Part shown: positions 1-64,000 of the stretch, in pieces
How the letters are laid out: every line of letters starts with the position of its first letter
Numbering within the stretch: position 1 is the stretch's first letter
Assembly (NCBI GenBank): GCA_011391745.1
Contig: JAABPX010000001.1
Location: 2,275 to 66,274 of the forward strand
From: Comamonadaceae bacterium
Lineage (GTDB): Bacteria > Pseudomonadota > Gammaproteobacteria > Burkholderiales > Burkholderiaceae_C
Length of the DNA stretch: 64,000 nt
Direction: 5' to 3'
Made by a program: the position numbers and the translations under genes
Notes under the pieces: model-generated
What the model was told of the DNA's origin: nothing
Seen by the model: the letters and a program-made list of their open reading frames with translations, nothing else
The model's database searches: none

Positions 1-281
1 TTGTCGCGCTTGATCAAACGTTCGGCGGTTTGGCGGGCGGCCTCGGGGTTGAACTGGTCGTCGGCCACGATGACCTCGACCTTCTGTCCGCCCAACAGGC
101 CCCCGCTGTGTTGCAGACCCAGCGCAAAGCCGTCGCGAATGTCCACACCCAAGGCAGCACCGGGGCCAGACAATGTGCTCAACAAGCCAACCTTGACCGT
201 ATCGGACGCCACGGCGGGGCCGGTCAACACAACAGCAGCGGCCAACGCCGCGCTGGCCAAAGAACGAAGACGAACAGTCAT
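1..281 (-). CDS. ABC transporter substrate-binding protein, branched-chain amino acid (LivJ/Peripla_BP_6) type; truncated at the window edge
   Basis: Manual translation from ATG at 281: MTVRLRSLASAALAAAVVLTGPAVASDTVKVGLLSTLSGPGAALGVDIRDGF...VEVIVADDQFNPEAARQTAERLIKRD. Signal peptide followed by the typical N-terminus. Absent from the ORF track because no stop lies in the window. Confidence 0.85.
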   Translation of the reverse strand, partial: MTVRLRSLASAALAAAVVLTGPAVASDTVKVGLLSTLSGPGAALGVDIRDGFALGLQHSGGLLGGQKVEVIVADDQFNPEAARQTAERLIKRD

Positions 282-375
282 GGTGTGTCCTGTAAAAATT
301 GAATGCCAAAACAAAAACAAAACCCTGAGAGCATAAACGCTTCGGGCCTCGCCTTGACTGACCCACAATTGGGGT

Positions 376-1125
376 ATGCCCCAAGCCCATCCCCTGCCCC
401 CTTTGCCCTGGTTGTCGCCGGGCGACGCGTTTGCGCCGGTGCACACCGCGTGGGGCGACGACACGCCCTACCCCGGTCTGCTGTGTGCGGGCGGTGCGCT
501 CGACCTCACCACCTTGGACCAAGCCTACCGCCAAGGCATTTTCCCTTGGTTCGGCGCGGGCCAGCCGGTGCTGTGGTGGAGCACCGCACCGCGTTTGGTG
601 CTTGACCCACAGCGGTTTCGATTGCACCGCTCGCTGCGCAAAACCTTGCGCAGCGGCTTGGCCAGCGAACGCTTGCGGGTGCGTTTTGACCACGCCACCC
701 CGCAAGTCATTGAGGCCTGCGCCCACACACCGCGCCCAGGGCAACACGGCACCTGGATCGTGCCCGCCATGGTGCAGGCCTACCAAGCGTGGCACCGCGC
801 AGGTGCTGTGCACAGCGTGGAAACTTATCTGGACGGGACGCTGGTGGGTGGGCTGTATGCGGTGCGGCTGGGTGGCATGGTGTTTGGTGAATCGATGTTC
901 AGCCACCGCAGCGATGCCTCCAAAATCGCCTTGGCCGCTTTGGTGGCGTGGGCCAGAAGGCACAAAATTGCGCTGATTGACTGCCAACAAGCCACGCCGC
1001 ACCTCATGACGTTGGGCGCACATCCGATAGCCCGGGACGACTTTGTGCGGCATGTGGCGCAAGCGGTGCAGCGCCCCACAGCGCCTTGGGTGTTCGATCC
1101 CGAAGACTGGGCTTTTTTATACTGA
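376..1125 (+). CDS. aat: Leucyl/phenylalanyl-tRNA--protein transferase
   Basis: [56 protein letters not shown] motifs. Confidence 0.97.
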
Positions 1126-1126
1126 G

Positions 1127-1870
1127 TTGAGATTGCAGTTCTACGCCACCTCCCCCTACCCGTGCAGCTATTTGCCCAACCGCCAAGCGCGTTCGCAAGT
1201 GGCCACGCCCAGCCACTTGGTCAACACCGACGTGTACAACGACTTGTTGCAACAGGGTTTTCGCCGCAGCGGCCTGTTCACCTACCGCCCCTACTGCGAC
1301 GGCTGCCAAGCCTGCGTGCCCCTTCGTGTGCCCGTTGACCGCTTCGTGCCCAACCGCAGTCAACGGCGCAGCTGGCGTCAACACTTGGGGCTGCGCGCCC
1401 AGGTCGGCCCCTTGGACTTCGACCCAGCGCACTACGCGCTGTACCAGCGCTACCAGCACCAACGCCACGCGGGTGGCGGCATGGACGAGGACAGCGAGGC
1501 CCAATACACCCAATTTTTGTTGCAAAGTCGTGTGAATTCGCGTTTGGTGGCGTTCTACGCCAGCGGCTCCGACGGCGCACCAGAGCGACTCAAGATGGTG
1601 TCCTTGGTGGACGTGTTGAGCAGCGGCTTATCGGCCGTTTACACCTTTTACGAACCCGACGACAAAGCCAGTTACGGCACCTTCAACGTGTTGTGGCAAA
1701 TTGAACAGGCACGGCAATTGCAGCTGCCGTATGTGTACCTGGGTTACTGGATACAAGACAGCCCCAAAATGGCTTACAAAGCCCAATTTCAACCCCACGA
1801 AACCTGTTCGGGTGGGCAATGGCACAGCACCAGCGTGTTCCCAGCCGCGGATGAGAATTTCACGCTATAA
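1127..1870 (+). CDS. bpt: Aspartate/glutamate leucyltransferase (arginyltransferase-like, Bpt/Ate)
   Basis: [44 protein letters not shown]. Start uncertain; TTG at 1127 chosen because the ORF-track start at 1043 lies inside aat. Confidence 0.92.
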
Positions 1871-1894
1871 AATGGCGTCTAAACTTCACAGACC

Positions 1895-2683
1895 ATGACC
1901 AAAAGCCGCGACGCATTGCCCTCCACGCCCACCGTTCAGGTGATTGAACGGATGTTCAACCTCTTGGAGGTCTTGGCATCCAAGCAGGAAGCCGTCAGCC
2001 TCAAAGAAATCAGCGAAACCACGGGCTTGCACCCGTCCACGGCGCACCGCATCCTCAACGACTTGACGATTGGGCGTTTTGTGGACCGCCCCGAAGCGGG
2101 CAGCTATCGCTTGGGCATGCGCTTGTTGGAGTTGGGCAATTTGGTCAAGGCCAGGCTGAGCGTGCGCGATGCGGCGCTCACGCCCATGCGCGAACTGCAC
2201 AAACAAATCCAACAACCCGTGAACCTGAGTGTGCGCCAAGGCGATGAAATCGTTTACGTGGAGCGTGCCTTCAGCGAACGTTCGGGCATGCAAGTGGTGC
2301 GGGCCATTGGCGGACGGGCACCGTTGCACCTGACTTCGGTGGGCAAACTGTTTTTGGCCAACGACGAAGCACCCAAGGTGCGCGCCTACGCCCTGCGCAC
2401 GGGTTTGGCGGGGCACACGCGCAACAGCCTGACGCAACTCCCCGCTCTGGAACGGGAATTGCTGATGTGCAAAAAAACCGGTGTGGCACGCGACAACGAG
2501 GAACTGGAATTGGGCGTGCGCTGCATGGCCGCAGGCATTCGTGACGATCAGGGCCGCTTGGTGGCGGGCTTGTCGATTTCGGCACCCGCCGACCGCATCG
2601 ATGAGGTTTGGCTGACCAAGTTGCAGGCCACGGCGGGCGAGATTTCAAGCGCTTTGGGCTACCGAGGTGCCGCCAACGGCTGA
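1895..2683 (+). CDS. IclR family transcriptional regulator
   Basis: N-terminal HTH (VQVIERMFNLLE...GLHPSTAHRIL), PLHLTSVGKLFL, DNEELELGVRC. Confidence 0.95.
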   Translation: MTKSRDALPSTPTVQVIERMFNLLEVLASKQEAVSLKEISETTGLHPSTAHRILNDLTIGRFVDRPEAGSYRLGMRLLELGNLVKARLSVRDAALTPMRELHKQIQQPVNLSVRQGDEIVYVERAFSERSGMQVVRAIGGRAPLHLTSVGKLFLANDEAPKVRAYALRTGLAGHTRNSLTQLPALERELLMCKKTGVARDNEELELGVRCMAAGIRDDQGRLVAGLSISAPADRIDEVWLTKLQATAGEISSALGYRGAANG

Positions 2684-2694
2684 TCACCCGGGGG

Positions 2695-3774
2695 TCAACC
2701 GCGCGGGGTGGCCCGAAGTTTCATGGGCAGCACATGGTCTTGGGCTTCCATCCACTGGCGAACGCGCTCGGCGTCGCGCAAGCGGCCCACTTTGCTGACC
2801 GAGTCCAAGAAAACCATGATCACCTCACGGCCAGCCACCGTGGCTTGCATGACCAAACAACGGCCCGCTTCGGCGATGTAGCCGGTTTTTTGCAGGCCAA
2901 TGTCCCACCGCTCACTGCGCACCAAACCGTTGGAGTTGTTGTATTGCAGGGTTTTGTGGCCCATGTCCAAAAGGTAACTCGGCGAAGTGGACAACTCTCG
3001 CATGATCGGCTGGTTATAGGCCGCCGCCGCCAACGTGGCCAAATCGCGGGCACTGGATTGGTTTCGACTGGACAAACCCGTGGGGTCCACAAACCGCGAG
3101 TCGACCATGCCCAAGGACTGTGCCTTGCGGTTCATGGCCTGTACGAAAGCATCAATACCGCCGGGGTGGGTGCGGCCAAGCGCATGGGCCGCCCGGTTTT
3201 CACTGGACATGAGCGCGAGGTGCATCAATTCGCCACGGGTCAGGTTCGCGCCAATGACCAAGCGTGAGCGACTGCCTTTGAGCGTGTCCGCATCGTCGTG
3301 GGTGATGGTGATGACATCATCCATTGACAGCCCCGCGTCGGCCACAACCAAACCCGTCATGAGTTTGGTGAGGGAGGCGATCGGCAAGACGGCTTCGTCG
3401 TTTTTGCTGAACAAGACCTCGTTGGTGCTTTGGTCAACAACCAAGGCCACACTGGCCGACAAACTCAAGGGATCACTCACGCTGTGCAAACCCAAGCGCT
3501 GACCCACGCTCATGCGGCGCGGGGCTTGCGCCAGCACGCGCTGCTTTTTGTGCTTCTTGGCGGTCGCGAGTTTGGTTTTGGATTTGACCTTGGGCTTGGC
3601 GAGATGGGTTTTTTTGGCCGCCGGTTTTTTGACCGCTTTTTTCTTGGCGGTTTTGGTGGTTTCGGCCACAGGCGCTTTGGCTTGCACCACGGGCGCAGCC
3701 GACAAGGCCACCAACAAAGCCAAACAAACCGACAAACCCTTAACCGGTATGCCCTTCAAGTCACTAAAAACCAT
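2695..3774 (-). CDS. pbpG: D-alanyl-D-alanine endopeptidase (PBP7)
   Basis: SxxK (ASLTK), SxN (SSEN) and KTG motifs; signal peptide; Lys-rich linker. Confidence 0.92.
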   Translation of the reverse strand: MVFSDLKGIPVKGLSVCLALLVALSAAPVVQAKAPVAETTKTAKKKAVKKPAAKKTHLAKPKVKSKTKLATAKKHKKQRVLAQAPRRMSVGQRLGLHSVSDPLSLSASVALVVDQSTNEVLFSKNDEAVLPIASLTKLMTGLVVADAGLSMDDVITITHDDADTLKGSRSRLVIGANLTRGELMHLALMSSENRAAHALGRTHPGGIDAFVQAMNRKAQSLGMVDSRFVDPTGLSSRNQSSARDLATLAAAAYNQPIMRELSTSPSYLLDMGHKTLQYNNSNGLVRSERWDIGLQKTGYIAEAGRCLVMQATVAGREVIMVFLDSVSKVGRLRDAERVRQWMEAQDHVLPMKLRATPRG

Positions 3775-3809
3775 GAATCAACCCCTGCCCACCTTGATGG
3801 TGTTGCTGC

Positions 3810-3837
3810 AGTATATACCCGAAGGAAGAAAATTCAA
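3810..3837 (-). promoter_or_regulatory. Sigma70-like promoter for pbpG
   Basis: TTGAAT-16 nt-TATACT on the minus strand, about 35 nt upstream of the start. Confidence 0.6.
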
Positions 3838-3878
3838 CAATATCAAGCACTTGAAGTGGCAACCTCGACACAACCTTA

Positions 3879-5420
3879 TCAACCTTGGGCCGCCACCCGA
3901 TCGGATTTGTTGTGCAATTTGGTGAGCGCACTGAGGTAGGCCTTGGCCGAAGCGACCACGATGTCTGGGTCAGCGCCCACACCATTGACCACTCGGCCGC
4001 TGTGCTGCAAGCGCACCGTGACTTCGCCTTGGCTTTCGGTGGAGCCGGAGGTGATGGCATTGACCGAGTACAACACCATCTCGGCACCGCTTTTGACCTG
4101 AGATTCAATGGCTTTGAGCGAAGCATCGACGGGACCGTTGCCGTCGGACTCGCTGCGCCGCTCTTGCCCATCCACCGTGAACACCACCGACGCAAACGGG
4201 CGTTCGCCGGTTTCGCTGCGCTGAGACAAAGACACCAAACCGTATTTTTCTTTCTCAGCCGTCACCGACTCGTCGCTGCACAGGGCCAAGATGTCTTCGT
4301 CAAAAATGTCACTCTTGCGGTCAGCAAGCTCTTTGAATGCCGCAAAGGCCGCGTTGATTTCGCCTTCAGAGTCCATTTGTATGCCCAGTTCTTCCAAGCG
4401 CTGCTTAAAGGCGTTGCGCCCACTGAGCTTGCCCAAGACGATTTTGTTGGCGGCCCAACCCACATCTTCGGCGCGCATGATTTCGTAGGTGTTGCGAGCC
4501 TTGAGCACACCATCTTGGTGAATGCCCGAGGCATGCGCAAACGCGTTGGCGCCCACCACGGCCTTGTTGGGCTGCACCACAAAACCGGTGGTTTGCGAGA
4601 CCATGCGGCTGGCCGGCACGATTTGTGTGGCGTCCACGTCTACATGCAGATTGAAATAGTCCTTGCGGGTTTTGATCGCCATGACGATCTCCTCCAAAGA
4701 ACAGTTGCCCGCCCGTTCGCCCAAGCCGTTGATGGTGCACTCGACTTGGCGTGCGCCCCCCATTTTCACGCCCGCCAAGGAGTTGGCCACGGCCATGCCA
4801 AGGTCGTTATGGCAATGCACGGACCAAATCGCTTTGTCGGAGTTCGGGATGCGTTCGCGAAGGGTTTTGATGAAGTTGCCGTACAACTCGGGGACGGCGT
4901 AACCCACGGTGTCGGGGATGTTCAAGGTGGTCGCACCTTCTTCAATGACCGCCTCAAGCACACGACACAAAAAGTCCATGTCGCTGCGGTAACCGTCTTC
5001 CGGACTGAACTCGATGTCACCCACCAAATTGCGGGCAAACCGCACCGACTGTTTGGCCTGTTCCAAGACCTGTTCGGGTGTCATGCGCAACTTCTTCTCC
5101 ATGTGCAAGGCACTGGTGGCAATAAAGGTGTGGATGCGGGCGCGCGCTGCACCTTTGAGGGCTTCGGCGGCTCGGGCGATGTCGCGGTCGTTGGCACGGG
5201 CCAAAGAACACACGGTGGAGTCCTTGATGACGTCGGCAATGGCTTTGACCGATTCAAAGTCGCCGTTGGAGCTGGCGGCAAAACCGGCTTCGATCACATC
5301 GACTCGCAGGCGTTCGAGTTGGCGCGCAATGCGCAACTTCTCGTCTTTGGTCATGGACGCGCCGGGTGACTGCTCGCCATCGCGCAAGGTGGTGTCGAAA
5401 ATGATCAATTTGTCGGTCAT
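3879..5420 (-). CDS. leuA: 2-isopropylmalate synthase
   Basis: [32 protein letters not shown]; C-terminal regulatory domain present. Confidence 0.98.
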
Positions 5421-5441
5421 GGTGTGCTCCTTGTGATCTCA

Positions 5442-5480
5442 GAAAGACAAACGGCCCGTTGCGGGGGCAAACGGGCCGTT
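5442..5480 (-). terminator. Attenuator terminator of the leuA leader
   Basis: Minus strand AACGGCCCGTTTGC-CCCC-GCAACGGGCCGTT (one bulge) followed by TGTCTTTC, about 20 nt before the leuA ATG. Confidence 0.8.
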
Positions 5481-5500
5481 GGATTGGGTTTACTTGTGCG

Positions 5501-5557
5501 CTACCAAACCTGCCCTAGTCGGACATGCGGTAGTAGGGCCAAAGCAAAGCGGTTCAT
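5501..5557 (-). CDS. leuA leader peptide MNRFALALLPHVRLGQVW (alternative start at 5563)
   Basis: Four Leu codons, three of them the rare CTA (tandem CTA CTA). Preceded by an extended -10 TGcTACATT 7 nt before the ATG; followed by the terminator hairpin. Confidence 0.8.
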   Translation of the reverse strand: MNRFALALLPHVRLGQVW

Positions 5558-5590
5558 GGGCATGAATGTAGCACAAGCGAAAAACAGGGG

Positions 5591-6403
5591 TCAATCGTGC
5601 ATGTCGCGTTCGTCGGGCTCTTGGGTCGATGTGCTGATGATGCTGATGGGGTGGCCTTTGGACTTCAGCCACAAAAAGACAGCGTAGCCAGACAGGCCAT
5701 AGACCAAAAAGATGCCGAACAAAACCCGGGGCGGATCGATGCTGATGACCGCAATCAACAAGGCCCCCAACACAATCGCGGCAAAGGGCACGCTGCGTTT
5801 GAGGCTGAGGTCTTTAAAGCTGTAGAACGGCGCGTTGGTGACCATGGTCAAACCGGCGTACAAGGTCAGGGCAAACATCGGCCAAGCCAAGTCCGAGGCG
5901 GCAACGCCCATCTCGGTGGCCACCCAAATAAAGCCAGCGACCAAGGCCGCTGCGGCAGGCGACGGCAAGCCTTGGAAAAAGCGCTTGTCCACCACACCGG
6001 TGTTGACGTTGAAGCGGGCCAAACGCAAGGCCGCGCAGGCCACGTACACAAAGGCCGCGATCCAGCCCCAGCGACCGAGGCCGCGCAGGGTCCATTCGTA
6101 AGCGATCAGCGCAGGGGCTGCGCCAAAGGACACCATGTCGGAGAGCGAATCCATTTGCTCGCCAAAGGCGCTTTGGGTGTTGGTCATGCGTGCCACGCGA
6201 CCGTCTAGGCTGTCGAGCACCATGGCCAGAAAAATCGCCACCGTGGCCAAGTCGTAACGCCCGTTCATGGCCATGACCACCGCATAAAACCCCCCAAACA
6301 GGGCCGCCAAGGTAATCATGTTGGGCAACATGTAAATGCCTTTGATGCGCTGCTTGGGCATGTCTGCCGCGTCTTTGGTTTCTGAATCGGGCGGGTTTGG
6401 CAT
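5591..6403 (-). CDS. pssA: CDP-diacylglycerol--serine O-phosphatidyltransferase
   Basis: LPNMIT, DSLDGRVAR...GEQMDSLSD CDP-alcohol phosphotransferase motif, RLARFN; ATG 2 nt after the ilvC stop. Confidence 0.95.
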   Translation of the reverse strand: MPNPPDSETKDAADMPKQRIKGIYMLPNMITLAALFGGFYAVVMAMNGRYDLATVAIFLAMVLDSLDGRVARMTNTQSAFGEQMDSLSDMVSFGAAPALIAYEWTLRGLGRWGWIAAFVYVACAALRLARFNVNTGVVDKRFFQGLPSPAAAALVAGFIWVATEMGVAASDLAWPMFALTLYAGLTMVTNAPFYSFKDLSLKRSVPFAAIVLGALLIAVISIDPPRVLFGIFLVYGLSGYAVFLWLKSKGHPISIISTSTQEPDERDMHD

Positions 6404-6405
6404 GA

Positions 6406-7440
<1,035 letters not shown>

Positions 7441-7456
7441 TCAGGGGGATGTGGGG

Positions 7457-7948
7457 TTAAACGCGCAGTATTCTCTCACCTCGACCGATGCCACAGGCAC
7501 CGGTGCGAACCGTCTCCAAAATGGCGGTGCGGTCGATGGCTTCCAAAAACGCGTCGTTTTTGCTTTGGTCGCCAGTGAGTTCGAGTGTGTAGCTCTTGTC
7601 GGTCACGTCGATGATGCGGCCTCGGAAAATATCGGCCATGCGCTTCATTTCTTCGCGCTCTTTGCCCACCGCTCGCACCTTGACCATCATGAGTTCCCGC
7701 TCGGTGTAAGGGCCTTCGGTCAGGTCAACCACTTTGATGACTTCGATCAGGCGGTTGAGGTGTTTGGTGATTTGTTCAATGACCTCGTCCGAACCGTTGG
7801 TCTCGATTGTCATGCGCGACAGGCTGGGGTCTTCGGTGGGGGCCACGGTGAGCGACTCGATGTTGTAGCCGCGGGCCGAGAACAGGCCCACCACGCGAGA
7901 CAAAGCACCGGCTTCGTTTTCCAGCAAGACAGCAATGATGTGTTTCAT
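7457..7948 (-). CDS. ilvH: Acetolactate synthase small subunit
   Basis: LENEAGALSRVVGLFSARGYNIESL ACT domain. Confidence 0.97.
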   Translation of the reverse strand: MKHIIAVLLENEAGALSRVVGLFSARGYNIESLTVAPTEDPSLSRMTIETNGSDEVIEQITKHLNRLIEVIKVVDLTEGPYTERELMMVKVRAVGKEREEMKRMADIFRGRIIDVTDKSYTLELTGDQSKNDAFLEAIDRTAILETVRTGACGIGRGERILRV

Positions 7949-7965
7949 GGGATTTCTCTTTTCTG

Positions 7966-8002
7966 AGCCCTCCCCTGCGCACGGTAATGCACAGGCTTGG
8001 CT
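7966..8002 (-). promoter_or_regulatory. Stem-loop between ilvI and ilvH (candidate ilvH RNA motif)
   Basis: AGCC-aag-CCTGTGCA-ttaccg-TGCGCAGG-ggag-GGCT; 8 bp inner stem (one G-U) plus 4 bp outer stem. Confidence 0.45.
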
Positions 8003-8027
8003 GCAAATAGATTCGTCAAAAAAGGGT

Positions 8028-9806
8028 TTAGAGGTCTTCGGAGCCGAGCAACATTTCGGTGATGCCCTTGCCGGCCTTGACCATGGGAAAGACGTTTTCA
8101 GAAGGGTCGGTGCGGATGTCCAAAAACACCGTGCGGTCCTTCAAGCGGCGGGCTTCGCGCAAGGCGGGCTCCACGTCTTCGGGGCGTTCAACCAAGATGC
8201 CCACGTGACCATAAGCCTCGGCCAACTTCACGAAATTGGGCAGCGCGTCCATGTAGCTGTTGCTGTAACGACCTTCGTACTCAATCTCTTGCCACTGGCG
8301 CACCATGCCGAGGTAGCGGTTGTTGAGCGACACCACCTTGATGGGGGTGTTGTACTGCAAACAAGTCGACAGCTCTTGAATGCACATCTGCACCGAGCCT
8401 TCGCCAGTCACGCAAAAAACCTCGCTCTCAGGCTTGGCCAGCTTGATGCCCATGGCATACGGAATGCCCACGCCCATGGTACCCAAACCGCCGGAGTTGA
8501 TCCAGCGGCGGGGTTCGTTGAACTTGTAGTACTGCGCGGCCCACATTTGGTGTTGGCCCACGTCGGAGGTGATGTAGGCGTCGGCGTCCTTGGTCATGTT
8601 CCACAGGGTCTCGATGACCATCTGGGGCTTGATGACTTCGGTGTTGGTCTTGTCGTATGCCAAACAGTTGCGTGAGCGCCAGCCTTCGATGGTGGCCCAC
8701 CAAGCCTGCAGCGCTTGGGCATCGGGCTTGTGTGGCGACTCTTTGATCATTGAGATCAATTCGGTGAGCACGTCTTTAACGTCGCCCACAATCGGCACAT
8801 CCACCTTCACGCGCTTGGAAATGCTGGAGGGGTCGATGTCGATGTGGATGATCTTGCGCTCGTTTTGCGCAAAGTGTTTGGGGTTGCCAATCACTCGGTC
8901 ATCAAAACGCGCGCCCACGGCCAGCAACACATCGCAGTTTTGCATGGTGTTGTTGGCTTCGATGGTGCCGTGCATGCCGAGCATACCCAAGAACTTGGGT
9001 TCGGTGGCGGGGTAAGCGCCCAGCCCCATCAAGGTGTTGGTGACCGGGTAGCCCAGCATGTCAACCAAGGTACGCAGTTCGTTGGTGGCGTTGCTCAGCA
9101 ACACGCCGCCGCCGGTGTAGATGTAAGGGCGTTTGGCGTTGAGCAACAGTTGCAAAGCCTTGCGAATTTGGCCACCGTGCCCTTTGCGCACCGGGTTGTA
9201 TGAGCGCATTTCCACCTTGTCTGGGTAGCCCAGATAAAGGGTTTTGTTGAAGGAGACGTCCTTCGGAATGTCCACCAACACAGGGCCGGGACGGCCACTG
9301 CGGGCGATGTGAAAGGCTTTTTTCATGACGTCGGCCATGTCGCGGACGTCTTTGACCAAAAAGTTGTGCTTAACGATGGGGCGGGTGATGCCCACGGTGT
9401 CGCACTCTTGGAAGGCATCCAAACCGATGGCCGCCGTGGGTACTTGCCCACTGATGATCACCATGGGGATGCTGTCCATGTAAGCGGTGGCGATGCCGGT
9501 GACGGCGTTGGTGGCCCCGGGGCCCGAGGTGACCAAACACACACCCACATCACCGGTGGCGCGCGCATAGCCGTCGGCGGCGTGAACCGCAGCTTGTTCG
9601 TGGCGAACCAAAATGTGTTGGAACTGGTCTTGTTTGAAGACCGCGTCGTAGATGTGCAAAACAGCGCCGCCGGGGTAACCCCAAACGTATTTCACGCCTT
9701 CTTCTTGCAACGCTTTGACGAGGATTTCTGCGCCGCGCAACTCGGGGTGCTCGGCGAGGGGAGACGCGGCGACCGCGCTGGCGATTTCAGCTTTGTTGAT
9801 TTCCAT
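8028..9806 (-). CDS. ilvI: Acetolactate synthase large subunit
   Basis: GYPGGA, RHEQAA, TSGPG, SDVGQHQM, SGGLGTMG, TPP motif GEGS...NN. Confidence 0.98.
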   Translation of the reverse strand: MEINKAEIASAVAASPLAEHPELRGAEILVKALQEEGVKYVWGYPGGAVLHIYDAVFKQDQFQHILVRHEQAAVHAADGYARATGDVGVCLVTSGPGATNAVTGIATAYMDSIPMVIISGQVPTAAIGLDAFQECDTVGITRPIVKHNFLVKDVRDMADVMKKAFHIARSGRPGPVLVDIPKDVSFNKTLYLGYPDKVEMRSYNPVRKGHGGQIRKALQLLLNAKRPYIYTGGGVLLSNATNELRTLVDMLGYPVTNTLMGLGAYPATEPKFLGMLGMHGTIEANNTMQNCDVLLAVGARFDDRVIGNPKHFAQNERKIIHIDIDPSSISKRVKVDVPIVGDVKDVLTELISMIKESPHKPDAQALQAWWATIEGWRSRNCLAYDKTNTEVIKPQMVIETLWNMTKDADAYITSDVGQHQMWAAQYYKFNEPRRWINSGGLGTMGVGIPYAMGIKLAKPESEVFCVTGEGSVQMCIQELSTCLQYNTPIKVVSLNNRYLGMVRQWQEIEYEGRYSNSYMDALPNFVKLAEAYGHVGILVERPEDVEPALREARRLKDRTVFLDIRTDPSENVFPMVKAGKGITEMLLGSEDL

Positions 9807-9994
9807 GATGAACCTGTTGAGAATTTCTCTGACGAAAAACCTTGGGTGCCCCTTGTGCCAACCCTTGTGAGGCGGACTCGGGACTTAAGACCAATGGACA
9901 TGGGCGAAACAATAAATTCGCCGGACCTTGGCCCGTTTGCCGTTTTGATTTCAAATGCAGGTCGCATTATGGCACGGTGCGACAATCACGCCCC

Positions 9995-10525
9995 ATGACC
10001 AACACGCCACCCCTTGCACCCACCGCAGCTCCCACACCCACCTTGCCGCGCCGACTGGCCTGCTGGCTATACGAAGGCATGCTGCTGTTTGGTGTGGTGT
10101 TCATTGCCGGGTATCTGTTTTCCACCCTGACCCAAACCCGTCACGCCTTGGACAACCGCCACGCGCAACAAGCGTTTTTGTTCTTGGTGTTCGGCATTTA
10201 CTTCACCTGGTTTTGGTCCAAAGGCCAAACCCTGGCCATGAAGACTTGGTTCATCCGCGTGGTGGACCGTCAAGGCAATCGCATCAGCCAAGGGCGGGCG
10301 TTGGTGCGGTACCTGCTGTCTTGGATCTGGTTCTTGCCGCCCTTGGCAGCCGGGGATCTGTTCGATTTACCCGGTGGCGAGATCACGGTCTTGACCATAG
10401 GCTGGGTTTTGGTGTGGGCCTTGCTGGCGCGCTTTCACCCCGAGCGCCAGTTCTGGCACGACGCTTGGGCCGGCACGCGCTTGGTGCACCACCAACCGCC
10501 CGAACCACCCAAACGCAAAAAATAA
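9995..10525 (+). CDS. RDD family membrane protein
   Basis: RRLACWLYEGMLL, GQTLAMKTW.IRVV, FWHD; start placed at MTNTPP. Confidence 0.85.
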   Translation: MTNTPPLAPTAAPTPTLPRRLACWLYEGMLLFGVVFIAGYLFSTLTQTRHALDNRHAQQAFLFLVFGIYFTWFWSKGQTLAMKTWFIRVVDRQGNRISQGRALVRYLLSWIWFLPPLAAGDLFDLPGGEITVLTIGWVLVWALLARFHPERQFWHDAWAGTRLVHHQPPEPPKRKK

Positions 10526-10535
10526 GGATGGCTCC

Positions 10536-11123
10536 TTGAGCACACCCGCTTTTTCTTTGTGCGTCTACTGCGGCTCGCGCCCCGGCGTTGATCCCCAGCA
10601 CGCCGCAGCCGCTCAAGCCTTGGGCCAATGGATCGGCTCGCGCGGCGGCCAACTGGTGTACGGAGGCGGTCGCAACGGCTTGATGGGCCTGACCGCACAA
10701 GCCACGCACGATGCGGGTGGGCGTGTGGTCGGCGTGATCCCAACCTCCCTGGTGGAACGCGAATGGGCCAACCACGACTGCAATGAACTCTTGGTGGTCG
10801 AGACCATGCACGAACGCAAACGCATCATGGCCGAGCGCAGCGACGCCTTCTTGGCCTTGCCCGGCGGCATCGGCACTTTTGAAGAGTTTTTTGAAGTCTG
10901 GACTTGGCGTCAACTGGGCTACCACGACAAACCCGTGGGCCTGCTCAACTTGGGCGGCTATTACGACGCGATGCTGACGTTCTTAAACGGCTCGGTGCGC
11001 GAGGGCTTCATGAACGACGGGCAAATGGACCTGATTCGGGTGGACACCAACCCGATCGAGTTGGCCGAGCAATTGGTACAAGCCGCAGGCTGTGCCCCCG
11101 AAGGCATCAGCCCACAACTCTGA
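10536..11123 (+). CDS. LOG family nucleotide phosphoribohydrolase (TIGR00730 type)
   Basis: CVYCGS, VYGGG..GLMG, MHERK, PGGIGTFEE; TTG start. Confidence 0.93.
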   Translation: MSTPAFSLCVYCGSRPGVDPQHAAAAQALGQWIGSRGGQLVYGGGRNGLMGLTAQATHDAGGRVVGVIPTSLVEREWANHDCNELLVVETMHERKRIMAERSDAFLALPGGIGTFEEFFEVWTWRQLGYHDKPVGLLNLGGYYDAMLTFLNGSVREGFMNDGQMDLIRVDTNPIELAEQLVQAAGCAPEGISPQL

Positions 11124-11126
11124 AGC

Positions 11127-13219
<2,093 letters not shown>

Positions 13220-13255
13220 GGAATTGGCCAGCGTCGCTGAAAAAGGCAAACAAAA

Positions 13256-14434
13256 TTGACTCAATCCGATTATGTCACCCGGGTGTTCCACTCACCGCTG
13301 GACCTCAAAGCCAGCGATTGGGATGGTCTATTGGCTCACAGCAACACCCGCAGCCCCTTCATGCGACACGCCTACTTGGCCGCCTTGCACCGCAGCGATT
13401 GCGCCAGCGCACACACCGGCTGGCAAGCGCAATTCATGACGCTGTGGCGTGGCACCACCCTGGTGGCGGCGTGCCCGCTCTACCTCAAAAACCATTCCCA
13501 CGGCGAGTATGTGTTTGACTGGGCGTGGGCGCGCGCTTACGCCGAACACGGCTTGGACTATTACCCCAAGGCCTTGGTGGCCGTGCCCTTCACGCCGGTG
13601 CCCGGCCCTCGCCTGTTGGCCTGTGATGACGCGGCGCGTGCCGCTTTGGTGCAAGCGCTGCTGCGGCACATGCGCCAAGAACACCTGTCGTCGCTGCACC
13701 TGTTGTTTGTATCGCCCGAAGACGCCTTGGCGTGCAGCGCTGCGGGCATGGCCTTGCGCACCACGGTGCAATTCCATTGGCACAACCGCCACCCACAGCT
13801 TTACGCCGACTTCGATGACTTCCTGGGCCAACTGCAGCAGGAGAAACGCAAAAAAATCCGTCAAGAACGGCGCAAAGTGACCGAGGCTGGGGTGTGCTTT
13901 CGCCACCTCAGCGGCGCAGACATTGGGCCTGAGCACTGGGCATTTTTTGTGCGGTGCTACCAACAAACCTACCTAGAGCACGGCAACGCACCCTACCTCA
14001 ACCCCACGTTTTTTGAGGCCATGCGCACCGACATGGCCGAGCACTGGTTGCTCATCTTGGCCGAACGCGGGGGGCAGCCCATCGCCGCCAGTCTAATTGG
14101 TTTGGACCGCACTGCGGGTGTGGCCTACGGGCGCTATTGGGGCGCAATCGAACGGGTGGACTGCCTGCATTTTGAGGCCTGTTATTACCAAGCCATCGAA
14201 TGGTGCATTGCCAACGGTTTTGTGCGCTTTGAAGGCGGCGCTCAAGGCGAACACAAGCTCGCCCGTGCCCTGTTGCCCGTGACAACCACCAGCGCCCACG
14301 CTCTGTTGCACCCCGGGTTCGAGCAAGCGGTGCGCCACTATTTGGCGCGTGAAGGCGAGGGTCTTGCGGACTACGTAACAGACTTAGAACAACGCAGCCC
14401 GCTCAAGCCCAGCGCGCATCAGGCCTTGCTGTAA
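13256..14434 (+). CDS. GNAT/FemAB-like N-acyltransferase (DUF482-type)
   Basis: [53 protein letters not shown]; TTG start. Confidence 0.88.
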
Positions 14435-14949
14435 TTGGCCACGCCATCCAAGATTTCTTGGTGAGCGGCGGCCTTGCCTTCCCAGCCCTTGACCTTGACC
14501 CACTTGCCTTTTTCGAGGTCTTTGTAACGCTCAAAGAAGTGGGCAATTTGCTGCAATTGCAATTCGTGCAGGTCGTCCAAGCTTTGGATCTTGGCGTACA
14601 TCGGCAAGATTTTTTCGGTGGGCACCGCCAACACCTTGCCATCCAAACCGCCTTCGTCTTCCATCAGCAAAATGCCAATGGCGCGGCACGGCACCACCAC
14701 GCCGGGCGGCAAGGGGAACGGGGTCATGACCAACACATCGACCGGATCGCCATCGCCCGCGATGGTTTGGGGCACATACCCGTAATTGGTTGGGTAATGC
14801 ATGGCCGTGCCCATGAAGCGGTCCACAAAGATGGCGCCAGACTCTTTGTCCACTTCATACTTGATGGGGTCGGCATTCATCGAAATTTCGATGACCACAT
14901 TGAAAGATTCGGGCAATTTTTTACCGGGGCTGACTTGGTCGAGGGACAT
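14419..14949 (-). CDS. ppa: Inorganic pyrophosphatase
   Basis: IKYEVDK, VDRF, YP.NYGYVP, DGDPVDV. Confidence 0.97.
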
Positions 14950-15053
14950 GGGTGAATGTGAGGTTAAAGACGAAGCTGGGTATTTACCCCGATTTTACTG
15001 ATGTCAGGCTTACTGACCGCTGAGACTGGGCGCAAGGGGCTGATAATGCGGGC

Positions 15054-16169
15054 ATGTCCGAACGCGTCATTCCTGTGGTCGATCAGCGCCAGCGCGCGTT
15101 GATCGCCCATGTGCCCGCCATGCCAGTGCCCGCCGTGGGTCATTTGCTGGACCGGCTGCATCGCCCCTTGCGCGATCTGCGCATCAGCGTCACCGATCGC
15201 TGCAACTTTCGCTGCAGCTACTGCATGCCCAAAGGCGTGTTCGACAAAAATTACCCCTACCTGCCACAGAGCGATTTGCTGCGCTTTGAAGAAATTGAGC
15301 GGCTCACCCGCCTCTTTATTGGCCACGGCGTACAGAAAATTCGCCTCACCGGCGGTGAGCCCCTGCTGCGCAAGCACTTGGAGGTGCTGATCGATAAACT
15401 GGCGGTTCTGCGCACCCGCGAGGGCCAAGCGCTGGACATCACCTTAACCACCAACGGTTCGTTGCTGGTTCAAAAAGCCGCCACGCTCAAAGCCGCGGGT
15501 TTGAAACGTGTGACCGTGAGCTTGGACGGACTCGACGATGCGGTGTTTCGGGCCATGAACGACGTGGATTTCCCGGTGGCCGATGTGTTGGCTGGCATTG
15601 AGGCCGCTCACGCCGCAGGCCTGGGGCCCATCAAGGTCAATATGGTGGTCAAGCGTGGCACCAACGACGATCAAATTGTTCCCATGGCGCGGCATTTCAG
15701 GGGCACGGGTGTTGCCCTTCGCTTCATCGAATACATGGACGTTGGGGCCACCAACGGCTGGCGCATGGACGAGGTGCTGCCCAGCGCCGAGGTGCTGCAA
15801 CGCCTGCAAGCGCAATGGACCATGGTGCCCTTGGCCCCCAGCGCGAGTGGTGAAACCGCCCAGCGTTGGGGCTACGCGGACGGACAGGGAGAAGTGGGCT
15901 TCATCAGCAGCGTGACGCAGGCGTTTTGTGGCGATTGCAACCGCGCTCGCCTGTCCACCGATGGGCGTCTCTACCTGTGCCTATTTGCCACCCAAGGTCA
16001 CGACTTGCGTCAACTCATCCGCAGCTCGGCGAGCGATGAAGCCGTCTCCAGTGCCTTGGCGGCCATCTGGCAAGGTCGCGACGACCGCTACTCTGCGCTG
16101 CGCGCCAGCTTGCCGCCCGAGGCCAGTGGCTCGGCTGGCCGAGTGGAAATGAGTTACATCGGCGGTTGA
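15054..16169 (+). CDS. moaA: GTP 3',8-cyclase
   Basis: CNFRCSYC radical-SAM motif, C-terminal CGDCNR...C cluster, terminal IGG. Confidence 0.97.
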
Positions 16170-16170
16170 T

Positions 16171-16830
16171 GTGGTCGATTGGGTGCTTGGCCCGCGCTCC
16201 ATCACCGCCTTGGTCTTGGCTGGCGGGCGCAGCAGGCGTTGGGGTGGTCGGGACAAAGGCCTGATCCCGATGGACGGTGTGCCCATGGCCCTGAGGGCCT
16301 TGCGGCGCTTACAAACGCAGGCCCACGGGGCATTGGCCGGTGTGGCCATCAGCGCCAACCGACACACCGACACCTATGCCCAATGGGGATGGCCCGTGTG
16401 GTCCGATGAAGAGCCGGAGGCGTTCCATGGGCCCTTGGCGGGTTGGCAAACGGGGTTGCGCCGTTGCCCCACGCCGTGGCTGCTCAGCGTGCCCTGCGAC
16501 AGCCCGGACTTTCCCATCGACTTGATCGATGCCTTGGTTCATGCCCAACGCCAAAGCCAGGCATCTTTGGCCGTGGCCGCCAGCCGCCACGCCCATGGTC
16601 TGAGAACACAAGCGATGTTTGCGTTGCTGCACACCGATCTGTTGCCAAGCTTGGACGCCTATCTCGATCAAGGTGGGCGCCGCGTGGCCGACTGGTGCGA
16701 AGCGCAGGGGCCGGCCTGGGCCATCTTTGACGACACAGACCCCAGCGCGGGTGCCTTTGCCAACCTCAACAGCGCAGCCGATGCGGCCCAGCGCGAGCAA
16801 GGGCGCTGGGCACGATCAACCCAGCCTTAG
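16171..16830 (+). CDS. mobA: Molybdenum cofactor guanylyltransferase
   Basis: LAGGRSRRWGG.DKGL, GPLAG, VPCDSP, FANLN. Confidence 0.9.
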   Translation: MVDWVLGPRSITALVLAGGRSRRWGGRDKGLIPMDGVPMALRALRRLQTQAHGALAGVAISANRHTDTYAQWGWPVWSDEEPEAFHGPLAGWQTGLRRCPTPWLLSVPCDSPDFPIDLIDALVHAQRQSQASLAVAASRHAHGLRTQAMFALLHTDLLPSLDAYLDQGGRRVADWCEAQGPAWAIFDDTDPSAGAFANLNSAADAAQREQGRWARSTQP

Positions 16831-19800
16831 GACTTTCGGCGCGACAGCAGGGTGTACATGGTGGGCACCACAAAAATGGTCAGAAAAGTGCCCACGCTCA
16901 TACCGCCCACAATCACCCAACCGATTTGCTGGCGGCTCTCTGCGCCGGCACCGGAGGCCAATGCCAAGGGAATGGCCCCGAGCACCATGGCACCGGTGGT
17001 CATGAGGATGGGCCGCAAGCGCAGTGAAGCCGATTGCGCAATCGCTTCGCGAAGCGCCACGCCCTGTTCGCGCAAGCGATTGGCAAACTCAACGATCAAA
17101 ATGCCGTGCTTGGAAATCAAGCCCACCAAGGTGATCAGGCCAATTTGGCTGAACACATTGAGCGTTCCCCCGGTCAGCTTCAAGGCCAACAAAGCCCCCA
17201 ACATGGACAGCGGCACGCTCAGCAAAATGATGAAGGGGTCCACAAAGCTTTCAAACTGAGCGGCCAACACCAAATAAATGAACAGCAAAGACAAACCAAA
17301 CACCAACGCCAAGGAACCCGAAGCGTTTTTAAATTCGCGGCTTTGACCGTTGAGGTCGGTGGTGTAGCCGGGCGGCAAAATGTCTTCGGCAATACCGTCC
17401 ATGATGGCCAAAGCCTCACCCAAGGCCAAGCTGGGGGCCAGGTTGGCGGTGATGGAAGCACTGCGGCGTTGCGCAAAGTGGTTGAGTTCGCGCGGCACCA
17501 CCACCTCACGAATGCTCACCAATGAGGACAGCGGCACCATCACGTCACCGCGCCCACGCACAAACAAACGGTCAATGTCGTCGGGCGCACTGCGCTGGGC
17601 GTTGTCGGTTTGAACCACCACATCGAATTGCTCGCCGCCGCGTTTGTAGCGGGTCACGGTGCGTCCGCCCAACAAAGTCTCAACGGTTCGTGCGATGGCA
17701 TCCACATTCACCCCCGCATCGGCGGCGCGTTCGCGGTCCACATCCATGCGCACTTCGGGCTTGTTGAGTCGCAAATCCGTGTCCACCTGCACAAACCCGG
17801 GGTGTTTGGCCAATTCGTCTTGGAAGCGGCGCATGACCTTGGACAGGTTTTCGTAGGAGTCGGATGTCACCACCACAAAATTGATGGGGCGCTCACGAAA
17901 GCCTTGACCCAGCGAAGGCGGCGTGATGGGAAACGCGTTCACACCGGGCAAACCCGCCACCTTGGGCGTGATCTCTCGCGCCAGTTCTTGGGTCGTGCGG
18001 TCTCGCTCACTCCATGGTAAGGCGCGAAAAAAGATGTTGCCTTGCGCCACCGTGGGGTTGCCGATGTTGCTGAAAATACGGTCGAATTCCGGGTAGGGCT
18101 GCCCGATTTTTTCAATGGCTTGGGCGTAACGCTGCGTGTAGGCCAAGGTCGCACCGTCGGGGCCGCTGATGTTGATCAGTATCACGCCGCGGTCCTCCAA
18201 AGGTGCCAACTCTTGCTTGGTGGTTTTGAACAAATAGGCACTGCCCAAGGCGGATGCCAGCATCACCCCCACCACCCACCAGCGCCGTTGCAAGGCCCAA
18301 GCCAAAGCCCGACCATAGCCACGGGTTAGCCCCGTCAAGAGGCCTTCCATGCGATGGTCAAAACGAGAAGGCTTGTCTTGGTGTCGCAGCAGCTTGGCAC
18401 TCATCATGGGCGAGAGGGTCAAGGCCACAAAGCCCGACACCACCACCGCACCGGCCAAGGCCAAAGCAAATTCGGCAAACAAGCGTCCCGTTCGCCCCGG
18501 CGTGAAAGCCAGCGGCGCGTAGACCGCCGCCAAGGTGAGCGTCATGGCCACCACCGCAAAGCCAATTTCTCGCGCCCCTTTGATGGCGGCGTCAAACGGT
18601 TTGAGGCCGTCTTCAATGTGGCGGTGAATGTTCTCGAGCACCACGATGGCGTCATCGACCACCAAACCAATCGCCAGCACCAATGCCAGCAGGGTCAGTG
18701 TGTTGATGGAAAAACCAAACAAGGCCATCAACGCAAACGCACCAATCAAGCTCACGGGAATCGTGACCAAGGGAATGATGGAGGCGCGCACAGTGCGCAA
18801 AAACACAAAAATGACCAAGGCCACCAACACGGCGGCCTCCACAATCGTGATGTAAACCGCTTTGATGGACTCTTCAATGAACACCGAGCTGTCGTTGGCC
18901 ACCCCAACGGTGATGCCCGCTGGCAGGTCTTGCTCAACCTTGGGGATCAGCGCACGCACACCGGCTGAGAGTTCCAAGGGGTTGGCGGTGGCTTGACGAA
19001 TCACGCCCACCGCCACCGAGTCACGGCCATTGAGGCGAATGGACGAGCGCTCGTCTTGTGCGCCTTCTTGCACACGGGCCACATCTTGCAAACGCACCGG
19101 CACACCCGCCACGTTGCGAATGACCAACTCGCGAAACTGGGTGACGGTTTGCATGTCGGTGGCGGCGGTGATGTTGAACTCCCGCTGCTGACTCTCAATG
19201 CGCCCGGCCGGCACTTCCAAATTGGAGCGGCGCAAGGCCTCTTCAACGTCTTGTACGGTGAGGCGGTAAGCGGCCAAACGATCGGTGTCGATCCACACGC
19301 GCATGGCGTAGCGCCGTTCACCAAACACGCGCACATCGGCGGCACCCGGTGCGGTTTGCAAGACGGGCTTGACCAAGCGGTTGGCAAAGTCACTGAGCTG
19401 CAAGGCGTCGTGTGTGTCCGAACTCAAGGCCAGCCAAACCACCGGAAAGGCATCGGCCTCCACCTTGGCAATCACGGGCTCGTCGATGCCTTGCGGCAAG
19501 CGTTGCCGCACGCGGCTGACCTTGTCGCGCACATCGGCAGCGGCGGCGTCGGGGTCGCGGCTGAGGGCAAAGCGCACGGTGATTTGACTGCGCTCTGGGC
19601 GGCTTGACGAGGTGATGATGTCCACCCCCTCAATGCCCGAGAGGGAATCCTCCAAGACCTTGGTGACCTGGGATTCCACCACCTCACTGGACGCCCCGCC
19701 AAACGTGGTGCTGACCGACACCGTGGGCTCGTCAATTTGTGGGTACTCGCGCACGCTCAGGCCTTGGAAGGCCACCAGCCCCACCAACACAATCAGCAGC

Positions 19801-19853
19801 GACAAGACCGTGGCAAAAACGGGCCGGCGAATGGAGAGTTCAGGCAATTGCAT
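16827..19853 (-). CDS. RND efflux transporter permease (AcrB family)
   Basis: IRRPVFA, GLVVDDAIVVLEN, GLISKHGILIVEF, RLRPILMTT; 1008 aa. Confidence 0.96.
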   Translation of the reverse strand: MQLPELSIRRPVFATVLSLLIVLVGLVAFQGLSVREYPQIDEPTVSVSTTFGGASSEVVESQVTKVLEDSLSGIEGVDIITSSSRPERSQITVRFALSRDPDAAAADVRDKVSRVRQRLPQGIDEPVIAKVEADAFPVVWLALSSDTHDALQLSDFANRLVKPVLQTAPGAADVRVFGERRYAMRVWIDTDRLAAYRLTVQDVEEALRRSNLEVPAGRIESQQREFNITAATDMQTVTQFRELVIRNVAGVPVRLQDVARVQEGAQDERSSIRLNGRDSVAVGVIRQATANPLELSAGVRALIPKVEQDLPAGITVGVANDSSVFIEESIKAVYITIVEAAVLVALVIFVFLRTVRASIIPLVTIPVSLIGAFALMALFGFSINTLTLLALVLAIGLVVDDAIVVLENIHRHIEDGLKPFDAAIKGAREIGFAVVAMTLTLAAVYAPLAFTPGRTGRLFAEFALALAGAVVVSGFVALTLSPMMSAKLLRHQDKPSRFDHRMEGLLTGLTRGYGRALAWALQRRWWVVGVMLASALGSAYLFKTTKQELAPLEDRGVILINISGPDGATLAYTQRYAQAIEKIGQPYPEFDRIFSNIGNPTVAQGNIFFRALPWSERDRTTQELAREITPKVAGLPGVNAFPITPPSLGQGFRERPINFVVVTSDSYENLSKVMRRFQDELAKHPGFVQVDTDLRLNKPEVRMDVDRERAADAGVNVDAIARTVETLLGGRTVTRYKRGGEQFDVVVQTDNAQRSAPDDIDRLFVRGRGDVMVPLSSLVSIREVVVPRELNHFAQRRSASITANLAPSLALGEALAIMDGIAEDILPPGYTTDLNGQSREFKNASGSLALVFGLSLLFIYLVLAAQFESFVDPFIILLSVPLSMLGALLALKLTGGTLNVFSQIGLITLVGLISKHGILIVEFANRLREQGVALREAIAQSASLRLRPILMTTGAMVLGAIPLALASGAGAESRQQIGWVIVGGMSVGTFLTIFVVPTMYTLLSRRKS

Positions 19854-19871
19854 GGGGTACGGACCTCAAAG

Positions 19872-21005
19872 TCATTGCGGTTTGAGTTGGACCACACGCA
19901 CCGGCGTGCCGTCTTGTTGAATGCGTTGCTGCCCGGCCACGACGATGGTCTGGCCCGCCTTCACACCATCGGTGATTTGCACCATCGATCCACGGCGCAC
20001 GCCCGTGGTGACAGCCACACGGCGGGCCGTCCACTGGGGTTTGCCATTGACCTCGGGGGCCGCATCGAGCACCACCACCCATTGACGTCCGCCCTGTGGC
20101 AGCAGGGCTTCTTCGGGCACCACCACCGCTGCTTCGTCCACACCAAACACCACGTTGACGCGAGCGAACATGCCCGAGCGCAAACGCTGACTGGCGTCGG
20201 CGGGCATGCTGGCACGAACAGCCACCGAACGTCCGTTGGCATCGAGCAACGGATCGAGCGCGATCACTCGGGCCTCAAAGCTTTGCCCCGGCAGGGCATC
20301 AACCTGCACCTGCACCGACTGGCCCACCGCCACCCGCGTCTGGTAGCGCTCCGACAAACGAAAGTCCACCATCAAGGCCGATGTATCCTCCAAATTCACC
20401 ACCGCTGCACCGTCTTTGATGTACTCGCCCAGGTTCACACTGGCAATGCCCACCGTACCAGAGAACGGCGCAACAATGGCCATGCGAGCCAAGCGCGCTT
20501 GCGCCAAATCAAGCTGCGCTTGGGCGACTTGCAGGTTGGCTCGGCTTTCGTCCAGCACGCGTTGGGCCACAAAATTTTGCGCCACCAGTTCTTCGTTTCG
20601 CTTGGCGTTGGCTTGTGCAATCGACCATTGGGCACGGGCTTGGCTGAGCTCGGCGCGTTGCAGCGCATCATCGAGCTGAACCAACAACTGGCCTTGTTTC
20701 ACAGCGCTGCCGTCCTTGAAGGCGATGCGTGCAACGCGCCCACTGACCTCTGGTCGCAAGGTCACGCTTTGCTTGGCCAACACGTTGCCCACGGCTTGGG
20801 TGTCGTTTTGCAAACGAAGCGATTGCGCCGTGGTGATCTCCACCGATGGCGGGCCTCCACGGGCACCACCGCCTGCACCGGGGGCCGCCGAGCCATTGAA
20901 CCCACCCGAGCGGGGCGCGACCTCACTGGGCTGCTGCAACCACCAAGCCACCCCACCGGCCAGCGTCAATGCCAGCACACCCCAAAGCCAAGTTTTTGCT
21001 TTCAT
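19872..21005 (-). CDS. RND periplasmic adaptor (membrane fusion protein)
   Basis: N-terminal anchor, LRPEVSGRV, coiled coil, IVAPFSGTVG, LRSGMFARV. Confidence 0.94.
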   Translation of the reverse strand: MKAKTWLWGVLALTLAGGVAWWLQQPSEVAPRSGGFNGSAAPGAGGGARGGPPSVEITTAQSLRLQNDTQAVGNVLAKQSVTLRPEVSGRVARIAFKDGSAVKQGQLLVQLDDALQRAELSQARAQWSIAQANAKRNEELVAQNFVAQRVLDESRANLQVAQAQLDLAQARLARMAIVAPFSGTVGIASVNLGEYIKDGAAVVNLEDTSALMVDFRLSERYQTRVAVGQSVQVQVDALPGQSFEARVIALDPLLDANGRSVAVRASMPADASQRLRSGMFARVNVVFGVDEAAVVVPEEALLPQGGRQWVVVLDAAPEVNGKPQWTARRVAVTTGVRRGSMVQITDGVKAGQTIVVAGQQRIQQDGTPVRVVQLKPQ

Positions 21006-21021
21006 CGTTGATCGTCGCTTG

Positions 21022-21462
21022 TTATGTGATTAAAAGAACACCCCGGTTGGCCAAGGCATCGGCACGCTCATTGCCTGCATCGCCCGAATGACCTTTGACC
21101 CACCGCCAGTCGATGTCGTGCCCGCCGGTGCTCACCAATGTGTCCAGAGCTTGCCACAAATCGACATTTTTCACCGGCTGCTTGGCCGCGGTTTTCCAAC
21201 CCCGGGCTTTCCAACCCGGCAACCATTCGGTGATGCCTTTGCGCACATACTCGCTGTCCATGTACATCAGCACCCGACACGGACGTTTGAGCGCACGCAG
21301 GGCCTCAATGACCGCCGTCAGTTCCATGCGGTTATTGGTGGTTTGGGCCTCGCCACCGAACAAGTCTTTTTCAACCGGGCCGCTGCGCAAGTACACACCC
21401 CAACCGCCCGGGCCAGGGTTGCCTTTGCAGGCACCGTCCGTGTAAATCACCACTGGGTTCAA
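21022..21462 (-). CDS. rnhA: Ribonuclease HI
   Basis: [29 protein letters not shown]...NERAD. Confidence 0.98.
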
Positions 21463-21490
21463 ACGCTCACTCCAAACAGATCAACGGCAC

Positions 21491-22258
21491 TCAGCGCTTT
21501 TGCGCCACCGAGGCAGGCACGGCCACCTTGGATTGTCGCGGCTTCCAAGCCGGACCCAACAAACGCATACCGCGAACACGTTTGACCGCCACCAACATGT
21601 GCACCGCACCCAAAAACGGCCACCAGCGCGGGCCTGCTCGGTCCATCCAAGCGAAGCGTTGCAACCAACGCTCGCTGTTGACCGCAGGCACGTAGCAACC
21701 GCGTTGCTCGCGCTCCAGCTCAAAGCCCAACAAACGAAGCCAATCGCGCAATCGCCAAGCGCCAATGAATTCGCCGGTTTCGGGCACAAAGGGCTGGTGG
21801 GTGCCCAAAAAACGAACACCAAAACGCTCACACCACCGCGCACGGGTGTGCTGCATGCCCCACCAACTGTTGGGGCTGAAGGCAGCGATGATCAACCGTC
21901 CATCGGGCACCAACACCCGCTCGGCCTCACGCAGCACCTGGTGTGGGTCGGCGCTGCCCTCCAAGGCGTGCGGCAACACCAACAGGTCCAAACTGGCGGT
22001 GGCCAGCGGCAGGGCCGCGGGGTCACACACCAAAGCGGCACGAGCACCCTCATGCACCCCACCTGCGGGCAAGGCCAGCCAGCGGTGCGGCATGCGGTTG
22101 GCCTGCAAAGCCTCCAAAGCGGGCCAGCCCAGTTGCAGCGCGTTGTAGCCAAACACATCGGCCACCCACGCGTCCAGTTGCGTTTGTTCCCACGCCAGCA
22201 GATACTGGCCCGCTGGGGTCTTCCACCATTGGCTCAACCCTATAATTTGTTCACGCAT
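21491..22258 (-). CDS. SAM-dependent methyltransferase-like protein (YafS-like)
   Basis: WWKTPAGQYLLAWE, LP...ASLDLLVLPHALE, LREAERVLVPDG; conserved position between gloB and rnhA. Confidence 0.88.
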   Translation of the reverse strand: MREQIIGLSQWWKTPAGQYLLAWEQTQLDAWVADVFGYNALQLGWPALEALQANRMPHRWLALPAGGVHEGARAALVCDPAALPLATASLDLLVLPHALEGSADPHQVLREAERVLVPDGRLIIAAFSPNSWWGMQHTRARWCERFGVRFLGTHQPFVPETGEFIGAWRLRDWLRLLGFELEREQRGCYVPAVNSERWLQRFAWMDRAGPRWWPFLGAVHMLVAVKRVRGMRLLGPAWKPRQSKVAVPASVAQKR

Positions 22259-22299
22259 CCCTTGACTTTACACGGCCCATTTGTCGCAACAAAGACACC

Positions 22300-23073
22300 A
22301 TGGAATTAACCCCCTTGCCCGCCTTCAACGACAACTACATCTGGATGATGCGGGTGGGGTCTCGGGCATGGGTCGTGGACCCAGGGCAAGCCGAACCGGT
22401 GTTCGCCGTCTTGCGCCAAACCGGCATTGAACTGGAAGGTATTCTGATCACCCACCACCACGGCGACCACACCGGTGGCGTGGCCGCGCTTCGGCAAGCC
22501 ACTGGCGCTGGCGTGCACGGACCCGCCGGCGAAGACATGCCGCAACCGTGTGTGCCTCACCAGTCGGGTGACACCATCGATGTCATGGGCACCCCTTTTT
22601 TGGTGCTGCACGTGCCGGGTCACACCGCTGGGCACATCGCCTATTTTGGTCAGCCTGCACAAGAAGACCCCTTGGTTTTTTGTGGCGACACCCTTTTTAG
22701 CGCCGGCTGCGGGCGTCTTTTTGAGGGCAGTGCGGCTCAGTTGTACGCTTCCTTGAATGCGTTGGCACAACTGCCCGATCCAACGCGTGTGTGCTGTGCG
22801 CACGAATACACGCTGGGCAACCTGCGGTTTGCAGCCACGGTGGAGCCCAACAACACCGACGTTGCACAACACACCCAGCGCTGCATCGACTTGCGACAAC
22901 AAGGCACGGCCACGCTGCCGAGCACACTCACGCTGGAAAAACGCATCAACCCTTTTTTGCGCGTTCACCTGCCTGCGGTTCGCTCCGCCGCCATGGGCTA
23001 CGATGCAAGCACCCCCGACAACCCCGTGAGCGTGTTCAGCACCTTGCGCGAATGGAAAAACGCACACCCATGA
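22300..23073 (+). CDS. gloB: Hydroxyacylglutathione hydrolase
   Basis: AFNDNYIW, THHHGDH, PGHT.GH, GDTLFSAGCGR, CAHEYT, NPFLR. Confidence 0.96.
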   Translation: MELTPLPAFNDNYIWMMRVGSRAWVVDPGQAEPVFAVLRQTGIELEGILITHHHGDHTGGVAALRQATGAGVHGPAGEDMPQPCVPHQSGDTIDVMGTPFLVLHVPGHTAGHIAYFGQPAQEDPLVFCGDTLFSAGCGRLFEGSAAQLYASLNALAQLPDPTRVCCAHEYTLGNLRFAATVEPNNTDVAQHTQRCIDLRQQGTATLPSTLTLEKRINPFLRVHLPAVRSAAMGYDASTPDNPVSVFSTLREWKNAHP

Positions 23074-24587
23074 ACCACCCACTCCCCCCCTTGATGCGCT
23101 CACGATGGCTGGCTTGGCTGGGTTTGGCTTTGCTGCTGTCGGCCTGCAGCACGCCACCCGCCCAACCACCCAACGCCCGCATTGGTACGCCCCCACCGGT
23201 CGTTGAACGGGCGCAGTTCGGTCAACAAAAACCCAAGCCCCCGGTCCAAACCCCCGTCGCGGTGGCCGCGCCAACTCGCCCCGCAGTGGCTGTGCCGCCG
23301 GTGCCCACCCCCGTGGCCAAAGCCCCGACCATTCCCACGCCAAGCCCCTCGCCCACCGACCTTTGGGACCGCATTCGCCGGGGCATGGCCATGGCCAACC
23401 TGAGCGGCCCCCGGGTGGACAAACGCGAACAGTGGTATGCCTCACGTCCGGATTACATTCAGCGCATGACCGAGCGCTCGGGGCGCTATTTGTTTCACAT
23501 CGTTGAGGAAATCGAACGCCGCAACATGCCCATGGAGCTGGCCCTGCTGCCCTTCATCGAAAGTGCGTTCAATCCCGAGGCCGTCTCCAGCGCCCGTGCC
23601 GCAGGTATGTGGCAATTCATGCCCGCCACAGGTAAATCGTTTGACCTCAAACAAAACGCGTTTCGCGATGAGCGGCGCGACGTGCTGGCCTCCACCGAAG
23701 CGGCGTTGGACTACCTGCAACAACTCCACGACCGGTTTGGTGACTGGCACTTGGCCTTGGCGGCCTACAACTGGGGCCAAGGCAATGTCAATCGCGCCAT
23801 CACAAGCAACGCCCGGGCTGGTCGACCCACGGCCTACACCGACCTGAAAATGCCCTTGGAGACACAAGACTACGTGCCCAAGCTGCAAGCCGTGAAGAAC
23901 ATCGTCATGCGGCCCGAGTCCTTTGGCGTGAACCTACCCGAAATCGACAACCACCCTTTCTTCAGCTCGGTGACGATTGATCGCGACATGGACGTGAGCG
24001 TCATCGCTTTGCTCGCGGATGTACAAGAATCTGAGTTCAGGGCACTTAACCCGGCGCACAAGCGCCCGGTGGTGTTGGCCGCTGCGACGCCAACAATTTT
24101 GCTTCCCTGGGACAACGCCGCCATTTTTAAAACCAATTTGGCCAGCTACGACGGCCCCTTGGCGTCTTGGACCACGTGGACCGTGCCCAGCACCATGACG
24201 GCCAGCCAAGCCGCTTCCCAACTGCGCTGGAACGAAGGCAGCCTGCGCTCGGTCAACCAAATTCCCCCGCGCATGCGCATCTTGGCTGGGTCCAATTTGC
24301 TGATTCCACGCTCCGAGCGACACACCCAAGACGTTCCGGTGCACGTGGCCAACAGCGGCCGCTTGGAGTTTCAAGCCGAAGTTCGCTTGCGGCGCATCAC
24401 GGTGCTGGCGCGGCCCGGTGAAACCTTGGCCCAGCTGGCCCGACGACACAAAGCGGACCCGAAGGCCACGGCACAACTCAACCAATTGGCGCTCAACGCC
24501 CGACTGAAGAAAAAGCAGCGCGTGGCGTTGATGGTCCCGGTCAAAAGTCAAGCGGCGCGCAAGGTGGCCTCCAACAAAAATCGGTGA
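23070..24587 (+). CDS. mltD: Membrane-bound lytic murein transglycosylase D (lipoprotein, degenerate LysM repeats)
   Basis: Lipobox LSAC, Pro-rich linker, LPFIESAF, AAGMWQF, LAAYNWG, ETQDYVPKL; ATGA overlap with gloB. Confidence 0.9.
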   Translation: MNHPLPPLMRSRWLAWLGLALLLSACSTPPAQPPNARIGTPPPVVERAQFGQQKPKPPVQTPVAVAAPTRPAVAVPPVPTPVAKAPTIPTPSPSPTDLWDRIRRGMAMANLSGPRVDKREQWYASRPDYIQRMTERSGRYLFHIVEEIERRNMPMELALLPFIESAFNPEAVSSARAAGMWQFMPATGKSFDLKQNAFRDERRDVLASTEAALDYLQQLHDRFGDWHLALAAYNWGQGNVNRAITSNARAGRPTAYTDLKMPLETQDYVPKLQAVKNIVMRPESFGVNLPEIDNHPFFSSVTIDRDMDVSVIALLADVQESEFRALNPAHKRPVVLAAATPTILLPWDNAAIFKTNLASYDGPLASWTTWTVPSTMTASQAASQLRWNEGSLRSVNQIPPRMRILAGSNLLIPRSERHTQDVPVHVANSGRLEFQAEVRLRRITVLARPGETLAQLARRHKADPKATAQLNQLALNARLKKKQRVALMVPVKSQAARKVASNKNR

Positions 24588-24596
24588 ACGTGGGGC

Positions 24597-25205
24597 TTAG
24601 CGTCGGTCCACCAAGGCGTGGGCAATCGTGCCCAGATCCACATACTCCAGTTCGCTGCCCACGGGCACACCCCGAGCCAAGCGCGTGATGCGAATACCCC
24701 GGTCTTTGAGGCCTTGTGTGATGACATGGGCGGTGGTCTCACCCTCTGCAGTGAAGTTGGTGGCCAAAATCACTTCGCGCACCTCGGTTTGCCCATCGGG
24801 GGCCAAGGCATCTACTCGATCAAACAAGGCCTTAATGCCAATGTCTTTGGGCCCCACGCCATCGAGCGGACTGAGCTTGCCCATCAACACAAAAAAGAGC
24901 CCTTGGTAAGCCCCCGTGCGCTCCAGCGCGTCCTGATCGGCTGGGGTCTCCACCACACACAGCAGCGCACGGTCGCGACGTGTGTCTGAGCAGGTGGGGC
25001 ACACCGCTTCTTCGGTGAAGGTGTTGCAGCACTGGCAATGCCCCACACGATTCACCGCATGCAGCAACGCCGCTGACAGGCGCTGTGCTGCGGCGCGGTC
25101 GTGTTGCAGCAAGTGAAAGGCCATGCGCTGCGCCGACTTCACCCCCACACCCGGCAACACCCGAAGGGCTTGCACCAAGGTCTCCAAGGCGTGGTGGTTG
25201 GCCAT
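24597..25205 (-). CDS. recR: Recombination mediator RecR
   Basis: [12 protein letters not shown]4 zinc finger, Toprim VET..D, EVILATN.T.EG. Confidence 0.97.
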
Positions 25206-25208
25206 CGC

Positions 25209-25541
25209 TCAGAAGGGCAGCTTCATGCCACCGGGCAAGCCCGGCATACCCGCCGTGATTTTGCCCATGCGTTCTTGCGAGGTGGCCTCGACCAAACGCA
25301 CCGCATCGTTGATTGCAGCGGCCACCAAGTCCTCCAACATCTCTTTGTCATCGCTGAGCAAGCTCGGGTCAATGGTGATGCGGCGGACTTGGTGTTTGCA
25401 GGTCATCAAGACCTTGACCATGCCCGCGCCCGATTCGCCAGTGACCTCCACGTTGGCCAGCTCATCTTGGGCTTTTTTCAGGTTGTCTTGCATGGCTTGG
25501 GCTTGCTTCATCAGGCCCGCGAGTTGTCCTTTGTTGAACAT
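25209..25541 (-). CDS. ybaB: YbaB/EbfC nucleoid-associated protein
   Basis: [27 protein letters not shown]; lies between dnaX and recR. Confidence 0.95.
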
Positions 25542-25562
25542 GGTTTTCCTTTAAATAAACAA

Positions 25563-27230
25563 TCAAAGATCCGTGGACTGCAAAGAGCCCGGTACGATTT
25601 TCCCGCCGTAGTCGCGCATGAGCGTTTGAACGAAAGGGTCGCTGAGGATGGTTTCTTCGGCCCGGCGTTGGCGTTCGGTTTGCATCGCCAACAAGCGCCG
25701 TGCTGGCGTGTCTGTCACAGCACCCAACTCCACCTGTAAGGTGACCGCATAACCCACATGGTTGAGTGCCAGCATCAAACGGTCGAGGTTGTTGGGTTGG
25801 TTCAGCGATGCGCGCTCCAGACGCAAAACCCAACGATCCGCGTCTTGGCTCACCAACTGGGTCTGCAGAGCCAATTCGCGGGTCATGGCCGTGATGGCCT
25901 CAGTGTTCAACAGGGCCGAGACGGTGTCGAACCAAAAATCACCTTCCGCGGTGCGGGCAGCGCTGTCCACCGAGGCCGCCTCGGGCTCGGGCTCGGGCAC
26001 GTAAGGCTGGGGTCGGTCACGGCGGTTGGGGGTGCCTTGCTCGCGCACCGCAATGGCCACCACCGCCGGGGGCGCGACCTTGGCCTCAATCGGCGCTGGC
26101 GGCGATTTTAGGCTTTTTTTTTCCGTCGGTTTAAAGGCCAGCAAACGCAGCAGCACCATGGTGAGTGCGGCGTACTCGTCGGGAGCCAAACCCAACTCCT
26201 GGCGACCGTGCAAACACAGGCTGTAGAGCAATTGGGTCTCATCGGCTGGCATGGCTTGGGCCAACGCCGCGACTTGCGGCGCATCGGGGTCGCTCGGATC
26301 GGCCTCGTGGGCGCGTTCGGGCACCGCTTGAACCACCGCCATGCGCTGCAGCACCATGCCCATGTCTTCCAAGGTGGCGGCAGCACTCAAGCCATTGAGT
26401 CGCAAGGTGTCGATGGTGCTGAGCAAGGCCGCCCCATCGCCGCTGGACAAGGCTTCGATCAAACGGAACACGTGGCTGCGGTCAACCGCACCGAGCATGT
26501 GGCGCACGGTGTCTTCTTGCAATTGACCACCACCAAAGGCGATGGCTTGGTCGGTGAGCGAGAGCGCATCGCGCATGGAGCCCCGTGCCCCGCGGGCAAT
26601 CAAACGCAAGGCGCCCACCTCGGCGGCCACACCCTCGGCTTGCAAGACCTGTTGCAGGTGCTGCAAGACCGTGTCGGGCGGCATGGGCCGCAGGTTGAAT
26701 TGCAAACAGCGCGAGAGCACGGTCACTGGCACTTTTTGCGGATCGGTCGTGGCCAGCACGAACTTGAGGTATTCGGGCGGCTCTTCCAAGGTCTTGAGCA
26801 TGGCGTTGAACGCATGCCCCGTGAGCATGTGAACCTCGTCAATCATGAAGACCTTAAAGCGCCCTTGCACCGGTTTGTAGACGGCTTGTTCGAGCAGCGA
26901 CTGCACCTCGTCCACGCCTCGGTTGGACGCCGCGTCGAGTTCGGTGTAGTCCACAAAGCGCCCGGCGTCAATGTCGGTGCAGGCTTGGCACACGCCACAC
27001 GGCTCAGCGGTGATGTCGCCGTGGCCATCAAGGCCCAAACAGTTGAGCGATTTGGCCAAGATGCGCGAGACGGTGGTTTTGCCCACCCCCCGCGTGCCCG
27101 TGAACAAATAGGCGTGGTGCAAACGCTGGGAGGTCAGTGCATTGGTCAGGGCCTGCACCACATGGCCCTGCCCCACCATTTCGGTGAAGTTGCGCGGGCG
27201 GTATTTGCGGGCCAAGACGACGTAAGACAT
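25563..27230 (-). CDS. dnaX: DNA polymerase III subunit tau/gamma
   Basis: LARKYRP, GTRGVGKTT, DAASNRGVD, IDEVHML, SRC, GSMRDALS. Confidence 0.98.
   Translation of the reverse strand: MSYVVLARKYRPRNFTEMVGQGHVVQALTNALTSQRLHHAYLFTGTRGVGKTTVSRILAKSLNCLGLDGHGDITAEPCGVCQACTDIDAGRFVDYTELDAASNRGVDEVQSLLEQAVYKPVQGRFKVFMIDEVHMLTGHAFNAMLKTLEEPPEYLKFVLATTDPQKVPVTVLSRCLQFNLRPMPPDTVLQHLQQVLQAEGVAAEVGALRLIARGARGSMRDALSLTDQAIAFGGGQLQEDTVRHMLGAVDRSHVFRLIEALSSGDGAALLSTIDTLRLNGLSAAATLEDMGMVLQRMAVVQAVPERAHEADPSDPDAPQVAALAQAMPADETQLLYSLCLHGRQELGLAPDEYAALTMVLLRLLAFKPTEKKSLKSPPAPIEAKVAPPAVVAIAVREQGTPNRRDRPQPYVPEPEPEAASVDSAARTAEGDFWFDTVSALLNTEAITAMTRELALQTQLVSQDADRWVLRLERASLNQPNNLDRLMLALNHVGYAVTLQVELGAVTDTPARRLLAMQTERQRRAEETILSDPFVQTLMRDYGGKIVPGSLQSTDL
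26108..26122 (-). other. A9 slippery run in dnaX with a nearby out-of-frame stop (putative gamma-subunit frameshift site)
   Basis: Minus strand GAA AAA AAA AGC CTA A: nine A's. Loss of one A gives EKKA-stop at codon 374. Confidence 0.65.
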
Positions 27231-27264
27231 GGGGTTGATTCTAGCCTTGGCCTACAATCGGTCC

Positions 27265-27360
27265 TGACGAGCCTTCCCGCATGGTCAAGCGGCCAACCGG
27301 GTCAGGTGGGGAACCAAGCAGCCCTAACCGTGGAGTCAGTGCCGGGGTCAAGGCTCGTCA
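27265..27360 (+). ncRNA. ffs: Signal recognition particle RNA (4.5S)
   Basis: GGTCAGG-TGG-GGAA-CCA-AGCAGCC domain IV core; perfect 11 bp closing helix TGACGAGCCTT/AAGGCTCGTCA; upstream TACAAT; downstream T tract; adjacent to dnaX. Confidence 0.95.
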
Positions 27361-28659
27361 CCTTTTTTCGCTGAGCCAGCGCCGAGCGCCTTGGCCAGCC
27401 ACCACCCCGCTGGCCCAAGCGGCGGTGAGCAAATAGCCCCCCGTGGGCGCCTCCCAATCGAGCATTTCCCCCGCCCAAAACACACCAGGGTGTTGGCGTG
27501 ACATCAATTCAGGCGTGAGCGATTCCAAACACACACCACCGGCGGTGCTGATGGCCTCATCAATGGGGCGCGGACGCCACAAGCGCACGGGCAGGCGCTT
27601 AATGGCCTGTACCAGCCGCTGCGGATCTTGGCGTTCGTCGGCGCTCAGGCATTCGTTGAGCAAGGCCGATTTCAGGCCATCGAGGCGCAGACGGCTCTTC
27701 AAATGGCTGGACAGGCTGCGCGAGCCGCGCGGGTGCATGACTTGTGCCAACACGTCCTCAGCGCGCCAGTCCGGCAAAAGATCCAAATACACCGTGAGCT
27801 CACCGCCGTGCAAGGCCTCGCGAATGCCCGCCCCCAAGGCGTACACCAAGCTGCCTTCGATGCCGTGTTGGGTGATCACCATTTCACCGCGCCGCTGCAC
27901 GGCTGCGCCATCCAAGCCCGGCGCGTGCAAGGCCACCGTTTTAAGTGGCTGGCCGGCAAACCGCTCGACCAACCAAGGGCTCCAACCCGTGCCCGCGTGG
28001 GCGGCTGTGCCCGCCACCTCAAAACCCACATTGGCGGCTTGTAAGGGCGCCAAGGCCACGCCCAAGGCCGAAGCCCACGACACCCACGCGCCATCCGAGC
28101 CCAAACGCGACCAACTCGCCCCGCCCAAGGCCAAGACCGTGGCGCGGGCACGCACCGTGCGAGGGCCTTGCGGTGTCTCAAACGCCCAATGGCCATCTGC
28201 GCCCAAGCATTGCCAGCCCAAGCAACGGTGCCGCATGTGAAATTGCACCGCCTCGCCCCCGGGTGCGGGGTGTCGCAAGCGCTGCAGCCAAGCCCGCAAC
28301 AAAGGCGCGGCCTTCATATCGGTGGGGAAGACGCGGTTGGAACTGCCGACAAAGGTCTCGATGCCCAAGCCCTGCGCCCAGTCGCGAATCGACGCAGGAC
28401 TCCACTGGCGCAACCAACTGCCCACCGTGCCCGCACGCGGCCCAAAGCGTTTCACAAACGCGGGCAAGTCTTCGGCGTGGGTCATGTTCAAACCGCCTTT
28501 GCCCGCCAGCAACAACTTGCGCCCGACCGAGGGCATGGCGTCGAACACATGCACCGACACACCGGCCGCCGACAACACCTCGGCGGCCATCAAACCGGCG
28601 GGGCCCGCGCCAATGACGGCCACGTCCACATCCAGCGCATGGGGCTGCGCGGCACTCAT
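27358..28659 (-). CDS. HI0933/BaiN-family flavoprotein (TIGR03862 type)
   Basis: IGAGPAGL, GRKLLLAGKGGLN, EAISTAGGV, AGEMLDWEAPTGGYLL; ATGA overlap with addA. Confidence 0.9.
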   Translation of the reverse strand: MSAAQPHALDVDVAVIGAGPAGLMAAEVLSAAGVSVHVFDAMPSVGRKLLLAGKGGLNMTHAEDLPAFVKRFGPRAGTVGSWLRQWSPASIRDWAQGLGIETFVGSSNRVFPTDMKAAPLLRAWLQRLRHPAPGGEAVQFHMRHRCLGWQCLGADGHWAFETPQGPRTVRARATVLALGGASWSRLGSDGAWVSWASALGVALAPLQAANVGFEVAGTAAHAGTGWSPWLVERFAGQPLKTVALHAPGLDGAAVQRRGEMVITQHGIEGSLVYALGAGIREALHGGELTVYLDLLPDWRAEDVLAQVMHPRGSRSLSSHLKSRLRLDGLKSALLNECLSADERQDPQRLVQAIKRLPVRLWRPRPIDEAISTAGGVCLESLTPELMSRQHPGVFWAGEMLDWEAPTGGYLLTAAWASGVVAGQGARRWLSEKR

Positions 28660-31600
28660 GCCCACCCGCCGTCCCCCGCTATTTCCAGCAACTGGCCTTG
28701 TGGGTTGATGAACGCCAAACGCACCGTGCCGATGTCGGGCACGGCCCGCAAGGCCTGCGCATAGCCCTGCATCTGTGCCCGCAATGCGGTTTGGGTGTGG
28801 GGCGTGTGCGCGCTTTTGTAGTCCAGCACCCACCACTGACCCGTCTCACGCTCGCGAACCAATCGGTCGATGCGCAAGGTTTGGCCTTGGTGACTGAGTG
28901 AGACCTCGTTGAACCACTCGCTCACGCGCCGCATGTCCCACGCCCACGCCGCCTCGCCTTGACACACCCCACGTGCCATCGTCAGCGCTACATCGGCCTG
29001 CGCCGCGTCCAATTCAAATTCACGCGCCACGGCTTGCACTTGGGCGTGCGACCAATCAAAACCCGCATCCGGTGTGGGCCGCCACTCGAGCAAGCGATGC
29101 ATGGCCAAACCCATACGCGCTTGCAGATCGTCGCTGCCCAACACACCGTGGCGGGTTTGCCGGGCTTGTGCCCGCTCGGCCCAAGCCGTCAATACGGATG
29201 TGTCCACCGTGGGTACGGCCCAACCCTGCACACGGCTTGGCAAAGCGGCCACCGCGCTGTCCATGTCCGCCACCGCGACTGGCTCTGCCCCTTGGCTCAA
29301 ACGCTGCCACCAACTGATGTGGCTTTGGTTTTGGTGAGGCTCCACACACGACAAGACCAAGCGGGTTTCGGCACGCGTGACCGCCACGTACAAGGCGTTG
29401 AGTTCTTCGACGGCGCGCGCGGCTTGTTCTTGGCCCATCAACGCTTGGGTGCATTCGGGCGGCGCTTGTTCACGCGCCAAAAACACCAAACGCGACGGCG
29501 CGGGATTTTCGCCGGGCCAGTCCACCAGCACCGCCATCGTGGCGGGCTTGGCGGGCAAGGCGTCGGTGTCGAGCATGAGCACGGTGTCGGCTTCCAAGCC
29601 CTTGGCGCCGTGAATGGTCAACAAACGAATGGCCCCGGGCGTGTGGCTCGGCGTGGCCTTGTTGCCTTCGGCCTTGAGTGCGCGCACCAAGCGGTACATG
29701 CTCAAAAAACGGCCCCGGTCTTGGGCCAAGGACTGTGCCAAGACGTCGCGTAAGCTGCTCTCGGTGGCGGCGCGCAAGCGCGGGGCGACCGATTGGGCGT
29801 AGCGTTGCAAGACCTGCAAGTCCTCAAAAATGGCCGACAGCGCGTCGTGCGGTGGCCACTGCAACACCCAGCCTTGGTATTGGCGCAAACGTTCAGCCAC
29901 TTCCGCCCAGCCCCACGACGCGGCGTGGGTTTGCAAGAGATCCCACCAAGCGCTGTTGGGCGCGCGCCGCTGCGCGGCGGCCAAGCGGGCCAAGTCGGCA
30001 TCGGACAAGCCAAAGAGCGGTGACTTCAAGGCCTGGGCCAAGCTCGCGTCGTGGTGGGACGAGACCAGTACATCCAGCAAGGCCACCACGTCTTGCACCG
30101 CAGGGGCATCTTTGAGCTCCCGTTGCTCGGGTTGTTCGCTGGCCAAACCGACATCGCGCAAAGCCTCGTGCATCAAGCCCAAACGCTCGCGCTTGCGCGA
30201 CAACACCATCACCCGGTCGGCACTGAGCTCACCCGCGTCGATGCGCTGGCGCAACCAGCGCGCGGCTTGGCGCGCCTCTTGGGCTTTGATGGTGTCCTCC
30301 AACTCGCGCAGCGGCGTGCCCAGGCTGTCGCGCCACTCGGCGGGGGCATCGCTGGCTGCGGCCTTGGGCGGGCGCTCGACCACGGGCAAACGCAGCACCG
30401 CACCCTGGGCGGTGCTGTGGGTGGTGTGTGCTCGAAAATGTGCGGCGTATTCGCCCGCTTGCACGGCTTGCGCCATGGCGGTGTTGAGCAAGGACACCAC
30501 GGCGGGGGCACAACGGCGGGTGTGGTCGCAACTGAGCACATCACCGCCCAAACCTTCGACAACAAAGGCTTGTGCCGCCAAGAAAACCTGCGGCTCGGCG
30601 CGGCGAAAACGGTAGATCGATTGCTTGGGGTCACCCACCAAAAACACGCTCGGTGCCTCGCCCGAACCCGCGCCGACATAAGCCGATAACCAGCCGTACA
30701 AGGCCTGCCACTGCAAGGGGTTGGTGTCTTGGAACTCATCAATCAACAAATGGCGCACCCGCGCATCCAAGCGCTGCTGCAACCAACCCGAGAGTTCGGC
30801 ATCGGACAAGAGCCGTTGGGCCGCGCCTTCGATGTCGTTCATATCGACCCACGCGCGTTCGTGTTTGAGTTGTCGATACGTTGTCAGCAAGACCCGCGTC
30901 AAACGGGCCATGCGCTGGTGGTGCAGCCAAGCTTGGTGCTGGCGGTGAGCACGCCAACACTCGGCCAGTTCGGGCTCGGCGGCTTTGGCCGCGTCGAACT
31001 TCTCCAAGTTTTTGCTCAGCCGGTCTTCTTTTTGGATGAACAGGGCTTTGCGCAGCTGCGCCAAGCGTTGCGCCTGTTCGCTGGGGCTGTCCCCCAACTC
31101 AAAGGCTTTGACGATTGACTCGGCGGCTTTGCGCGGGGTGACATTGCCCTCGGCCCCCAAGGCCTTGGCCCACGCCAGCCAGCGCTCACGCACCGTTGCC
31201 GAACTGAGCGCGGCTTCGGGTGTGGGCCATTGGGCATAAGCGGGGAAGCGTTGCGCAAAGGTCTGCACCGACGTGTCCACCACACCGTGGGCGTCGGCCA
31301 AAGCGAACTCCACGCGCTTGCGCAACGCCTCGATCAGTGCTTTTTCGGTGCTGCTGCGGCCAAACAAGACCACGGTCTGTGTGTGGTCGTGGTGCGCCTG
31401 CGGGTTGTTTTTCAGTGCACCGTAAAACAGCGGCAGCAAGAGCGGGATGGCCTTGCCATCGTCTTCAAGCAACTCGTATTGGAGCGGCAACTCCAAGGCC
31501 TGCACCACCGAGACCGGGGCGTTACGCAAGAGTGCGCCAAACCAGCTGTGAAAGGTGCGCACCTGCACCGGGCGGCCACTGGCGAGAACCCGGGCGGCGA

Positions 31601-31943
31601 GCTCGCGCACCGGTTGCGCCCAAGCGCTGGCTTGTGGTTCGGGCACACCCCGGTCCCTCAAGGCCTGAAGGGCTTTTTCTTCGCTCATGTCTTCGAATTC
31701 CGCCAAGGCCTCACCCAAACGCTTGCGCATGTCGGCGGCGGCCTTTTTGGTGAAGGTGATGGCCAAGATGTCTTGCGGCTCAGCACCTTCGAGCAAAGCG
31801 CGCACGATGCGCGCGATCAGCATCCACGTCTTGCCCGCGCCCGCACAGGCCTCCACGGCCACCGAACGTCGGGGGTCGCAAGCACGCGCATAAAACTCGG
31901 CCACGGGCACAGCGCGGCCATTGATTTGAAATGCGGCGCTCAT
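28656..31943 (-). CDS. addA: AddA-like UvrD/RecB-family helicase-nuclease
   Basis: VEACAGAGKT, ITFT, IDEFQDT, VGDPKQSIYRFR, LTIHGAKGLE, YVAVTRA; C-terminal RIDRLV...LDYKS nuclease. Confidence 0.9.
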   Translation of the reverse strand: MSAAFQINGRAVPVAEFYARACDPRRSVAVEACAGAGKTWMLIARIVRALLEGAEPQDILAITFTKKAAADMRKRLGEALAEFEDMSEEKALQALRDRGVPEPQASAWAQPVRELAARVLASGRPVQVRTFHSWFGALLRNAPVSVVQALELPLQYELLEDDGKAIPLLLPLFYGALKNNPQAHHDHTQTVVLFGRSSTEKALIEALRKRVEFALADAHGVVDTSVQTFAQRFPAYAQWPTPEAALSSATVRERWLAWAKALGAEGNVTPRKAAESIVKAFELGDSPSEQAQRLAQLRKALFIQKEDRLSKNLEKFDAAKAAEPELAECWRAHRQHQAWLHHQRMARLTRVLLTTYRQLKHERAWVDMNDIEGAAQRLLSDAELSGWLQQRLDARVRHLLIDEFQDTNPLQWQALYGWLSAYVGAGSGEAPSVFLVGDPKQSIYRFRRAEPQVFLAAQAFVVEGLGGDVLSCDHTRRCAPAVVSLLNTAMAQAVQAGEYAAHFRAHTTHSTAQGAVLRLPVVERPPKAAASDAPAEWRDSLGTPLRELEDTIKAQEARQAARWLRQRIDAGELSADRVMVLSRKRERLGLMHEALRDVGLASEQPEQRELKDAPAVQDVVALLDVLVSSHHDASLAQALKSPLFGLSDADLARLAAAQRRAPNSAWWDLLQTHAASWGWAEVAERLRQYQGWVLQWPPHDALSAIFEDLQVLQRYAQSVAPRLRAATESSLRDVLAQSLAQDRGRFLSMYRLVRALKAEGNKATPSHTPGAIRLLTIHGAKGLEADTVLMLDTDALPAKPATMAVLVDWPGENPAPSRLVFLAREQAPPECTQALMGQEQAARAVEELNALYVAVTRAETRLVLSCVEPHQNQSHISWWQRLSQGAEPVAVADMDSAVAALPSRVQGWAVPTVDTSVLTAWAERAQARQTRHGVLGSDDLQARMGLAMHRLLEWRPTPDAGFDWSHAQVQAVAREFELDAAQADVALTMARGVCQGEAAWAWDMRRVSEWFNEVSLSHQGQTLRIDRLVRERETGQWWVLDYKSAHTPHTQTALRAQMQGYAQALRAVPDIGTVRLAFINPQGQLLEIAGDGGWA

Positions 31944-34561
31944 GCCGGTGTCTCCCAAAAATCTTTGCGGCACAAGCCCCGCGCCCGACAGTGTTCACAG
32001 GCCGCGCCCTCGCCCAAGGCCGGCAAGGCGTGGCCTTGCTCGATGCGACCCAAGTCGGCTTGAACGCCAGCGAGCAGCGCGTCTCGGGCCGCTTCAATGT
32101 CGGCTTGTTCGACCATGGCCGTGGCCTTGTCGACCCCTTGTGTGCGCCCATCGCTCAAACTGAGGTAACCCGCGCGCAAAGGCCCCTTGGGCAGCAGGGC
32201 GGCATAAAAGGCGAGTTGTGTGTCTTCAAAGGGGTTTTTCACGCGCCGATGGGTTTTTTCAGGACGCTCGGATTTGTAGTCCATGACCCAGTCGGCCATG
32301 CCCTCGTCGGTCAGCACCCGGTCGATGCGGTCGAGTTCACCCACCAAGGTGTAGGGTCCGGCACGCGCTGTCAAGCGGACCTCTGCGCGGTCAAAACTGG
32401 CTTGGGCTTCATGCCCTGGCAGCCACGCCAAATACCCCTCGCGCACCGCCGGCCAAACGGCCAGGTACGGCACAAAGCCACCGGCCTGTGCCAGGCCCAT
32501 CTCGGCCAAGGTGTCTTGTGCGCAGCGCTCCAAAGCCACTCGGTCGGCATCCGGCCTTGCGCGGGTGTCGCCCCGGGTCTCGTGAAACGTCTTGAGGGTG
32601 CGGTGCAAAAAATTGCCCCAATCGCGGGCATCGGGTTGGGCTTCGAGTTCCTCGGGTAGGCTCAAGCGCAGCGAGCGCAAGGCAAAAAATCGGTAAGGGC
32701 AATCGCGCAAATCTTGGTAAGCGCTGGCCGACAAGGCCTCGGGCAACAAACCCTGGGCCGTCGGCGTGGGCGGCGCGGCAACGCACAAGTCACCCGCCCA
32801 GGTTGCCCTCGGCTCAGGCCCCCGCACCAACAGCGACTGGCGCTGCGCGGCCAAGACCCACGCGCTGGGCAAGCGCACGTCACCGCCGTCTTGGGTGCGC
32901 CACAGCACATCGAGCTGCGGCTGGGCAAGCAGCACCCGCCAGGCGGACAAGGCCGTGTGAGCCAAGTCGGCGCGCGAGGGCAAGCCCAAGGCGGCGCGCT
33001 GGGCGGGCGTCCACTGGCCCGGCACATCGGGGCTGGGGTTGAGGTTGAGTTCGTCACAGCCCGGCACCACCACGGCAGCAAAGGTGCGCCCCAGCAGCTG
33101 GGCCATGGGCAAGACCACCACCGACGCCTCGGATTGACGCGGCGGTGCGTAACGGGTGGCTTCCAACACATCGCGCACCCACGCGGTGAAGGCTGAGAGC
33201 GAAAGCATGGCGTGCGGGCGCTGAGTGCCCGCGACCGCCGCCGCCGCCTCGGCCAACTCAAGCAGCCCTTGCCCCGCCCCTTTGGATAAGCGCAAGGCAC
33301 GCAAAAGCGCTTGGCCCGCACTGTCGTGCAAGAACACCGCCCACAAACCACAAGCCTCCAACGCGGTGGCCACGTCTTGCAACCATTGGGACAAATCGCG
33401 CGATGCTTGCAAACCGTGCAAGACCGCCAATGCCCCTTCGGGCCACCGTTCAGGCGCGCCGCGTTGGGCCGCGCTGACCGAAGCCCAACGGTGGCGACGG
33501 GCACCCTGCTCCAAGGCCATGACCTGGCCCGGGGCATACGCCGGCGCACTTTTTAACCAATCCAAAGCCTCATCCATGCGGGCTGTGGGCGCGGCAGCGC
33601 GCAGCAGCCCCAACAGCGCGGCCGCCGCCCGTGTGGTTGACAACATCCACCCCGTTTCATCGCGCAAAACCACCGACTGGGCTTGCAGCAAAGCGCTGAC
33701 CCGGCGCGTGAGCAAACGGTCGTTGGCCACCAAAGCCACCGGCAATCGGCCTGAGTTCAGGTGGCGCACCACACAGGCCGCCGCACGTTGGGCTTCGTCT
33801 TCGGCGTCTTCGCAGGCGTGGCCTTTGGCCTCCCGCGCGGGCGGGGTATCGCCCCACAAAGGCCAACGCATGGTGCGATCACCCCAATGCACGGCCAGCG
33901 CCTCCACCAAGGGGTCGCTTTGCAAACCGGTGAGCACCACCAAGGCGTCGGCGCACCCGCCGGGTGCCATGCTCGGCCCCCACAAAACGTCGGTGGCGTA
34001 AGCCGAGGTACTGGCCCACAACACCGCGAGCTGCGAAACCCAAGCCTCCCACTGCAAAGAAGGCGGCATGGGCGGCCACTGCGCTTGCACAGCGCGTCCC
34101 CATTCGGCCCGAGCCTTGGGTGCCACCGCCGCGGCCACCGCTGCGATTTGCTGCGTCGATTCGATGAGCCGACTGGCCATGAGCGAGGTCATGCCGGGTT
34201 TTAATTCGGTCCGTCCTGTGCGTTGGACCCACGCTTGCGCCACCCAAACGTCGCGGGCCCAATCGCCACTAAAGTCTATGCTGCCGGGTTCAAAGGCTTG
34301 GGCACCACTGGCCCATTGGCGGGTGGTCAGAAACTGAGGCACAAAACCCGAGGGCTGAACCTGAGCCCAAGCGACACGGGCCTCGGTCATGAGTTGGGCA
34401 TAAGGCACCAACACCACGGTACGCGCCGGATTGATTGATCGCGCCTGCAAGTCCTTTGCCAAAGCCCGCATGCAACACTGCCAGTGTTGTGCCGAGGGGT
34501 GATCCGATGGGATGACAAAGGGGTCGGCGTCGGTCGTCATGGTCAGGGGGGTTTCTGTCAC
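31940..34561 (-). CDS. addB: AddB-like PD-(D/E)XK nuclease with Fe-S staple
   Basis: LSASAYQDLRDCPYRFF, GELDRIDR...MDYKS, CEHC...C; ATGA-coupled to addA. Confidence 0.85.
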   Translation of the reverse strand: MTETPLTMTTDADPFVIPSDHPSAQHWQCCMRALAKDLQARSINPARTVVLVPYAQLMTEARVAWAQVQPSGFVPQFLTTRQWASGAQAFEPGSIDFSGDWARDVWVAQAWVQRTGRTELKPGMTSLMASRLIESTQQIAAVAAAVAPKARAEWGRAVQAQWPPMPPSLQWEAWVSQLAVLWASTSAYATDVLWGPSMAPGGCADALVVLTGLQSDPLVEALAVHWGDRTMRWPLWGDTPPAREAKGHACEDAEDEAQRAAACVVRHLNSGRLPVALVANDRLLTRRVSALLQAQSVVLRDETGWMLSTTRAAAALLGLLRAAAPTARMDEALDWLKSAPAYAPGQVMALEQGARRHRWASVSAAQRGAPERWPEGALAVLHGLQASRDLSQWLQDVATALEACGLWAVFLHDSAGQALLRALRLSKGAGQGLLELAEAAAAVAGTQRPHAMLSLSAFTAWVRDVLEATRYAPPRQSEASVVVLPMAQLLGRTFAAVVVPGCDELNLNPSPDVPGQWTPAQRAALGLPSRADLAHTALSAWRVLLAQPQLDVLWRTQDGGDVRLPSAWVLAAQRQSLLVRGPEPRATWAGDLCVAAPPTPTAQGLLPEALSASAYQDLRDCPYRFFALRSLRLSLPEELEAQPDARDWGNFLHRTLKTFHETRGDTRARPDADRVALERCAQDTLAEMGLAQAGGFVPYLAVWPAVREGYLAWLPGHEAQASFDRAEVRLTARAGPYTLVGELDRIDRVLTDEGMADWVMDYKSERPEKTHRRVKNPFEDTQLAFYAALLPKGPLRAGYLSLSDGRTQGVDKATAMVEQADIEAARDALLAGVQADLGRIEQGHALPALGEGAACEHCRARGLCRKDFWETPA

Positions 34562-34618
34562 AATGCATTCATTGAGCGCAAACTGTAACCTCCTTGTTCA
34601 ACGTTTTTAGGATGAATC

Positions 34619-34951
34619 ATGGCGAATGACCTGATCAAACACGTTTCCGACACCTCCTTCCAAGCCGACGTGCTGGAATCAAAAGCCCCCGTGTTGGTGG
34701 ACTTTTGGGCCGAGTGGTGCGGCCCATGCAAAATGATTGCCCCCATCTTGGACGACATCGCCAACGCCTACCAAGGCAAATTGCAAATTGCCAAGGTCAA
34801 TGTGGACGAAAACCGCGACGTGCCTGCCAAATTCGGCATCCGCGGCATCCCCACGCTCATCTTATTCAAAGACGGCCAAGTTGCCGCCACCAAAGTGGGT
34901 GCCCTGACCAAGGCCCAACTCACCGCTTTCATCGACCAGCAATTGGCTTGA
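34619..34951 (+). CDS. trxA: Thioredoxin 1
   Basis: [17 protein letters not shown]. Confidence 0.98.
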
Positions 34952-34966
34952 AGCTATTGGCGTGGT

Positions 34967-35002
34967 GGCTGGCACGTCACTTGCGCCAGCCCCCTATTTT
35001 TT
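34967..35002 (+). terminator. Possible intrinsic terminator after trxA
   Basis: GGCTGGC...GCCAGCC stem followed by CCCTATTTTTT. Confidence 0.5.
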
Positions 35003-35134
35003 CCTGTCATAATTGTTGCCTGTTGATCTCGCACCGAGGTTAAACAACTTCAACGCGTTTAGGTCGCCCGGCGGTGGCCGCTGGCGCAAGCCCTCCCCCC
35101 GATTCCCGACTCAACTCCTTTTGGAGTGAATGAA

Positions 35135-36397
35135 ATGCACCTCAACGAACTCAAGGCACTGCACGTGTCTGAAGTCCTCAAACAAGCCGATGCCCTCGAA
35201 ATCGAGAACACCGGCCGCATGCGCAAGCAAGAACTGATGTTTGCCATCATCAAAAAGCGCGCCAAAGGTGGTGAACTGGTTAACGCGGATGGCGTGCTTG
35301 AGGTGTTGCCCGATGGCTTCGGCTTTTTGCGCAACATGGACACGAGCTTCACCGCGTCCACCGACGACATTTACATCTCGCCGAGCCAAATCCGCCGCTT
35401 TAACTTGCACACCGGCGACATGATTGAAGGCGAGGTACGCATCCCCAAAGACGGCGAGCGTTATTTCGCCCTCAACAAACTCGACAAGATCAACGGCTTG
35501 CCGCCCGAGGACAACAAACACAAGATCATGTTTGAAAACCTCACGCCCCTGTTTCCCAAAGAACAGATGCGGCTGGAGCGGGACATCAAAACCGACGAAA
35601 ACATCACCGGTCGGGTGATTGACATCATTGCGCCCATCGGCCGTGGCCAACGCGCCTTGGTTGTGGCCCCGCCCAAGAGCGGTAAGACGGTCATGATGCA
35701 GCACATTTGCCACGCCATCACCGCCAACCACCCCGAGGTTGAGTTGATGGTGCTGCTGGTTGATGAGCGCCCCGAAGAAGTGACCGAAATGCAGCGCACC
35801 GTGCGCGGCGACGTGATTGCCTCGACCTTTGACGAACCCGCGGCACGCCACGTACACGTGGCCGAAATGGTCATTGAGCGCGCCAAACGCTTGGTTGAAC
35901 TCAAAAAAGACGTGGTCATTTTGCTCGACTCGATCACCCGCTTGGCCCGCGCCTACAACAACGTTTTGCCCTCCTCTGGCAAGGTGCTGTCCGGCGGTGT
36001 GGATTCCAACGCCTTGCAGCGCCCCAAGCGCTTCTTTGGCGCGGCGCGCAAGATCGAAGAAGGCGGCTCGCTGACCATCATCGCCACGGCCTTGGTAGAC
36101 ACCGGCAGCCGCATGGACGAGGTGATCTTTGAAGAGTTCAAGGGCACGGGCAATTGCGAAATCCACTTGGATCGCCGTTTGTACGAAAAGCGTGTGTTCC
36201 CCTCCATTCAACTCAACCGCAGCGGCACCCGTCGCGAAGAGCTGTTGCTGCAGCCCGAGATCTTGCAAAAGACCCGCATTCTGCGTCAGTTCATGTACAA
36301 CATGGACGAAATCGAAGCCATGGAGATGGTCTTAAAGAGCATGAAAGCCACCAAGAACAACTCCGAGTTCTTTGACATGATGCGCCGCGGCGGTTGA
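35135..36397 (+). CDS. rho: Transcription termination factor Rho
   Basis: [36 protein letters not shown]; GGAG SD before MHLNELK. Confidence 0.98.
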
Positions 36398-36496
36398 ACA
36401 CGGCCCTCATCGTATAATTCAAAGCTTTGCAACTTGCGACAAGTACCGTGGAATGGTTTCACGGCGGCTGCTGCACCTGACCTCTAGGACATCGCC

Positions 36497-36757
36497 ATGA
36501 AAGAAGGCATTCACCCCAATTACCGCGACGTGTGCTTCGTCGACCTCTCCAACGGTTTCAAATTTGTCACGCGCTCATGCGCCAACGCCAAAGAAACCAT
36601 CAAGATGGAAGATGGGCGCGAGTTGCCCTTGTTTAAGCTGGACACTTCCAGCGAATCGCACCCCTTCTACACCGGCACTCAGAAAAGTGTGGACAACATG
36701 GGTGGTCGCGTTGAACGCTTCCGCAACCGTTACGCCAAGGCCCCAGCCGCCAAGTGA
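36497..36757 (+). CDS. rpmE2: 50S ribosomal protein L31 type B (lacks the Zn CxxC motifs)
   Basis: MKEGIHPNY, SSESHPFYTG, GGRVERFRNR. Confidence 0.96.
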   Translation: MKEGIHPNYRDVCFVDLSNGFKFVTRSCANAKETIKMEDGRELPLFKLDTSSESHPFYTGTQKSVDNMGGRVERFRNRYAKAPAAK

Positions 36758-36801
36758 GGTAAGCGTTGGGCATCACACGCTGTTGTGGTGCCCGCGTTCC
36801 C

Positions 36802-36832
36802 AAAAACAGCCGAGTATCGGCTGTTTTTTTTT
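36802..36832 (+). terminator. Intrinsic terminator after rpmE2
   Basis: AAAAACAGCCGA-GTA-TCGGCTGTTTTT with an extended T tract. Confidence 0.9.
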
Positions 36833-36868
36833 GCCCTTTGCCCCAGTCCTTGCTAAGCTTCGGTTCCC

Positions 36869-38599
36869 GTGAACGCTCCCACCCCTTCCATCGTCAGCCG
36901 CTCAGCCGCCTCGCGCTTACCGCGCTGGGTTTTGTGGGTCTTCGTCTTGGCGTACGTCTTACCAGGCTTTTGGGGCCGGGAACCCTGGAAAGACCACGAT
37001 GCCGTGGCGTTTGGTGTGATGCGCGACATGGCCATGGGGCTGACGAGTTGGTGGGAGCCCTTGTTGTTGGGCTTGCCGGTGGAACACACCGGTTGGTTAC
37101 ACCACTGGTTGGGTGCGGTGTTTATTGCGCTGTGGCCGGAACAAGCGCAATGGATGGCCCGCATCCCGTTCGTGGGTTTGTTGCTGTTGACCCTGCTGGG
37201 CACTTGGTGGAGCGTTTACCATTTGGCCCGTTTACCAGCAGCGCAGCCGGTGAGTTTTGCGTTTGGCGGCGAAGCCGACCCACACGACTACGCACGCACC
37301 TTGGCCGACGCCGGCCTGTTGGCTCTGCTGGCCTGTTTGGGTTTGGCCCAACTCGCGCATGAGACGTCCGCCGACGCTGCGCGTCTGGCCATGGTGGCGG
37401 TGATGCTCATGACGGCCAGCGCCCTGACGCGGCCAGTCATCACCTCGCCCGTTCGAACACCCGTGCTGTGGGCATTGGGGCTCTTGGGTTTGGTGCTCAG
37501 TGGTGCCCCTTGGATGGCCTTGGTGTTGTCGGTGGGCTTGCTGGGTGCTGCCGCATGGGCTCGCCCGCTCGCCACCCAAACCGCATGGGGCCCCAACACA
37601 ACGCCCAATCAACGCCCTTGGCGCTGGGCCATCGCCATGAGTGTGTTGGTGTTGGCTTTCGCAGCGGCGGGCGGGCTGTTTCGTTGGCCCGCGTGGTCGC
37701 CACTGGACAGCCAAGAATCGGTGATGGCCTATGCGCGGCTATGGCTGTGGTTCGGCTGGCCCGCTTGGCCTTTGGCGCTGTGGGCCTTGTGGCGCTGGCG
37801 TCAACAATGGCTCAGTGGCCATGTGTTGCAGCCGCTCATGGTGATTGTGGTGATGATGGTGGCTGGGACTTGGAGCGCCCAGCGCGATCGGGCCTTGCTG
37901 CTGGCCTTGCCAGCATTGGCCACCTTGGCAGCGTTTGCACTGCCCACGTTGCGACGCAGTTTGTCGGCCTTGATCGACTGGTTCACGCTGCTTTTTTTCT
38001 CGGGCTGTGGTCTGATTTTGTGGGTGGTATGGCTGGCCATGCAAACCGGCATACCCGCCAAAACCGCCAACAACGTCGCCCGCTTGGCCCCTGGTTTTGA
38101 TGCACCGTTTTCTTGGGTCTTGCTGATCCCCGCCGTACTCGCCACAGGGGCTTGGCTGGCGGTGGTGGTTTGGCGGGTGGGCAGGCACACCTCCGTACTG
38201 TGGAAAAGCATGGTGTTGCCCGCGGCGGGTGCCACCATGTCGTGGCTGCTGCTGATGACGCTTTGGCTGCCCTTGGTCAACCACGGCATGAGCCATGGTC
38301 CGCAGTCACGGGAGGTCTGGGCCGCCATCACTGCGCCCGAGCGCTGCGTGCTGGTTGATGGGTTGCCACCCGCCCAAATCCAAGCGCTTCGCACGCACAC
38401 CTCACTCATGCTGCGCCGCAACGAAGGCAAGGGGGTGCCCACCGACTGCGCGGCGTTGCTGACCTCACCGTTGGGTCACAGCACCTTGCATCAGCGCATG
38501 GACTTGTCGCAGTGGACCTACCAAGCAACCATCAAACGCTTGGGGCGCACCCGGGACGACATCTTGATTTATTCGCGCAACGCGGGGGCTTCGCGCTGA
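36869..38599 (+). CDS. ArnT/PMT-like (GT-C fold) multi-pass membrane glycosyltransferase
   Basis: YVLPGFWGREPWK.HD..AFGVM early loop motif, WARIPF, many hydrophobic segments; GTG start. Confidence 0.65.
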   Translation: MNAPTPSIVSRSAASRLPRWVLWVFVLAYVLPGFWGREPWKDHDAVAFGVMRDMAMGLTSWWEPLLLGLPVEHTGWLHHWLGAVFIALWPEQAQWMARIPFVGLLLLTLLGTWWSVYHLARLPAAQPVSFAFGGEADPHDYARTLADAGLLALLACLGLAQLAHETSADAARLAMVAVMLMTASALTRPVITSPVRTPVLWALGLLGLVLSGAPWMALVLSVGLLGAAAWARPLATQTAWGPNTTPNQRPWRWAIAMSVLVLAFAAAGGLFRWPAWSPLDSQESVMAYARLWLWFGWPAWPLALWALWRWRQQWLSGHVLQPLMVIVVMMVAGTWSAQRDRALLLALPALATLAAFALPTLRRSLSALIDWFTLLFFSGCGLILWVVWLAMQTGIPAKTANNVARLAPGFDAPFSWVLLIPAVLATGAWLAVVVWRVGRHTSVLWKSMVLPAAGATMSWLLLMTLWLPLVNHGMSHGPQSREVWAAITAPERCVLVDGLPPAQIQALRTHTSLMLRRNEGKGVPTDCAALLTSPLGHSTLHQRMDLSQWTYQATIKRLGRTRDDILIYSRNAGASR

Positions 38600-39900
38600 C
38601 GCACCCGCACCGCAGGCAAGATCAAAGCAAACGTCGAGCCCTGCCCCACCACCGACTGCACATCAAACCCGCCACCGTGGCGTTGCACCACGTGTTTGAC
38701 AATCGCCAGCCCAAGGCCGGTTCCACCCGTCTCGCGTGAGCGGCTGCGATCCACCCGGTAAAACCGCTCGGTCAGGCGCGGCAGGTGTTCGGCGGCGATG
38801 CCGGGCCCACTGTCGCTGACAAAAAAGGTGGCACTGCCATCGGCGTTTAAGCGCCAACCCGCTTCAATGCGGCCCCCTGGTGGGGTGTAGCGCACCGCAT
38901 TGCTCAACAAATTGGACATGGCGCTGAGCAATTCGCTTTTGGAGCCGGACACCCACGCGCTGTCATCACCCAGCGATTCAATGGTGTGGACGGGTTGAGC
39001 AATGGCTTGCGACAGGCCCCTGGCTTCTTGCAAGACATGGCGCAAAAGCTCTTGTGTGGGCATCCAATCACCCTGTCCTGGGGCGGGACTGCCTTCTAAG
39101 CGCGACAGGGTCAGCAAATCGCTGACCAAGGTTTGCATGCGCTGCGCTTGTTGGCTCATCAGACCCAAATAACGCAAGCGATCGCTCTCTTCCAAAGGCA
39201 CGGTTTGCATGGTTTCAACAAAACCGCTGAGCACCGTCAGGGGCGTACGGATTTCGTGCGACACATTGGCCACAAAATCACGCCGCATCGCCTCAGCGAG
39301 CTGAACCGCCGTCACGTCGCGGGTGAGCATGAGCCGGCGTTTCTTGCCGTAGGGATGGATTTGCACCGAGATTTGGGTGGATTGACCCGCGCGCGCGCCA
39401 GGGCCTTCAATCTGCACCTCACGCTCAAAGTCCTTGTGTTTAAGGTATTGGCTGAACTCGGGTTGGCGCACCAAGTTGCGCACGTATTGACCCACGTCTC
39501 GCTGCGGATCAAAGCCCAATTGGTTGGCGGCCGTCAGGTTAGCCCACTCGATGCGTCCGTGGGCATCGAGCAACACCACGCCATTGGGTGAGGCTTGAAT
39601 GGCGGACAGAAAATCTTCCAATCGGTGATCGCTGCTTTGCGCTTTTTTCTCCAGCTTTTTGATGAGTTTTCGGTTGCGGTCCACCAATTCGGCCCACACA
39701 CCAGACAGCGCAGGTGCCCGCTGTGCTTCGGCGCGGTTGAGCCAATCCAAGACGCGACGCGCCCGCAAGCCATCCCAAAGCACCCAAACCAAACCACCCA
39801 ACAAACCACCGGCAAAGGTCCAAGCCGGGTCGTCCCCTGCCCAACCCCAAACACCGCCCAAGGCCACGAGCAGCAGCAACTCCAACGCACGTTGGGTCAT
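38569..39900 (-). CDS. phoR: Phosphate regulon sensor kinase
   Basis: PAS domain, FVANVSHEIRTPL, NLLSNA, DSGPGI, RFYRVD..RSR.TGGTGLGL. Confidence 0.96.
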   Translation of the reverse strand: MTQRALELLLLVALGGVWGWAGDDPAWTFAGGLLGGLVWVLWDGLRARRVLDWLNRAEAQRAPALSGVWAELVDRNRKLIKKLEKKAQSSDHRLEDFLSAIQASPNGVVLLDAHGRIEWANLTAANQLGFDPQRDVGQYVRNLVRQPEFSQYLKHKDFEREVQIEGPGARAGQSTQISVQIHPYGKKRRLMLTRDVTAVQLAEAMRRDFVANVSHEIRTPLTVLSGFVETMQTVPLEESDRLRYLGLMSQQAQRMQTLVSDLLTLSRLEGSPAPGQGDWMPTQELLRHVLQEARGLSQAIAQPVHTIESLGDDSAWVSGSKSELLSAMSNLLSNAVRYTPPGGRIEAGWRLNADGSATFFVSDSGPGIAAEHLPRLTERFYRVDRSRSRETGGTGLGLAIVKHVVQRHGGGFDVQSVVGQGSTFALILPAVRVRQREAPALRE

Positions 39901-40604
39901 TGTTGACCAGCGGGCAAGCCTTGAATGGTCAATCGGTAACCGGCACCCCGCACGGTCTCAACCATGACAGCGGCTTGGCCCAAGGCTTCTCTCAACCGTT
40001 TGATGTGTACGTCCACGGTGCGCTCCTCAATGTATACGTGGTCACCCCACACTTTGTCTAGGAGCGTACCACGGGCGTGCACACGTTCGGCGTGTGTCAT
40101 GAGGTAGTGCAACAGTTTGAACTCGGTCGGTCCGAGCTTGCATTCTTGCGCGCGAAAAAGCACCCGGTGGGTGGCTGCGTCCAAATGCAAATCACCAATG
40201 TGCACCGACTCGCTGACGGTTTGTGGCGCACGGCGGCGCAAGACGGCCCGAATACGGGCCAAGAGCTCTTGGGTGGAAAACGGTTTGGTGATGTAGTCGT
40301 CGGCACCGGCGTCCAAGCCTTGAATTTTGTCGGCCTCGTCGCTGCGCGCGGTCAGCATCAGAATGGGCACACCCTTGGTGCGCTCGTGTTGACGCCAGCG
40401 CCGAGCCAGCACGGCGCCGCTCTCGCCGGGCAACATCCAGTCGAGCAAGATCACATCGGGCAGCACATCGTCGAGTTCACGCTGCGCCACCACACCATCG
40501 GGTGCAATCGTGGGTGCAAAGCCGTTGTGTCGCAGATTGACCGCGATCAACTCGGCAATGGCCGGCTCGTCTTCGACCACCAGCACACGGGGGAGTTTTC
40601 TCAT
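39897..40604 (-). CDS. phoB: Phosphate regulon response regulator
   Basis: VEDE, LLDWMLPG, ADDYITKPFS, GPTEFKLL, ERTVDVHIKRLR. Confidence 0.97.
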   Translation of the reverse strand: MRKLPRVLVVEDEPAIAELIAVNLRHNGFAPTIAPDGVVAQRELDDVLPDVILLDWMLPGESGAVLARRWRQHERTKGVPILMLTARSDEADKIQGLDAGADDYITKPFSTQELLARIRAVLRRRAPQTVSESVHIGDLHLDAATHRVLFRAQECKLGPTEFKLLHYLMTHAERVHARGTLLDKVWGDHVYIEERTVDVHIKRLREALGQAAVMVETVRGAGYRLTIQGLPAGQQ

Positions 40605-41302
40605 CGGGCCACCGACTCCACTTTGTCCATGGGCGAGTGGCGCACGTCTTCACCCTTAACGATAAAAATGATTTGCTCGGCGATGTTTTTGGAGTGGTCG
40701 CCCACACGTTCCACCGACTTGGCCAAAAACAACAGGTCCAAGCTGGGCGAAATGGTGCGGGCATCTTCCATCATGTAGGTGATGAGTTTGCGCAAGAAAC
40801 CGTTGTACTCGTTGTCGACTTCGTTGTCCTGCTTGATGATGGCCACCGCCATTTGGGTGTCCAAGCGCGCAAACGCATCCAGGGTTTTGCGCAGCATCAT
40901 GGTGGTGATGTCTGCGGCCATACGCAACTCCGACGTGGGCAGGTTGCGCGGTGTGCCGTTTTGCAAAATCGACTTGACCATGCGGGCCATGCGCGCAACC
41001 TCGTCGCCCGCACGCTCCAAGTTTTGCGTGGTGCGCGAGATCGCCATTAAAAAGCGCAGGTCTCGTGCGGTGGGTTGACGGCGTCCGATCGTGGAGATGA
41101 TCTCTTGATCGATCAAAATTTCCATTTCATTGATACGCCGCTCGTTTTCGATCACGCGCTCGGCGGTCTCAAGGTTCATGTGAACCAAGGCGTGCACGGC
41201 TTGGTTGAGTTGGGATTCGACCAAACCACCCATTTCCAACACGTGGGTGGAGATGGAGTTGAGCTCAGCATCGAACTGGCTGGAGATGTGTTTATCGGGC
41301 AT
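40601..41302 (-). CDS. phoU: Phosphate signalling protein PhoU
   Basis: RQPTARDLR, LERAGD, VERVGDHSKNIAE. Confidence 0.97.
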   Translation of the reverse strand: MPDKHISSQFDAELNSISTHVLEMGGLVESQLNQAVHALVHMNLETAERVIENERRINEMEILIDQEIISTIGRRQPTARDLRFLMAISRTTQNLERAGDEVARMARMVKSILQNGTPRNLPTSELRMAADITTMMLRKTLDAFARLDTQMAVAIIKQDNEVDNEYNGFLRKLITYMMEDARTISPSLDLLFLAKSVERVGDHSKNIAEQIIFIVKGEDVRHSPMDKVESVAR

Positions 41303-41326
41303 GGGGTTCTCCTGATGAGCTGAGGG

Positions 41327-42103
41327 TCAGCCGAAACGGCCAGTGATGTAGTCTTCTGTGGCGGTTTTGCTCGGCTTAAAGAAGATTTGTTCGGTGGCAC
41401 CAAATTCGATGAGTTCACCCAAGTACATATACGCCGTGAAATCACTGCAACGCGCGGCTTGCTGCATGTTGTGGGTGACGATGGCGATGGTGTAGTCCTG
41501 CTTGAGCTCATGCACCAACTCTTCCACTTTGCCGGTGGAGATCGGGTCCAAGGCCGAGGTGGGTTCGTCGAGCAAGAGCACGGAAGGCTTAACGGCCACA
41601 CTGCGCGCAATACACAAACGCTGCTGCTGCCCGCCCGAAAGCGACAAACCACTTTGGCTGAGCTTGTCTTTGACTTCTTTCCACAAAGCGGCTTTGGTCA
41701 AGGCCCACTCCACGCGCTCATCCATGTCGTCGCGGCTGAGGTTTTCGTACAAACGCACACCAAAGGCGATGTTGTCGTAAATCGACATTGGGAAGGGCGT
41801 GGGCTTTTGGAACACCATGCCAATTCGAGCACGCAACAGGTTCAAGTCTTGGTTTTTGTCCAAGATGTTTTGACCATAAAACAAAATTTCGCCCTCGGCG
41901 CGTTGGCCGGGGTAGAGGCTGTACATGCGGTTGAGTGTGCGCAGCAAAGTGGACTTGCCGCAGCCCGACGGGCCAATAAAGGCGGTGACCTTGCGCTCGG
42001 CAATATTCAGGTTAACGTCCTTCAAGCCTTGGAACTTGCCGTAGAAAAAGTTCAGGTTGCGCACTTCCAGCGCAGAGGTCAGGGTATTGGTGGTGTCTGT
42101 CAT
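41327..42103 (-). CDS. pstB: Phosphate ABC transporter ATPase
   Basis: [37 protein letters not shown]. Confidence 0.98.
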
Positions 42104-42129
42104 GATGAATTCCTGTGAAGGGGGGGGCC

Positions 42130-42987
42130 TCAAACTGCGGCTTTGTTGCGGAAAAAGACACGGGCCAATATGTTGAGCAACAAGACCGCTAAGGTGATGA
42201 GCAAGGCACCGCCCCAAGCCAAGTCGATCCAGTTCTCATACGGACTCATGGCGAATTGGAAGATCACCACCGGCAAGTTGGCCATGGGCGCTTCCATGTT
42301 GGTGCTGTAGAACTGGTTGTTCAAGGCAGTGAACAAGAGTGGCGCTGTCTCGCCACTGATGCGGGCCACGGCCAGCAACAAACCCGTGATCACGCCGCTT
42401 TTGGCGGCACGCAAAGTCACCATCGTGGAGACCTTCCAACGCGGCGCACCCAACGCAAACGCCGCCTCGCGCAAGGTGCCAGGCACCAAGCGCAGCATGT
42501 TCTCGGTCGTGCGCATCACCACCGGAATGGCGATCAAGGCCAAGGCCAAGCTGCCAGCGTAGCCCGAAAAGTTGCCCACCGTGGCCACCGCAATGGCATA
42601 GACAAACAAGCCCAACACAATCGACGGAGCCGACAGCATGATGTCGGTCACAAAACGCGTGAACTCGGCGGTTTTGCTGGTGTCGCCGTACTCGCTCAAA
42701 TACACACCCGCCAAAATGCCGATGGGGGTGGACACAGCAACGGCCAAACCCACAATCATCAAGCTGCCGACAATCGCGTTGCGCAAACCGCCGCCCTCGG
42801 AGCCCGGTGCGGGGGTATCTTGGGTAAACAAGCTGAGCTCTAAAGCAGCGAAGCCATTGGAAAACAGCACAAACAAGATCCACAACAAAGCGGTCAGGCC
42901 AACGGCCATCGCGGTCATGGACAAGGTCAGCCCCACCACATTGGTGATGCGGCGACGGCGGTACAAGGGGGAGGTGTTCATGTTCAT
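42130..42987 (-). CDS. pstA: Phosphate ABC transporter permease
   Basis: [29 protein letters not shown]. Confidence 0.97.
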
Positions 42988-43976
42988 CAGTTACCTTTGG
43001 CTTTTTCGGTACGAACAATCAGCCATTTGGCCAGCGCCAGCACCACAAAGGTGATGCAAAACAGCAAGAAACCCAAGGCAAATAAGGTGTTGAAATGCAG
43101 GGCTTCGGCCTCACCGAATTCGTTGGCCAAGACCGAAGCGATGGATGTGCCGGGGGAAAACAAGGACGTGGGCATGCGGTTGGCGTTGCCAATAACGAAG
43201 GTCACGGCCATGGTCTCGCCCAAGGCCCGACCCAAGCCCAACATCACACCACCAATCACGCCTTTTTGTGTGTAAGGCAACACGATCTTGCGCACAACCT
43301 CCCAAGTTGTGCAGCCCAAGCCGTATGCGGACTCTCGCAGTATGGGTGGGGTGATTTCAAACACGTCACGCATCACGGCGGCCACAAATGGCAACACCAT
43401 GAAAGCCAAAATAATGCCCGCCGCCATGATGCCCAGACCATTGGTGGCACCACCAAACAACCAGCCCACCAGCGGCATACCACCCAACACAGCTTGGAGA
43501 GGTACCTGAAGGTAATCGGCGAACACGGGAGCGAACACAAACAAACCAAACATGCCGTAGATGATGGAGGGCACCGCAGCCAATAACTCCACCGCCGTAC
43601 CCAGCGGGCGACGCAGCCAGACAGGGCAAGTCTCGGTCAAAAACACAGCGATACCGAACGCCAAGGGCACCGCCAACACCATGGCAATGCCTGCGCTGAG
43701 CACGGTGCCTACGATGGCAATCGCGGCACCAAATTCTTCGTTGATGATGTCCCATTCGACGTACCACAGGAAGTGAGCGCCAAACTTGGCGAACGTCGGC
43801 CAAGCATTGATGAACAGCGACACGATGATGCCCACCAAGGCCATCAGCACCAACAGAGAAAACGACTGCGTGAGGCGGTGAAACAAGATGTCTTGAAAGC
43901 GCTGTCGCTTGGCCACTGCCACCATACTGGCGCTGGGCAACTCGGCAGAGGAAATGGGGTTAGAAGATGCGTTCAT
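42987..43976 (-). CDS. pstC: Phosphate ABC transporter permease
   Basis: [31 protein letters not shown]; start placed at MNASS. Confidence 0.96.
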
Positions 43977-44002
43977 GGTATGAGCCGTAACAGAATAACA
44001 AA

Positions 44003-44032
44003 CCACCGACACCCTAGCGAAGGCATCGGTGG
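44003..44032 (-). terminator. pstS-pstC intergenic stem-loop (partial terminator or mRNA stabiliser)
   Basis: CCACCGATGCC...GGTGTCGGTGG stem followed by TTTGTTATT. Confidence 0.6.
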
Positions 44033-44068
44033 CCAAGGATCAACAAACGTTAACCCACAACTGCAGCA

Positions 44069-45103
44069 TCACTTGGTCTTGACTTGGGTCCAGACGCGTT
44101 CGCGAATTTGCTTGGTCAATGCATCGGGCAGTGGCACGTAGTCCAGGTCCAAGGCCATTTGCTTGCCATTTTTGAAGGCCCAGTCAAAGAACTTCAACAC
44201 TTCGGCGGACTCTTCTTTGTTGGCGGGGTCTTTGTACATCAAGATGAACGAAGCGGTGGTGACGGGGTAAGCGTTGTCACCGGGTTGGTTCACGATGGAC
44301 AAGCCCATGCCAGGCACGCTGAACCAGTCAGCGCCAGCCGCAGCGGCTTGGAAAGTGTCGTCGCCAGGCATAACGTACTTGCCGTTTTTGTTTTGCAAGG
44401 CCATCACAGCGATGTTGTTCTTCTTGGCGTAGGCGTATTCCACATAACCCAAAGCGCCCTTGGTGCGCGTCACGTTGGCGGCCACACCCTCGTTGCCCTT
44501 ACCGCCCACGGAGGTGGGGGCTGGCCATTTAACGGCAGCGCCTTTGCCCACGGTGTCAGCCCAGTCTTTACTCACGGTGCTCAGGTAGTCGGTCCAGTTG
44601 AAGGTGGTGCCCGAACCGTCGGCGCGGTGCACCACGGTGATCACCATGTCAGGCAATTTTTTGCCTGGGTTCAAAGCGGCCAGCTTGGGGTCGTTCCACT
44701 TGCTGATCTTGCCCATGAACATTTCGGCCAAGACGGGACCGGTCACGCGCAACTCGCCTTTACCGAAGCCATCCAAGTTGAAAATCGGCACGGTGCCGCC
44801 AATGATGGCGGGAAACTGCACCATGCCGTCCTTATCGAGATCGGCCCCGGGAACGGGAGCGTCACTGGCACCGAAAGCCACGGTTTTGGCCCGGATCTGG
44901 CGAATGCCACCGGAAGAACCGATGGATTGGTAGTTCAGGCCAGTGCCGGTGGCGGCTTTGTAGGCCTCGGCCCACTTGGCGTAGATGGGGAATGGGAAGG
45001 TCGCGCCAGCGCCGGTGATGTCGGCTGCGATGGCTTGGCCCATGCCCATGGCCACCAAACCCACAGCGGCCACGGTTTTGAAGAAATTGCGTTTGTTGTT
45101 CAT
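44069..45103 (-). CDS. pstS: Phosphate ABC transporter substrate-binding protein
   Basis: GAGATFP.PIY, YQSIGSSGG, FGASD, HRADGSGTT, GKGNEGV, YVEY.YA. Confidence 0.98.
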   Translation of the reverse strand: MNNKRNFFKTVAAVGLVAMGMGQAIAADITGAGATFPFPIYAKWAEAYKAATGTGLNYQSIGSSGGIRQIRAKTVAFGASDAPVPGADLDKDGMVQFPAIIGGTVPIFNLDGFGKGELRVTGPVLAEMFMGKISKWNDPKLAALNPGKKLPDMVITVVHRADGSGTTFNWTDYLSTVSKDWADTVGKGAAVKWPAPTSVGGKGNEGVAANVTRTKGALGYVEYAYAKKNNIAVMALQNKNGKYVMPGDDTFQAAAAGADWFSVPGMGLSIVNQPGDNAYPVTTASFILMYKDPANKEESAEVLKFFDWAFKNGKQMALDLDYVPLPDALTKQIRERVWTQVKTK

Positions 45104-45138
45104 AAGAATCCTTTCGGTGGTTGGTTTGAACAGGATTG

Positions 45139-45172
45139 AATGTATGAATCCTATGTGACAAGCGTGTGACAA
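45139..45172 (-). promoter_or_regulatory. Pho box promoter of pstSCAB-phoUBR
   Basis: TTGTCAC-acgc-TTGTCAC-atag-GATTCAT (11 nt period); TACATT lies exactly 10 nt after the second half-site. Confidence 0.85.
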
Positions 45173-45259
45173 AGTCGGTCGGGGAGCAAAAAACGCCGCT
45201 GTTTGATGCGTCACAATGCGGGCTTAGAAGAAACAAGGGGTTGATGCCCCAACACCCAT

Positions 45260-46744
45260 ATGCAAAACGGCACCCTCCTCGCCGCCCTGGACTTGGGCTC
45301 CAACAGCTTTCGCATGGAAATTGGCCGCTTCCAATCGGGCCACATTGAGCGCATTGAGTACCTAAAGGAAACCGTTCGCCAAGGCAGTGGCTTGGATGCC
45401 CAAAAAAACCTCAGCCCAGACGCCATGGAGCGCGGCTGGGCTTGTTTGTCGCGCTTCGCTGAGCGCTTGCACGGCTTTAAAAAACCCCACGTTCGCGCTG
45501 TCGCCACACAGACCTTGCGCGAAGCCAACAACCGCGATGTTTTTCTGGCGCAGGCACAAGGCATCTTGGGTTTTCCCATTGAGGTGATTTCGGGTCATGA
45601 AGAGGCCAGGCTGATTTACCAAGGCGTTTCTCGCCTACTGCCGCAATCCGACGAAAAACGCTTGGTGGTGGACATCGGCGGGCGCTCCACCGAGATGATA
45701 GTGGGACAAGGCTATAACGCACTTGCCTTGGAGTCTTATCACTTGGGCAGCGTGGCCTGGTCAAACAAATACTTCGACAAAGGCCAATTCACACACAAAG
45801 CCTTCAAAACCGCCGAAGTGGCCGCACTGGCCGTCCTTGATGAGGCACTGGACACCTTTCCCCCCAGCGAATGGACGGTGGCCTACGGCTCATCGGGCAC
45901 GGTGGGGGCCGTGGCCGAAATCCTGGCACAAAACGGTTGGGCCAGCGGCTTGATCACCCGAGCGGGCTTGGACTGGTTGCATGACCGTTTGGTTGAGGCT
46001 GGCTCCGTCAGCAAACTGCGGCTCGATGGCATCAAGGAAGATCGTTTGGCCGTCATCGGCGGTGGCCTGAGTGTGCTTCGGGCCATTTTTGAGCTGTTTG
46101 GCTTGGATCAAATGCTGCCCGCACAGGGCGCCCTCAGGCAAGGGGCTTTGTACGATCTGATCGACCGAGAAACCGACGCCAGTGATGTGCGCGAACGCAC
46201 CGTGGGCTGGTTGGCTCAGCGCTTCTCCGTGGACACGGCGCAAGCCCAACGCGTGCAACAAGTGAGCACCGCCTTGTTTGAACAAATCGCACTGGGTGAT
46301 CAGGGCCGCGAGCGTTATTCACAAAAACTGGTGTGGGCTTCGCGCTTGCACGAAATTGGCGCCCACATTTCGCACGAGCGAGCCCACCACCATGGTGGCT
46401 ACATCTTGGACCACGTGGATGCCCCGGGGTTTTCGATTCCCGAGCAACACCGCATGAGCCGATTGGTGATGGGCCAACGGGGCAAACTGCGCAAACTGGA
46501 GACTGACCTCAACGATGAGCTCTTTGCCAAACAACTCATCGCCATGCGGCTGGCGGTATTGCTGTGTCACGCTCGAAAAATGCCAGAGTATCAAGACTTG
46601 GAGCTGCGCTATTTGGGTCATGGTTTTGAATTGATCACCCCCGCGGGCTGGGCCAAACGCTACCCCCAATCGGCTTGGTTGCTTGAAGAAGAGGTGCTGG
46701 CTTGGCAAAAATCCCCGTGGTCGTTCCGCGTCGATTGGCGTTGA
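45260..46744 (+). CDS. ppx: Exopolyphosphatase (Ppx/GppA)
   Basis: DLGSNSF, VATQTLREA, SGHEEARLIY, DIGGRSTE, GALRQG, LHEIG. Confidence 0.96.
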   Translation: MQNGTLLAALDLGSNSFRMEIGRFQSGHIERIEYLKETVRQGSGLDAQKNLSPDAMERGWACLSRFAERLHGFKKPHVRAVATQTLREANNRDVFLAQAQGILGFPIEVISGHEEARLIYQGVSRLLPQSDEKRLVVDIGGRSTEMIVGQGYNALALESYHLGSVAWSNKYFDKGQFTHKAFKTAEVAALAVLDEALDTFPPSEWTVAYGSSGTVGAVAEILAQNGWASGLITRAGLDWLHDRLVEAGSVSKLRLDGIKEDRLAVIGGGLSVLRAIFELFGLDQMLPAQGALRQGALYDLIDRETDASDVRERTVGWLAQRFSVDTAQAQRVQQVSTALFEQIALGDQGRERYSQKLVWASRLHEIGAHISHERAHHHGGYILDHVDAPGFSIPEQHRMSRLVMGQRGKLRKLETDLNDELFAKQLIAMRLAVLLCHARKMPEYQDLELRYLGHGFELITPAGWAKRYPQSAWLLEEEVLAWQKSPWSFRVDWR

Positions 46745-46753
46745 AATTTGGGG

Positions 46754-46789
46754 TTGAAAAACACACCATACGGTTTATACTGTTCATAC
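46754..46789 (+). promoter_or_regulatory. Sigma70 promoter overlapped by operator-like repeats
   Basis: TTGAAA-16-TATACT; YATAC repeats at 46767, 46776 and 46785 (9 nt period). Confidence 0.6.
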
Positions 46790-46807
46790 CATTAACTAGG
46801 AGTGCCC

Positions 46808-47218
46808 ATGAGCAACAAACCCAGCCCGAAAAAAGTCAAACTCGTTCGCGACAGCTTCAGCTTGCCCAAAGCCGAATACGCCACCTTGGAAGCCCTGAAA
46901 AAGCGCGCCATGACCATGGGCGTATCGGTCAAAAAGAGCGAATTGCTCCGCGCAGGCCTGATGTGGCTCAACGGTGCCAGCGACAGTGCGCTCAAAGCCG
47001 CTTTGACGGCCGTGCCAACCCTCAAAACGGGCCGCCCCGCCGCTGAAGTCGCCACAAAACCCGCCGCCAAAGCGCCGATGAAGTCGGCCGCACCGCGCAA
47101 AGCGCCGGTGGCGCAAAAAACTCCCGTCAAGCCCGTCGTGAAGAAACCGGCTGCGCCGGTCAAAGCGGTGGTGGCCAAAAAAGCCGCCCCCACCCCAAAA
47201 GCCAAACCAGCGGCTTAA
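46808..47218 (+). CDS. Small basic protein: ribbon-helix-helix-like N-domain plus Lys/Ala/Pro-rich (histone H1-like) tail
   Basis: KLVRDSFSLPKAEY...KKSELLRAG followed by about 60 aa of KPAA/KAP repeats; AGGAG SD. Confidence 0.75.
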   Translation: MSNKPSPKKVKLVRDSFSLPKAEYATLEALKKRAMTMGVSVKKSELLRAGLMWLNGASDSALKAALTAVPTLKTGRPAAEVATKPAAKAPMKSAAPRKAPVAQKTPVKPVVKKPAAPVKAVVAKKAAPTPKAKPAA

Positions 47219-47706
47219 ACCGTTTGGGGGGTTTGAACGGTGTGAATCACCGCCTGCCCCAACTCACCAGCTGCGTCGCTGCTCTGGTGACGCAACCACC
47301 AGACGGCACCTTTGCGTATGGCGTGCTCGGTGGGGCCTTGTGTGAGCACATCACCCACCACCATGCCCAACGTGGGTTGGTGCCCCACCAACATCACCGG
47401 TGTTTTGGCGTGTGGCCAATGAGCACAAGCCAACAAGGCTTCTGGCATGGCCCCAGGGGCCAAGGCCGCCACCGTCTTGAAGGGCCGCTCCAACGCTTTG
47501 GCCGTGTCTTGGGCGCGACGTGCGGGACTGACCAAAATCAGGGTGTTGGACGGCAAGTGGCGATCCAACCAAGCGGCCATGCGCTTGGCTTGTCGCTCGC
47601 CTTTGTCGGTTAAGCGGCGCTTGAGGTCCAAGTCGTCGCCTTGCAGACCGCTCTCAGCATTGGGATGCGCTTCGGCGTGTGCATGCCGCCACAAAATCAA
47701 GTCCAT
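47215..47706 (-). CDS. sixA: SixA-like histidine phosphatase
   Basis: LILWRHA, LT.KG..QA, SPARRAQDTA, VGHQP. Confidence 0.9.
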   Translation of the reverse strand: MDLILWRHAHAEAHPNAESGLQGDDLDLKRRLTDKGERQAKRMAAWLDRHLPSNTLILVSPARRAQDTAKALERPFKTVAALAPGAMPEALLACAHWPHAKTPVMLVGHQPTLGMVVGDVLTQGPTEHAIRKGAVWWLRHQSSDAAGELGQAVIHTVQTPQTV

Positions 47707-47718
47707 GCGGGCACCCCA

Positions 47719-49776
47719 TCACTGCCCGTAACGCTGCATGAGGCTGCCCTGCGCCGACAGAGGTGGCATTTTTTTGCCTTCGGCTTGGCTGCTGACCGTC
47801 ACATAACGCCCATCGGCTTGCAGCGCCCAGGCGTTTTGGTTGTCGTGCAAATACGCGGTCAAGCACTCATCCATGATGCGCTGGCGCAACTGAGGATCGG
47901 TCACGGGCCACGCCAATTCCACACGGCGCAGCATGTTGCGATTCATCCAGTCGGCGCTGGAGAGCCACAGCTCTTCTTGGTCACCGTGACGAAAATAAAA
48001 CACGCGCGAATGTTCCAGTAAGCGGCCAATCACCGACCGAATGCGGATGTTGTCCGTCACACCCGGCACGTCGGGGGCCAAAATGCAAGCCCCACGCACA
48101 ATCAAGTCGATCTTCACGCCTTGCTGTCCCGCATGAATCAAAGCCTTGGCCAAGGGTTCATCGGTCAAGGCGTTCATCTTCAGGATGATGCGGCCGTCTT
48201 GGCCCGCCTTGGTCGCGTCGGCCACGGTCTGCATGCGCTCAACCATGGCTTTGTGCAAATAAAAGGGCGCCATCAAGACTTTGTTCAACTTGGGCAAGCG
48301 GCTTTGGCTGGCCAAATGCAAGAACACCTGTTCCAGGTCGGCGGTCAGCGTTTGGTCGGCGGTGAGGTAGCTGATGTCGGTGTACAGCCTGGCCGTGCCC
48401 GGGTTGTAGTTGCCGGTGGAGAGGTGGGCGTATCGGCGCAGTTTGCCCTTTTCACGGCGGGTGACCAACAGCATTTTGGCGTGGGTTTTAAGGCCCACCA
48501 CACCGTAGACCACCTGCGCCCCCACCGACTCCAAACGCTCGGCGTAGGTGATGTTGGCCTCTTCGTCGAAGCGGGCTTTGAGTTCCACCACCGCCGTGAC
48601 CTCTTTGCCGCGCTGCACGGCTTCGCGCAACAACTCCATGAGCTCGGACTTGGCCCCGGTGCGGTAAATGGTTTGTTTGATGGCCAGCACATCGGGGTCC
48701 ATGACCGCTTCGCGCAGAAAAGCCAACACCGCATCGAAGCTCTCGTAAGGCTGGTGAATCACCACATCGCCTTGATTGAGTCGCTCAAAAAACGATTGCC
48801 CGCGTTGCAACTGAACCGGCCAACCGGGCGAAAAAGGCGCAAAGCGCAGCGCGGGGGCGTCCACCTTATCGATGAGCTGGGTCAAGCGAACCAGGTTGAC
48901 TGGGCCAGGCACCCGGTAGAGCGCCATTTCGGGCAGACCAAACTGTTGCAGCAAAAAGCGCGACAAAAACTCTGAGCAACCCGCCGACACCTCCAATCGC
49001 AGGGCCCGTCCGTAATGACGTTCTTGCAAGCCTTTGCGCAAAGCCGTGCGAAGGTTCTTCACCTCTTCTTCGTCCACCGCCAAATCGGAATGGCGCGTGA
49101 CACGGAACTGAGAAAACTCCGTCACCTGCCGCCCCGGAAACAAATCACCCAAGTGCGAACGGATCAAACTGGAAATGGACACAAAATGGCTTTGTTTGGA
49201 GCCCTTGACCACCGGCATTTGAAAGAAACGCGGCAAGCTGCGTGGCACCTTAACAATGGCCACCTCGTTCTCACGGCCGAACGCGTCCTTGCCCGTCAAA
49301 CGAACAATAAAGTTGAGCGATTTGTTGGCGACTTGGGGAAAGGGGTGCGCAGGGTCCAAACCCACCGGCATGAGCATGGGCTGCACTTCATTGACAAAAT
49401 AGTCCTTGACCCAACGGCGCTGTGTGGCGTTGCGCTCGCCGTGTGAAACCAGCTTGATGCCTTTTTTTTCCAGTAGGGGCAACAACTCGTCGTTGTAAAT
49501 GGCGTACTGCTGGGCCACCAATTCGTGGGTTTTGGCGGCCAAGCCCTCGTAAGAGGCCACGGTGTACAAACCGTTTTTGTCGTTGGTCAGCGCAGCGCCC
49601 AAATGCGCCCCCATGCGCACCTCAAAAAACTCGTCCAAATTGGACGAAACGATGCACAGGTAACGCAAACGCTCCAGCAAGGGCACCTGCCCTCGCCTAG
49701 CCCAGTCCATCACCCGCTCGTTGAACGCGAGGATGGAATGGTCGCGATCAAGAAACGTGGTTTTGCTGGGTGTCAT
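47719..49776 (-). CDS. ppk1: Polyphosphate kinase 1
   Basis: SSNLDEFFEVR, DPAHPFP, ELKARFDEE.N, GLKTHAK, STGNYN, GRLLEHSR, SADWM.RN. Confidence 0.98.
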   Translation of the reverse strand: MTPSKTTFLDRDHSILAFNERVMDWARRGQVPLLERLRYLCIVSSNLDEFFEVRMGAHLGAALTNDKNGLYTVASYEGLAAKTHELVAQQYAIYNDELLPLLEKKGIKLVSHGERNATQRRWVKDYFVNEVQPMLMPVGLDPAHPFPQVANKSLNFIVRLTGKDAFGRENEVAIVKVPRSLPRFFQMPVVKGSKQSHFVSISSLIRSHLGDLFPGRQVTEFSQFRVTRHSDLAVDEEEVKNLRTALRKGLQERHYGRALRLEVSAGCSEFLSRFLLQQFGLPEMALYRVPGPVNLVRLTQLIDKVDAPALRFAPFSPGWPVQLQRGQSFFERLNQGDVVIHQPYESFDAVLAFLREAVMDPDVLAIKQTIYRTGAKSELMELLREAVQRGKEVTAVVELKARFDEEANITYAERLESVGAQVVYGVVGLKTHAKMLLVTRREKGKLRRYAHLSTGNYNPGTARLYTDISYLTADQTLTADLEQVFLHLASQSRLPKLNKVLMAPFYLHKAMVERMQTVADATKAGQDGRIILKMNALTDEPLAKALIHAGQQGVKIDLIVRGACILAPDVPGVTDNIRIRSVIGRLLEHSRVFYFRHGDQEELWLSSADWMNRNMLRRVELAWPVTDPQLRQRIMDECLTAYLHDNQNAWALQADGRYVTVSSQAEGKKMPPLSAQGSLMQRYGQ

Positions 49777-49817
49777 GGATCAGGGCTTCGAACGGGGTGA
49801 GGGCGAATGAATTTTGA

Positions 49818-49851
49818 ATTATTGAACGGCCACGTGACGGTTGTGTGACAC
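49818..49851 (-). promoter_or_regulatory. Pho box promoter for ppk1-sixA embedded in the last codons of plcP
   Basis: GTGTCAC-acaa-CCGTCAC, then 10 nt, then AATAAT. Confidence 0.65.
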
Positions 49852-50679
49852 ATTGTCGGCGGTTTCAGCGCGATTTTTCACGGCTGGAACCCATTGCACG
49901 ATTTCCAAGCGCCCATCAAAGTGCTCGACCAAGGCGGTAAGGCTTTCCACCCAATCCCCGTCGTTGCAATACAAAATGCCATCGATTTCGCGCATTTCCG
50001 CACGGTGAATGTGACCACACACAACGCCTTGGTAGCCGTTCTTTCGGGCCTCTGCGGCCACCGCAACCTCAAAATCGTTGATGAAATTCATGGCTGTTTT
50101 GACCCGGTCTTTGAGGTATTGGGACAAGGACCAGTAAGGCAGCCCCAATCGCGAACGCCACGAGTTGAAGTGGCGATTGATGCGCAGGCTCAGCTCATAC
50201 AGGTTGTCGCCCAAATACGCCAACCATTTGGCGCATTGAATCACGCTGTCGAAATAGTCGCCGTGAATGACCCACAAACGTCGGCCATCGGCGGTGGTGT
50301 GCACGGCTTGGTTGCGCACCTCAACGCCGCCAAAATGCTGGCCGTCGAATTGGCGGGCAAACTCGTCGTGGTTGCCGGGCACAAACACCACGCGACAACC
50401 TTTGCGGGCCTTTTTAAGAATCTTTTGAATCACGTCGTTGTGCGCTTGTGGCCAGTGCCATTTTCTTCGCAACTGCCACCCATCGATGATGTCACCCACC
50501 AAGTACAGGTATTGGCTGGGGTGGCTTTTGAGAAAGGCCAACAGCTCTTTGGCTTGGCAACCGGCGGTGCCCAAATGCAAATCAGAAATAAACACCGCGC
50601 GGTATTTGGCTCGATCCGGACCAGACCCCGAAGTGTCGTTGTCCAAGCTGCCCATGAAGGCTTGGAAATCTGTGTACAT
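49819..50679 (-). CDS. plcP: PlcP-type Mn-dependent phospholipase C (metallophosphoesterase, often auto-annotated as LpxH-like)
   Basis: FISDLHLG, LYLVGDIIDGW, GNHD, HGD.FD, YWSLS, CGHIH, YCNDGDWVES; lipid-remodelling context. Confidence 0.82.
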   Translation of the reverse strand: MYTDFQAFMGSLDNDTSGSGPDRAKYRAVFISDLHLGTAGCQAKELLAFLKSHPSQYLYLVGDIIDGWQLRRKWHWPQAHNDVIQKILKKARKGCRVVFVPGNHDEFARQFDGQHFGGVEVRNQAVHTTADGRRLWVIHGDYFDSVIQCAKWLAYLGDNLYELSLRINRHFNSWRSRLGLPYWSLSQYLKDRVKTAMNFINDFEVAVAAEARKNGYQGVVCGHIHRAEMREIDGILYCNDGDWVESLTALVEHFDGRLEIVQWVPAVKNRAETADNVSHNRHVAVQ

Positions 50680-51506
50680 CAGGCCCCCAATAAAAATTTT
50701 CGGTAGCGTGCGGGCAAGTCGGCGGCGCGCATGAGCATGGGCAAGTCGGCGGCATTAAAGTCCGGGTCCCAGGCCGGTGGGCCCAACACCTTGGCACCCA
50801 AACGCAAATAACCCTTGATCAGCGCGGGCGGCTCCACATGCAAGGAACCATCGAGTTGCTCAATCGGCAAAGGCAAGCGTGGGCGTACATGCAAATCGAT
50901 GCTGGCCAAATGTTTGTCTTTGATTTGATGCCAAATGCTGGCCGCCGCATGGCCGCCGCCCACCATGCCCTGAGGCCCTTGGTGCTGCATGGGAATGGTG
51001 GCGCAACCGATCATGGTGTCCAAATCGTTGCGGTCCATGAAATCGAACAAAGCGCCCCACAAGGCCATGATCACGCCACCATGTCGATGTTCGGGGTGCA
51101 CACAACTGCGCCCAAGCTCAACCATGCGCTCACGCATGTGGCGCAGGCGGGTCAAGTCAAACTCGGTGTCGGTGTAGGTGCCACCCACTCGGCGGGCTTG
51201 CGCAGGGGTCAACACCCGGTAGGTGCCAACGACCTGCTGGGTGTTGGCATCGCGCACCAACAAGTGTTCACAAAAATCATCGAACAAATCAATGTCGTGC
51301 CCAGGAACTTTGCTCGACAGCTTGGCCCCCATTTCCAAGGCAAACACTTGGTAGCGCAGGCGTTGCGCTTCGCGAACTTCGTCTTGGTGTTGCGCCCAAG
51401 TTACCACGATGGACTTGGCACCCGGTGCATCGTCTTGCGGTGCATGGGGCAAAACGATTCGGGGCGCTGGCGACAGCAAGGTTGGGCTGATCGGTGGCTC
51501 TTTCAA
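50679..51506 (-). CDS. olsB: OlsB-like GNAT N-acyl amino acid synthase (ornithine-lipid type)
   Basis: EAQRLRYQVF, D.FDDFCEHLLVRD, VGTYRVL, EFDL, ELGRSCVHP, LIKGYLRLGA...PAWDPDF; AAGGAG SD with TTG start; TGATG overlap with plcP. Confidence 0.72.
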   Translation of the reverse strand: MKEPPISPTLLSPAPRIVLPHAPQDDAPGAKSIVVTWAQHQDEVREAQRLRYQVFALEMGAKLSSKVPGHDIDLFDDFCEHLLVRDANTQQVVGTYRVLTPAQARRVGGTYTDTEFDLTRLRHMRERMVELGRSCVHPEHRHGGVIMALWGALFDFMDRNDLDTMIGCATIPMQHQGPQGMVGGGHAAASIWHQIKDKHLASIDLHVRPRLPLPIEQLDGSLHVEPPALIKGYLRLGAKVLGPPAWDPDFNAADLPMLMRAADLPARYRKFLLGA

Positions 51507-51571
51507 TCGAGACTCCTTGGGGTATGACCCGGTCAGCCGGGTACGGATGTTTCTTTGAATCGACAAAACCG

Positions 51572-51627
51572 ATTGTGAAAAGAGAACATGTCGAACCGAT
51601 GTCAACCGCGTGAAGAATGGATGACCA
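51572..51627 (-). promoter_or_regulatory. Four-half-site Pho box promoter for olsB-plcP
   Basis: TGGTCAT, TCTTCAC, TTGACAT, TCGACAT at an 11 nt period, then 10 nt, then CACAAT. Confidence 0.75.
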
Positions 51628-51637
51628 AACGCTCGCC

Positions 51638-52852
51638 TCATCGCACCACCTCCACCTCGGCCTGCTTGCCGCTCAACAGCGACTGCCAATGGCTCTCCAC
51701 GCGCTGTGCAATCCAAGACCATGACCATTGCGCCGCTTGCTGCTGAGCGGCGCGTCGCAGGTCGTGCTGCGCATGGGCCGTGCACACGGCGTGCCCCAAG
51801 GTGTGAACAAACGCGTTCTCGTCGCCCACGGGCACCAAGTACCCATTGCTTTGGTGTGCAATCGCCAAGGCCGCAGCCGCGTAGTCAAAAGCCACCACCA
51901 CCAAGCCACTGGCCATGGCCTCCAAGGTGACATTGCCAAAGGTTTCGGTCAAGCTGGGAAAGGCGAAGACATCGGCGCTGGCGTAAACACGCGCCAAATC
52001 CTCACCACGCAAAGCGCCCGTAAAGATCGCATCGGGCATGCGGGCCATGAACGCGGCCTTCTCTGGCCCGTCACCCACCACCACCCATTTCGCTGTGGGG
52101 TGCGTTCGGGCCAGCGCCTCGCGGGCACGAACCAACAAGCGCAGGTTTTTCTCACTCGCCAAACGACCCACAGACACGATGACCACATCGTCCTGGGCAG
52201 CACCCCATTCGGCGCGGGTGCTCGCACAGCGCTTGCTCGCTGAAAAGTGGCCGATATCCACCCCGCGCCCCACCACAAGCAAACGCTCAAAGCCCCACCC
52301 AGCCAATTCGCTTTGCATGTCCGCAGTGGGGACCATGGTGAAGTCGCAGTGGTTGTGAAAGCGCCGCAAATAAGCCAGGATGGGTTTGCGCAACCAAGGC
52401 ATTTTGTAGTGCTCGGTGTAGGCGTGGAATTGGGTTCTGAAATCGGCACTCACGGGCAACTTCAATTTCTTGGCGGCCTTGAGCGCCGACCAACCCAGCG
52501 GCCCTTCGGTGGCGATGTGAACCACGTCGGGCCTGTGTTCAGACCACAAACGCAGCAATTCACCCTGTGACGGCAAGCCCATGCGCAGGTGCGGGTACTT
52601 GGGCACAGGCCAGCCGCGCATGAGCACTTGATTCAAACCCTGGGGCTTATCCCCATCCAGCTCCACCGATTGTCGTGGTCGTATCAACTGCACCCGATGC
52701 CCACGCTGCAACAGGCTGTTGACCAAACGTTGCAAGGTCATGGCCACGCCGTTGATTTCGGGCGGATAGGTCTCGGTCACCAAGGCGATGCGCAAGGGTG
52801 ATGGCCGGTCTTCGAGCGTGTCCACGCTGATGTGCTGGTGCGGTGCATTCAT
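51638..52852 (-). CDS. GT4 glycosyltransferase, Agt-like (diacylglycerol glucosyl/glucuronosyl transferase)
   Basis: [31 protein letters not shown]...[36 protein letters not shown]. Confidence 0.8.
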
Positions 52853-52858
52853 GCCCGC

Positions 52859-52892
52859 AATATGCCCACGCTTTATCTCAATCGTGTGACAA
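52859..52892 (-). promoter_or_regulatory. Pho box promoter of the GT4 gene (leaderless geometry)
   Basis: TTGTCAC-acga-TTGAGAT, then 10 nt, CATATT, 6 nt, ATG. Confidence 0.7.
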
Positions 52893-52919
52893 AACAACCA
52901 AAACACAACACTGGCGGTT

Positions 52920-52984
52920 GTGACACACGCGTGTCATCGATTCGACAAAAAAATGATTCCCCACACGGTTCACTTTTTTGTCAT
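52920..52984 (+). promoter_or_regulatory. Pho-box-like half-sites upstream of ugd
   Basis: GTGACAC-acgc-GTGTCAT-cgat-TCGACAA and GGTTCAC-tttt-TTGTCAT (11 nt period); no clear -10 assigned. Confidence 0.5.
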
Positions 52985-52999
52985 TCACCGCCACACACC

Positions 53000-54208
53000 A
53001 TGAAAATCGCCATCGCCGGTACCGGCTACGTGGGTTTGTCCAACGCCATTTTGTTGGCCCAACACCACGAGGTCGTTGCCTTAGACATCCTGCCCTCCAA
53101 AGTCGCCACGATCAACCGCCGCGAATCCCCCATTGAAGATGCTGACATTACGGATTATTTGCGCAACCAATCGCTCAACCTCACCGCCACCACCGACCCA
53201 GTGGCGGCGTTTACCGACGCGGACTACGTCATCATCGCCACCCCCACCGACTACGATCCCCAAACCCATTACTTCAACACCCGCAGCATCGAATCGGTGG
53301 TGGCCAGCGTACTGACCATCAACCCCCGCGCGGTGATGGTCATCAAGTCCACCGTGCCGGTGGGCTACACCGCCAAACTGCGAGCGTCGCTGCAAGCCCA
53401 GCAAAGCCACCCCGTCAACATCATCTTCAGCCCCGAGTTCTTGCGCGAAGGCCGTGCCTTGCACGACAACCTCTACCCCAGCCGGATCGTCGTCGGTGAA
53501 CGCTCCGAAGCAGCACAAGTGTTTGCCCATCTGTTGCAAGAAGGAGCTATCAAACAAGACATTCCCGTGCTGTTGACCGACAGCACCGAAGCCGAGGCCA
53601 TCAAGCTCTTTGCCAACACCTATTTGGCCTTGCGTGTGGCTTATTTCAACGAACTCGACACGTACGCGGCCATGCACGGCCTGGACACCCGGCAAATCAT
53701 TGATGGCGTGTGCCTGGACCCGCGCATCGGCGCGCATTACAACAACCCGAGCTTTGGCTACGGCGGCTACTGCCTGCCCAAAGACACCAAACAACTGCTG
53801 GCCAATTACCGCGATGTGCCACAAAACCTCATCAACGCCATCGTTGAGTCCAACACCACACGCAAAGATTTCATCGCCAGCGAAATCGTCACCCGAGCCG
53901 TCATGGCGAGCGAGGCCAAGCCATCCCGCCCTGTGGTCGGTATCTACCGCCTGATCATGAAAGCGGGTTCCGACAACTTTCGTGCGTCGAGCATTCAAGG
54001 TGTGATGAAACGCATCAAGGCCAAAGGCCTTGAGGTGGTCATTTACGAACCCAATTTGGCTGAGGCCGAATTTTTTCACTCTCGCGTGGTGCGCGACCTT
54101 GAGACATTCAAGCGCATCAGCGATGTGATCGTGGCCAACCGCCGATCAGAGGCTTTGGCCGATGTGCACCAGAAGGTCTACACCCGAGACCTGTTTGGGG
54201 CCGACTGA
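53000..54208 (+). CDS. ugd: UDP-glucose 6-dehydrogenase
   Basis: [48 protein letters not shown]. Confidence 0.97.
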
Positions 54209-54214
54209 ATGCGC

Positions 54215-54254
54215 TTGTCACAAAAATAACGCTTCAATTTCACGCGAATGACAC
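54215..54254 (+). promoter_or_regulatory. Pho-box-like array upstream of the DUF962-like gene
   Basis: TTGTCAC (54215), ATAACGC (54226), ATTTCAC (54237), ATGACAC (54248) in 11 nt phase. Confidence 0.6.
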
Positions 54255-54303
54255 GCGATTGCATGACCATGTATTTTTTTTCAACCAAAGAAAGGGCTAC
54301 CCT

Positions 54304-54903
54304 GTGAGTACGTTTTGGCAACAATTGAATGAGCAGCGTTGGGACGACCACCGCTATTACCACCACAGCACCATCAACCAAAGCTTGCACCTGATCAGCG
54401 CGATCAGCTTTGTGGTCGCTTATGTCTTGGTCTGGACCGATCCCGCCATCGCCGCCTTGTTGGCTTGGCTGGTCTCGATGGTGAGTCGCCAATCCGGCCA
54501 TTTCTTTTTTGAGCCCAAGGGTTACGACGAAGTCAACCAAGCCACGCACGAGTACAAAGAAGAAATCAAGGTGGGCTACAACCTGCACCGCAAGGTGGTG
54601 TTGATGGCGATCTGGGCTTTGATCCCGGCTTGGCTGTGGGTCAACCCATCGGTCATGGGCTTGATCGAACCGTCCACCGACCTGATGGGTTTTGCGCGCG
54701 ACGTGGGCTGGGCTTGGTTTGCTTTGGGCGTGGGTGGTTTGGTGTTCCGAGTGTTGCAACTTGCGGTCCAACAAAACCTCAACACCGGTTTGGTCTGGGC
54801 CACCAAAATCCTGACCGACCCCTTCCACGACATCGCTTTGTATTACCGCTCACCCCTGCTGGTGTTGCGGGGCCAGTGGTTGGCGCCCGCCCGCGCACAC
54901 TGA
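54304..54903 (+). CDS. Uncharacterised membrane protein, DUF962/Mpo1-like His pattern
   Basis: HRYYHHSTINQSLH...RQSGHFFFEPK resembles the Mpo1 Y..H..P.N..LH and Q..GH..FE motifs; 4-5 hydrophobic segments; GTG start after AAAGGG. Confidence 0.65.
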   Translation: MSTFWQQLNEQRWDDHRYYHHSTINQSLHLISAISFVVAYVLVWTDPAIAALLAWLVSMVSRQSGHFFFEPKGYDEVNQATHEYKEEIKVGYNLHRKVVLMAIWALIPAWLWVNPSVMGLIEPSTDLMGFARDVGWAWFALGVGGLVFRVLQLAVQQNLNTGLVWATKILTDPFHDIALYYRSPLLVLRGQWLAPARAH

Positions 54904-54907
54904 GCGT

Positions 54908-56572
54908 TTAAGGCCGCCACCAGCCCAAGAGCTTGGGCCATTTGGCGGCCAACATCTCGCGCACCACCCGACGCCGCAAGGTTTTCAGGGTGGTGCCGCT
55001 GGGCAGATCCCACCAACCATCGGCCTGCATGGCCTGGGCCGCAGCCACCATGCGATCGCGCACCTGGCGCACATCGTCGTCGCTGGTGTCCAAGCTGAAC
55101 ATCATGCGACCGGATCCGACCCAACTCATGTAGAGCCCTTGCTGCCGGCAATAGAACTGGTACATCCAGTGGTAACGACCGGGCTGTGTGTAAGTGACGG
55201 TCCAGATGCTGGATAAATTTTGGATGCGCACTGGCACACCCGCGGCCTCAAAAGCTTGGTTGAAGGCCGTTCGCTCGCGGTTCCAACGCCCATCCACCCC
55301 GTCGTACAAAGCGTGTGCTTCGGGCGTGTCCAAGTAATGCAAGAACGCGTTCATGGCCCCCATCACATAGGGGTGGGCGTTGAAGGTGCCCCGGGCAAAA
55401 CACAGGTTGCCCGGTTGCTCGGGTTTGAAGCGGCGCATCCAAGCCGAGCGGCCACACACCACACCCACGGGATAACCGCCGGCCAAGGTTTTGCCGTAAC
55501 AGACCAAATCGGCCTGCACACCGAAATAGGCTTGTGCGCCCTCGCGATGGATGCGAAAGCCCACAAAAATTTCGTCCATGATGAGCGCAATGCCGCGCTC
55601 GGTGCAGACCGAGCGCAGTTTCCTCAACCATTGACCATAGGCCTCGCGGTCAAAGCCCGCGCTGCGGCTGCCGTCGACCAAGGTCGAGTCGCCGGGTGCG
55701 CCTTTGTTGGGGTGCAGTCCTTGCAGCGGGTTGACGATCACGCAGGCGATGTCGTGGCGGCTGCGCAGCACATTCAAGGTGGCCTCGTGCATGTCGCGCA
55801 AGGTATAGGTTTCGTGCACGGATGCGGGGTTGCCCGGGCCCGGCTGCACGTCGTCCCACCAGCCGTTGTAAGCCCCGGCGAATCGCACCACGTGTTGTTT
55901 GCCCGTGTGGTACCGCGCCAGGCGGACCGCTTGCATCACCGCCTCGGTGCCCGACATGTGGAAGGACACCTCGTCCATGCCCGAAATTCGCTTGAGGCGT
56001 TCCACGTTGTCAAGCACACAGGGGTGGTAAGCGCCCAATATGGGGCCCAGTGCTTCGCCCATGTCCAAACCTTTTCGCATCCAGGCTTTGTAAGCCTCAA
56101 GGCCCATGACGTTGACGCCATAAGAACCCGTGATGTCGAGGTAGGCGTGGCCATCCATATCGCGCAAATGCATGCCTTGGGATGAAGCCATGAAAGCGCC
56201 CATCGGCAGGTGTTCGCGCACCCATTCGCTGAATGGGTAAGGCACGCGGTAGCGGCTGGTGAGCTGCAAATCGGACAGGCTCTCACGCAAGCGCCGCGTG
56301 TGCTCCAAGGTGATGGGACTGCTGCGGCGAAAGTAAGCGCTCAAGCGCTCAAAACCGGCACGGCGCTGAGCAGCCAATTCGGGCGAAGCCCCATCGGCGT
56401 TAAAAAATGCGTCACCCACCAAGCTGTGGTGCGGCACCCAGCGCGCAGCCCGGCGCGACATGCGCACATGGCCGCCCAGCGAGGGGTGTTTGGCGCGAGA
56501 CAACAACCAACGGCGGTACACCGCAGGCAACAACAAGGCATCGGTCCAAGCGGGCAAATTCAAAGGGATCAT
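54908..56572 (-). CDS. Class III PLP aminotransferase (GSAM-like / PKS-NRPS AMT-domain-like) with N-terminal extension; function unknown
   Basis: G..L.DMDG..YLD...SYG, SGTEAVM.A.RLAR, F.GAYNG, IMDEIFVGFR, ADLVCYGKTLAGGYPVG (PLP Lys), GTFNAHP; 554 aa. Confidence 0.85.
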   Translation of the reverse strand: MIPLNLPAWTDALLLPAVYRRWLLSRAKHPSLGGHVRMSRRAARWVPHHSLVGDAFFNADGASPELAAQRRAGFERLSAYFRRSSPITLEHTRRLRESLSDLQLTSRYRVPYPFSEWVREHLPMGAFMASSQGMHLRDMDGHAYLDITGSYGVNVMGLEAYKAWMRKGLDMGEALGPILGAYHPCVLDNVERLKRISGMDEVSFHMSGTEAVMQAVRLARYHTGKQHVVRFAGAYNGWWDDVQPGPGNPASVHETYTLRDMHEATLNVLRSRHDIACVIVNPLQGLHPNKGAPGDSTLVDGSRSAGFDREAYGQWLRKLRSVCTERGIALIMDEIFVGFRIHREGAQAYFGVQADLVCYGKTLAGGYPVGVVCGRSAWMRRFKPEQPGNLCFARGTFNAHPYVMGAMNAFLHYLDTPEAHALYDGVDGRWNRERTAFNQAFEAAGVPVRIQNLSSIWTVTYTQPGRYHWMYQFYCRQQGLYMSWVGSGRMMFSLDTSDDDVRQVRDRMVAAAQAMQADGWWDLPSGTTLKTLRRRVVREMLAAKWPKLLGWWRP

Positions 56573-56614
56573 GTGTCATCAATCGTTCATGTGGCAATGA
56601 CAAACTTGTAACCG
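56573..56614. promoter_or_regulatory. Bidirectional Pho-box region between the aminotransferase and the psd-like gene
   Basis: Plus strand: GTGTCAT-caat-CGTTCAT, then 10 nt, then CAAACT. Minus strand: CGGTTAC-aagt-TTGTCAT, then about 9 nt, then AACGAT. The intergenic gap is only 59 nt. Confidence 0.65.
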
Positions 56615-56631
56615 TTGAATTTGACAAGACC

Positions 56632-57498
56632 ATGAAAAAACCCACTTTGCTCCAACGCTCAGGCCTCGCCGAGGACCTGAACTTTTTGTTCACCAACCGC
56701 ATTCCCCGCATTGCGCTCACACACGCCATGGGCTGGTACAGCCAAATCAAAAGTCCCTGGCTGACGCGCCTGAGCATTGCGGTTTGGGGTTGGTTCACGC
56801 CTTTGGATTTTTCTGAGGCCAAAGAACAACACTTTGACTCGTTGCACGCGTGCTTCACGCGCGAACTCAAGCCCGGCGCACGCCCTTACAGCCCCGACCC
56901 CAAGCTGATTTCTTCACCCAGCGACGGCATCGTGGGTGCCATGGGCCAGGTCCAAGATGGCGAAGTGTTCCAAACCAAAGGCTTCCCCTACACCTTGAAC
57001 GATTTGCTGGGCTCAGTGGCGCTGGCCGAGCAATACCGCCACGGTCACTACCTGACCTTGCGCCTGACCTCGGCCATGTACCACCGCTTCCACGCACCGG
57101 CACGCGTGCGTTTGGAACGGGTGAATTACATCTCGGGCGACACCTGGAACGTCAACCCCATTGCCCTACAACGCGTTGAGCGCTTGTTTTGTAAAAACGA
57201 GCGTGCCGTGCTGGATTTGGCCCTGCTCGACCACGGCGATCAGCGCATGCTCTTGGTGCCCGTGGCCGCGGTCTTGGTCGCCAGCATCCGCTTGCACGCC
57301 TTGGACACGAAATTGCACCTGCGCTACCGCGGCCCCAACGACATCCCTTGTCGGCATGAAGCGGCAGCGGGTGATGAATTGGGCTGGTTTGAGCACGGCT
57401 CGACCATCATCGTGCTGCTGCCCGAACACATCACGTGGGCCGAAGGCATTCAAACCGGTGTGCCCATCAAAGCCGGTACGCCCTTGGCAAACCTATGA
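56632..57498 (+). CDS. psd: Phosphatidylserine-decarboxylase-like pyruvoyl proenzyme (divergent subfamily)
   Basis: FTRELKPGARP, SPSDG, QTKG..Y, YHRFHAP, NVNP, LF.KNER, GWFEHGST cleavage site. Confidence 0.8.
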   Translation: MKKPTLLQRSGLAEDLNFLFTNRIPRIALTHAMGWYSQIKSPWLTRLSIAVWGWFTPLDFSEAKEQHFDSLHACFTRELKPGARPYSPDPKLISSPSDGIVGAMGQVQDGEVFQTKGFPYTLNDLLGSVALAEQYRHGHYLTLRLTSAMYHRFHAPARVRLERVNYISGDTWNVNPIALQRVERLFCKNERAVLDLALLDHGDQRMLLVPVAAVLVASIRLHALDTKLHLRYRGPNDIPCRHEAAAGDELGWFEHGSTIIVLLPEHITWAEGIQTGVPIKAGTPLANL

Positions 57499-57518
57499 GC
57501 CGCGCTGCGCTGGGGTTG

Positions 57519-58364
57519 TCACATCTTCAAAAAAGCGATGCCCACCAAGACCAGCCCCGTGGAAAAAGCGGCTGGCAACAAGCGCCCTTCTTTGAACCAC
57601 AGAATCGAAATCAGCATGGCAAACACCACAGAGGTTTCACGCAGCGCCGAGACCAAGGCCATCGGTGAGACCGTCATCGCCCACAAAACCATCGAATAGC
57701 CGGCGATCGAAATGACAGAACCCAACACAATCAAGCCCGCGTTGGTCTTGGAAAACGTCCACAGCGCCCGTGTTTGTTGCCGGTAAGCCAAGGCGTACAC
57801 CAGCATGGGCTCGAACACCGCCGACAGCAGCACATACGACAAGGCACTGCCCGAGACACGCGCCCCTGCCCCATCAACCACCGTGTACAACGCAATCACC
57901 CCCGCGTTGAGCAAAGCGAATTTGATCTGCCCCCAGCGCAAAGACCGCGCGATGTGGCGTTGGTAGGTGGACATCAAAAACAATATCCCCAAGGTCAGAA
58001 ACAACAAGCCCAACGACGAGGAACGGTCGAAGGACTCGCCCAAAAATGCCAAGGCAATCACCGTCACGAACACTGGGGCCATGCCCCGCATGACGATGTA
58101 AGCGGGGCCAAACGCGCTGTGGGCGTACACCTTGGTCAACACGAAGATGTACAGGCCGTGTAACAACACCGAGGCCAACAAATACGGGTGGCTCAGCTCA
58201 TGGGGCAAACCCACCCACCACAGCATGGGCACGGCAAGTACGGCGCTGCACAAATGCAATGCCATGGTGAAGAGGCCTTTGTCGGTGGCGCGGCTGATGA
58301 GGGAATTCCAAAGCGCGTGCATCAACGCGGCCAACAACACCGTCAGTAAAACACCATTCGTCAC
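57519..58364 (-). CDS. EamA/DMT family transporter
   Basis: AALMHALWN, AY..MRG..P, YTVVDG, VSALRETSVVFA; about 10 TM segments; GTGA overlap with the Nudix gene. Confidence 0.9.
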   Translation of the reverse strand: MTNGVLLTVLLAALMHALWNSLISRATDKGLFTMALHLCSAVLAVPMLWWVGLPHELSHPYLLASVLLHGLYIFVLTKVYAHSAFGPAYIVMRGMAPVFVTVIALAFLGESFDRSSSLGLLFLTLGILFLMSTYQRHIARSLRWGQIKFALLNAGVIALYTVVDGAGARVSGSALSYVLLSAVFEPMLVYALAYRQQTRALWTFSKTNAGLIVLGSVISIAGYSMVLWAMTVSPMALVSALRETSVVFAMLISILWFKEGRLLPAAFSTGLVLVGIAFLKM

Positions 58365-59170
58365 GCTTTCAGCACACGCAAAAACACACCCGTGGCCGCC
58401 AAGGTGAAGCGATCGGCTTCTAACGCATGGGTCAGCGCTTCCCTTTCAAATCGGTAAAACGCCGCCACCTCACCATCTTGGTTCAACGGCTCAACACCTG
58501 CCTCAAGCTCAGCCGAATAACAATGGATGGTTTCCACCGTCTGACCCCACCCCCGAGCGTCACCGCTGGGTTTGTTGAGTTCAATCGTGCCAAACGCGGT
58601 GAGGTTGACGAGTTGGCGCAGGCCCAAACCCGCCTCTTCCCATGCCTCTCGAGCCAAGGTCGCCGATGGATGTTCGTTCCAAGCCACCGTCCCGCCCACC
58701 AAGGTGTCCAAACGACCGGGGTCTTCCGCTTTGTTGGCCGCACGTTCCTGAACCCAGCACGCATCGCCTTGCCAACCGAGCACATGCACGCTGTGCGTGT
58801 GAACACCCAAGTACCGCGCCAAGTCGCGCGGTACCGCGCCGTGAAGCCGACCTTGGTCGTCCCACAAGGGCAAGCGCTCGGCCTCGGGCAGCACCCCCTG
58901 ACCAGGGTCGAACAGGTGCTGACGCAACGCGGCAAAGGTCGTGGTGGGGTCTTCGGGCAAATGCAACACATCGCCCCAATCGCTCGGCATCCATCGCCAC
59001 CCCGGTTGAAACCCCTCGCGACTCAGATGTTCAAGCATTGCGTGCGCAACCGAACCCACCACAAGGCCCCCAAGCCACAAAGGCGTTCTGGTGTCGGTTG
59101 GCGCTGGCTGGGCACGCTGCGCCCAGCGCTGCTCAAACGCAGGATCGAACGTCGGCCAGGGGGTTCGCAT
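58361..59170 (-). CDS. Nudix hydrolase (long N-terminal domain, DUF4743-like)
   Basis: Complete Nudix box G-TVAWN-E-HPSATLA-REAWEEAGL; K..DPG.LD.LVGG; P.NQDGEV. Confidence 0.85.
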   Translation of the reverse strand: MRTPWPTFDPAFEQRWAQRAQPAPTDTRTPLWLGGLVVGSVAHAMLEHLSREGFQPGWRWMPSDWGDVLHLPEDPTTTFAALRQHLFDPGQGVLPEAERLPLWDDQGRLHGAVPRDLARYLGVHTHSVHVLGWQGDACWVQERAANKAEDPGRLDTLVGGTVAWNEHPSATLAREAWEEAGLGLRQLVNLTAFGTIELNKPSGDARGWGQTVETIHCYSAELEAGVEPLNQDGEVAAFYRFEREALTHALEADRFTLAATGVFLRVLKA

Positions 59171-59179
59171 GGGTGCGAT

Positions 59180-60307
59180 TCAAGACGACATGGCCAAATC
59201 GAGCAACTCGCGTGCGAAGGCAAACGAAGTGGACGCACCGGTCCCGCCCGTGACCACGCCCAGCGCCAACCTGGGACTGGGCTGGGCTTTGAACACCACA
59301 TCCTGGGCAGAGGCGTAGCTGCCGGTCCAGCGCTCGATCACGCTGGCCTTGGGCAAATTCAAGACGCGATGAAATTCGTCCATGATGAGGTTCTCGGTGG
59401 CGGCACTGGCAAATGGGGCCTCGGCATCGCCATACACATGGCTGTCGCCCACCACCAATGAACCATCGGCGGATTGAACCACGATGAGGTGAATGCCTTG
59501 TGCCAAGTGCGCCGCTTGTTCGCCCAGCAAGCGTGCTTTGAGTGGCGTGGCTTCGGGCAAATCGGCATAACCCTCGTAACGAATCAAACTCAGGTCGGAC
59601 ATGAAGGCGCTCGACAAATGGAGCGCTTGACCGGGCGAGACACGCATCATTTGCAGGGTGCATTGGCGAATACCCGCCTGCGCCAAACACAGGGGAAAGA
59701 GCGCATTCAAATCGTTGCCTGGGCACACCACGCCGTATTCGGCGCGCAAAGAGCCGCGGCTGGTGTTGATGTGCGGCAGGTGAATGCCGGTGACGGGCGT
59801 ATTCCAATAAAAATCAACACCCAAGCTGTGTTCCAGCCATTGGCTCAAACGGGGAATGGCGTCGCGCGATTCAACCCGGCATTCGTGCGGGCTGTGCAAC
59901 AGCGCCATGCCCGGCTGCAACCAAGGCCAATCGCGCTGGGCTTGTTTGGCGTCCACCCAACGGCAACCCTCGCCCATTTCGGTGGCCATAAAAGCCTCCA
60001 GCACCGCCACCGCTTCGGGTCGCTGGGCCAGCACATGCAAGCCCTCATGAACCACCCCAATCCCTGCCTGTGGGGCCACCTCGCGCCAAATGGCCGCCGT
60101 GTCCTGCGCTCGCCGCCAGTGCTCGCCACGGCGTTGGCCGGTGACGGTGATGAATCCAAAATTGCGAACCGATGCGCCGATGGCTTTGGCGTTGCGCTCC
60201 ACCACCGCCACTCGCAAACCACGGCGGCGCGCGGTCCAGGCCGTGGCCAAGCCAATGATGCCTGCGCCCACGACCACCAGGTCGTATCCCAATTTCATGT
60301 TGCTCAT
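59180..60307 (-). CDS. FAD-dependent oxidoreductase of phosphonate clusters (TIGR03364/HpnW, PbfC-like)
   Basis: VVGAGIIGLA, GASVRNFG, RVESRDAIP, DGSLVVGDSH.YG, ERWTG.Y, GTGASTSF; directly after phnX. Confidence 0.85.
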   Translation of the reverse strand: MSNMKLGYDLVVVGAGIIGLATAWTARRRGLRVAVVERNAKAIGASVRNFGFITVTGQRRGEHWRRAQDTAAIWREVAPQAGIGVVHEGLHVLAQRPEAVAVLEAFMATEMGEGCRWVDAKQAQRDWPWLQPGMALLHSPHECRVESRDAIPRLSQWLEHSLGVDFYWNTPVTGIHLPHINTSRGSLRAEYGVVCPGNDLNALFPLCLAQAGIRQCTLQMMRVSPGQALHLSSAFMSDLSLIRYEGYADLPEATPLKARLLGEQAAHLAQGIHLIVVQSADGSLVVGDSHVYGDAEAPFASAATENLIMDEFHRVLNLPKASVIERWTGSYASAQDVVFKAQPSPRLALGVVTGGTGASTSFAFARELLDLAMSS

Positions 60308-60312
60308 GGTTT

Positions 60313-61125
60313 TTATGGGCGTTGGCCCTTGGCCAAGCGCTGTTCAATCTGGGTCAATACGGCCGGCAAATCGGCCACGGTGTCGATCACAAAATGGGCG
60401 CCGGCTGCTTGAAACACGGGGGTCACGCGCTCTCGCACGGCTTGCCGATCCGCCGCAGTGGCTTGTTCAAACTCGGCCAATGTCCACCCTGCTGGACTGC
60501 CCGATAAGCTCACACCCACGGTCCACATGCCGGCGTTTAAGCCCTCGGCAATGCCCGGCACCGTGTCGTCGACCTTCACACAATGGGCCACCGAGCCGAT
60601 GCGCAATTCTTGCACGCAAGCCAACGCCATCCACGGACCGGGCCGGGCACCAGCGGCCAAATCGTCGGCGCACACGGTGCAGTCGGGCGCGTAGCCCCGC
60701 TGCGCCGCCAGCAGCATGAGGCGCAGCATGACTTGACGCGGGTAACCGGTGGTGGAGCCAATCTTGAGGCCCTGGCGGCGCAGGGCTTGCACCAGTGCCA
60801 AAGCGCCGGGGATCAAGTCGCTGTGGGCACCCACGCGCTCGACCTGCAGCGGAATGAAGGTGTCGTAAATGTGGCGCACATCGTCTTGCGACATGGGTTG
60901 GCCAAACTGCGCCCTCCAGCGCGGACCCACATCGGGGTCTTGGCCCAAGGCCTCGATGTGCTGCCACTTGCCCAAACCCATGGGCCTGCGGGCTTCCTCT
61001 AAGCTCAGTTCAAACCCATAGGCTTGTGCAAACGCGTCCACAAAAATTTGGGTGGGGGCAAAAGAACCAAAGTCGACCATGGTGCCAGCCCAGTCGAATA
61101 CGACGGCTTCCAGTTGGGGTTTCAT
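60313..61125 (-). CDS. phnX: Phosphonoacetaldehyde hydrolase
   Basis: FDWAGTMVDFGS, R.PMG..KW.HI (Schiff-base Lys), TTGY, RP.PWM, KVDDT..GI.EG.NAG.W. Confidence 0.96.
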   Translation of the reverse strand: MKPQLEAVVFDWAGTMVDFGSFAPTQIFVDAFAQAYGFELSLEEARRPMGLGKWQHIEALGQDPDVGPRWRAQFGQPMSQDDVRHIYDTFIPLQVERVGAHSDLIPGALALVQALRRQGLKIGSTTGYPRQVMLRLMLLAAQRGYAPDCTVCADDLAAGARPGPWMALACVQELRIGSVAHCVKVDDTVPGIAEGLNAGMWTVGVSLSGSPAGWTLAEFEQATAADRQAVRERVTPVFQAAGAHFVIDTVADLPAVLTQIEQRLAKGQRP

Positions 61126-61165
61126 GGGTGTGCTCGCATTAAAAGAAACAAAAGTCGTGTGGCGC

Positions 61166-62842
61166 TCAACGAACCCGCCACGCTTGGGTGGATCGGTTCA
61201 ACCGATGGGTCAACACGCTGTGAATCAGTTTGACCGCTGCTGAAGTCACCACAATGACCACGGCCATGGCCGCCGCCGCCGCGGTGAAACCCGCTTCGTC
61301 CATGTGAATGATGGACACCGAGGCCAACTTGGTGTTTGAGCCATACAAAAAGACCACGGCCGAGACAGTGGTCATGGCGTTAACAAACAGGTAGATGCTG
61401 ATGTCGAGTACCGCCGGGGTGCACACGGGCACAGTGACCCGACCGAACATACGGCCCACCGACACCTTGAGCGAGGCCGACACCGATTCAAATTCACCGT
61501 CCAACTGCTTGAGCGCCGTGGTGGCGGTGATGTGGCTCACGGTATAGAAGTGCGCCACCGAATTGACCACCAAAATGGCCATGGTGCCGTAGATAAAACC
61601 CAAGGGATGTCCGGGTGCGTTGAAAAAGAAAATGTACGACAAGCCCAACACCAAACCCGGCACCGCCATCGACAGCATGGCCATGAGCTGTGTGGTGTTG
61701 CGCACCCACGCAAAGCCACGCGTTTTCTCCAACAGATACGCGCCCACAAACACGATGACCGTACCCGCCACCGCCGTCCAAACGGCCATGCGCAGCGAGT
61801 TGAAATACGCCCTCCAGCCCTCGCTGTCAAAGTCGGCGAATTGGTAGTTGGCCCAAGTCAAATTCAGGTTATAAGGCCACCGCGTGACCAACGAAGCCCA
61901 CACCGCCATGCCGAGCATCACCAGCATGGCTGACGCCACCAGCGCACAAAACACCCACAGCGCCCAATCGCGCGGCGCATGGGGCTGCGGCACGAGTGGG
62001 ACCGAGCGTCCGCTGAGCAAAGCCACTTGGCGGTGTTGAACCCAACGGTCTGCAGCAAACGCCAGCACGGCGGGCAACAAAAGCACAAAGCCCACCACCG
62101 CACCCATCGAGAAGTTTTGCTGACCAATCACTTGCTTGAAGATGTCGGTGGCCAACACATTAAAGCGCCCGCCAATGACCTTGGCAATGCCAAAGTCGGT
62201 GATGGCCAAGGTGAACACCACAAACCCAGCGCTGATCAAGCCGTATTTGCTGCCCGGCAGCGTCACCGTCAAAAAAGTTCGCCAAGGGGAGGCACCCAAA
62301 ACACGGGCGGCCTCGTAATGCCGGGCATCGGCCATGCTCAACGCCACCACCAAAATCATCAGCGCATGGGGAAACACATAAAACACTTGCGAAATGACAA
62401 TGCCCAACGGCCCGTAAATGGAAGCGCCCATGAGCCAGTGGTTGAGCACCCCTTGATTACCAAACAAATAAATCAAAGAGATGGCGGGCAGCAACGAAGG
62501 TGCCAAGATGGGGATCAAGGCCAGGGCTTTGAACACGGTTTTGCCGCGCATGGCGCTGCGCGTCAAAGCGTAGGCGTAGGCATAGGCCAACGGCAAGGTG
62601 ATGACCGTAATCAGGCCAGAAACCCACACACTGTTCCACAGCGAATCGAACAGCGCTGGTGTAGAAAAATACACAGCGTAATTGGCCCAACCCATCCAAT
62701 CGCCATCGGCATTCTCAAAACTCTTGATCAACAACGTGGCCAACGGCAACACCAAGGTCAACAACAGCCAAGCCGCCAGCAAAACCACGCCCAGCCGCAT
62801 CCAAGCGTCGTCCCAGTCCCAGCGATGCCGAGTGCCCGACAT
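61166..62842 (-). CDS. Putative 2-aminoethylphosphonate ABC transporter permease (fused double permease)
   Basis: PSLLPAISLIYLFGNQG, YEAARVLGAS, TDFG..KVIGG.FNVLATD, MAVPGLVLGL, EFESVSASLK; TGATG overlap with the ATPase. Confidence 0.88.
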   Translation of the reverse strand: MSGTRHRWDWDDAWMRLGVVLLAAWLLLTLVLPLATLLIKSFENADGDWMGWANYAVYFSTPALFDSLWNSVWVSGLITVITLPLAYAYAYALTRSAMRGKTVFKALALIPILAPSLLPAISLIYLFGNQGVLNHWLMGASIYGPLGIVISQVFYVFPHALMILVVALSMADARHYEAARVLGASPWRTFLTVTLPGSKYGLISAGFVVFTLAITDFGIAKVIGGRFNVLATDIFKQVIGQQNFSMGAVVGFVLLLPAVLAFAADRWVQHRQVALLSGRSVPLVPQPHAPRDWALWVFCALVASAMLVMLGMAVWASLVTRWPYNLNLTWANYQFADFDSEGWRAYFNSLRMAVWTAVAGTVIVFVGAYLLEKTRGFAWVRNTTQLMAMLSMAVPGLVLGLSYIFFFNAPGHPLGFIYGTMAILVVNSVAHFYTVSHITATTALKQLDGEFESVSASLKVSVGRMFGRVTVPVCTPAVLDISIYLFVNAMTTVSAVVFLYGSNTKLASVSIIHMDEAGFTAAAAAMAVVIVVTSAAVKLIHSVLTHRLNRSTQAWRVR

Positions 62843-63945
62843 CAAGCCACTCCAGCCGCTGGCCCGAACACGCGCAGGCGCTGCGCGGGCAAATCGATCG
62901 ACAAGGGCTGTTCTCTGTTCAAACCCATGCGCAGGGCTTGAGAGGTCAAGACATCGGCCACCAAGGTCTGTCCGTTGTGCGGGATGTGCATGCTCACGCG
63001 ACAAAATGCGCCCAAAAATTCCATGTCCTGAACCTGCGCCGCACAACGGTTATCGCCGCCCAGACTGGGTTGCGCCGAATCGTGCAACACAATGTCTTCT
63101 GGTCGAAGTGACAACGTCACCGTCCCGCCCAAAGGGGTCGTTGGCGTTTGGTCACACGACAACTCCAGACCGTGCCAATTGAAGCGTCCGGGGGCCACCC
63201 ATTGCGCTTGCAGGGGGTTGGTCTTGCCCACGAAGTCGGCCACAAACGCGCTTGTGGGTTGCTGATAAATGGCTTGAGGCGTACCCACCTGCTCAATACC
63301 ACCTTGGTTCATGACCACGATGCGGTCGGCCAAACTCAAGGCCTCTTCTTGGTCGTGCGTGACCATGATGGTGGTCACACCGAGCCGCTGGTGCAGTTGT
63401 CGCAACTCGGTGCGCAAATGCGCACGCACCCTGGCATCCAAGGCGCTCAGGGGTTCATCGAGCAACAACAAGCCCGGCGATGTGGCCAAAGCCCGGGCCA
63501 GCGCAACGCGCTGTTGCATACCGCCAGACAACTGGGCCGGATACTGGTGAGCGGATGCGGACAAACCCACCAATTCCAGCAATTCATCCACACGGGCTTG
63601 GCGGTTGTCACGGGTCCAAGCCTTGCCTTGTAAGCCATACCCCACGTTGTGCCGAACCGTTAAATTGGGGAACAAGGCATACGACTGAAACACAATGCCA
63701 AAGTCGCGCTGCGAAGGCGGCAAACCAGTGATGTCGCGCCCTTTTTGAATAATCGTCCCGCCGTCTTGCCGCTCCAAGCCTGCAATGATGCGCAGCAAAG
63801 TAGTTTTGCCGCAACCCGAGGGCCCCAAGAAACACACAAACTCACCGGGCTCAATGCTGAGCGATACATCGCGCAGCGCCCAAAAATCACCGAAACGTTT
63901 GTTGATGTGACGAACGTCCAAATACGCAGTGGCCGACAGATTCAC
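62842..63945 (-). CDS. Putative 2-aminoethylphosphonate ABC transporter ATPase (PhnT-like)
   Basis: GPSGCGKTT, VFQSYALFPN, LSGGMQQRVALAR, LDEPLSALD, HDQEEA; GTG start. Confidence 0.9.
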   Translation of the reverse strand: MNLSATAYLDVRHINKRFGDFWALRDVSLSIEPGEFVCFLGPSGCGKTTLLRIIAGLERQDGGTIIQKGRDITGLPPSQRDFGIVFQSYALFPNLTVRHNVGYGLQGKAWTRDNRQARVDELLELVGLSASAHQYPAQLSGGMQQRVALARALATSPGLLLLDEPLSALDARVRAHLRTELRQLHQRLGVTTIMVTHDQEEALSLADRIVVMNQGGIEQVGTPQAIYQQPTSAFVADFVGKTNPLQAQWVAPGRFNWHGLELSCDQTPTTPLGGTVTLSLRPEDIVLHDSAQPSLGGDNRCAAQVQDMEFLGAFCRVSMHIPHNGQTLVADVLTSQALRMGLNREQPLSIDLPAQRLRVFGPAAGVA

Positions 63946-63961
63946 GGTGCTATTCCCATAC

Positions 63962-63995
63962 AAAAAAAGGGGCGGCGCGAAGCGCCGCCTCCCCA
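63962..63995 (-). terminator. Intrinsic terminator-like hairpin upstream of the phn ATPase (after a gene ending at the window edge)
   Basis: GGCGGCGC-TTC-GCGCCGCC-CC-TTTTTTT, immediately after a TGA at 63996-63998. Confidence 0.7.
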
Positions 63996-64000
63996 TCACT

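Follow-up and report, generated by a model that had tools for sequence, protein, structure and literature searches.

A Pho-boxed gene block with DUF962-like, AMT-like aminotransferase and Psd-like genes as a candidate membrane-lipid head-group pathway

What might three adjoining genes of uncertain function contribute to a phosphate-starvation island of a Comamonadaceae bacterium? The question is raised by a stretch of 64,000 nucleotides (hereafter the window), in which a Pho island of 26 kb (phoR-phoB-phoU-pstBACS, ppx, ppk1, plcP, olsB, GT4, ugd and, at the far side, phnX) encloses a module composed of a DUF962/Mpo1-like membrane protein (54304-54903, + strand; 199 aa, about four TM segments, a putative metal-dependent lipid oxygenase), a free-standing AMT-like class-III (PLP) aminotransferase (54908-56572, - strand; 554 aa) and a Psd-like pyruvoyl decarboxylase proenzyme (56632-57498, + strand; 288 aa). 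Upstream, an Agt-type GT4 glycosyltransferase (51638-52852, - strand; Pfam and NCBIfam lipid-GT matches) is the first gene of a single string that continues with an olsB-like N-acyltransferase (50679-51506, - strand) and a plcP-like metallophosphoesterase (49819-50679, - strand), both recognised by Pfam/NCBIfam. The UDP-glucose 6-dehydrogenase gene ugd (53000-54208, + strand; NCBIfam 650 bits) is an insertion between the GT4 and DUF962-like genes in the window, and it adjoins the module in many loci. The phosphonate operon downstream is of the 2-aminoethylphosphonate phosphonatase type, with phnX, an HpnW-like oxidoreductase and PhnT2/U2, and on this gene content an identity as C-P lyase was rejected; the phnX operon has no adjoining phnW in the window. 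An earlier note on this DNA had placed the three genes between ugd/GT4/olsB/plcP and the phosphonate operon, and all the genes and flanks are present as it described.

When genomes were scanned with the Psd-like protein as query, at least 596 relatives came up, and the best 80 loci were kept, each count taking as denominator the loci with enough flank. Among these best 80 of at least 596, the aminotransferase is the divergent neighbour of the Psd-like gene in 73 of 74 loci, the DUF962-like gene comes next in order in 65 of 66, a GT4 is no more than 6 kb from the Psd-like gene in 62 of 64, being missing or distant in the other two, and plcP is no more than 10 kb away from the module in 22 of 43 full loci. 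The outer flanks vary while the core block stays, and the block is also present in Bradyrhizobium (eight species) and Sphingomonas; this compact unit has moved between bacterial classes. Its carriers include Limnohabitans, Hydrogenophaga, Rhodoferax and Rubrivivax, which are dominant in freshwater, and the soil genera Bradyrhizobium and Sphingomonas; Hydrogenophaga, Malikia, Tepidicella and Bradyrhizobium jicamae are carriers that can be cultured. In betaproteobacteria the Agt-type GT4 belongs to the conserved block, and an LplT-type lipid flippase (lysophospholipid transporter) adjoins it in at least 28 loci. Only the alphaproteobacterial versions have in addition a PmtA-like N-methyltransferase (158 and 136 bits, against about 75 for the next family), whose gene is either fused to the DUF962-like gene or coupled to it in translation. 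The earlier note had asked for co-location in other genomes, and this was seen in essentially every genome examined, distant classes included. That the three genes form one functional unit is thereby supported, and it withstood the earlier note's own refutation tests of co-location, Pho boxes (described below) and housekeeping identity.

Pho-like boxes accompany each gene of the module. That of the DUF962-like gene (54215-54256, + strand) is built from four half-sites of 7 nt each, phased at 11 nt (TTGTCAC, ATAACGC, ATTTCAC and ATGACAC), where the weight-matrix match at 54236-54256 scores 11.6 and is non-significant alone. The Psd-like gene has a box overlapping the aminotransferase start codon (56572-56592, + strand; TGTGTCATCAATCGTTCATGT; score 16.9), at which CATGTCATCnnnCTTTCAA is conserved across orthologous loci, and the aminotransferase has in turn a box overlapping the Psd-like start codon (56619-56639, - strand; TTTTTCATGGTCTTGTCAAAT; score 16.1) together with a second, weaker one (56595-56615, - strand; score 9.1). 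Several boxes on both strands (scores 8-12.9) occupy the divergent GT4/ugd promoter region (52873-52986), and the weight matrix also marks a box of olsB/plcP (51608-51628). The matrix was trained on the orthologous loci alone and then run over the window, where its top score of 22.1 fell on the pstS box (45153-45173), which constitutes an independent control; the next two scores belong, in this order, to the boxes at 56572-56592 and 56619-56639, and shuffled windows reach a maximum of about 14. A plain count of TGTCAY-N5-TGTCAY with up to two mismatches over the whole window gave 19 against 15 +/- 4 expected and was not above chance. In the module intergenic regions of the orthologous loci, Pho-box repeats are enriched about 50-fold, with 99 repeats against 2.0 expected in the Psd/AT spacers (n=78) and 148 against 1.7 in the DUF/GT4 spacers (n=52, with boxes in all 52); aminotransferase coding DNA has 0.07 repeats per kb. 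At the Psd start codon the alphaproteobacterial box reaches 17-19.7 in Bradyrhizobium and 15.3 in Sphingomonas. The module has the sequence feature by which members of the Pho regulon are recognised, namely direct repeats of 7 nt in tandem, phased at 11 nt, in place of the -35 box, and PhoB control of the module is probable on this sequence pattern. The previous claim that each gene has its own box with an 11-nt period holds for the half-sites, which lie where it put them and are conserved in orthologues, although the box on the DUF962 side is weak alone.

For the Psd-like gene, the start codon is ATG 56632; the ORF start at 56407 was rejected. Its product matches Pfam PS_Dcarbxylase (PF02666; E 1e-49), passes the NCBI PS_decarb cut-off (137 versus 112 bits) and can be aligned over its N-terminal region with the beginning of E. 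coli PSD; we take this region to be the membrane-binding part of the Psd-like protein. The self-cleaving G256-S257-T258, source of the pyruvoyl group, is invariant in 10 orthologues. The Asp-His-Ser triad and the carboxylate-contacting His of E. coli PSD involve D90, H147 and H144 (PMC7952604), to which D98, H154 and H151 of the Psd-like protein correspond in the 7cnw alignment; all three are invariant. Retention of these residues and of the GST motif implies that the enzyme needs a free alpha-amino acid. In E. coli PSD the phosphate ligands are Tyr137 and Ser166, Arg replacing Tyr in 15% of PSDs (PMC7952604), and these positions are occupied by Arg144 and Asn173 in the Psd-like protein; an Arg at the phosphate-ligand position leaves room for a phospholipid as the genuine substrate, which counts against the main reading given below. 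Identity is 50-67% within the Psd-like clade across alpha- and betaproteobacteria and 28-34% to canonical PSDs, which lie elsewhere and were never found beside the aminotransferase. Judged by its sequence, the protein belongs to a clade apart from canonical PSDs with all the catalytic residues kept, in agreement with its earlier description as Psd-like.

The aminotransferase matches Pfam Aminotran_3 (PF00202) with E 6e-32 and 111 bits, above the cut-off of 30.5. Its PLP lysine is K361 in YGKTL, which aligns with the lysine motif of MycA, and the protein has an N-terminal extension, conserved and about 120 aa long, that opens with a hydrophobic helix. Identity as HemL (glutamate-1-semialdehyde aminomutase) was rejected, since the protein scores 158 bits against a cut-off of 527 (TIGR00713) and 171 against 398 (NF000818). 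The nearest PDB structure in both sequence and fold is the AMT domain of MycA, from mycosubtilin synthase (6kfm; E 1e-46, TM 0.82), so that the label AMT-like given previously is sustained by the best match. The MycA domain aminates the carbonyl of a fatty-acyl substrate; it sits inside a PKS/NRPS, where the beta-ketoacyl group that it works on is bound to ACP, whereas the module aminotransferase stands alone, with its own N-terminal extension and no carrier-protein gene nearby. Membership of the megasynthase-embedded PKS/NRPS AMT domains was rejected, the gene being free-standing and no ACP, KS or adenylation gene having been found in the approximately 90 module neighbourhoods inspected. Its relatives, namely the MycA AMT domain, D-phenylglycine aminotransferase and C-6' aminotransferases, aminate lipidic and sugar carbonyls and 2-oxo acids. 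The closest of them act mostly on ketones or aldehydes, and this counts against the main reading, since amination of a ketone or aldehyde would make the decarboxylase superfluous.

For the DUF962-like gene, GTG 54304 is the most likely start, with an AAGGG Shine-Dalgarno sequence 8 nt upstream and an N-terminus (MSTFWQQL) that agrees with homologues of 200-205 aa; TTG 54259 was rejected in its favour. Homologues are 65-73% identical, and their alignment shows six His and several Asp/Glu invariant, among them those of the motifs WDDHRYYHHS, GHFFFEP and TDPFHD, which is consistent with a putative metal site. TM segments were derived from hydropathy, and the AF2 model (pLDDT 83) retrieved no match and no solved relative in a PDB fold search. 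The family is closed and small (793 representatives), and a profile search from it did not reach the wider DUF962 family. Against Pfam Mpo1-like (PF06127) the protein gives E 4e-4 and 20.9 bits, below the gathering cut-off of 24, its orthologues give 17-22 bits, and a few database homologues are tagged PF06127; of the earlier Mpo1-like label, a small membrane protein resembling PF06127 is what stands, but with a score under the Pfam cut-off. Yeast Mpo1 (DUF962) is an Fe2+-dependent 2-hydroxy fatty acid dioxygenase whose known substrate is a 2-hydroxy acid (PMC10398889). Both are small polytopic membrane proteins, and the match spans the region of the YHH..N..LH and GH..FE motifs; the DUF962-like protein differs in an additional C-terminal half with TDPFHD, and the Pfam match is sub-cut-off.

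Our main reading, to which we assign a probability of roughly 0.4, is that the block of GT4, DUF962-like, aminotransferase and Psd-like genes constitutes a PhoB-activated membrane-lipid head-group pathway, working with PlcP/Agt lipid renovation, that would turn a lipid head group, by oxidation, transamination and decarboxylation, into a surrogate resembling PE; in alphaproteobacteria the surrogate would be N-methylated and PC-like. At low phosphate, each gene would be switched on from its own Pho-box promoter. The Mpo1-like membrane protein would act on a 2-hydroxy-acid (or alcohol) head group carried by the lipid, oxidising it to a 2-oxo acid. From this the membrane-associated AMT-like PLP aminotransferase would make an alpha-amino acid, still attached to the lipid and resembling the head group of phosphatidylserine; the Psd-like pyruvoyl enzyme would then take off the carboxyl group to leave an ethanolamine-like primary amine, which in alphaproteobacteria the PmtA-like enzyme may N-methylate. 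The end product would be a surrogate of PE in betaproteobacteria or of PC/methyl-PE in alphaproteobacteria, probably phosphorus-free and built on PlcP-released diacylglycerol via the GT4 glycolipid. We infer the substrate, the step order, the absence of phosphorus and the role of the GT4. A membrane location is proposed because the DUF962-like protein has TM segments, the aminotransferase has a hydrophobic N-terminus and an LplT-type flippase stands beside the GT4, and the PmtA-like partner fits an amine (PE/PC-like) end product. Besides the GT4, the block holds no transferase able to put an acid head group on diacylglycerol, and in Sphingomonas the trio is found without an adjoining GT4; both points count against this reading. 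The lipid-modifying interpretation of the earlier note is sustained in part, namely as to the functional unit, the Pho boxes, the non-HemL aminotransferase and the distinct Psd clade, but its Mpo1 assignment is sub-threshold. With more doubt than trust, we further suggest that the product may be an undescribed phosphorus-free lipid class, PS-like to PE-like (and then PC-like in alphaproteobacteria), in which phosphate gives way to an anionic linker of another kind, such as a carboxylate that oxidative remodelling of the Agt glycolipid's sugar would yield; a series resembling serine biosynthesis (hydroxy acid, oxo acid, amino acid, amine) would run on the lipid, as a main phosphorus-sparing route of abundant freshwater Burkholderiales.

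Known lipid systems offer partial parallels. In PlcP-Agt lipid renovation, described for SAR11, Agrobacterium and Pseudomonas, a PhoB-induced phospholipase C and a GT4 produce glucosyl- and glucuronosyl-diacylglycerol. The window resembles it in Pho-box control, in the GT4 stringed with plcP and in the presence of ugd for UDP-glucuronate, all within the Pho island, and the genetic linkage of GT4 to plcP with Pho boxes is what the sequence of such a system would be expected to present; however, PlcP-Agt renovation is not known to include an oxygenase-like protein, an aminotransferase or a decarboxylase, and these three are the most tightly linked genes of the module. The PssA-Psd-PmtA route (PS to PE to PC) shares the complete Psd catalytic set and, in alphaproteobacterial versions, the PmtA-like methyltransferase, but the module's Psd clade is separate (about 30% identity), has Pho boxes and no PssA alongside, and is paired with the aminotransferase and DUF962-like protein. 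BtaA/BtaB, a phosphate-starvation route to DGTS, equips a lipid free of phosphorus with an amino-acid head group, whose N-methylation then imitates PC; the likeness is in logic only, since there is no homology and the module lacks a SAM-dependent aminocarboxypropyl transferase and has a decarboxylation step. The Ugd-ArnA-ArnB aminoarabinose pathway employs UDP-glucose dehydrogenase, oxidation, decarboxylation and transamination to make an amine that alters envelope charge, comparable ingredients from non-homologous enzymes. Pyruvoyl chemistry requires an alpha-amino acid, and a glucuronate pyranoside cannot supply one.

Among other explanations, it is unlikely, though seriously arguable, that genuine phospholipids are handled, the Psd-like protein being a phosphate-starvation-inducible true PS decarboxylase, while the oxygenase and aminotransferase interconvert head groups (for instance, PG glycerol trimmed oxidatively to an aldehyde and aminated to PE) or strip PE/PS head groups of their amine and break them down for phosphate recovery. 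The full set of PSD catalytic residues with Arg at the phosphate-ligand position, the PS_decarb score (137 versus 112 bits), the resemblance of the alphaproteobacterial partner to the phospholipid methyltransferase PmtA, the LplT lysophospholipid transporter and plcP often nearby, and the GT4-less Sphingomonas trio all argue for it. Synthesis of PE/PC from a PhoB promoter would nevertheless run contrary to phosphorus economy, canonical PssA/Psd are presumably already in these bacteria, PlcP already frees diacylglycerol from PE, and the GT4 linkage (62 of 64 loci among the best 80 of at least 596) tells against it as well. Quite improbable is a division into two jobs, in which the oxygenase and aminotransferase would aminate the sugar of the Agt glycolipid, by hydroxyl oxidation and transamination, to a cationic or zwitterionic aminoglycolipid and the Psd-like enzyme would only raise PS-to-PE flux; class-III C-6' sugar aminotransferases among the relatives and the tight linkage of GT4 and ugd speak for this, yet it does not explain why AT and Psd stand back to back almost without exception, with interlocked Pho boxes, and it accounts neither for the PmtA-like partner nor for the GT4-less Sphingomonas locus.

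Scavenging of soluble phosphorus appears very improbable. Here the Psd-like enzyme would decarboxylate phosphonoalanine or phosphoserine and the aminotransferase would process 2-aminoethylphosphonate or phosphoethanolamine towards PhnX or phosphate release, as could be thought from the phnX operon without phnW that adjoins the module in the window, from the position of both gene sets inside the Pho island and from the resemblance of the proposed substrates to the PS head group. However, of 88 loci only 2 have phosphonate genes close to the module, an HpnW-like oxidoreductase already covers the deamination step, the Psd-like protein retains the N-terminal region aligning with the start of E. 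coli PSD, the DUF962-like TM segments and the hydrophobic aminotransferase N-terminus point to the membrane, and the aminotransferase is not close to known phospho-lyases. That unrelated HemL and Psd housekeeping genes lie together by descent beside chance Pho-like repeats, as the automatic annotations (glutamate-1-semialdehyde aminomutase, phosphatidylserine decarboxylase) and the chance-level window-wide motif count could suggest, and as the earlier note named for its own refutation, is scarcely credible given sub-HemL aminotransferase scores far under the cut-offs, a separate Psd clade with canonical PSDs about 30% identical and located elsewhere, a block common to several classes with differing flanks, and boxes enriched 50-fold at conserved positions.

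Replacement of phospholipids is a major route of bacterial survival under phosphorus scarcity, and few replacement routes are known (Agt glycolipids, ornithine lipids, DGTS and SQDG). Our literature search retrieved no paper describing the module and no reported lipid product. If true, the proposed head-group pathway would bring a new lipid class and new enzymology, namely a Psd-family enzyme with a substrate other than PS, an AMT-type aminotransferase that works on lipids as a protein of its own and, for the first time, a role for an Mpo1-like protein in bacteria. Metagenomes could then be searched for phosphorus stress with a new set of marker genes. Should true phospholipids be what the module acts on, an unexpected conversion of head groups under PhoB control would be at hand. 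Among sequencing runs, the module sequence is present in metagenomes only, and one metatranscriptome contains contigs over the DUF962-like gene and the 3' end of the aminotransferase.

The main finding of this work is that three adjacent genes of alternating orientation most probably constitute a PhoB-controlled membrane-lipid module (probability roughly 0.85). The trio comprises a DUF962 (Mpo1)-like membrane protein (54304-54903, forward strand, 199 aa), a class-III aminotransferase (54908-56572, reverse strand, 554 aa) and a Psd-like protein (56632-57498, forward strand, 288 aa). The start of the first gene was placed at GTG 54304 because an AAGGG ribosome-binding site lies upstream of it and the N-terminus then agrees with that of the 200-205-aa homologues. 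Pfam matches were PS_Dcarbxylase (E 1e-49) for the Psd-like protein, Aminotran_3 (E 6e-32) for the aminotransferase and a sub-threshold Mpo1-like match for the DUF962-like protein (E 4e-4, 20.9 bits against a cut-off of 24), and none of the three passed an equivalog-level test except for the generic PS-decarboxylase model. The surroundings are one Pho island: a complete phoR-phoB-phoU-pstB-pstA-pstC-pstS string on the reverse strand (38569-45214) is followed by ppx, a SixA-like gene, ppk1, plcP, olsB, the Agt-type glycosyltransferase GT4 (51638-52852), ugd (53000-54208) and then the trio. Lipid renovation under phosphorus stress is known and the GT4/plcP/ugd/olsB part is ordinary, but the trio is not, and a full-text literature search found no description of the module.

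The organism's own reference Pho site lies between pstS and ppx, where a perfect TGTCAC-N5-TGTCAC box occurs at 45155-45171 (within TGTCACACGCTTGTCAC, 45153-45173, with a second pair in phase). The Pho-like boxes that an earlier note had ascribed to the trio are each two-mismatch sites, and the window-wide count of the pattern with up to two mismatches (19 against 15 ± 4) was not above chance; this window-only count was superseded by cross-species enrichment and by a matrix trained without the window. The 78 distinct spacers between the Psd-like and aminotransferase genes contained 99 Pho-box matches against 2.0 in shuffles, and the 52 spacers between the DUF962-like gene and GT4 contained 148 against 1.7; the density was 10-11 per kb in spacers versus 0.07 per kb in aminotransferase coding DNA. 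When the matrix was used to rank sites in the window, the pstS promoter came first (score 22.1), followed by 56572-56592 on the forward strand (16.9) and 56619-56639 on the reverse strand (16.1), both in the aminotransferase-Psd spacer and both outscoring the ppk1 box (15.3) and the mean best site of shuffled windows (about 14). This 59-nt spacer would hold two back-to-back promoters, the Pho box of each overlapping the start codon of its partner. The box that overlies the Psd start codon ranks first or second in whole 20-kb Bradyrhizobium loci (17-19.7), and in Sphingomonas it scores 15.3, with another box (16.9) before a methyltransferase-DUF962 operon. Enrichment, ranking and conserved architecture together make the boxes of the earlier note credible; the one before the DUF962-like gene (54236-54256, score 11.6) is weak and, alone, not significant.

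Two further Pho boxes were found nearby. The one at 51608-51628 (14.3) falls in the gap from the stop codon of GT4 to the start of olsB (TTG 51506, preceded by an AAGGAG site), which suggests an internal promoter for olsB-plcP, and the one within the 3' end of plcP (49832-49852) is predicted to serve ppk1. The Psd-like gene lacks a recognisable Shine-Dalgarno sequence, both in the window (56620-56631) and at all orthologous loci; the TTGACA/TGACA found instead 4-9 nt ahead of the ATG, and conserved in beta- through alphaproteobacteria, is the Pho half-site of the opposite promoter. The sequence is present in metagenomic runs only, and in one metatranscriptome contigs cover the DUF962-like gene as well as the aminotransferase gene at its 3' end.

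The possibility that the aminotransferase is a canonical HemL, raised in the earlier note, is contradicted by its scores, which fall far under the HemL cut-offs. With its PLP lysine at K361, this protein is closest, in sequence and in predicted fold, to the AMT domain of mycosubtilin synthase (6kfm, E 1e-46, TM 0.82), from which it differs in being free-standing, without carrier-protein or synthase genes nearby; the next nearest are HemL, beta-transaminases, D-phenylglycine aminotransferase and sugar C-6' aminotransferases. At its N-terminus the aminotransferase carries a conserved extension of roughly 120 aa, which opens with a hydrophobic helix and continues with an invariant LSRAKH.SL.GH motif. 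The DUF962-like protein has about four transmembrane segments, the invariant motifs WDDHRYYHHS, GHFFFEP and TDPFHD, and six invariant histidines. Its AlphaFold model is confident (pLDDT 83), and neither a fold search of the model against solved structures (every E above 1) nor a sequence search of the same structures gave a match. The family is small and closed, since a profile search of 1.84 billion representatives returned 793 mostly fragmentary matches and no connection to the wider DUF962 family. Yeast Mpo1, the one DUF962 protein with a characterised function, acts on 2-hydroxy fatty acids as an Fe2+-dependent dioxygenase (PMC10398889). The Psd-like protein can be aligned with E. coli PSD (E 1e-30) beginning in the N-terminal region. 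Its residues D98, H151, H154 and G256-S257-T258, invariant in the Psd-like proteins, are the counterparts of E. coli D90, H144, H147 and the self-cleaving GST. As these catalytic residues are kept, it is predicted to be a competent pyruvoyl decarboxylase, for which a free alpha-amino acid is required, probably with an anionic group beside it.

Pyruvoyl decarboxylases require alpha-amino acids, which aminotransferases form from 2-oxo acids, and Mpo1 attacks 2-hydroxy acids; we hypothesize accordingly that the three enzymes work in a chain on a lipid head group. The DUF962-like protein, using O2, would convert a lipid-bound R-CH(OH)-COOH to R-CO-COOH, the aminotransferase would convert this on the lipid to R-CH(NH2)-COOH, and the Psd-like enzyme would release R-CH2-NH2, the amine being N-methylated by a PmtA-like enzyme where one is present; in effect, a lipid would pass through the reactions of serine biosynthesis and then those of Psd and PmtA. 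We hold this scheme tentatively, at somewhat short of even odds, and give a lower but still substantial chance to the module making a new class of lipid. An alternative, which we consider unlikely, is that the module acts on genuine phospholipids. The invariant Arg144 of the Psd-like protein occupies the site of Tyr137, a phosphate ligand in E. coli PSD, and arginine is found at this position in 15% of PSDs (PMC7952604). Compared with the module protein, the canonical PSDs of E. coli type encoded on large replicons (Novosphingobium, Ralstonia, Cupriavidus, enterobacteria) share just 28-34% identity, with no aminotransferase beside them in either neighbourhood read (Novosphingobium and Ralstonia), whereas the Sphingomonas module copy is 50% identical, and the module enzyme thus forms a separate clade. 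Carriers in Bradyrhizobium and in Burkholderiales other than the window organism presumably have a canonical psd as well. The Ralstonia solanacearum megaplasmid (locus L090, 2532-6840) has a distinct accessory psd of the E. coli type (29% identical), whose gene string also encodes an NAD(P)-binding protein, an alcohol dehydrogenase and an MFS transporter, and Psd paralogues in non-housekeeping contexts may be commoner in Burkholderiales than assumed.

For the oxidation-transamination-decarboxylation scheme, the most evident candidate anchor would be PlcP-released diacylglycerol, used by the Agt-type GT4 with UDP-glucuronate from ugd. The route from a pyranosidic glucuronide to an alpha-hydroxy acid is not obvious, and GT4 is absent beside the Sphingomonas trio. 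With sugar C-6' aminotransferases among the relatives of the aminotransferase, the amination of a glycolipid sugar, the Psd-like enzyme having a separate job, has also to be weighed; we find it quite improbable. An Arn-like conversion of glucuronate to aminopentose on the glycolipid was rejected on mechanistic grounds, because the pyruvoyl decarboxylase needs an alpha-amino acid.

Downstream of the trio, the phosphonate operon mentioned in the earlier note is indeed present (57519-64000). It encodes an EamA 'phn_DUF6' protein, a NUDIX-domain protein (58361-59170), an HpnW-like FAD oxidoreductase (59180-60307), phnX and a 2-aminoethylphosphonate ABC transporter (PhnT2/PhnU2), and from these genes it is of the 2-aminoethylphosphonate phosphonatase type and not of the C-P lyase type. 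No phnW is present in it, and the HpnW-like oxidoreductase probably performs the deamination step. Such a neighbour might point to soluble phosphonate or phosphoethanolamine scavenging as the task of the trio, but phosphonate genes are nearby in just 2 of 88 loci and so are no general partner of the module, making this reading very improbable. NUDIX genes were likewise rejected as common members, those of the window and of Bradyrhizobium being unrelated to one another.

Full-length homologues of the aminotransferase, including the N-terminal extension, are 59-66% identical in Malikia, Macromonas, Variovorax, Hydrogenophaga and Tepidicella, and the order GT4(-), ~200-aa protein(+), aminotransferase(-), Psd-like(+) was identical in 6/6 neighbourhoods, with differing outer flanks. 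A genome scan (a single genome for each species, queried with aligned Psd-like proteins) matched at least 599 stretches, at least 596 of them confirmed relatives of the Psd-like protein. Among the best 80 of these relatives (57-67% identical), the aminotransferase is the divergent neighbour in 73/74 loci with enough flank, the DUF962-like gene comes next in 65/66, GT4 lies within 6 kb in 62/64 and plcP within 10 kb in 22/43, which bears out the co-occurrence that the earlier note had proposed to look for; that these are unrelated housekeeping genes is scarcely credible. Other recurrent neighbours are ugd, PPK2, olsB and ppk1. Clustering of genes called with a GC3-based score put the Psd-like and DUF962-like proteins into one group, and the relative positions from this clustering were left aside. 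Beyond Burkholderiales, the block occurs in eight Bradyrhizobium species, other alphaproteobacterial and gammaproteobacterial MAGs, Dechloromonas, Rhodocyclaceae and on a Sphingomonas parapaucimobilis replicon. As the flanks of divergent loci (pilT, proC, a sigma factor, a sulfatase) bear no relation to the module, the block appears to travel as a self-contained unit, conserved and transferred between bacterial classes. In a Rubrivivax MAG (L054, 2026-3680), an inserted ugd separates the aminotransferase gene from the Psd-like gene, and a 3-kb contig of a Planctomycetota-labelled MAG (L074) carries the Psd-like gene with no aminotransferase within 2.1 kb upstream.

In Bradyrhizobium and Sphingomonas, a 217-229-aa methyltransferase gene lies directly upstream of the DUF962-like gene, overlapping it by 4 nt in Sphingomonas (L089, 10900-12173). 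Its best family by a wide margin is the phospholipid N-methyltransferase PmtA (158 and 136 bits; next about 75), and no PmtA-like gene was found in any betaproteobacterial locus examined. PC, a typical lipid of alphaproteobacteria, is seldom found in betaproteobacteria, so this is the distribution we would expect if the module product replaces PE in betaproteobacteria and methylated PE or PC in alphaproteobacteria. Two database entries (P0375 and P0490) show the PmtA-like methyltransferase and the DUF962-like protein as a single ORF, either a fusion or a frameshift or gene-calling artefact. Finally, an LplT-type MFS lysophospholipid transporter (449 bits, above the NCBI cut-off) adjoins GT4 in 28 loci (L001, L006, L016, L018 and L019 among them), where its role may be to flip the new lipid or to take up lysolipids; in Limnohabitans (L006) its gene directly follows ugd, forming a ugd-lplT pair.

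What the first reader, a model, noticed from the sequence alone, without database searches (positions are those of the whole stretch)
54908..56572. Stand-alone class III aminotransferase resembling PKS/NRPS AMT domains, with an atypical YNG motif
SEEN: 554 aa, with about 110 extra N-terminal residues before the G..L.D.DG..Y.D motif. The usual F.G.YHG reads FAGAYNG. The PLP Lys in CYGK is intact. The segment RSSPITLEHTRRLRESLSDLQLTSRYR and the FARGTFNAHP motif recall AMT domains of the MycA/McyE type more than HemL. KNOWN: such AMT domains aminate acyl chains. INFERENCE: it acts on a lipid-linked or acyl substrate, and the N-terminus (AWTDALLLPAVYRRWLL) may associate with the membrane.
Basis: partly seen in the sequence, partly recalled or inferred. 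Interest (0 to 1): 0.62.

Follow-up and report, generated by a model that had tools for sequence, protein, structure and literature searches.

The report
Membrane aminotransferase of phosphate-starvation lipid module
This gene encodes a real aminotransferase with a conserved extra N-terminal domain, and it is always inherited with two other uncharacterised membrane enzymes next to genes that replace phospholipids with sugar lipids when phosphate is scarce, so it probably puts an amino group on a still-undescribed phosphorus-free membrane lipid.

Summary
The ORF (54908-56572, minus strand, 554 aa) is real. It is a class III PLP enzyme. Its closest solved relative, by sequence, fold and tree, is the amine-transferase (AMT) domain of mycosubtilin synthase MycA, not HemL. 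The genome has its own canonical HemL. The ~120-residue N-terminal extension is a conserved helical subdomain behind a hydrophobic helix. The "YNG" motif is private to this lineage; every other orthologue examined reads YHG.

The context says more than the motifs do. In 151 genus-level genomes of the same family, this enzyme, a small Mpo1/DUF962-like His-rich membrane protein and a second phosphatidylserine-decarboxylase paralogue occur in exactly the same 37 genomes. They are always adjacent. All 37 genomes also carry the neighbouring Agt-like GT4 glycosyltransferase. Elsewhere the aminotransferase is fused to the Mpo1-like protein, or sits in one operon with a PHP::GT4 fusion. Pho-box-like repeats are conserved in both divergent promoters. 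The window also holds pst/phoU/phoB, ppk, a PlcP-like gene and ugd.

Best reading (about 50%): it is the transaminase step of a PhoB-controlled head-group tailoring pathway on glycosyl- or glucuronosyl-diacylglycerol. The product would be an amine-bearing, phosphorus-free lipid. The exact substrate is unknown, and I found no published characterisation.

The parts
54908..56572 (-). AMT-like class III aminotransferase (554 aa). N-terminal helix at residues 9-27, conserved helical N-extension to about residue 120, catalytic domain at 121-510, PLP Lys361.
56213..56572 (-). N-terminal extension (residues 1-120). It holds a weakly hydrophobic helix, then the invariant motif R21..L24-S25..K28-H29..S31-L32..G34-H35, then four helices predicted with high confidence. 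From about residue 45 onward it is also conserved in eukaryotic homologues.
55862..55870 (-). Y235-N236-G237. This is a lineage-private His-to-Asn change in the otherwise conserved YHG motif.
54304..54903 (+). Mpo1/DUF962-like His-rich membrane protein (199 aa from GTG 54304). It converges on the aminotransferase with a 4-nt gap. Invariant residues include D14, D15, H16, H20, N25, Q26, H29, R62, Q63, G65, H66, E70, P71, D172 and D176.
56632..57498 (+). Phosphatidylserine-decarboxylase paralogue (PSDp, 288 aa, HGST cleavage motif), transcribed divergently from the aminotransferase. The housekeeping Psd (LGST) lies elsewhere in the genome (contig C35).
56573..56637 (.). Divergent promoter region (59-bp intergenic) with Pho-box-like direct repeats. 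TTTCATGGTCTTGTCAA (56621-56637, minus strand) is oriented toward the aminotransferase, is followed by a TACAAG -10-like element and overlaps the PSDp start codon. TGTCATCAATCGTTCAT (56574-56590, plus strand) is oriented toward PSDp.
54209..54303 (+). Upstream region of the Mpo1-like gene, with half-sites spaced 11 nt apart: TTGTCAC, ATAACGC, ATTTCAC and ATGACAC (54215-54254).
51638..52852 (-). Agt-like GT4 glycosyltransferase (start codon uncertain). It is present in all 37 genomes that carry the trio and in 8 genomes without it.
53000..54208 (+). UDP-glucose 6-dehydrogenase (Ugd), the supplier of UDP-glucuronate. It lies between the GT4 and Mpo1-like genes, as it does in the Hydrogenophaga locus.
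49819..50679 (-). LpxH-type metallophosphoesterase, 50-74% identical to PlcP-position genes beside the same GT4 in relatives. It is the presumed phospholipase C that yields diacylglycerol.
   Evidence: PMC4796936, PMC13691135
50679..51785 (-). OlsB-like GNAT N-acyltransferase (Acetyltransf_5; start uncertain, and the ORF overlaps the GT4 ORF). It is not part of the conserved core.

Best explanation
The gene encodes the PLP-dependent transaminase of a conserved, PhoB-controlled membrane-lipid head-group module. The core of the module is this aminotransferase, the Mpo1-like Fe/His membrane protein next to it, and (in most lineages) a second, pyruvoyl-type phosphatidylserine-decarboxylase paralogue. 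The module works downstream of, or together with, the Agt-like GT4. That enzyme glycosylates the diacylglycerol released by the PlcP-like enzyme, and Ugd supplies UDP-glucuronate.

Proposed mechanism:
- At the cytoplasmic face of the inner membrane, the Mpo1-like oxygenase creates or exposes a carbonyl (keto or 2-oxo-acid function) on the lipid head group.
- The aminotransferase, held at the membrane by its N-terminal helix and conserved helical subdomain, converts that carbonyl to an amine. The amino donor would be a soluble amino acid (MycA AMT uses glutamine).
- Where the amine sits alpha to a carboxylate, the PSD paralogue removes CO2.
- The result is an amine-bearing, phosphorus-free lipid that can stand in for PE or PS when phosphate is scarce. 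In other lineages a PEMT-type methyltransferase would methylate it further.

Shown by computation: the fold and its closest relatives, the non-HemL status, the conserved N-extension, the co-inheritance, synteny and fusions, the nesting within GT4 carriers, and the conserved Pho-box-like sites. Inferred: transaminase rather than mutase or lyase chemistry, the order of the steps, the direction of the reaction, and the identity of the lipid.
For: - Class III fold with an intact PLP Lys and Asp; the closest relative is MycA AMT, by sequence, profile, fold and tree.
- Phyletic profile: the aminotransferase, the Mpo1-like protein and PSDp occur in exactly the same 37 of 151 genus-level genomes of the family. 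The Agt-like GT4 occurs in 45 of 151, including all 37.
- Synteny: the order PSDp | AT, Mpo1L | GT4 is kept in 11 of the 12 family loci scanned, and in three annotated genera: Malikia, Variovorax and Hydrogenophaga.
- Other families of the class: an operon AT-PHP::GT4-PSDp-Mpo1L with overlapping stop and start codons (L029, L030), and an AT::Mpo1L fusion protein beside plcP, btaAB and GT4 (L031). More AT::Mpo1L fusions appear among the representatives (P0155, P0162).
- Orthologue N-termini are TM-like.
- Pho-box-like repeats sit at the same position in the AT/PSDp intergenic region in 10 of 19 loci at <=1 mismatch, against a shuffle mean of 0.05 and maximum of 1. They occur in 7 of 14 Mpo1L/GT4 intergenic regions, against a shuffle mean of 0.08. 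The window's own pstS promoter shows the same repeat.
- The window is a Pho island: phoB-phoU-pstBACS, ppx, ppk1, a PlcP-like gene and PhnX with a phosphonate-type ABC transporter.
- PlcP-Agt is an experimentally established phosphate-stress route to MGDG and GADG. B. cenocepacia also makes a keto-GADG, so oxidised glycolipid head groups exist (PMC4796936, PMC13691135).
- PEMT-type methyltransferases sit beside the module in L033 and L035.
Against: - There is no biochemical or expression data for any member.
- The Mpo1-like assignment rests on sub-threshold Pfam hits, although 21 of 23 members hit only that family. Its model has no solved structural relative.
- A pyruvoyl PSD needs an alpha-amino acid, and I could not derive one from a pyranosidic glucuronide by simple oxidation and transamination. 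At least one step of the scheme is therefore missing or wrong.
- Some loci have the aminotransferase and Mpo1L without PSDp (L031, L033, L034), so the decarboxylation is not universal.
- The Pho-box statistics use related sequences and so overstate independence.
- The aminotransferase's nearest characterised relative acts on an acyl chain, not a head group.
- This copy carries H236N and sits on a longer branch than its relatives.
Confidence: 0.5

Rival explanations
1. Acyl-chain amination as in MycA. The enzyme transaminates a beta-ketoacyl thioester or a fatty aldehyde, giving a beta-amino or amino-alkyl lipid. The neighbouring OlsB-like GNAT might then N-acylate the product.
For: The closest characterised relative is the MycA AMT domain, with a shared GTFNxHP motif. 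A 2294-aa PKS/NRPS-sized protein is among the nearer representatives (P0185; 29% identity, E 1.5e-70). An OlsB-like GNAT lies 3 kb away in the window and in Malikia.
Against: No ACP, KS, FAAL or acyl-CoA ligase gene lies nearby in the window or the annotated relatives. The OlsB-like gene is absent from the Variovorax and Hydrogenophaga loci, while PSDp, Mpo1L and GT4 are always present. This reading does not explain the PSD paralogue or the nesting inside GT4 carriers.
Confidence: 0.1
2. Catabolic direction. The enzyme removes the amine from an amino-acid or amine head group (PS, PE, homoserine lipid). The Mpo1-like dioxygenase then oxidatively decarboxylates the resulting 2-oxo or 2-hydroxy acid. 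Head groups would be stripped or converted during phospholipid turnover rather than built.
For: Transaminations are reversible. Yeast Mpo1 shortens 2-hydroxy acids by one carbon (PMC10398889, citing Seki 2019). The AT::Mpo1L fusion suggests consecutive steps. The fusion locus L031 lies beside btaA/btaB, which make an alpha-amino-acid lipid intermediate. The module accompanies PlcP, a phospholipid-degrading enzyme.
Against: The window's genome has no btaA, btaB or PEMT. Stripping PS or PE would not free phosphate. The strict dependence on the GT4, a biosynthetic enzyme, and the PEMT neighbours in other lineages fit synthesis of a new lipid better.
Confidence: 0.12
3. Soluble sugar-nucleotide aminotransferase. 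The enzyme aminates an oxidised UDP-sugar (UDP-keto-glucuronate or a pentose, by ArnA/ArnB-like logic), and GT4 then transfers the sugar to diacylglycerol.
For: Ugd lies inside the cluster. SDR epimerase/dehydratase genes are divergent from the aminotransferase in L029 and L032. GT4 is always present.
Against: The hydrophobic or TM N-terminus and the fusions to a polytopic membrane protein point to a membrane-bound substrate. To my knowledge, sugar-nucleotide aminotransferases belong to the DegT/ArnB family, not to the HemL/AMT branch of class III. The PSD paralogue acts on lipids.
Confidence: 0.07
4. Aminomutase or lyase rather than transaminase. This would be a HemL-like intramolecular 1,2-amino shift, or a PLP-dependent elimination, on a lipid-bound amino-aldehyde or amino-alcohol.
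For: The family lies in the HemL superclade, and its top NCBIfam hits are GSAM models.
Against: It is sister to a true transaminase, MycA AMT, not to GSAM. No obvious amino-aldehyde substrate is available.
Confidence: 0.05
5. PbfA-like lyase or another enzyme of the adjacent phosphonate (PhnX) cluster.
For: PhnX, an FAD oxidoreductase and a phosphonate-type ABC transporter lie 3-7 kb away (window 59180-63999).
Against: PSDp, an EamA gene and a NUDIX gene separate the two. None of the relatives' loci show phosphonate genes next to the aminotransferase, whereas PSDp, Mpo1L and GT4 are always there. No PbfA-named chain appears among the PDB hits at <=1e-20. I made no direct sequence comparison with PbfA.
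Confidence: 0.02
6. A second HemL (glutamate-1-semialdehyde aminomutase) for tetrapyrrole synthesis, as automated annotation says.
For: JGI names for homologues read 'glutamate-1-semialdehyde 2,1-aminomutase', and the best NCBIfam hits are HemL models.
Against: The scores are far below the cut-offs: 171 against 398, and 158 against 527. A canonical HemL is present on contig C77. The tree separates the two. Only 37 of 151 related genera have the gene.
Confidence: 0.01

Closest known systems
AMT (amine transferase) domain of mycosubtilin synthase MycA (PDB 6kfm/6kfu); McyE-type AMT domains
   Same: It is the closest solved relative by sequence (1.4e-46; profile 217 bits), by fold (Foldseek E 7e-26, TMt 0.82) and by tree (sister, 99/98). 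The two share the PLP Lys, the MDEI Asp and the GTFNxHP motif, and part of the region N-terminal to the core also aligns.
   Different: This enzyme is stand-alone or fused to a membrane protein, not embedded in a PKS/NRPS. It has no ACP or KS partner. It carries a hydrophobic N-terminal helix and its own conserved motif (RAKHPSLxGH). Identity is only 28%. Its partners are lipid head-group enzymes.
HemL / glutamate-1-semialdehyde 2,1-aminomutase
   Same: Same superclade of class III enzymes, and the automated annotation of homologues.
   Different: It scores far below the family cut-offs. The genome has a separate canonical HemL. It has the ~120-aa N-extension and a patchy distribution, and the tree places it apart.
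PlcP-Agt phosphate-stress lipid remodelling (Sinorhizobium, SAR11, P. aeruginosa, B. cenocepacia)
   Same: A PlcP-like metallophosphoesterase, an Agt-like GT4 and Ugd flank the gene. Pho-box-like sites are present, and the likely trigger is the same (PMC4796936, PMC13691135).
   Different: The published systems contain no aminotransferase, Mpo1-like protein or PSD paralogue, and they make nitrogen-free glycolipids (MGDG, GADG, keto-GADG).
Psd / PmtA (PS to PE to PC) phospholipid head-group pathway
   Same: The module uses paralogues of the same enzyme families: PSD here, and PEMT in L033 and L035.
   Different: PSDp is a second copy beside the housekeeping Psd. It is only about 32% identical to that copy and has an HGST rather than LGST cleavage motif. 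It travels with an aminotransferase and a glycosyltransferase rather than with PssA.
Yeast Mpo1 (Fe2+-dependent 2-hydroxy fatty acid dioxygenase, PF06127)
   Same: The partner protein hits only this family (21 of 23 orthologues) and keeps invariant His, Asp and Glu residues in a small helical membrane protein.
   Different: All hits are below the gathering threshold. The substrate here is unknown, and no solved structure is available for comparison.

Membership tests
Class III aminotransferase fold (Pfam PF00202) | Domain match above the gathering score | tested here: met
   111 bits against a cut-off of 30.5, residues 121-510
Class III aminotransferase fold (Pfam PF00202) | PLP-binding Lys and pyridine-N Asp conserved | tested here: met
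   K361 (CYGK) and D333 (MDEI) are invariant in 36 orthologues and align with MycA AMT
Class III aminotransferase fold (Pfam PF00202) | (F/Y)HG motif after the large-domain strand | tested here: inconclusive
   The family reads YHG, but this copy reads YNG. The effect on catalysis was not tested.
HemL / GSAM (TIGR00713, NF000818) | Score above the curated cut-off | tested here: not met
   158 against 527, and 171 against 398
HemL / GSAM (TIGR00713, NF000818) | Groups with bona fide HemL in a tree, and is the genome's HemL | tested here: not met
   A canonical HemL is on contig C77. The tree puts the family with MycA AMT, apart from HemL.
PKS/NRPS AMT domain (MycA/McyE type) | Closest sequence and fold relationship, and the GTFNxHP motif | tested here: met
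PKS/NRPS AMT domain (MycA/McyE type) | Embedded in, or encoded beside, a megasynthase with carrier-protein and KS domains | tested here: not met
   The protein has a single domain plus the N-extension. No PP-binding, KS or AMP-binding genes lie in the window neighbourhood or in three annotated relatives.
PKS/NRPS AMT domain (MycA/McyE type) | Transaminates a carrier-bound beta-ketoacyl chain | not testable with these tools
   This needs an enzyme assay.
PbfA (1-hydroxy-2-aminoethylphosphonate ammonia-lyase) | Conserved linkage to phnW/phnX phosphonate catabolic genes | tested here: not met
   PhnX is nearby only in this window. Relatives keep PSDp, Mpo1L and GT4 but no phosphonate genes.
PbfA (1-hydroxy-2-aminoethylphosphonate ammonia-lyase) | Sequence clustering with characterised PbfA | not tested
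   No PbfA sequence was at hand. None is named among the PDB hits at <=1e-20.
Pho-regulon lipid-remodelling locus (PlcP-Agt type), as an accessory module | Physical linkage to an Agt-like GT4 and a PlcP-like phosphoesterase | tested here: met
   Window genes 49819-52852. GT4 is in all 37 carrier genomes. PlcP-like genes are adjacent in L001, L031, L033 and L034.
Pho-regulon lipid-remodelling locus (PlcP-Agt type), as an accessory module | PhoB-binding site in the promoter | tested here: met
   The conserved repeat TTTCAT-N5-TGTCAA is followed by a -10-like element at the same position across genera. It is enriched over shuffles, and the pstS promoter serves as an internal control. Binding itself was not tested.
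Pho-regulon lipid-remodelling locus (PlcP-Agt type), as an accessory module | Induction under phosphate limitation, and a lipid product | not testable with these tools

The most novel reading that the evidence does not exclude
Together with the Mpo1-like oxygenase, the PSD paralogue and (in other lineages) a PEMT-type methyltransferase, the aminotransferase could form a complete phosphorus-free parallel of the PS to PE to PC pathway. That pathway would be built by oxidative tailoring of a glycosyl- or glucuronosyl-diacylglycerol. The anomeric carbon would become a carboxy-acetal that mimics the phosphate, giving DGCC-type head groups.

Close homologues (40-46% identity, including the N-extension) occur in euglenids, chlorarachniophytes, thraustochytrids, a dictyochophyte and a choanoflagellate. 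The same chemistry could therefore underlie betaine or amino lipids of protists whose biosynthetic genes are unknown.
Probability: 0.07. Interest if true: 0.92.

Novelty: new variant of a known kind. Interest (0 to 1): 0.72.

Why it matters
Replacing phospholipids with phosphorus-free lipids is a major bacterial and algal response to phosphate scarcity, in soils, fresh water and oceans and, according to a 2026 B. cenocepacia study (PMC13691135), inside macrophages. The known bacterial routes give glycolipids, ornithine-type lipids and DGTS.

This enzyme belongs to a large, unstudied family. 1370 clusters at 50% identity match at E <= 1e-30, an upper bound that also counts HemL-type and other class III relatives. 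Members occur in several bacterial phyla and in protists, and every source annotates them as HemL or as a generic aminotransferase. In the family sampled here it is inherited only together with two other unstudied membrane enzymes and a lipid glycosyltransferase, behind Pho boxes.

If the proposed role holds, it marks an undescribed class of nitrogen-containing, phosphorus-free membrane lipid and the pathway that makes it. That is directly testable by knock-outs and lipidomics in culturable Comamonadaceae. It would also correct a widespread mis-annotation.

Tried and rejected
- HemL reading: rejected.
- PbfA / phosphonate reading: rejected on context.
- Homoserine-lipid (BtaA product) as the general substrate: rejected for this genome, because tblastn finds no btaA, btaB or PEMT in G000. 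btaAB does flank the fusion form in L031.
- YNG as a family signature: rejected.
- Fold search of the Mpo1-like model (pLDDT 84.6) against PDB: no match below E 0.9, so no mechanistic lead.
- Literature searches for the module returned nothing that describes it. The terms covered PlcP, aminolipid and aminotransferase; DUF962 and phosphate starvation; PSD, aminotransferase and GT; Mpo1 and lipid remodelling; and DGCC biosynthesis. The two primary Mpo1 papers are not held.
- Link to DGCC producers: not supported by the one data set read. Euglena gracilis, whose genus has homologues, shows GlcADG and DGTS/A but no DGCC.
- GT2-like N-terminal domain in the long eukaryotic forms: seen only as sub-threshold hits in two Euglena proteins, so left as a hint.
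- Window-wide count of Pho-box-like words: not above chance (42 found against 34.6 expected). Only their placement and cross-genus conservation carry weight.
- Simple chemical schemes from pyranosidic glucuronosyl-DAG to an alpha-amino acid that a PSD could decarboxylate: none works without an extra ring-cleaving or ring-contracting step. I therefore do not commit to a structure.
Full report
**Observation.** The ORF at 54908-56572 (minus strand) is intact, starts with ATG and encodes 554 aa. Pfam places a class III aminotransferase domain at residues 121-510, at 111 bits, so about 120 residues precede the catalytic core. FAGAYNG is at residues 231-237, CYGK holds K361, and FARGTFNAHP is there too.

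In an alignment of 36 orthologues, K361 and D333 are invariant. The Asn of "YNG", however, is found only in this protein and in a 94%-identical metagenome protein. The 34 others read YHG, and so does the distant fusion form in L031. This copy deviates from its relatives at 15 of 214 near-invariant columns and sits on a somewhat longer branch. The gene looks functional but slightly fast-evolving. YNG is a private substitution, not the mark of a new specificity.

**What kind of enzyme it is.** The best NCBIfam hits are HemL models, but far below their cut-offs: 171 against 398, and 158 against 527. The genome (2.18 Mb, 97.8% complete) carries a canonical HemL on another contig, plus five other class III enzymes.

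Four tests agree on the nearest relative:
- Against PDB sequences, the best match is the amine-transferase (AMT) domain of mycosubtilin synthase MycA, at 1.4e-46 against 6.9e-34 for the best GSAM.
- With a family profile, the gap widens to 217 against 156 bits.
- An AlphaFold2 model (pLDDT 80.9, pTM 0.84) finds 6kfm first: E 7e-26, 490 aligned columns against about 420 for GSAM.
- A maximum-likelihood tree places the family (100/100) as sister to MycA AMT (99/98), apart from HemL. It used ten family members, the MycA AMT segment printed and the genome's six other class III enzymes. Sampling is thin: no McyE, PbfA, beta-transaminase or PctV.

**The N-terminal extension.** It is conserved across the family. 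A hydrophobic stretch comes first, then an invariant motif (R21, L24, S25, K28, H29, S31, L32, G34, H35), then four confidently predicted helices up to residue ~120. In orthologues from other families of the class the first 20-25 residues form an obvious TM helix. In Comamonadaceae-type sequences the helix is Ala-rich and borderline. In this copy it is weak: the Kyte-Doolittle maximum is 1.07, against 0.8-2.1 in relatives.

**Context.** This is the decisive evidence. The window is a phosphate-stress island:
- phoB-phoU-pstBACS
- ppx
- a SixA-like gene and ppk1
- an LpxH-type metallophosphoesterase in the position of PlcP
- an OlsB-like GNAT
- a GT4 glycosyltransferase, and ugd
- then a 199-aa His-rich membrane protein, the aminotransferase, and a phosphatidylserine-decarboxylase gene
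- further on, EamA, NUDIX, an FAD oxidoreductase, PhnX and an ABC transporter

The PSD next to the aminotransferase is a paralogue. The genome has a second, better-scoring Psd with the canonical LGST site on contig C35. The small membrane protein hits only Pfam Mpo1-like (PF06127), below threshold, but 21 of 23 orthologues do the same. It keeps invariant Asp, His and Glu residues.

**Co-inheritance.** I sampled 151 genus-level genomes of the same GTDB family. The aminotransferase, the Mpo1-like protein and the PSD paralogue are present in exactly the same 37 genomes and absent from the other 114. The Agt-like GT4 is present in 45, including all 37. The trio therefore occurs only where the glycosyltransferase occurs, and not the reverse. 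The order PSDp | AT, Mpo1L | GT4 is kept in 11 of the 12 family loci I scanned, and in Malikia, Variovorax and Hydrogenophaga records with gene calls.

About 4% of genera across the class have the family. There the genes are arranged differently but stay together:
- An operon AT-PHP::GT4-PSDp-Mpo1L with overlapping stop and start codons (L029, L030).
- A single 738-aa AT::Mpo1L fusion protein beside plcP, btaA/btaB and a GT4 (L031).
- PEMT-type lipid methyltransferases beside the Mpo1-like gene (L033, L035).

Further AT::Mpo1L fusions appear among the 50%-identity representatives. Fusion, operon membership and identical phyletic profiles together make a functional unit very likely.

**Regulation.** The 59-bp region between the aminotransferase and PSDp contains TTTCATGGTCTTGTCAA. 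This repeat is oriented toward the aminotransferase and is followed after ~10 nt by TACAAG. A second repeat is oriented toward PSDp.

The same repeat sits at the same place, abutting the PSDp start codon, in most orthologous loci. Ten of 19 loci match TGTCA-N6-TGTCA with at most one mismatch, against a mean of 0.05 (maximum 1) in shuffles. The Mpo1L/GT4 intergenic regions show the same in 7 of 14 loci, against 0.08. The window's pstS promoter carries the repeat in triplicate, which serves as an internal control.

Two caveats apply. The sequences are related, so these are footprints and not independent trials. And the window-wide count of such words is not above chance.

**Mechanism.** I commit to the following, at about 50%. 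The enzyme is the transaminase of a PhoB-controlled head-group tailoring pathway at the cytoplasmic face of the inner membrane. The PlcP-like enzyme releases diacylglycerol. GT4, with Ugd supplying UDP-glucuronate, makes glycosyl- or glucuronosyl-diacylglycerol; this part is established in other bacteria (PMC4796936, PMC13691135). The Mpo1-like oxygenase creates a carbonyl or 2-oxo-acid function on the head group. The aminotransferase converts that to an amine. The PSD paralogue decarboxylates where an alpha-amino acid results. In some lineages a PEMT-type enzyme methylates the amine. B. cenocepacia makes a keto-glucuronosyl-DAG under phosphate limitation, which shows that oxidised glycolipid head groups exist.

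The chemistry, the order of steps and the substrate are all inferred. I could not write a simple route from a pyranosidic glucuronide to an alpha-amino acid that a pyruvoyl decarboxylase could accept, so a step is missing or the substrate is different.

**Rivals.**
- Acyl-chain amination as in MycA (10%). No carrier-protein or KS genes lie anywhere near.
- A catabolic direction, deaminating an amino-acid head group and then shortening it with the Mpo1-like enzyme (12%). This genome lacks btaA.
- Amination of a soluble UDP-keto-sugar before transfer (7%). The membrane anchoring and the fusions argue against it.
- An aminomutase or lyase (5%).
- PbfA (2%).
- HemL (1%).

**Comparison with what is known.** I found no paper that describes this module. 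Every source names the protein "glutamate-1-semialdehyde aminomutase" or a generic aminotransferase, and its Mpo1-like partner "hypothetical protein". The enzyme works like an AMT-type transaminase but fails the membership feature of being part of a megasynthase. It is a member of the class III fold, but not of HemL.

Earlier notes of this scan on other genomes reach similar readings. They are unverified AI notes. I found the fusion, the PHP::GT4 operon, the co-inheritance and the Pho footprints from the data here.

**Beyond bacteria.** The representative library holds 1370 clusters at E <= 1e-30, an upper bound that also counts HemL-type and other class III relatives. Homologues that are 40-46% identical from residue ~45 onward occur in:
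- Euglena mutabilis and E. gracilis (1189-1220 aa, with a long unknown N-terminal part)
- the chlorarachniophytes Bigelowiella and Partenskyella
- the thraustochytrids Hondaea and Thraustochytrium
- Rhizochromulina
- the choanoflagellate Didymoeca

This widens the question considerably, but I did not resolve what these organisms have in common.

**Verdict.** The gene is one component of a conserved, apparently Pho-regulated and uncharacterised lipid module. It is a new variant of a known kind of enzyme, sitting in what may be a new pathway. Interest 0.72.

Noticed in passing
L031:7872-10088 (+), with L031:4825-7594: A 738-aa aminotransferase::Mpo1-like fusion protein (46% identical to the window enzyme; it keeps YHG). 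It lies divergent from btaA (DUF3419), btaB and a PlcP-like gene, with a GT4 downstream and no PSD paralogue within 8 kb.
   Followed up: partly
L029:9665-12373 and L030:3831-6599; L035:11198-13921: Proteins of about 900 aa that fuse an N-terminal PHP-type phosphoesterase-like region (HCHDHHSD motif; no Pfam hit), a hydrophobic middle part and a C-terminal GT4. They sit in one operon between the aminotransferase and PSDp. They may be a functional equivalent of PlcP plus Agt.
   Followed up: partly
L033:6380-6922 and L035:6448-6984; L033:5041-6375: PEMT-family phospholipid N-methyltransferases (PF04191) lie next to the Mpo1-like gene in two other families. In L033 there are also a sulfotransferase, a second GT4 and a DUF2334 protein.
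   Followed up: partly
proteins P0130, P0281, P0288, P0292, P0295, P0299, P0308, P0311: Eukaryotic homologues, 38-46% identical and including the N-extension, occur in Euglena, chlorarachniophytes, thraustochytrids, a dictyochophyte and a choanoflagellate. The 1200-aa forms have about 700 unknown N-terminal residues, with sub-threshold GT2 hits in Euglena only.
   Followed up: partly
window 59180-63999 (-): Phosphonate-type cluster: an FAD-dependent oxidoreductase (DAO family), the phosphonoacetaldehyde hydrolase PhnX, and an ABC permease and ATPase. No PhnW or class III aminotransferase lies beside it on this contig.
   Followed up: no
window 57519-59170 (-): An EamA/DMT transporter gene and a NUDIX-domain gene overlap by 4 nt between PSDp and the phosphonate cluster. 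They are not conserved next to the module in relatives.
   Followed up: no
window 39897-49776: A large Pho island: phoB, phoU, pstB, pstA, pstC and pstS (minus strand), ppx (plus strand), a SixA-like histidine phosphatase and ppk1. The pstS promoter carries three in-phase TGTCAC-type repeats (45144-45171).
   Followed up: partly
window 50679-51785 vs 51638-52906: The longest ORFs of the OlsB-like GNAT and the GT4 overlap by about 150 nt. The Malikia orthologue of the GNAT is 280 aa, so the real GNAT start is probably downstream of the longest ORF's start.
   Followed up: no
G000 contig C65:2911-4062 (+): A third HemL-superclade enzyme (FNGCYHGT; PRK07046-like) of unknown role sits on a very long branch beside HemL in the tree.
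   Followed up: no
L029:6817-7755 and L032:6825-7745 (-): NAD-dependent epimerase/dehydratase (SDR) genes are divergent from the aminotransferase in two other families. They could be sugar-oxidising or sugar-decarboxylating partners.
   Followed up: no

Follow-up and report, generated by a model that had tools for sequence, protein, structure and literature searches.

The DNA analysed here, a stretch of 64,000 nucleotides from a Comamonadaceae bacterium (the window), holds a Pho island in which pstSCAB, ppx, ppk1, genes for PlcP-like, OlsB-like and GT4 proteins and ugd are followed by a module around a gene of the PSD family of pyruvoyl decarboxylases, and then by 2-aminoethylphosphonate genes. 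This gene, here called psd2, raises the question of what a decarboxylase of a family known for making PE from PS does among phosphate-starvation genes. Since Psd2 is co-inherited with three lipid enzymes beside such genes, it probably finishes an undescribed amine-bearing, phosphorus-sparing lipid. We give a probability of roughly 0.55 to the reading that a lipid of this kind is made by a Pho-controlled pathway in which Psd2 carries out the last step, a decarboxylation. The features of the window that bear on the question are listed in Table 1.

Table 1. Features of the window discussed in the text, in order of position
Feature	Position	Strand	Remark
ilvC (6406-7422), then directly pssA (5591-6448)	5591-7422	-	leuA next; no psd between
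Reference Pho box of pstS	45140-45171	-	upstream of pstS; three in-phase 11-bp repeats TGTCAC, TGTCAC, ATTCAT
PlcP-like metallophosphoesterase	49819-50679	-	
OlsB-like N-acyltransferase	50679-51785	-	
GT4 lipid-type glycosyltransferase (Agt/SqdX-like)	51638-52906	-	fourth recurrent member of the block
UDP-glucose 6-dehydrogenase (ugd)	53000-54208	+	frequent, not constant neighbour
Mpo1/DUF962-like His-rich membrane protein	54304-54903	+	converges on the aminotransferase
Class III aminotransferase	54908-56572	-	divergent from psd2; 554 aa, ~120-aa N-terminal extension
Pho-box-like direct repeats, TGTCAT-N5-GTTCAT = GTGTCATCAATCGTTCAT	56573-56590	+ (psd2 strand)	abuts the aminotransferase start codon
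Two TGTCA half-sites	56598-56626	- (aminotransferase strand)	read as TGACA on + at 56598-56602 and 56622-56626
psd2, PSD-family pyruvoyl decarboxylase paralogue	56632-57498	+	288-aa ORF
psd2 beta chain, predicted	56632-57399	+	residues 1-256
RLTSAMYHRFH segment	57061-57093	+	residues 144-154; from the alignment with E. coli PSD
Gly256-Ser257-Thr258 codons	57397-57405	+	predicted self-cleavage site and pyruvoyl precursor Ser; His255 precedes
psd2 alpha chain, predicted	57400-57495	+	residues 257-288, 32 aa

Psd2 is a true PSD-family pyruvoyl decarboxylase, both by family membership and by its intact catalytic set. It scores 169.4 bits against PF02666 (cut-off 22) and 137.3 bits against NCBIfam TIGR00163 (cut-off 111.75). 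When aligned with E. coli PSD, Asp98 in the SPSDG motif corresponds to Asp90, His151 and His154 in YHRFH correspond to His144 and His147, and the Gly256-Ser257-Thr258 of HGST corresponds to Gly253-Ser254-Thr255. These residues (Asp98, His151, His154 and G-S-T) are invariant in an alignment of 33 clade members. The short predicted alpha chain is ordinary, since 34 aa are expected for that of the canonical Psd encoded elsewhere in this genome. An AlphaFold2 model, built from an input alignment of 33 sequences and with a mean pLDDT of 86.4, has three N-terminal helices (residues 6-37, 42-53 and 71-75), and its top matches in the PDB are E. coli PSD (7cnx/7cnw, TM 0.71/0.83). The alignment and this fold match confirm the observations of a first-pass annotation of the sequence, which had noted that the catalytic Asp and His and the GST cleavage site are kept, that the alpha chain would be 32 aa long, and that RLTSAMYH replaces YLSPxDYH and HGST replaces LGST.

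The model also bears on the nature of the substrate. The PSD family is able to switch substrate, as seen from PsiD, which acts on tryptophan, and from the arginine decarboxylase (ADC) of Aspergillus oryzae; both share superfamily and pyruvoyl chemistry with Psd2. Psd2 might accordingly decarboxylate a soluble amino acid and leave the amine to be used by the module, and pairs of an aminotransferase and a decarboxylase, as found here, are indeed known from polyamine pathways, where they yield diamines. However, PsiD and ADC are soluble, eukaryotic proteins that are only 17-20% identical to Psd2, and the Psd2 model is nearer to the membrane PSD than to either of them (TM 0.71 versus only ~0.48). 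According to the alignment and the model, the N-terminal amphipathic helices of Psd2 are kept and most of the acyl-chain-contacting positions are still hydrophobic, which argues for a lipid substrate. Furthermore, the substrate of E. coli PSD must bear acyl chains (PMC7952604). We therefore regard a soluble substrate as very improbable.

A simpler suggestion made from the window was that psd2 is the housekeeping psd of this genome, relocated from its usual place. It was based on the correct observation that pssA directly follows ilvC, with no psd beside it, in the order ilvC-pssA-leuA. In five other families of the order the arrangement is ilvC - short psd - pssA - leuA, and the short Burkholderia-type Psd encoded there is the housekeeping enzyme in most families of the order. 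This short type has the PF02666 domain and the Gly-Ser cleavage site in common with Psd2, but differs from it in length (~215-240 aa), in its N-terminus and in having Phe at the Tyr137 position of E. coli PSD, and in a quick maximum-likelihood tree it forms a far outgroup. It is missing from the family to which the window genome belongs. A search of the genome (2.18 Mb, 97.8% complete) for PF02666 genes returned two, so psd2 is not the only psd present. The second gene, on contig 35, encodes a canonical long E. coli-type Psd of 283 aa with the motifs YLSPKDYHRIHMP and LLGST, to which Psd2 is 32% identical, and a long E. coli-type Psd was found in all nine other genomes of the family. The ilvC-pssA locus devoid of psd and the family-wide presence of the long type indicate that this lineage replaced the short Psd by a long one at another locus. 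Psd2 is distinct from both.

The distribution of Psd2 leads to the same view. A search with a clade profile detected it in 42 of 401 genomes of the order, and in only four of ten in its own family. The scores are bimodal, 350-473 bits for Psd2 (42 genomes, 16 families) and 177-213 bits for the canonical long Psd. Sixteen of the Psd2 genomes also encode the long canonical enzyme, and a short-type PF02666 gene was present in all 25 tested Psd2 genomes without it; another Psd thus accompanies Psd2 in 41 of the 41 genomes tested (of 42). With a canonical psd on contig 35, a patchy distribution of Psd2 and its position in a separate clade, the relocation of a housekeeping gene is ruled out for practical purposes, and we consider its probability close to nil.

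Judged from its sequences, Psd2 is a clade separate from the canonical PSDs: in the quick maximum-likelihood tree all 31 Psd2 rows fall on one side of a branch with an SH-aLRT value of 90 and a length of 0.59. The changes in RLTSAMYH and HGST are not private to the gene of the window but common to the clade, in 33 members that extend down to 36% identity. Neither Arg144 nor Asn173 varies among these, and Met149, Trp172 and His255 are at least 90% conserved. A clade signature derived from 50%-identity representatives contains T-[LI]-R-L-[TK]-x-x-M-Y-H-R-F-H-A-P, where canonical enzymes have T-x-Y-L-[SA]-P-x-D-Y-H-R; G-D-x-W-N-V-N, versus canonical P-G-x-L-[FWY]-[SP]-V-N; and W-F-E-H-G-S-T, versus canonical x-F-x-L-G-S-T. 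No canonical long PSD in the sample shows this signature. Expressed with E. coli numbering, it replaces Tyr137 by Arg, Pro140 by Ser/Ala, Asp142 by Met, Phe165 by Trp, Ser166 by Asn and Leu252 by His. The E. coli enzyme binds the phosphate of the head group through Tyr137, Ser166 and the amide of Val167; its Leu252 lines the sn-2 acyl site beside the pyruvoyl group, and its Asp142 and Asp90 are redundant for self-cleavage (PMC7952604). The Psd2 changes therefore hit phosphate-binding or pocket-lining residues exactly (Tyr137, Ser166 and Leu252), and together with the kept catalytic residues they indicate that the catalytic machinery is intact and the head-group pocket remodelled.

Remodelling of the pocket does not by itself settle which head group is bound. 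Psd2 could be a second true PS decarboxylase, supplying PE in phosphate starvation as a pool or as feed for the neighbouring aminotransferase, Mpo1-like protein, glycosyltransferase and methyltransferase, which would convert its head group further. In support of this, Psd2 retains the full catalytic set of E. coli PSD as well as its three membrane helices, and it passes the TIGR00163 cut-off. The phosphate-binding Tyr137 and Ser166 of E. coli are Arg144 and Asn173 in Psd2, and both could still hold an anionic group: Arg is found at the Tyr137 position in 15% of PSDs (Cho et al. 2021, PMC7952604) and should bind phosphate, and Asn at position 166 can hydrogen-bond like Ser. Against this stand the pocket changes themselves, which are clade-wide and missing from all sampled canonical long PSDs, and the housekeeping Psd already present in every carrier tested. 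Further evidence on this point comes from the genes that accompany psd2.

The most constant of these is the class III aminotransferase. Its orthologue (at least 611 bits) occurs in 41 of the 42 Psd2 genomes, where it is always adjacent to psd2, and in none of the 359 others. The one Psd2 genome without it (G215) has an intact Psd2 and a truncated adjoining DUF962 gene. The closest solved relative of the aminotransferase is the AMT domain of MycA, which aminates beta-ketoacyl substrates (162 bits). The Mpo1/DUF962-like protein, whose match to PF06127 (E 3.9e-4) lies below the cut-off and whose Atlas neighbours are Mpo1-like/DUF962 proteins, is likewise found in 41 of the 42 Psd2 genomes, the missing case being at a contig end. 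A wider survey of species-representative genomes returned at least 584 Psd2 relatives, and the loci of the best 80 of these were analysed. Among these 80, psd2 is adjoined by the aminotransferase in 76, by the DUF962 gene in 71 and by GT4 in 64. A plcP gene within 6 kb was seen in 27 loci, ugd in 17, an MFS transporter in 21 and PPK2 in 10. Clustering of all ORFs of the best 80 loci revealed no constant member beyond the four genes. Their hosts include Hydrogenophaga, Tepidicella, Ideonella, Rubrivivax, Roseateles, Limnohabitans, Polaromonas, Rhodoferax and Rhodocyclaceae, as well as about a dozen Bradyrhizobium (~60% identity), which imply transfer of Psd2 between classes. In Bradyrhizobium the order is GT4 - SAM methyltransferase - DUF962 - aminotransferase - Psd2 - NUDIX, and its GT4 is 33% identical to that of the window. 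In a distant variant from a metagenome, a ceramidase gene separates psd2 from the aminotransferase gene.

These partners weigh on the proposal of a second PS decarboxylase in both directions. The methyltransferase of the Bradyrhizobium module belongs to a UbiE-like class that includes some phospholipid N-methyltransferases, as would suit a module that makes PE. On the other hand, the conversion of PS to PE does not call for the aminotransferase to which psd2 is obligately linked (41 of 42 genomes), and making more phospholipid beside PlcP under Pho control would save no phosphorus. Taken together, we find it rather unlikely that Psd2 is a PS isozyme, and prefer a role in the synthesis of a phosphorus-sparing lipid.

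The first-pass annotation had credited psd2 with a Pho box of its own. In the window, the direct repeats at the aminotransferase start codon have three mismatches to the E. coli Pho-box consensus. With 5 such matches in the window versus 2.97 expected, there is no enrichment, and the box taken alone is therefore no better than chance. Nor is a relaxed two-half-site pattern enriched in the window (34 matches versus 52.8 expected), but its matches cluster, 16 of the 34 lying in four Pho-type spacers that total ~400 nt. The box resembles the pstS box of the window, and in a subclade of Tepidicella and Hydrogenophaga it is kept as TGTCATC-N4-TTTCAA, again abutting the start codon of the aminotransferase.

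Support from outside the window was obtained from a survey of 69 distinct aminotransferase-Psd2 spacers, from 69 species and with a median length of 62 nt, compared with 1000 shuffles. On the aminotransferase strand TGTCA occurs 74 times versus 4.0 expected, which is ~18-fold more, and the maximum in the shuffles was 12. On the psd2 strand it occurs 11 times versus 4.1 expected. Fifty of the 69 spacers have a TGACA no more than 16 nt from the start of psd2, the usual place of a Shine-Dalgarno sequence. In the window the second TGACA lies 6 nt before the psd2 ATG, and no Shine-Dalgarno sequence was seen there; a sigma-70 consensus promoter was not found on the + strand in front of psd2 either. 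The resemblance to the pstS box, the conservation in relatives and the enrichment of half-sites across species all lend support to the box, and the claim is plausible to that extent, even though matches of this kind are no commoner than chance in the window. In our interpretation the spacer would be a compact control region of the PhoB type that serves both directions and leaves both genes with very short leaders. Consistent with such control, relatives carry phoR, PPK2, ugpBAEC/glpD and plcP-olsB beside the Psd2 block.

The surroundings of psd2 resemble the PlcP-Agt systems of lipid renovation described in SAR11, Phaeobacter, Agrobacterium, Pseudomonas aeruginosa and Methylosinus (PMC4796936, PMC8528852, PMC9239053). 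By family likeness, the window has a PlcP-like phosphoesterase, a GT4 and ugd beside psd2, together with Pho-type sites, and it is likely that a PlcP-Agt system supplies a diacylglycerol or glycolipid precursor to the Psd2 module. In contrast, the systems described end at MGDG and GADG, and their descriptions mention no PSD paralogue, aminotransferase or Mpo1-like protein. Similarly, the Methylosinus and Burkholderia papers on phosphate limitation mention neither a decarboxylase nor an aminotransferase. With E. coli PSD (PDB 7CNW-7CNZ, 6L06), Psd2 shares the family, the fold, the GST site, the pyruvoyl Ser, the Asp90/His144/His147 set and the three helices, but it is only ~28-32% identical, forms its own clade with clade-specific pocket changes, and is an extra copy (41/41 genomes tested) paired with an aminotransferase (41/42) in a Pho context.

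What we infer for Psd2 with regard to substrate, sequence of steps, product and regulation is as follows. When phosphate is scarce, PhoB would activate the four-gene block of GT4, Mpo1/DUF962-like protein, membrane-anchored aminotransferase and Psd2. The Psd2 proenzyme would cleave itself between Gly256 and Ser257, turning Ser257 into the pyruvoyl group, and act as a self-processing decarboxylase at the membrane surface, as an accessory paralogue and not as the PE-forming enzyme of the cell. The substrate would be a diacylglycerol-based and probably glycosylated lipid with a head group of the amino-acid type, whose free alpha-amino group would join the pyruvoyl group in a Schiff base. His151 would place the leaving carboxylate, and loss of CO2 would leave a head group with a primary amine. 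The amino-acid head group would most likely come from the partner aminotransferase acting on a 2-oxo-acid head group, and the latter from a 2-hydroxy acid by way of the Mpo1-like protein. In Bradyrhizobium, a methylation of this amine by the adjacent methyltransferase would follow. The pathway would end in a phosphorus-sparing lipid resembling PE or PC.

Several lines of evidence support this proposal. Pyruvoyl decarboxylases act only where a free amine and the carboxylate share one carbon, so the substrate of Psd2 must contain an alpha-amino acid. The obligate partnership with an aminotransferase suggests that this amino acid is formed in situ, with a 2-oxo acid as precursor; GT4 and PlcP point to diacylglycerol or a glycolipid as the anchor, and the methyltransferase of Bradyrhizobium to a product with a primary amine. 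Proteins of the Mpo1 family, according to Pfam, have 2-hydroxy acids as substrates. An earlier suggestion that Psd2 decarboxylates an aminoacyl lipid with a non-phosphate head group fits the strict co-inheritance of the aminotransferase, the Mpo1-like protein and GT4 beside PlcP and the Pho genes. The sequence does not, however, demand a loss of phosphate binding: Arg144 and Asn173 may hold an anion.

Other observations count against the proposed pathway. With the exception of PS, we know of no lipid with a free alpha-amino-acid head group that is built from glycosyl-diacylglycerol. The assignment of the Mpo1-like protein rests on a Pfam match below the cut-off. Furthermore, the strongest and best-conserved Pho half-sites face the aminotransferase and not psd2, and the box facing psd2 is conserved in one subclade only.

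The head group was considered from the chemical side as well. For the conversion of Glc- or GlcA-diacylglycerol to a head group of the required type, no chemically clean route could be written. A route through glucuronosyl-diacylglycerol was dropped because an alpha-amino acid is impossible at the pyranuronic C5, and because an Arn-like path of 4-oxidation, decarboxylation and amination could do without a pyruvoyl enzyme. The chemistries of the three enzymes would be compatible with a furanuronic acid, a glycerate-type or a malyl/aspartyl-ester head group, although the present data contain nothing in support of them.

Searches of the literature on PSD, phosphate starvation, the partner genes and Bradyrhizobium yielded no description of the Psd2 paralogue or its module. 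The type of enzyme is known; the clade, its pocket signature, the obligate partners and the Pho context are undescribed in the literature searched.

The replacement of phospholipids by phosphorus-free lipids is a major response of bacteria to scarce phosphate in lakes, oceans and soils, and it also alters susceptibility to antibiotics and phages. Glycolipids, ornithine and glutamine lipids and betaine lipids are the surrogates known from bacteria. A conserved Pho-linked module with a specialised PSD paralogue points to further head-group chemistry, which lipidomics has left unassigned. More tentatively, and with a chance somewhat short of even, GT4, the Mpo1-like oxygenase, the membrane aminotransferase and Psd2, joined by a methyltransferase in some lineages, may produce a diacylglycerol lipid of a new class, free of phosphorus and with an amine, Psd2 acting last; this would be a sugar-linked surrogate of PE or PC, made by hundreds of freshwater and soil species when phosphate is exhausted. 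The module is widespread, with at least 584 relatives of Psd2, including those of Hydrogenophaga, Rubrivivax, Limnohabitans, Polaromonas and Bradyrhizobium, and the current annotation of these proteins as 'phosphatidylserine' or 'archaetidylserine decarboxylase' probably misstates their role.

The housekeeping Psd of the window's family is a case of non-orthologous displacement. The gene order in the lineage of the window is ilvC-pssA-leuA (window 3879-7422) and a long, E. coli-type psd is found at a separate locus throughout the family, on contig 35 in this genome, whereas five other families of the order encode a short psd between ilvC and pssA (ilvC-short psd-pssA-leuA, loci L016-L020). The canonical psd on contig 35 is adjoined by a small ORF (L001:695-1129), read by eye from its translation as PIN-domain-like.

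No Shine-Dalgarno-like sequence was found before psd2, the gene of the specialised paralogue, either in the window (56615-56631) or in 69 orthologous spacers separating it from the aminotransferase gene. TGACA(A/G) is located 5-9 nt upstream of the start codon in 50 of the 69 species. The full spacer is merely 53-75 nt in most of them, and this short length suggests that the divergent transcripts are leaderless or have very short leaders. At its other end the aminotransferase gene is convergent with the DUF962-like gene, with a gap of 4 nt (window 54903-54908) that holds no terminator-like structure, and this tail-to-tail arrangement is maintained in nearly all loci.

In a distant metagenomic variant (41% identity), a gene encoding an 822-aa neutral/alkaline ceramidase separates the aminotransferase from Psd2 (L008:2609-7888), and neither GT4 nor DUF962 was seen in the stretch examined. 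The sole decoupled case among 42 Psd2 genomes is G215, a 2.0-Mb single-contig genome, where Psd2 is intact beside a truncated DUF962 gene and the aminotransferase is absent (G215:C1:1496144-1497835), possibly a decaying module.

The neighbourhood downstream of psd2 in the window is not conserved among other carriers of the gene.

Genes downstream of psd2 in the window
Feature	Position	Strand	Remark
Downstream neighbourhood	57519-63046	-	all genes below
EamA transporter	within 57519-63046	-	weak match to phosphonate-associated TIGR03340
NUDIX gene	58361-59170	-	
TIGR03364 FAD oxidoreductase	within 57519-63046	-	
Phosphonoacetaldehyde hydrolase PhnX	within 57519-63046	-	
PhnU2-type 2-aminoethylphosphonate permease	within 57519-63046	-	

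The block is also present in about 12 Bradyrhizobium species, with proteins approximately 60% identical to the betaproteobacterial ones. There GT4 and DUF962 are separated by an additional SAM methyltransferase gene, and psd2 is followed by a NUDIX gene (L043:2637-3323 and 6960-7715; L095). These Bradyrhizobium loci suggest inter-class transfer of the block and an N-methylated product. The window likewise has a NUDIX gene, two genes downstream of psd2.
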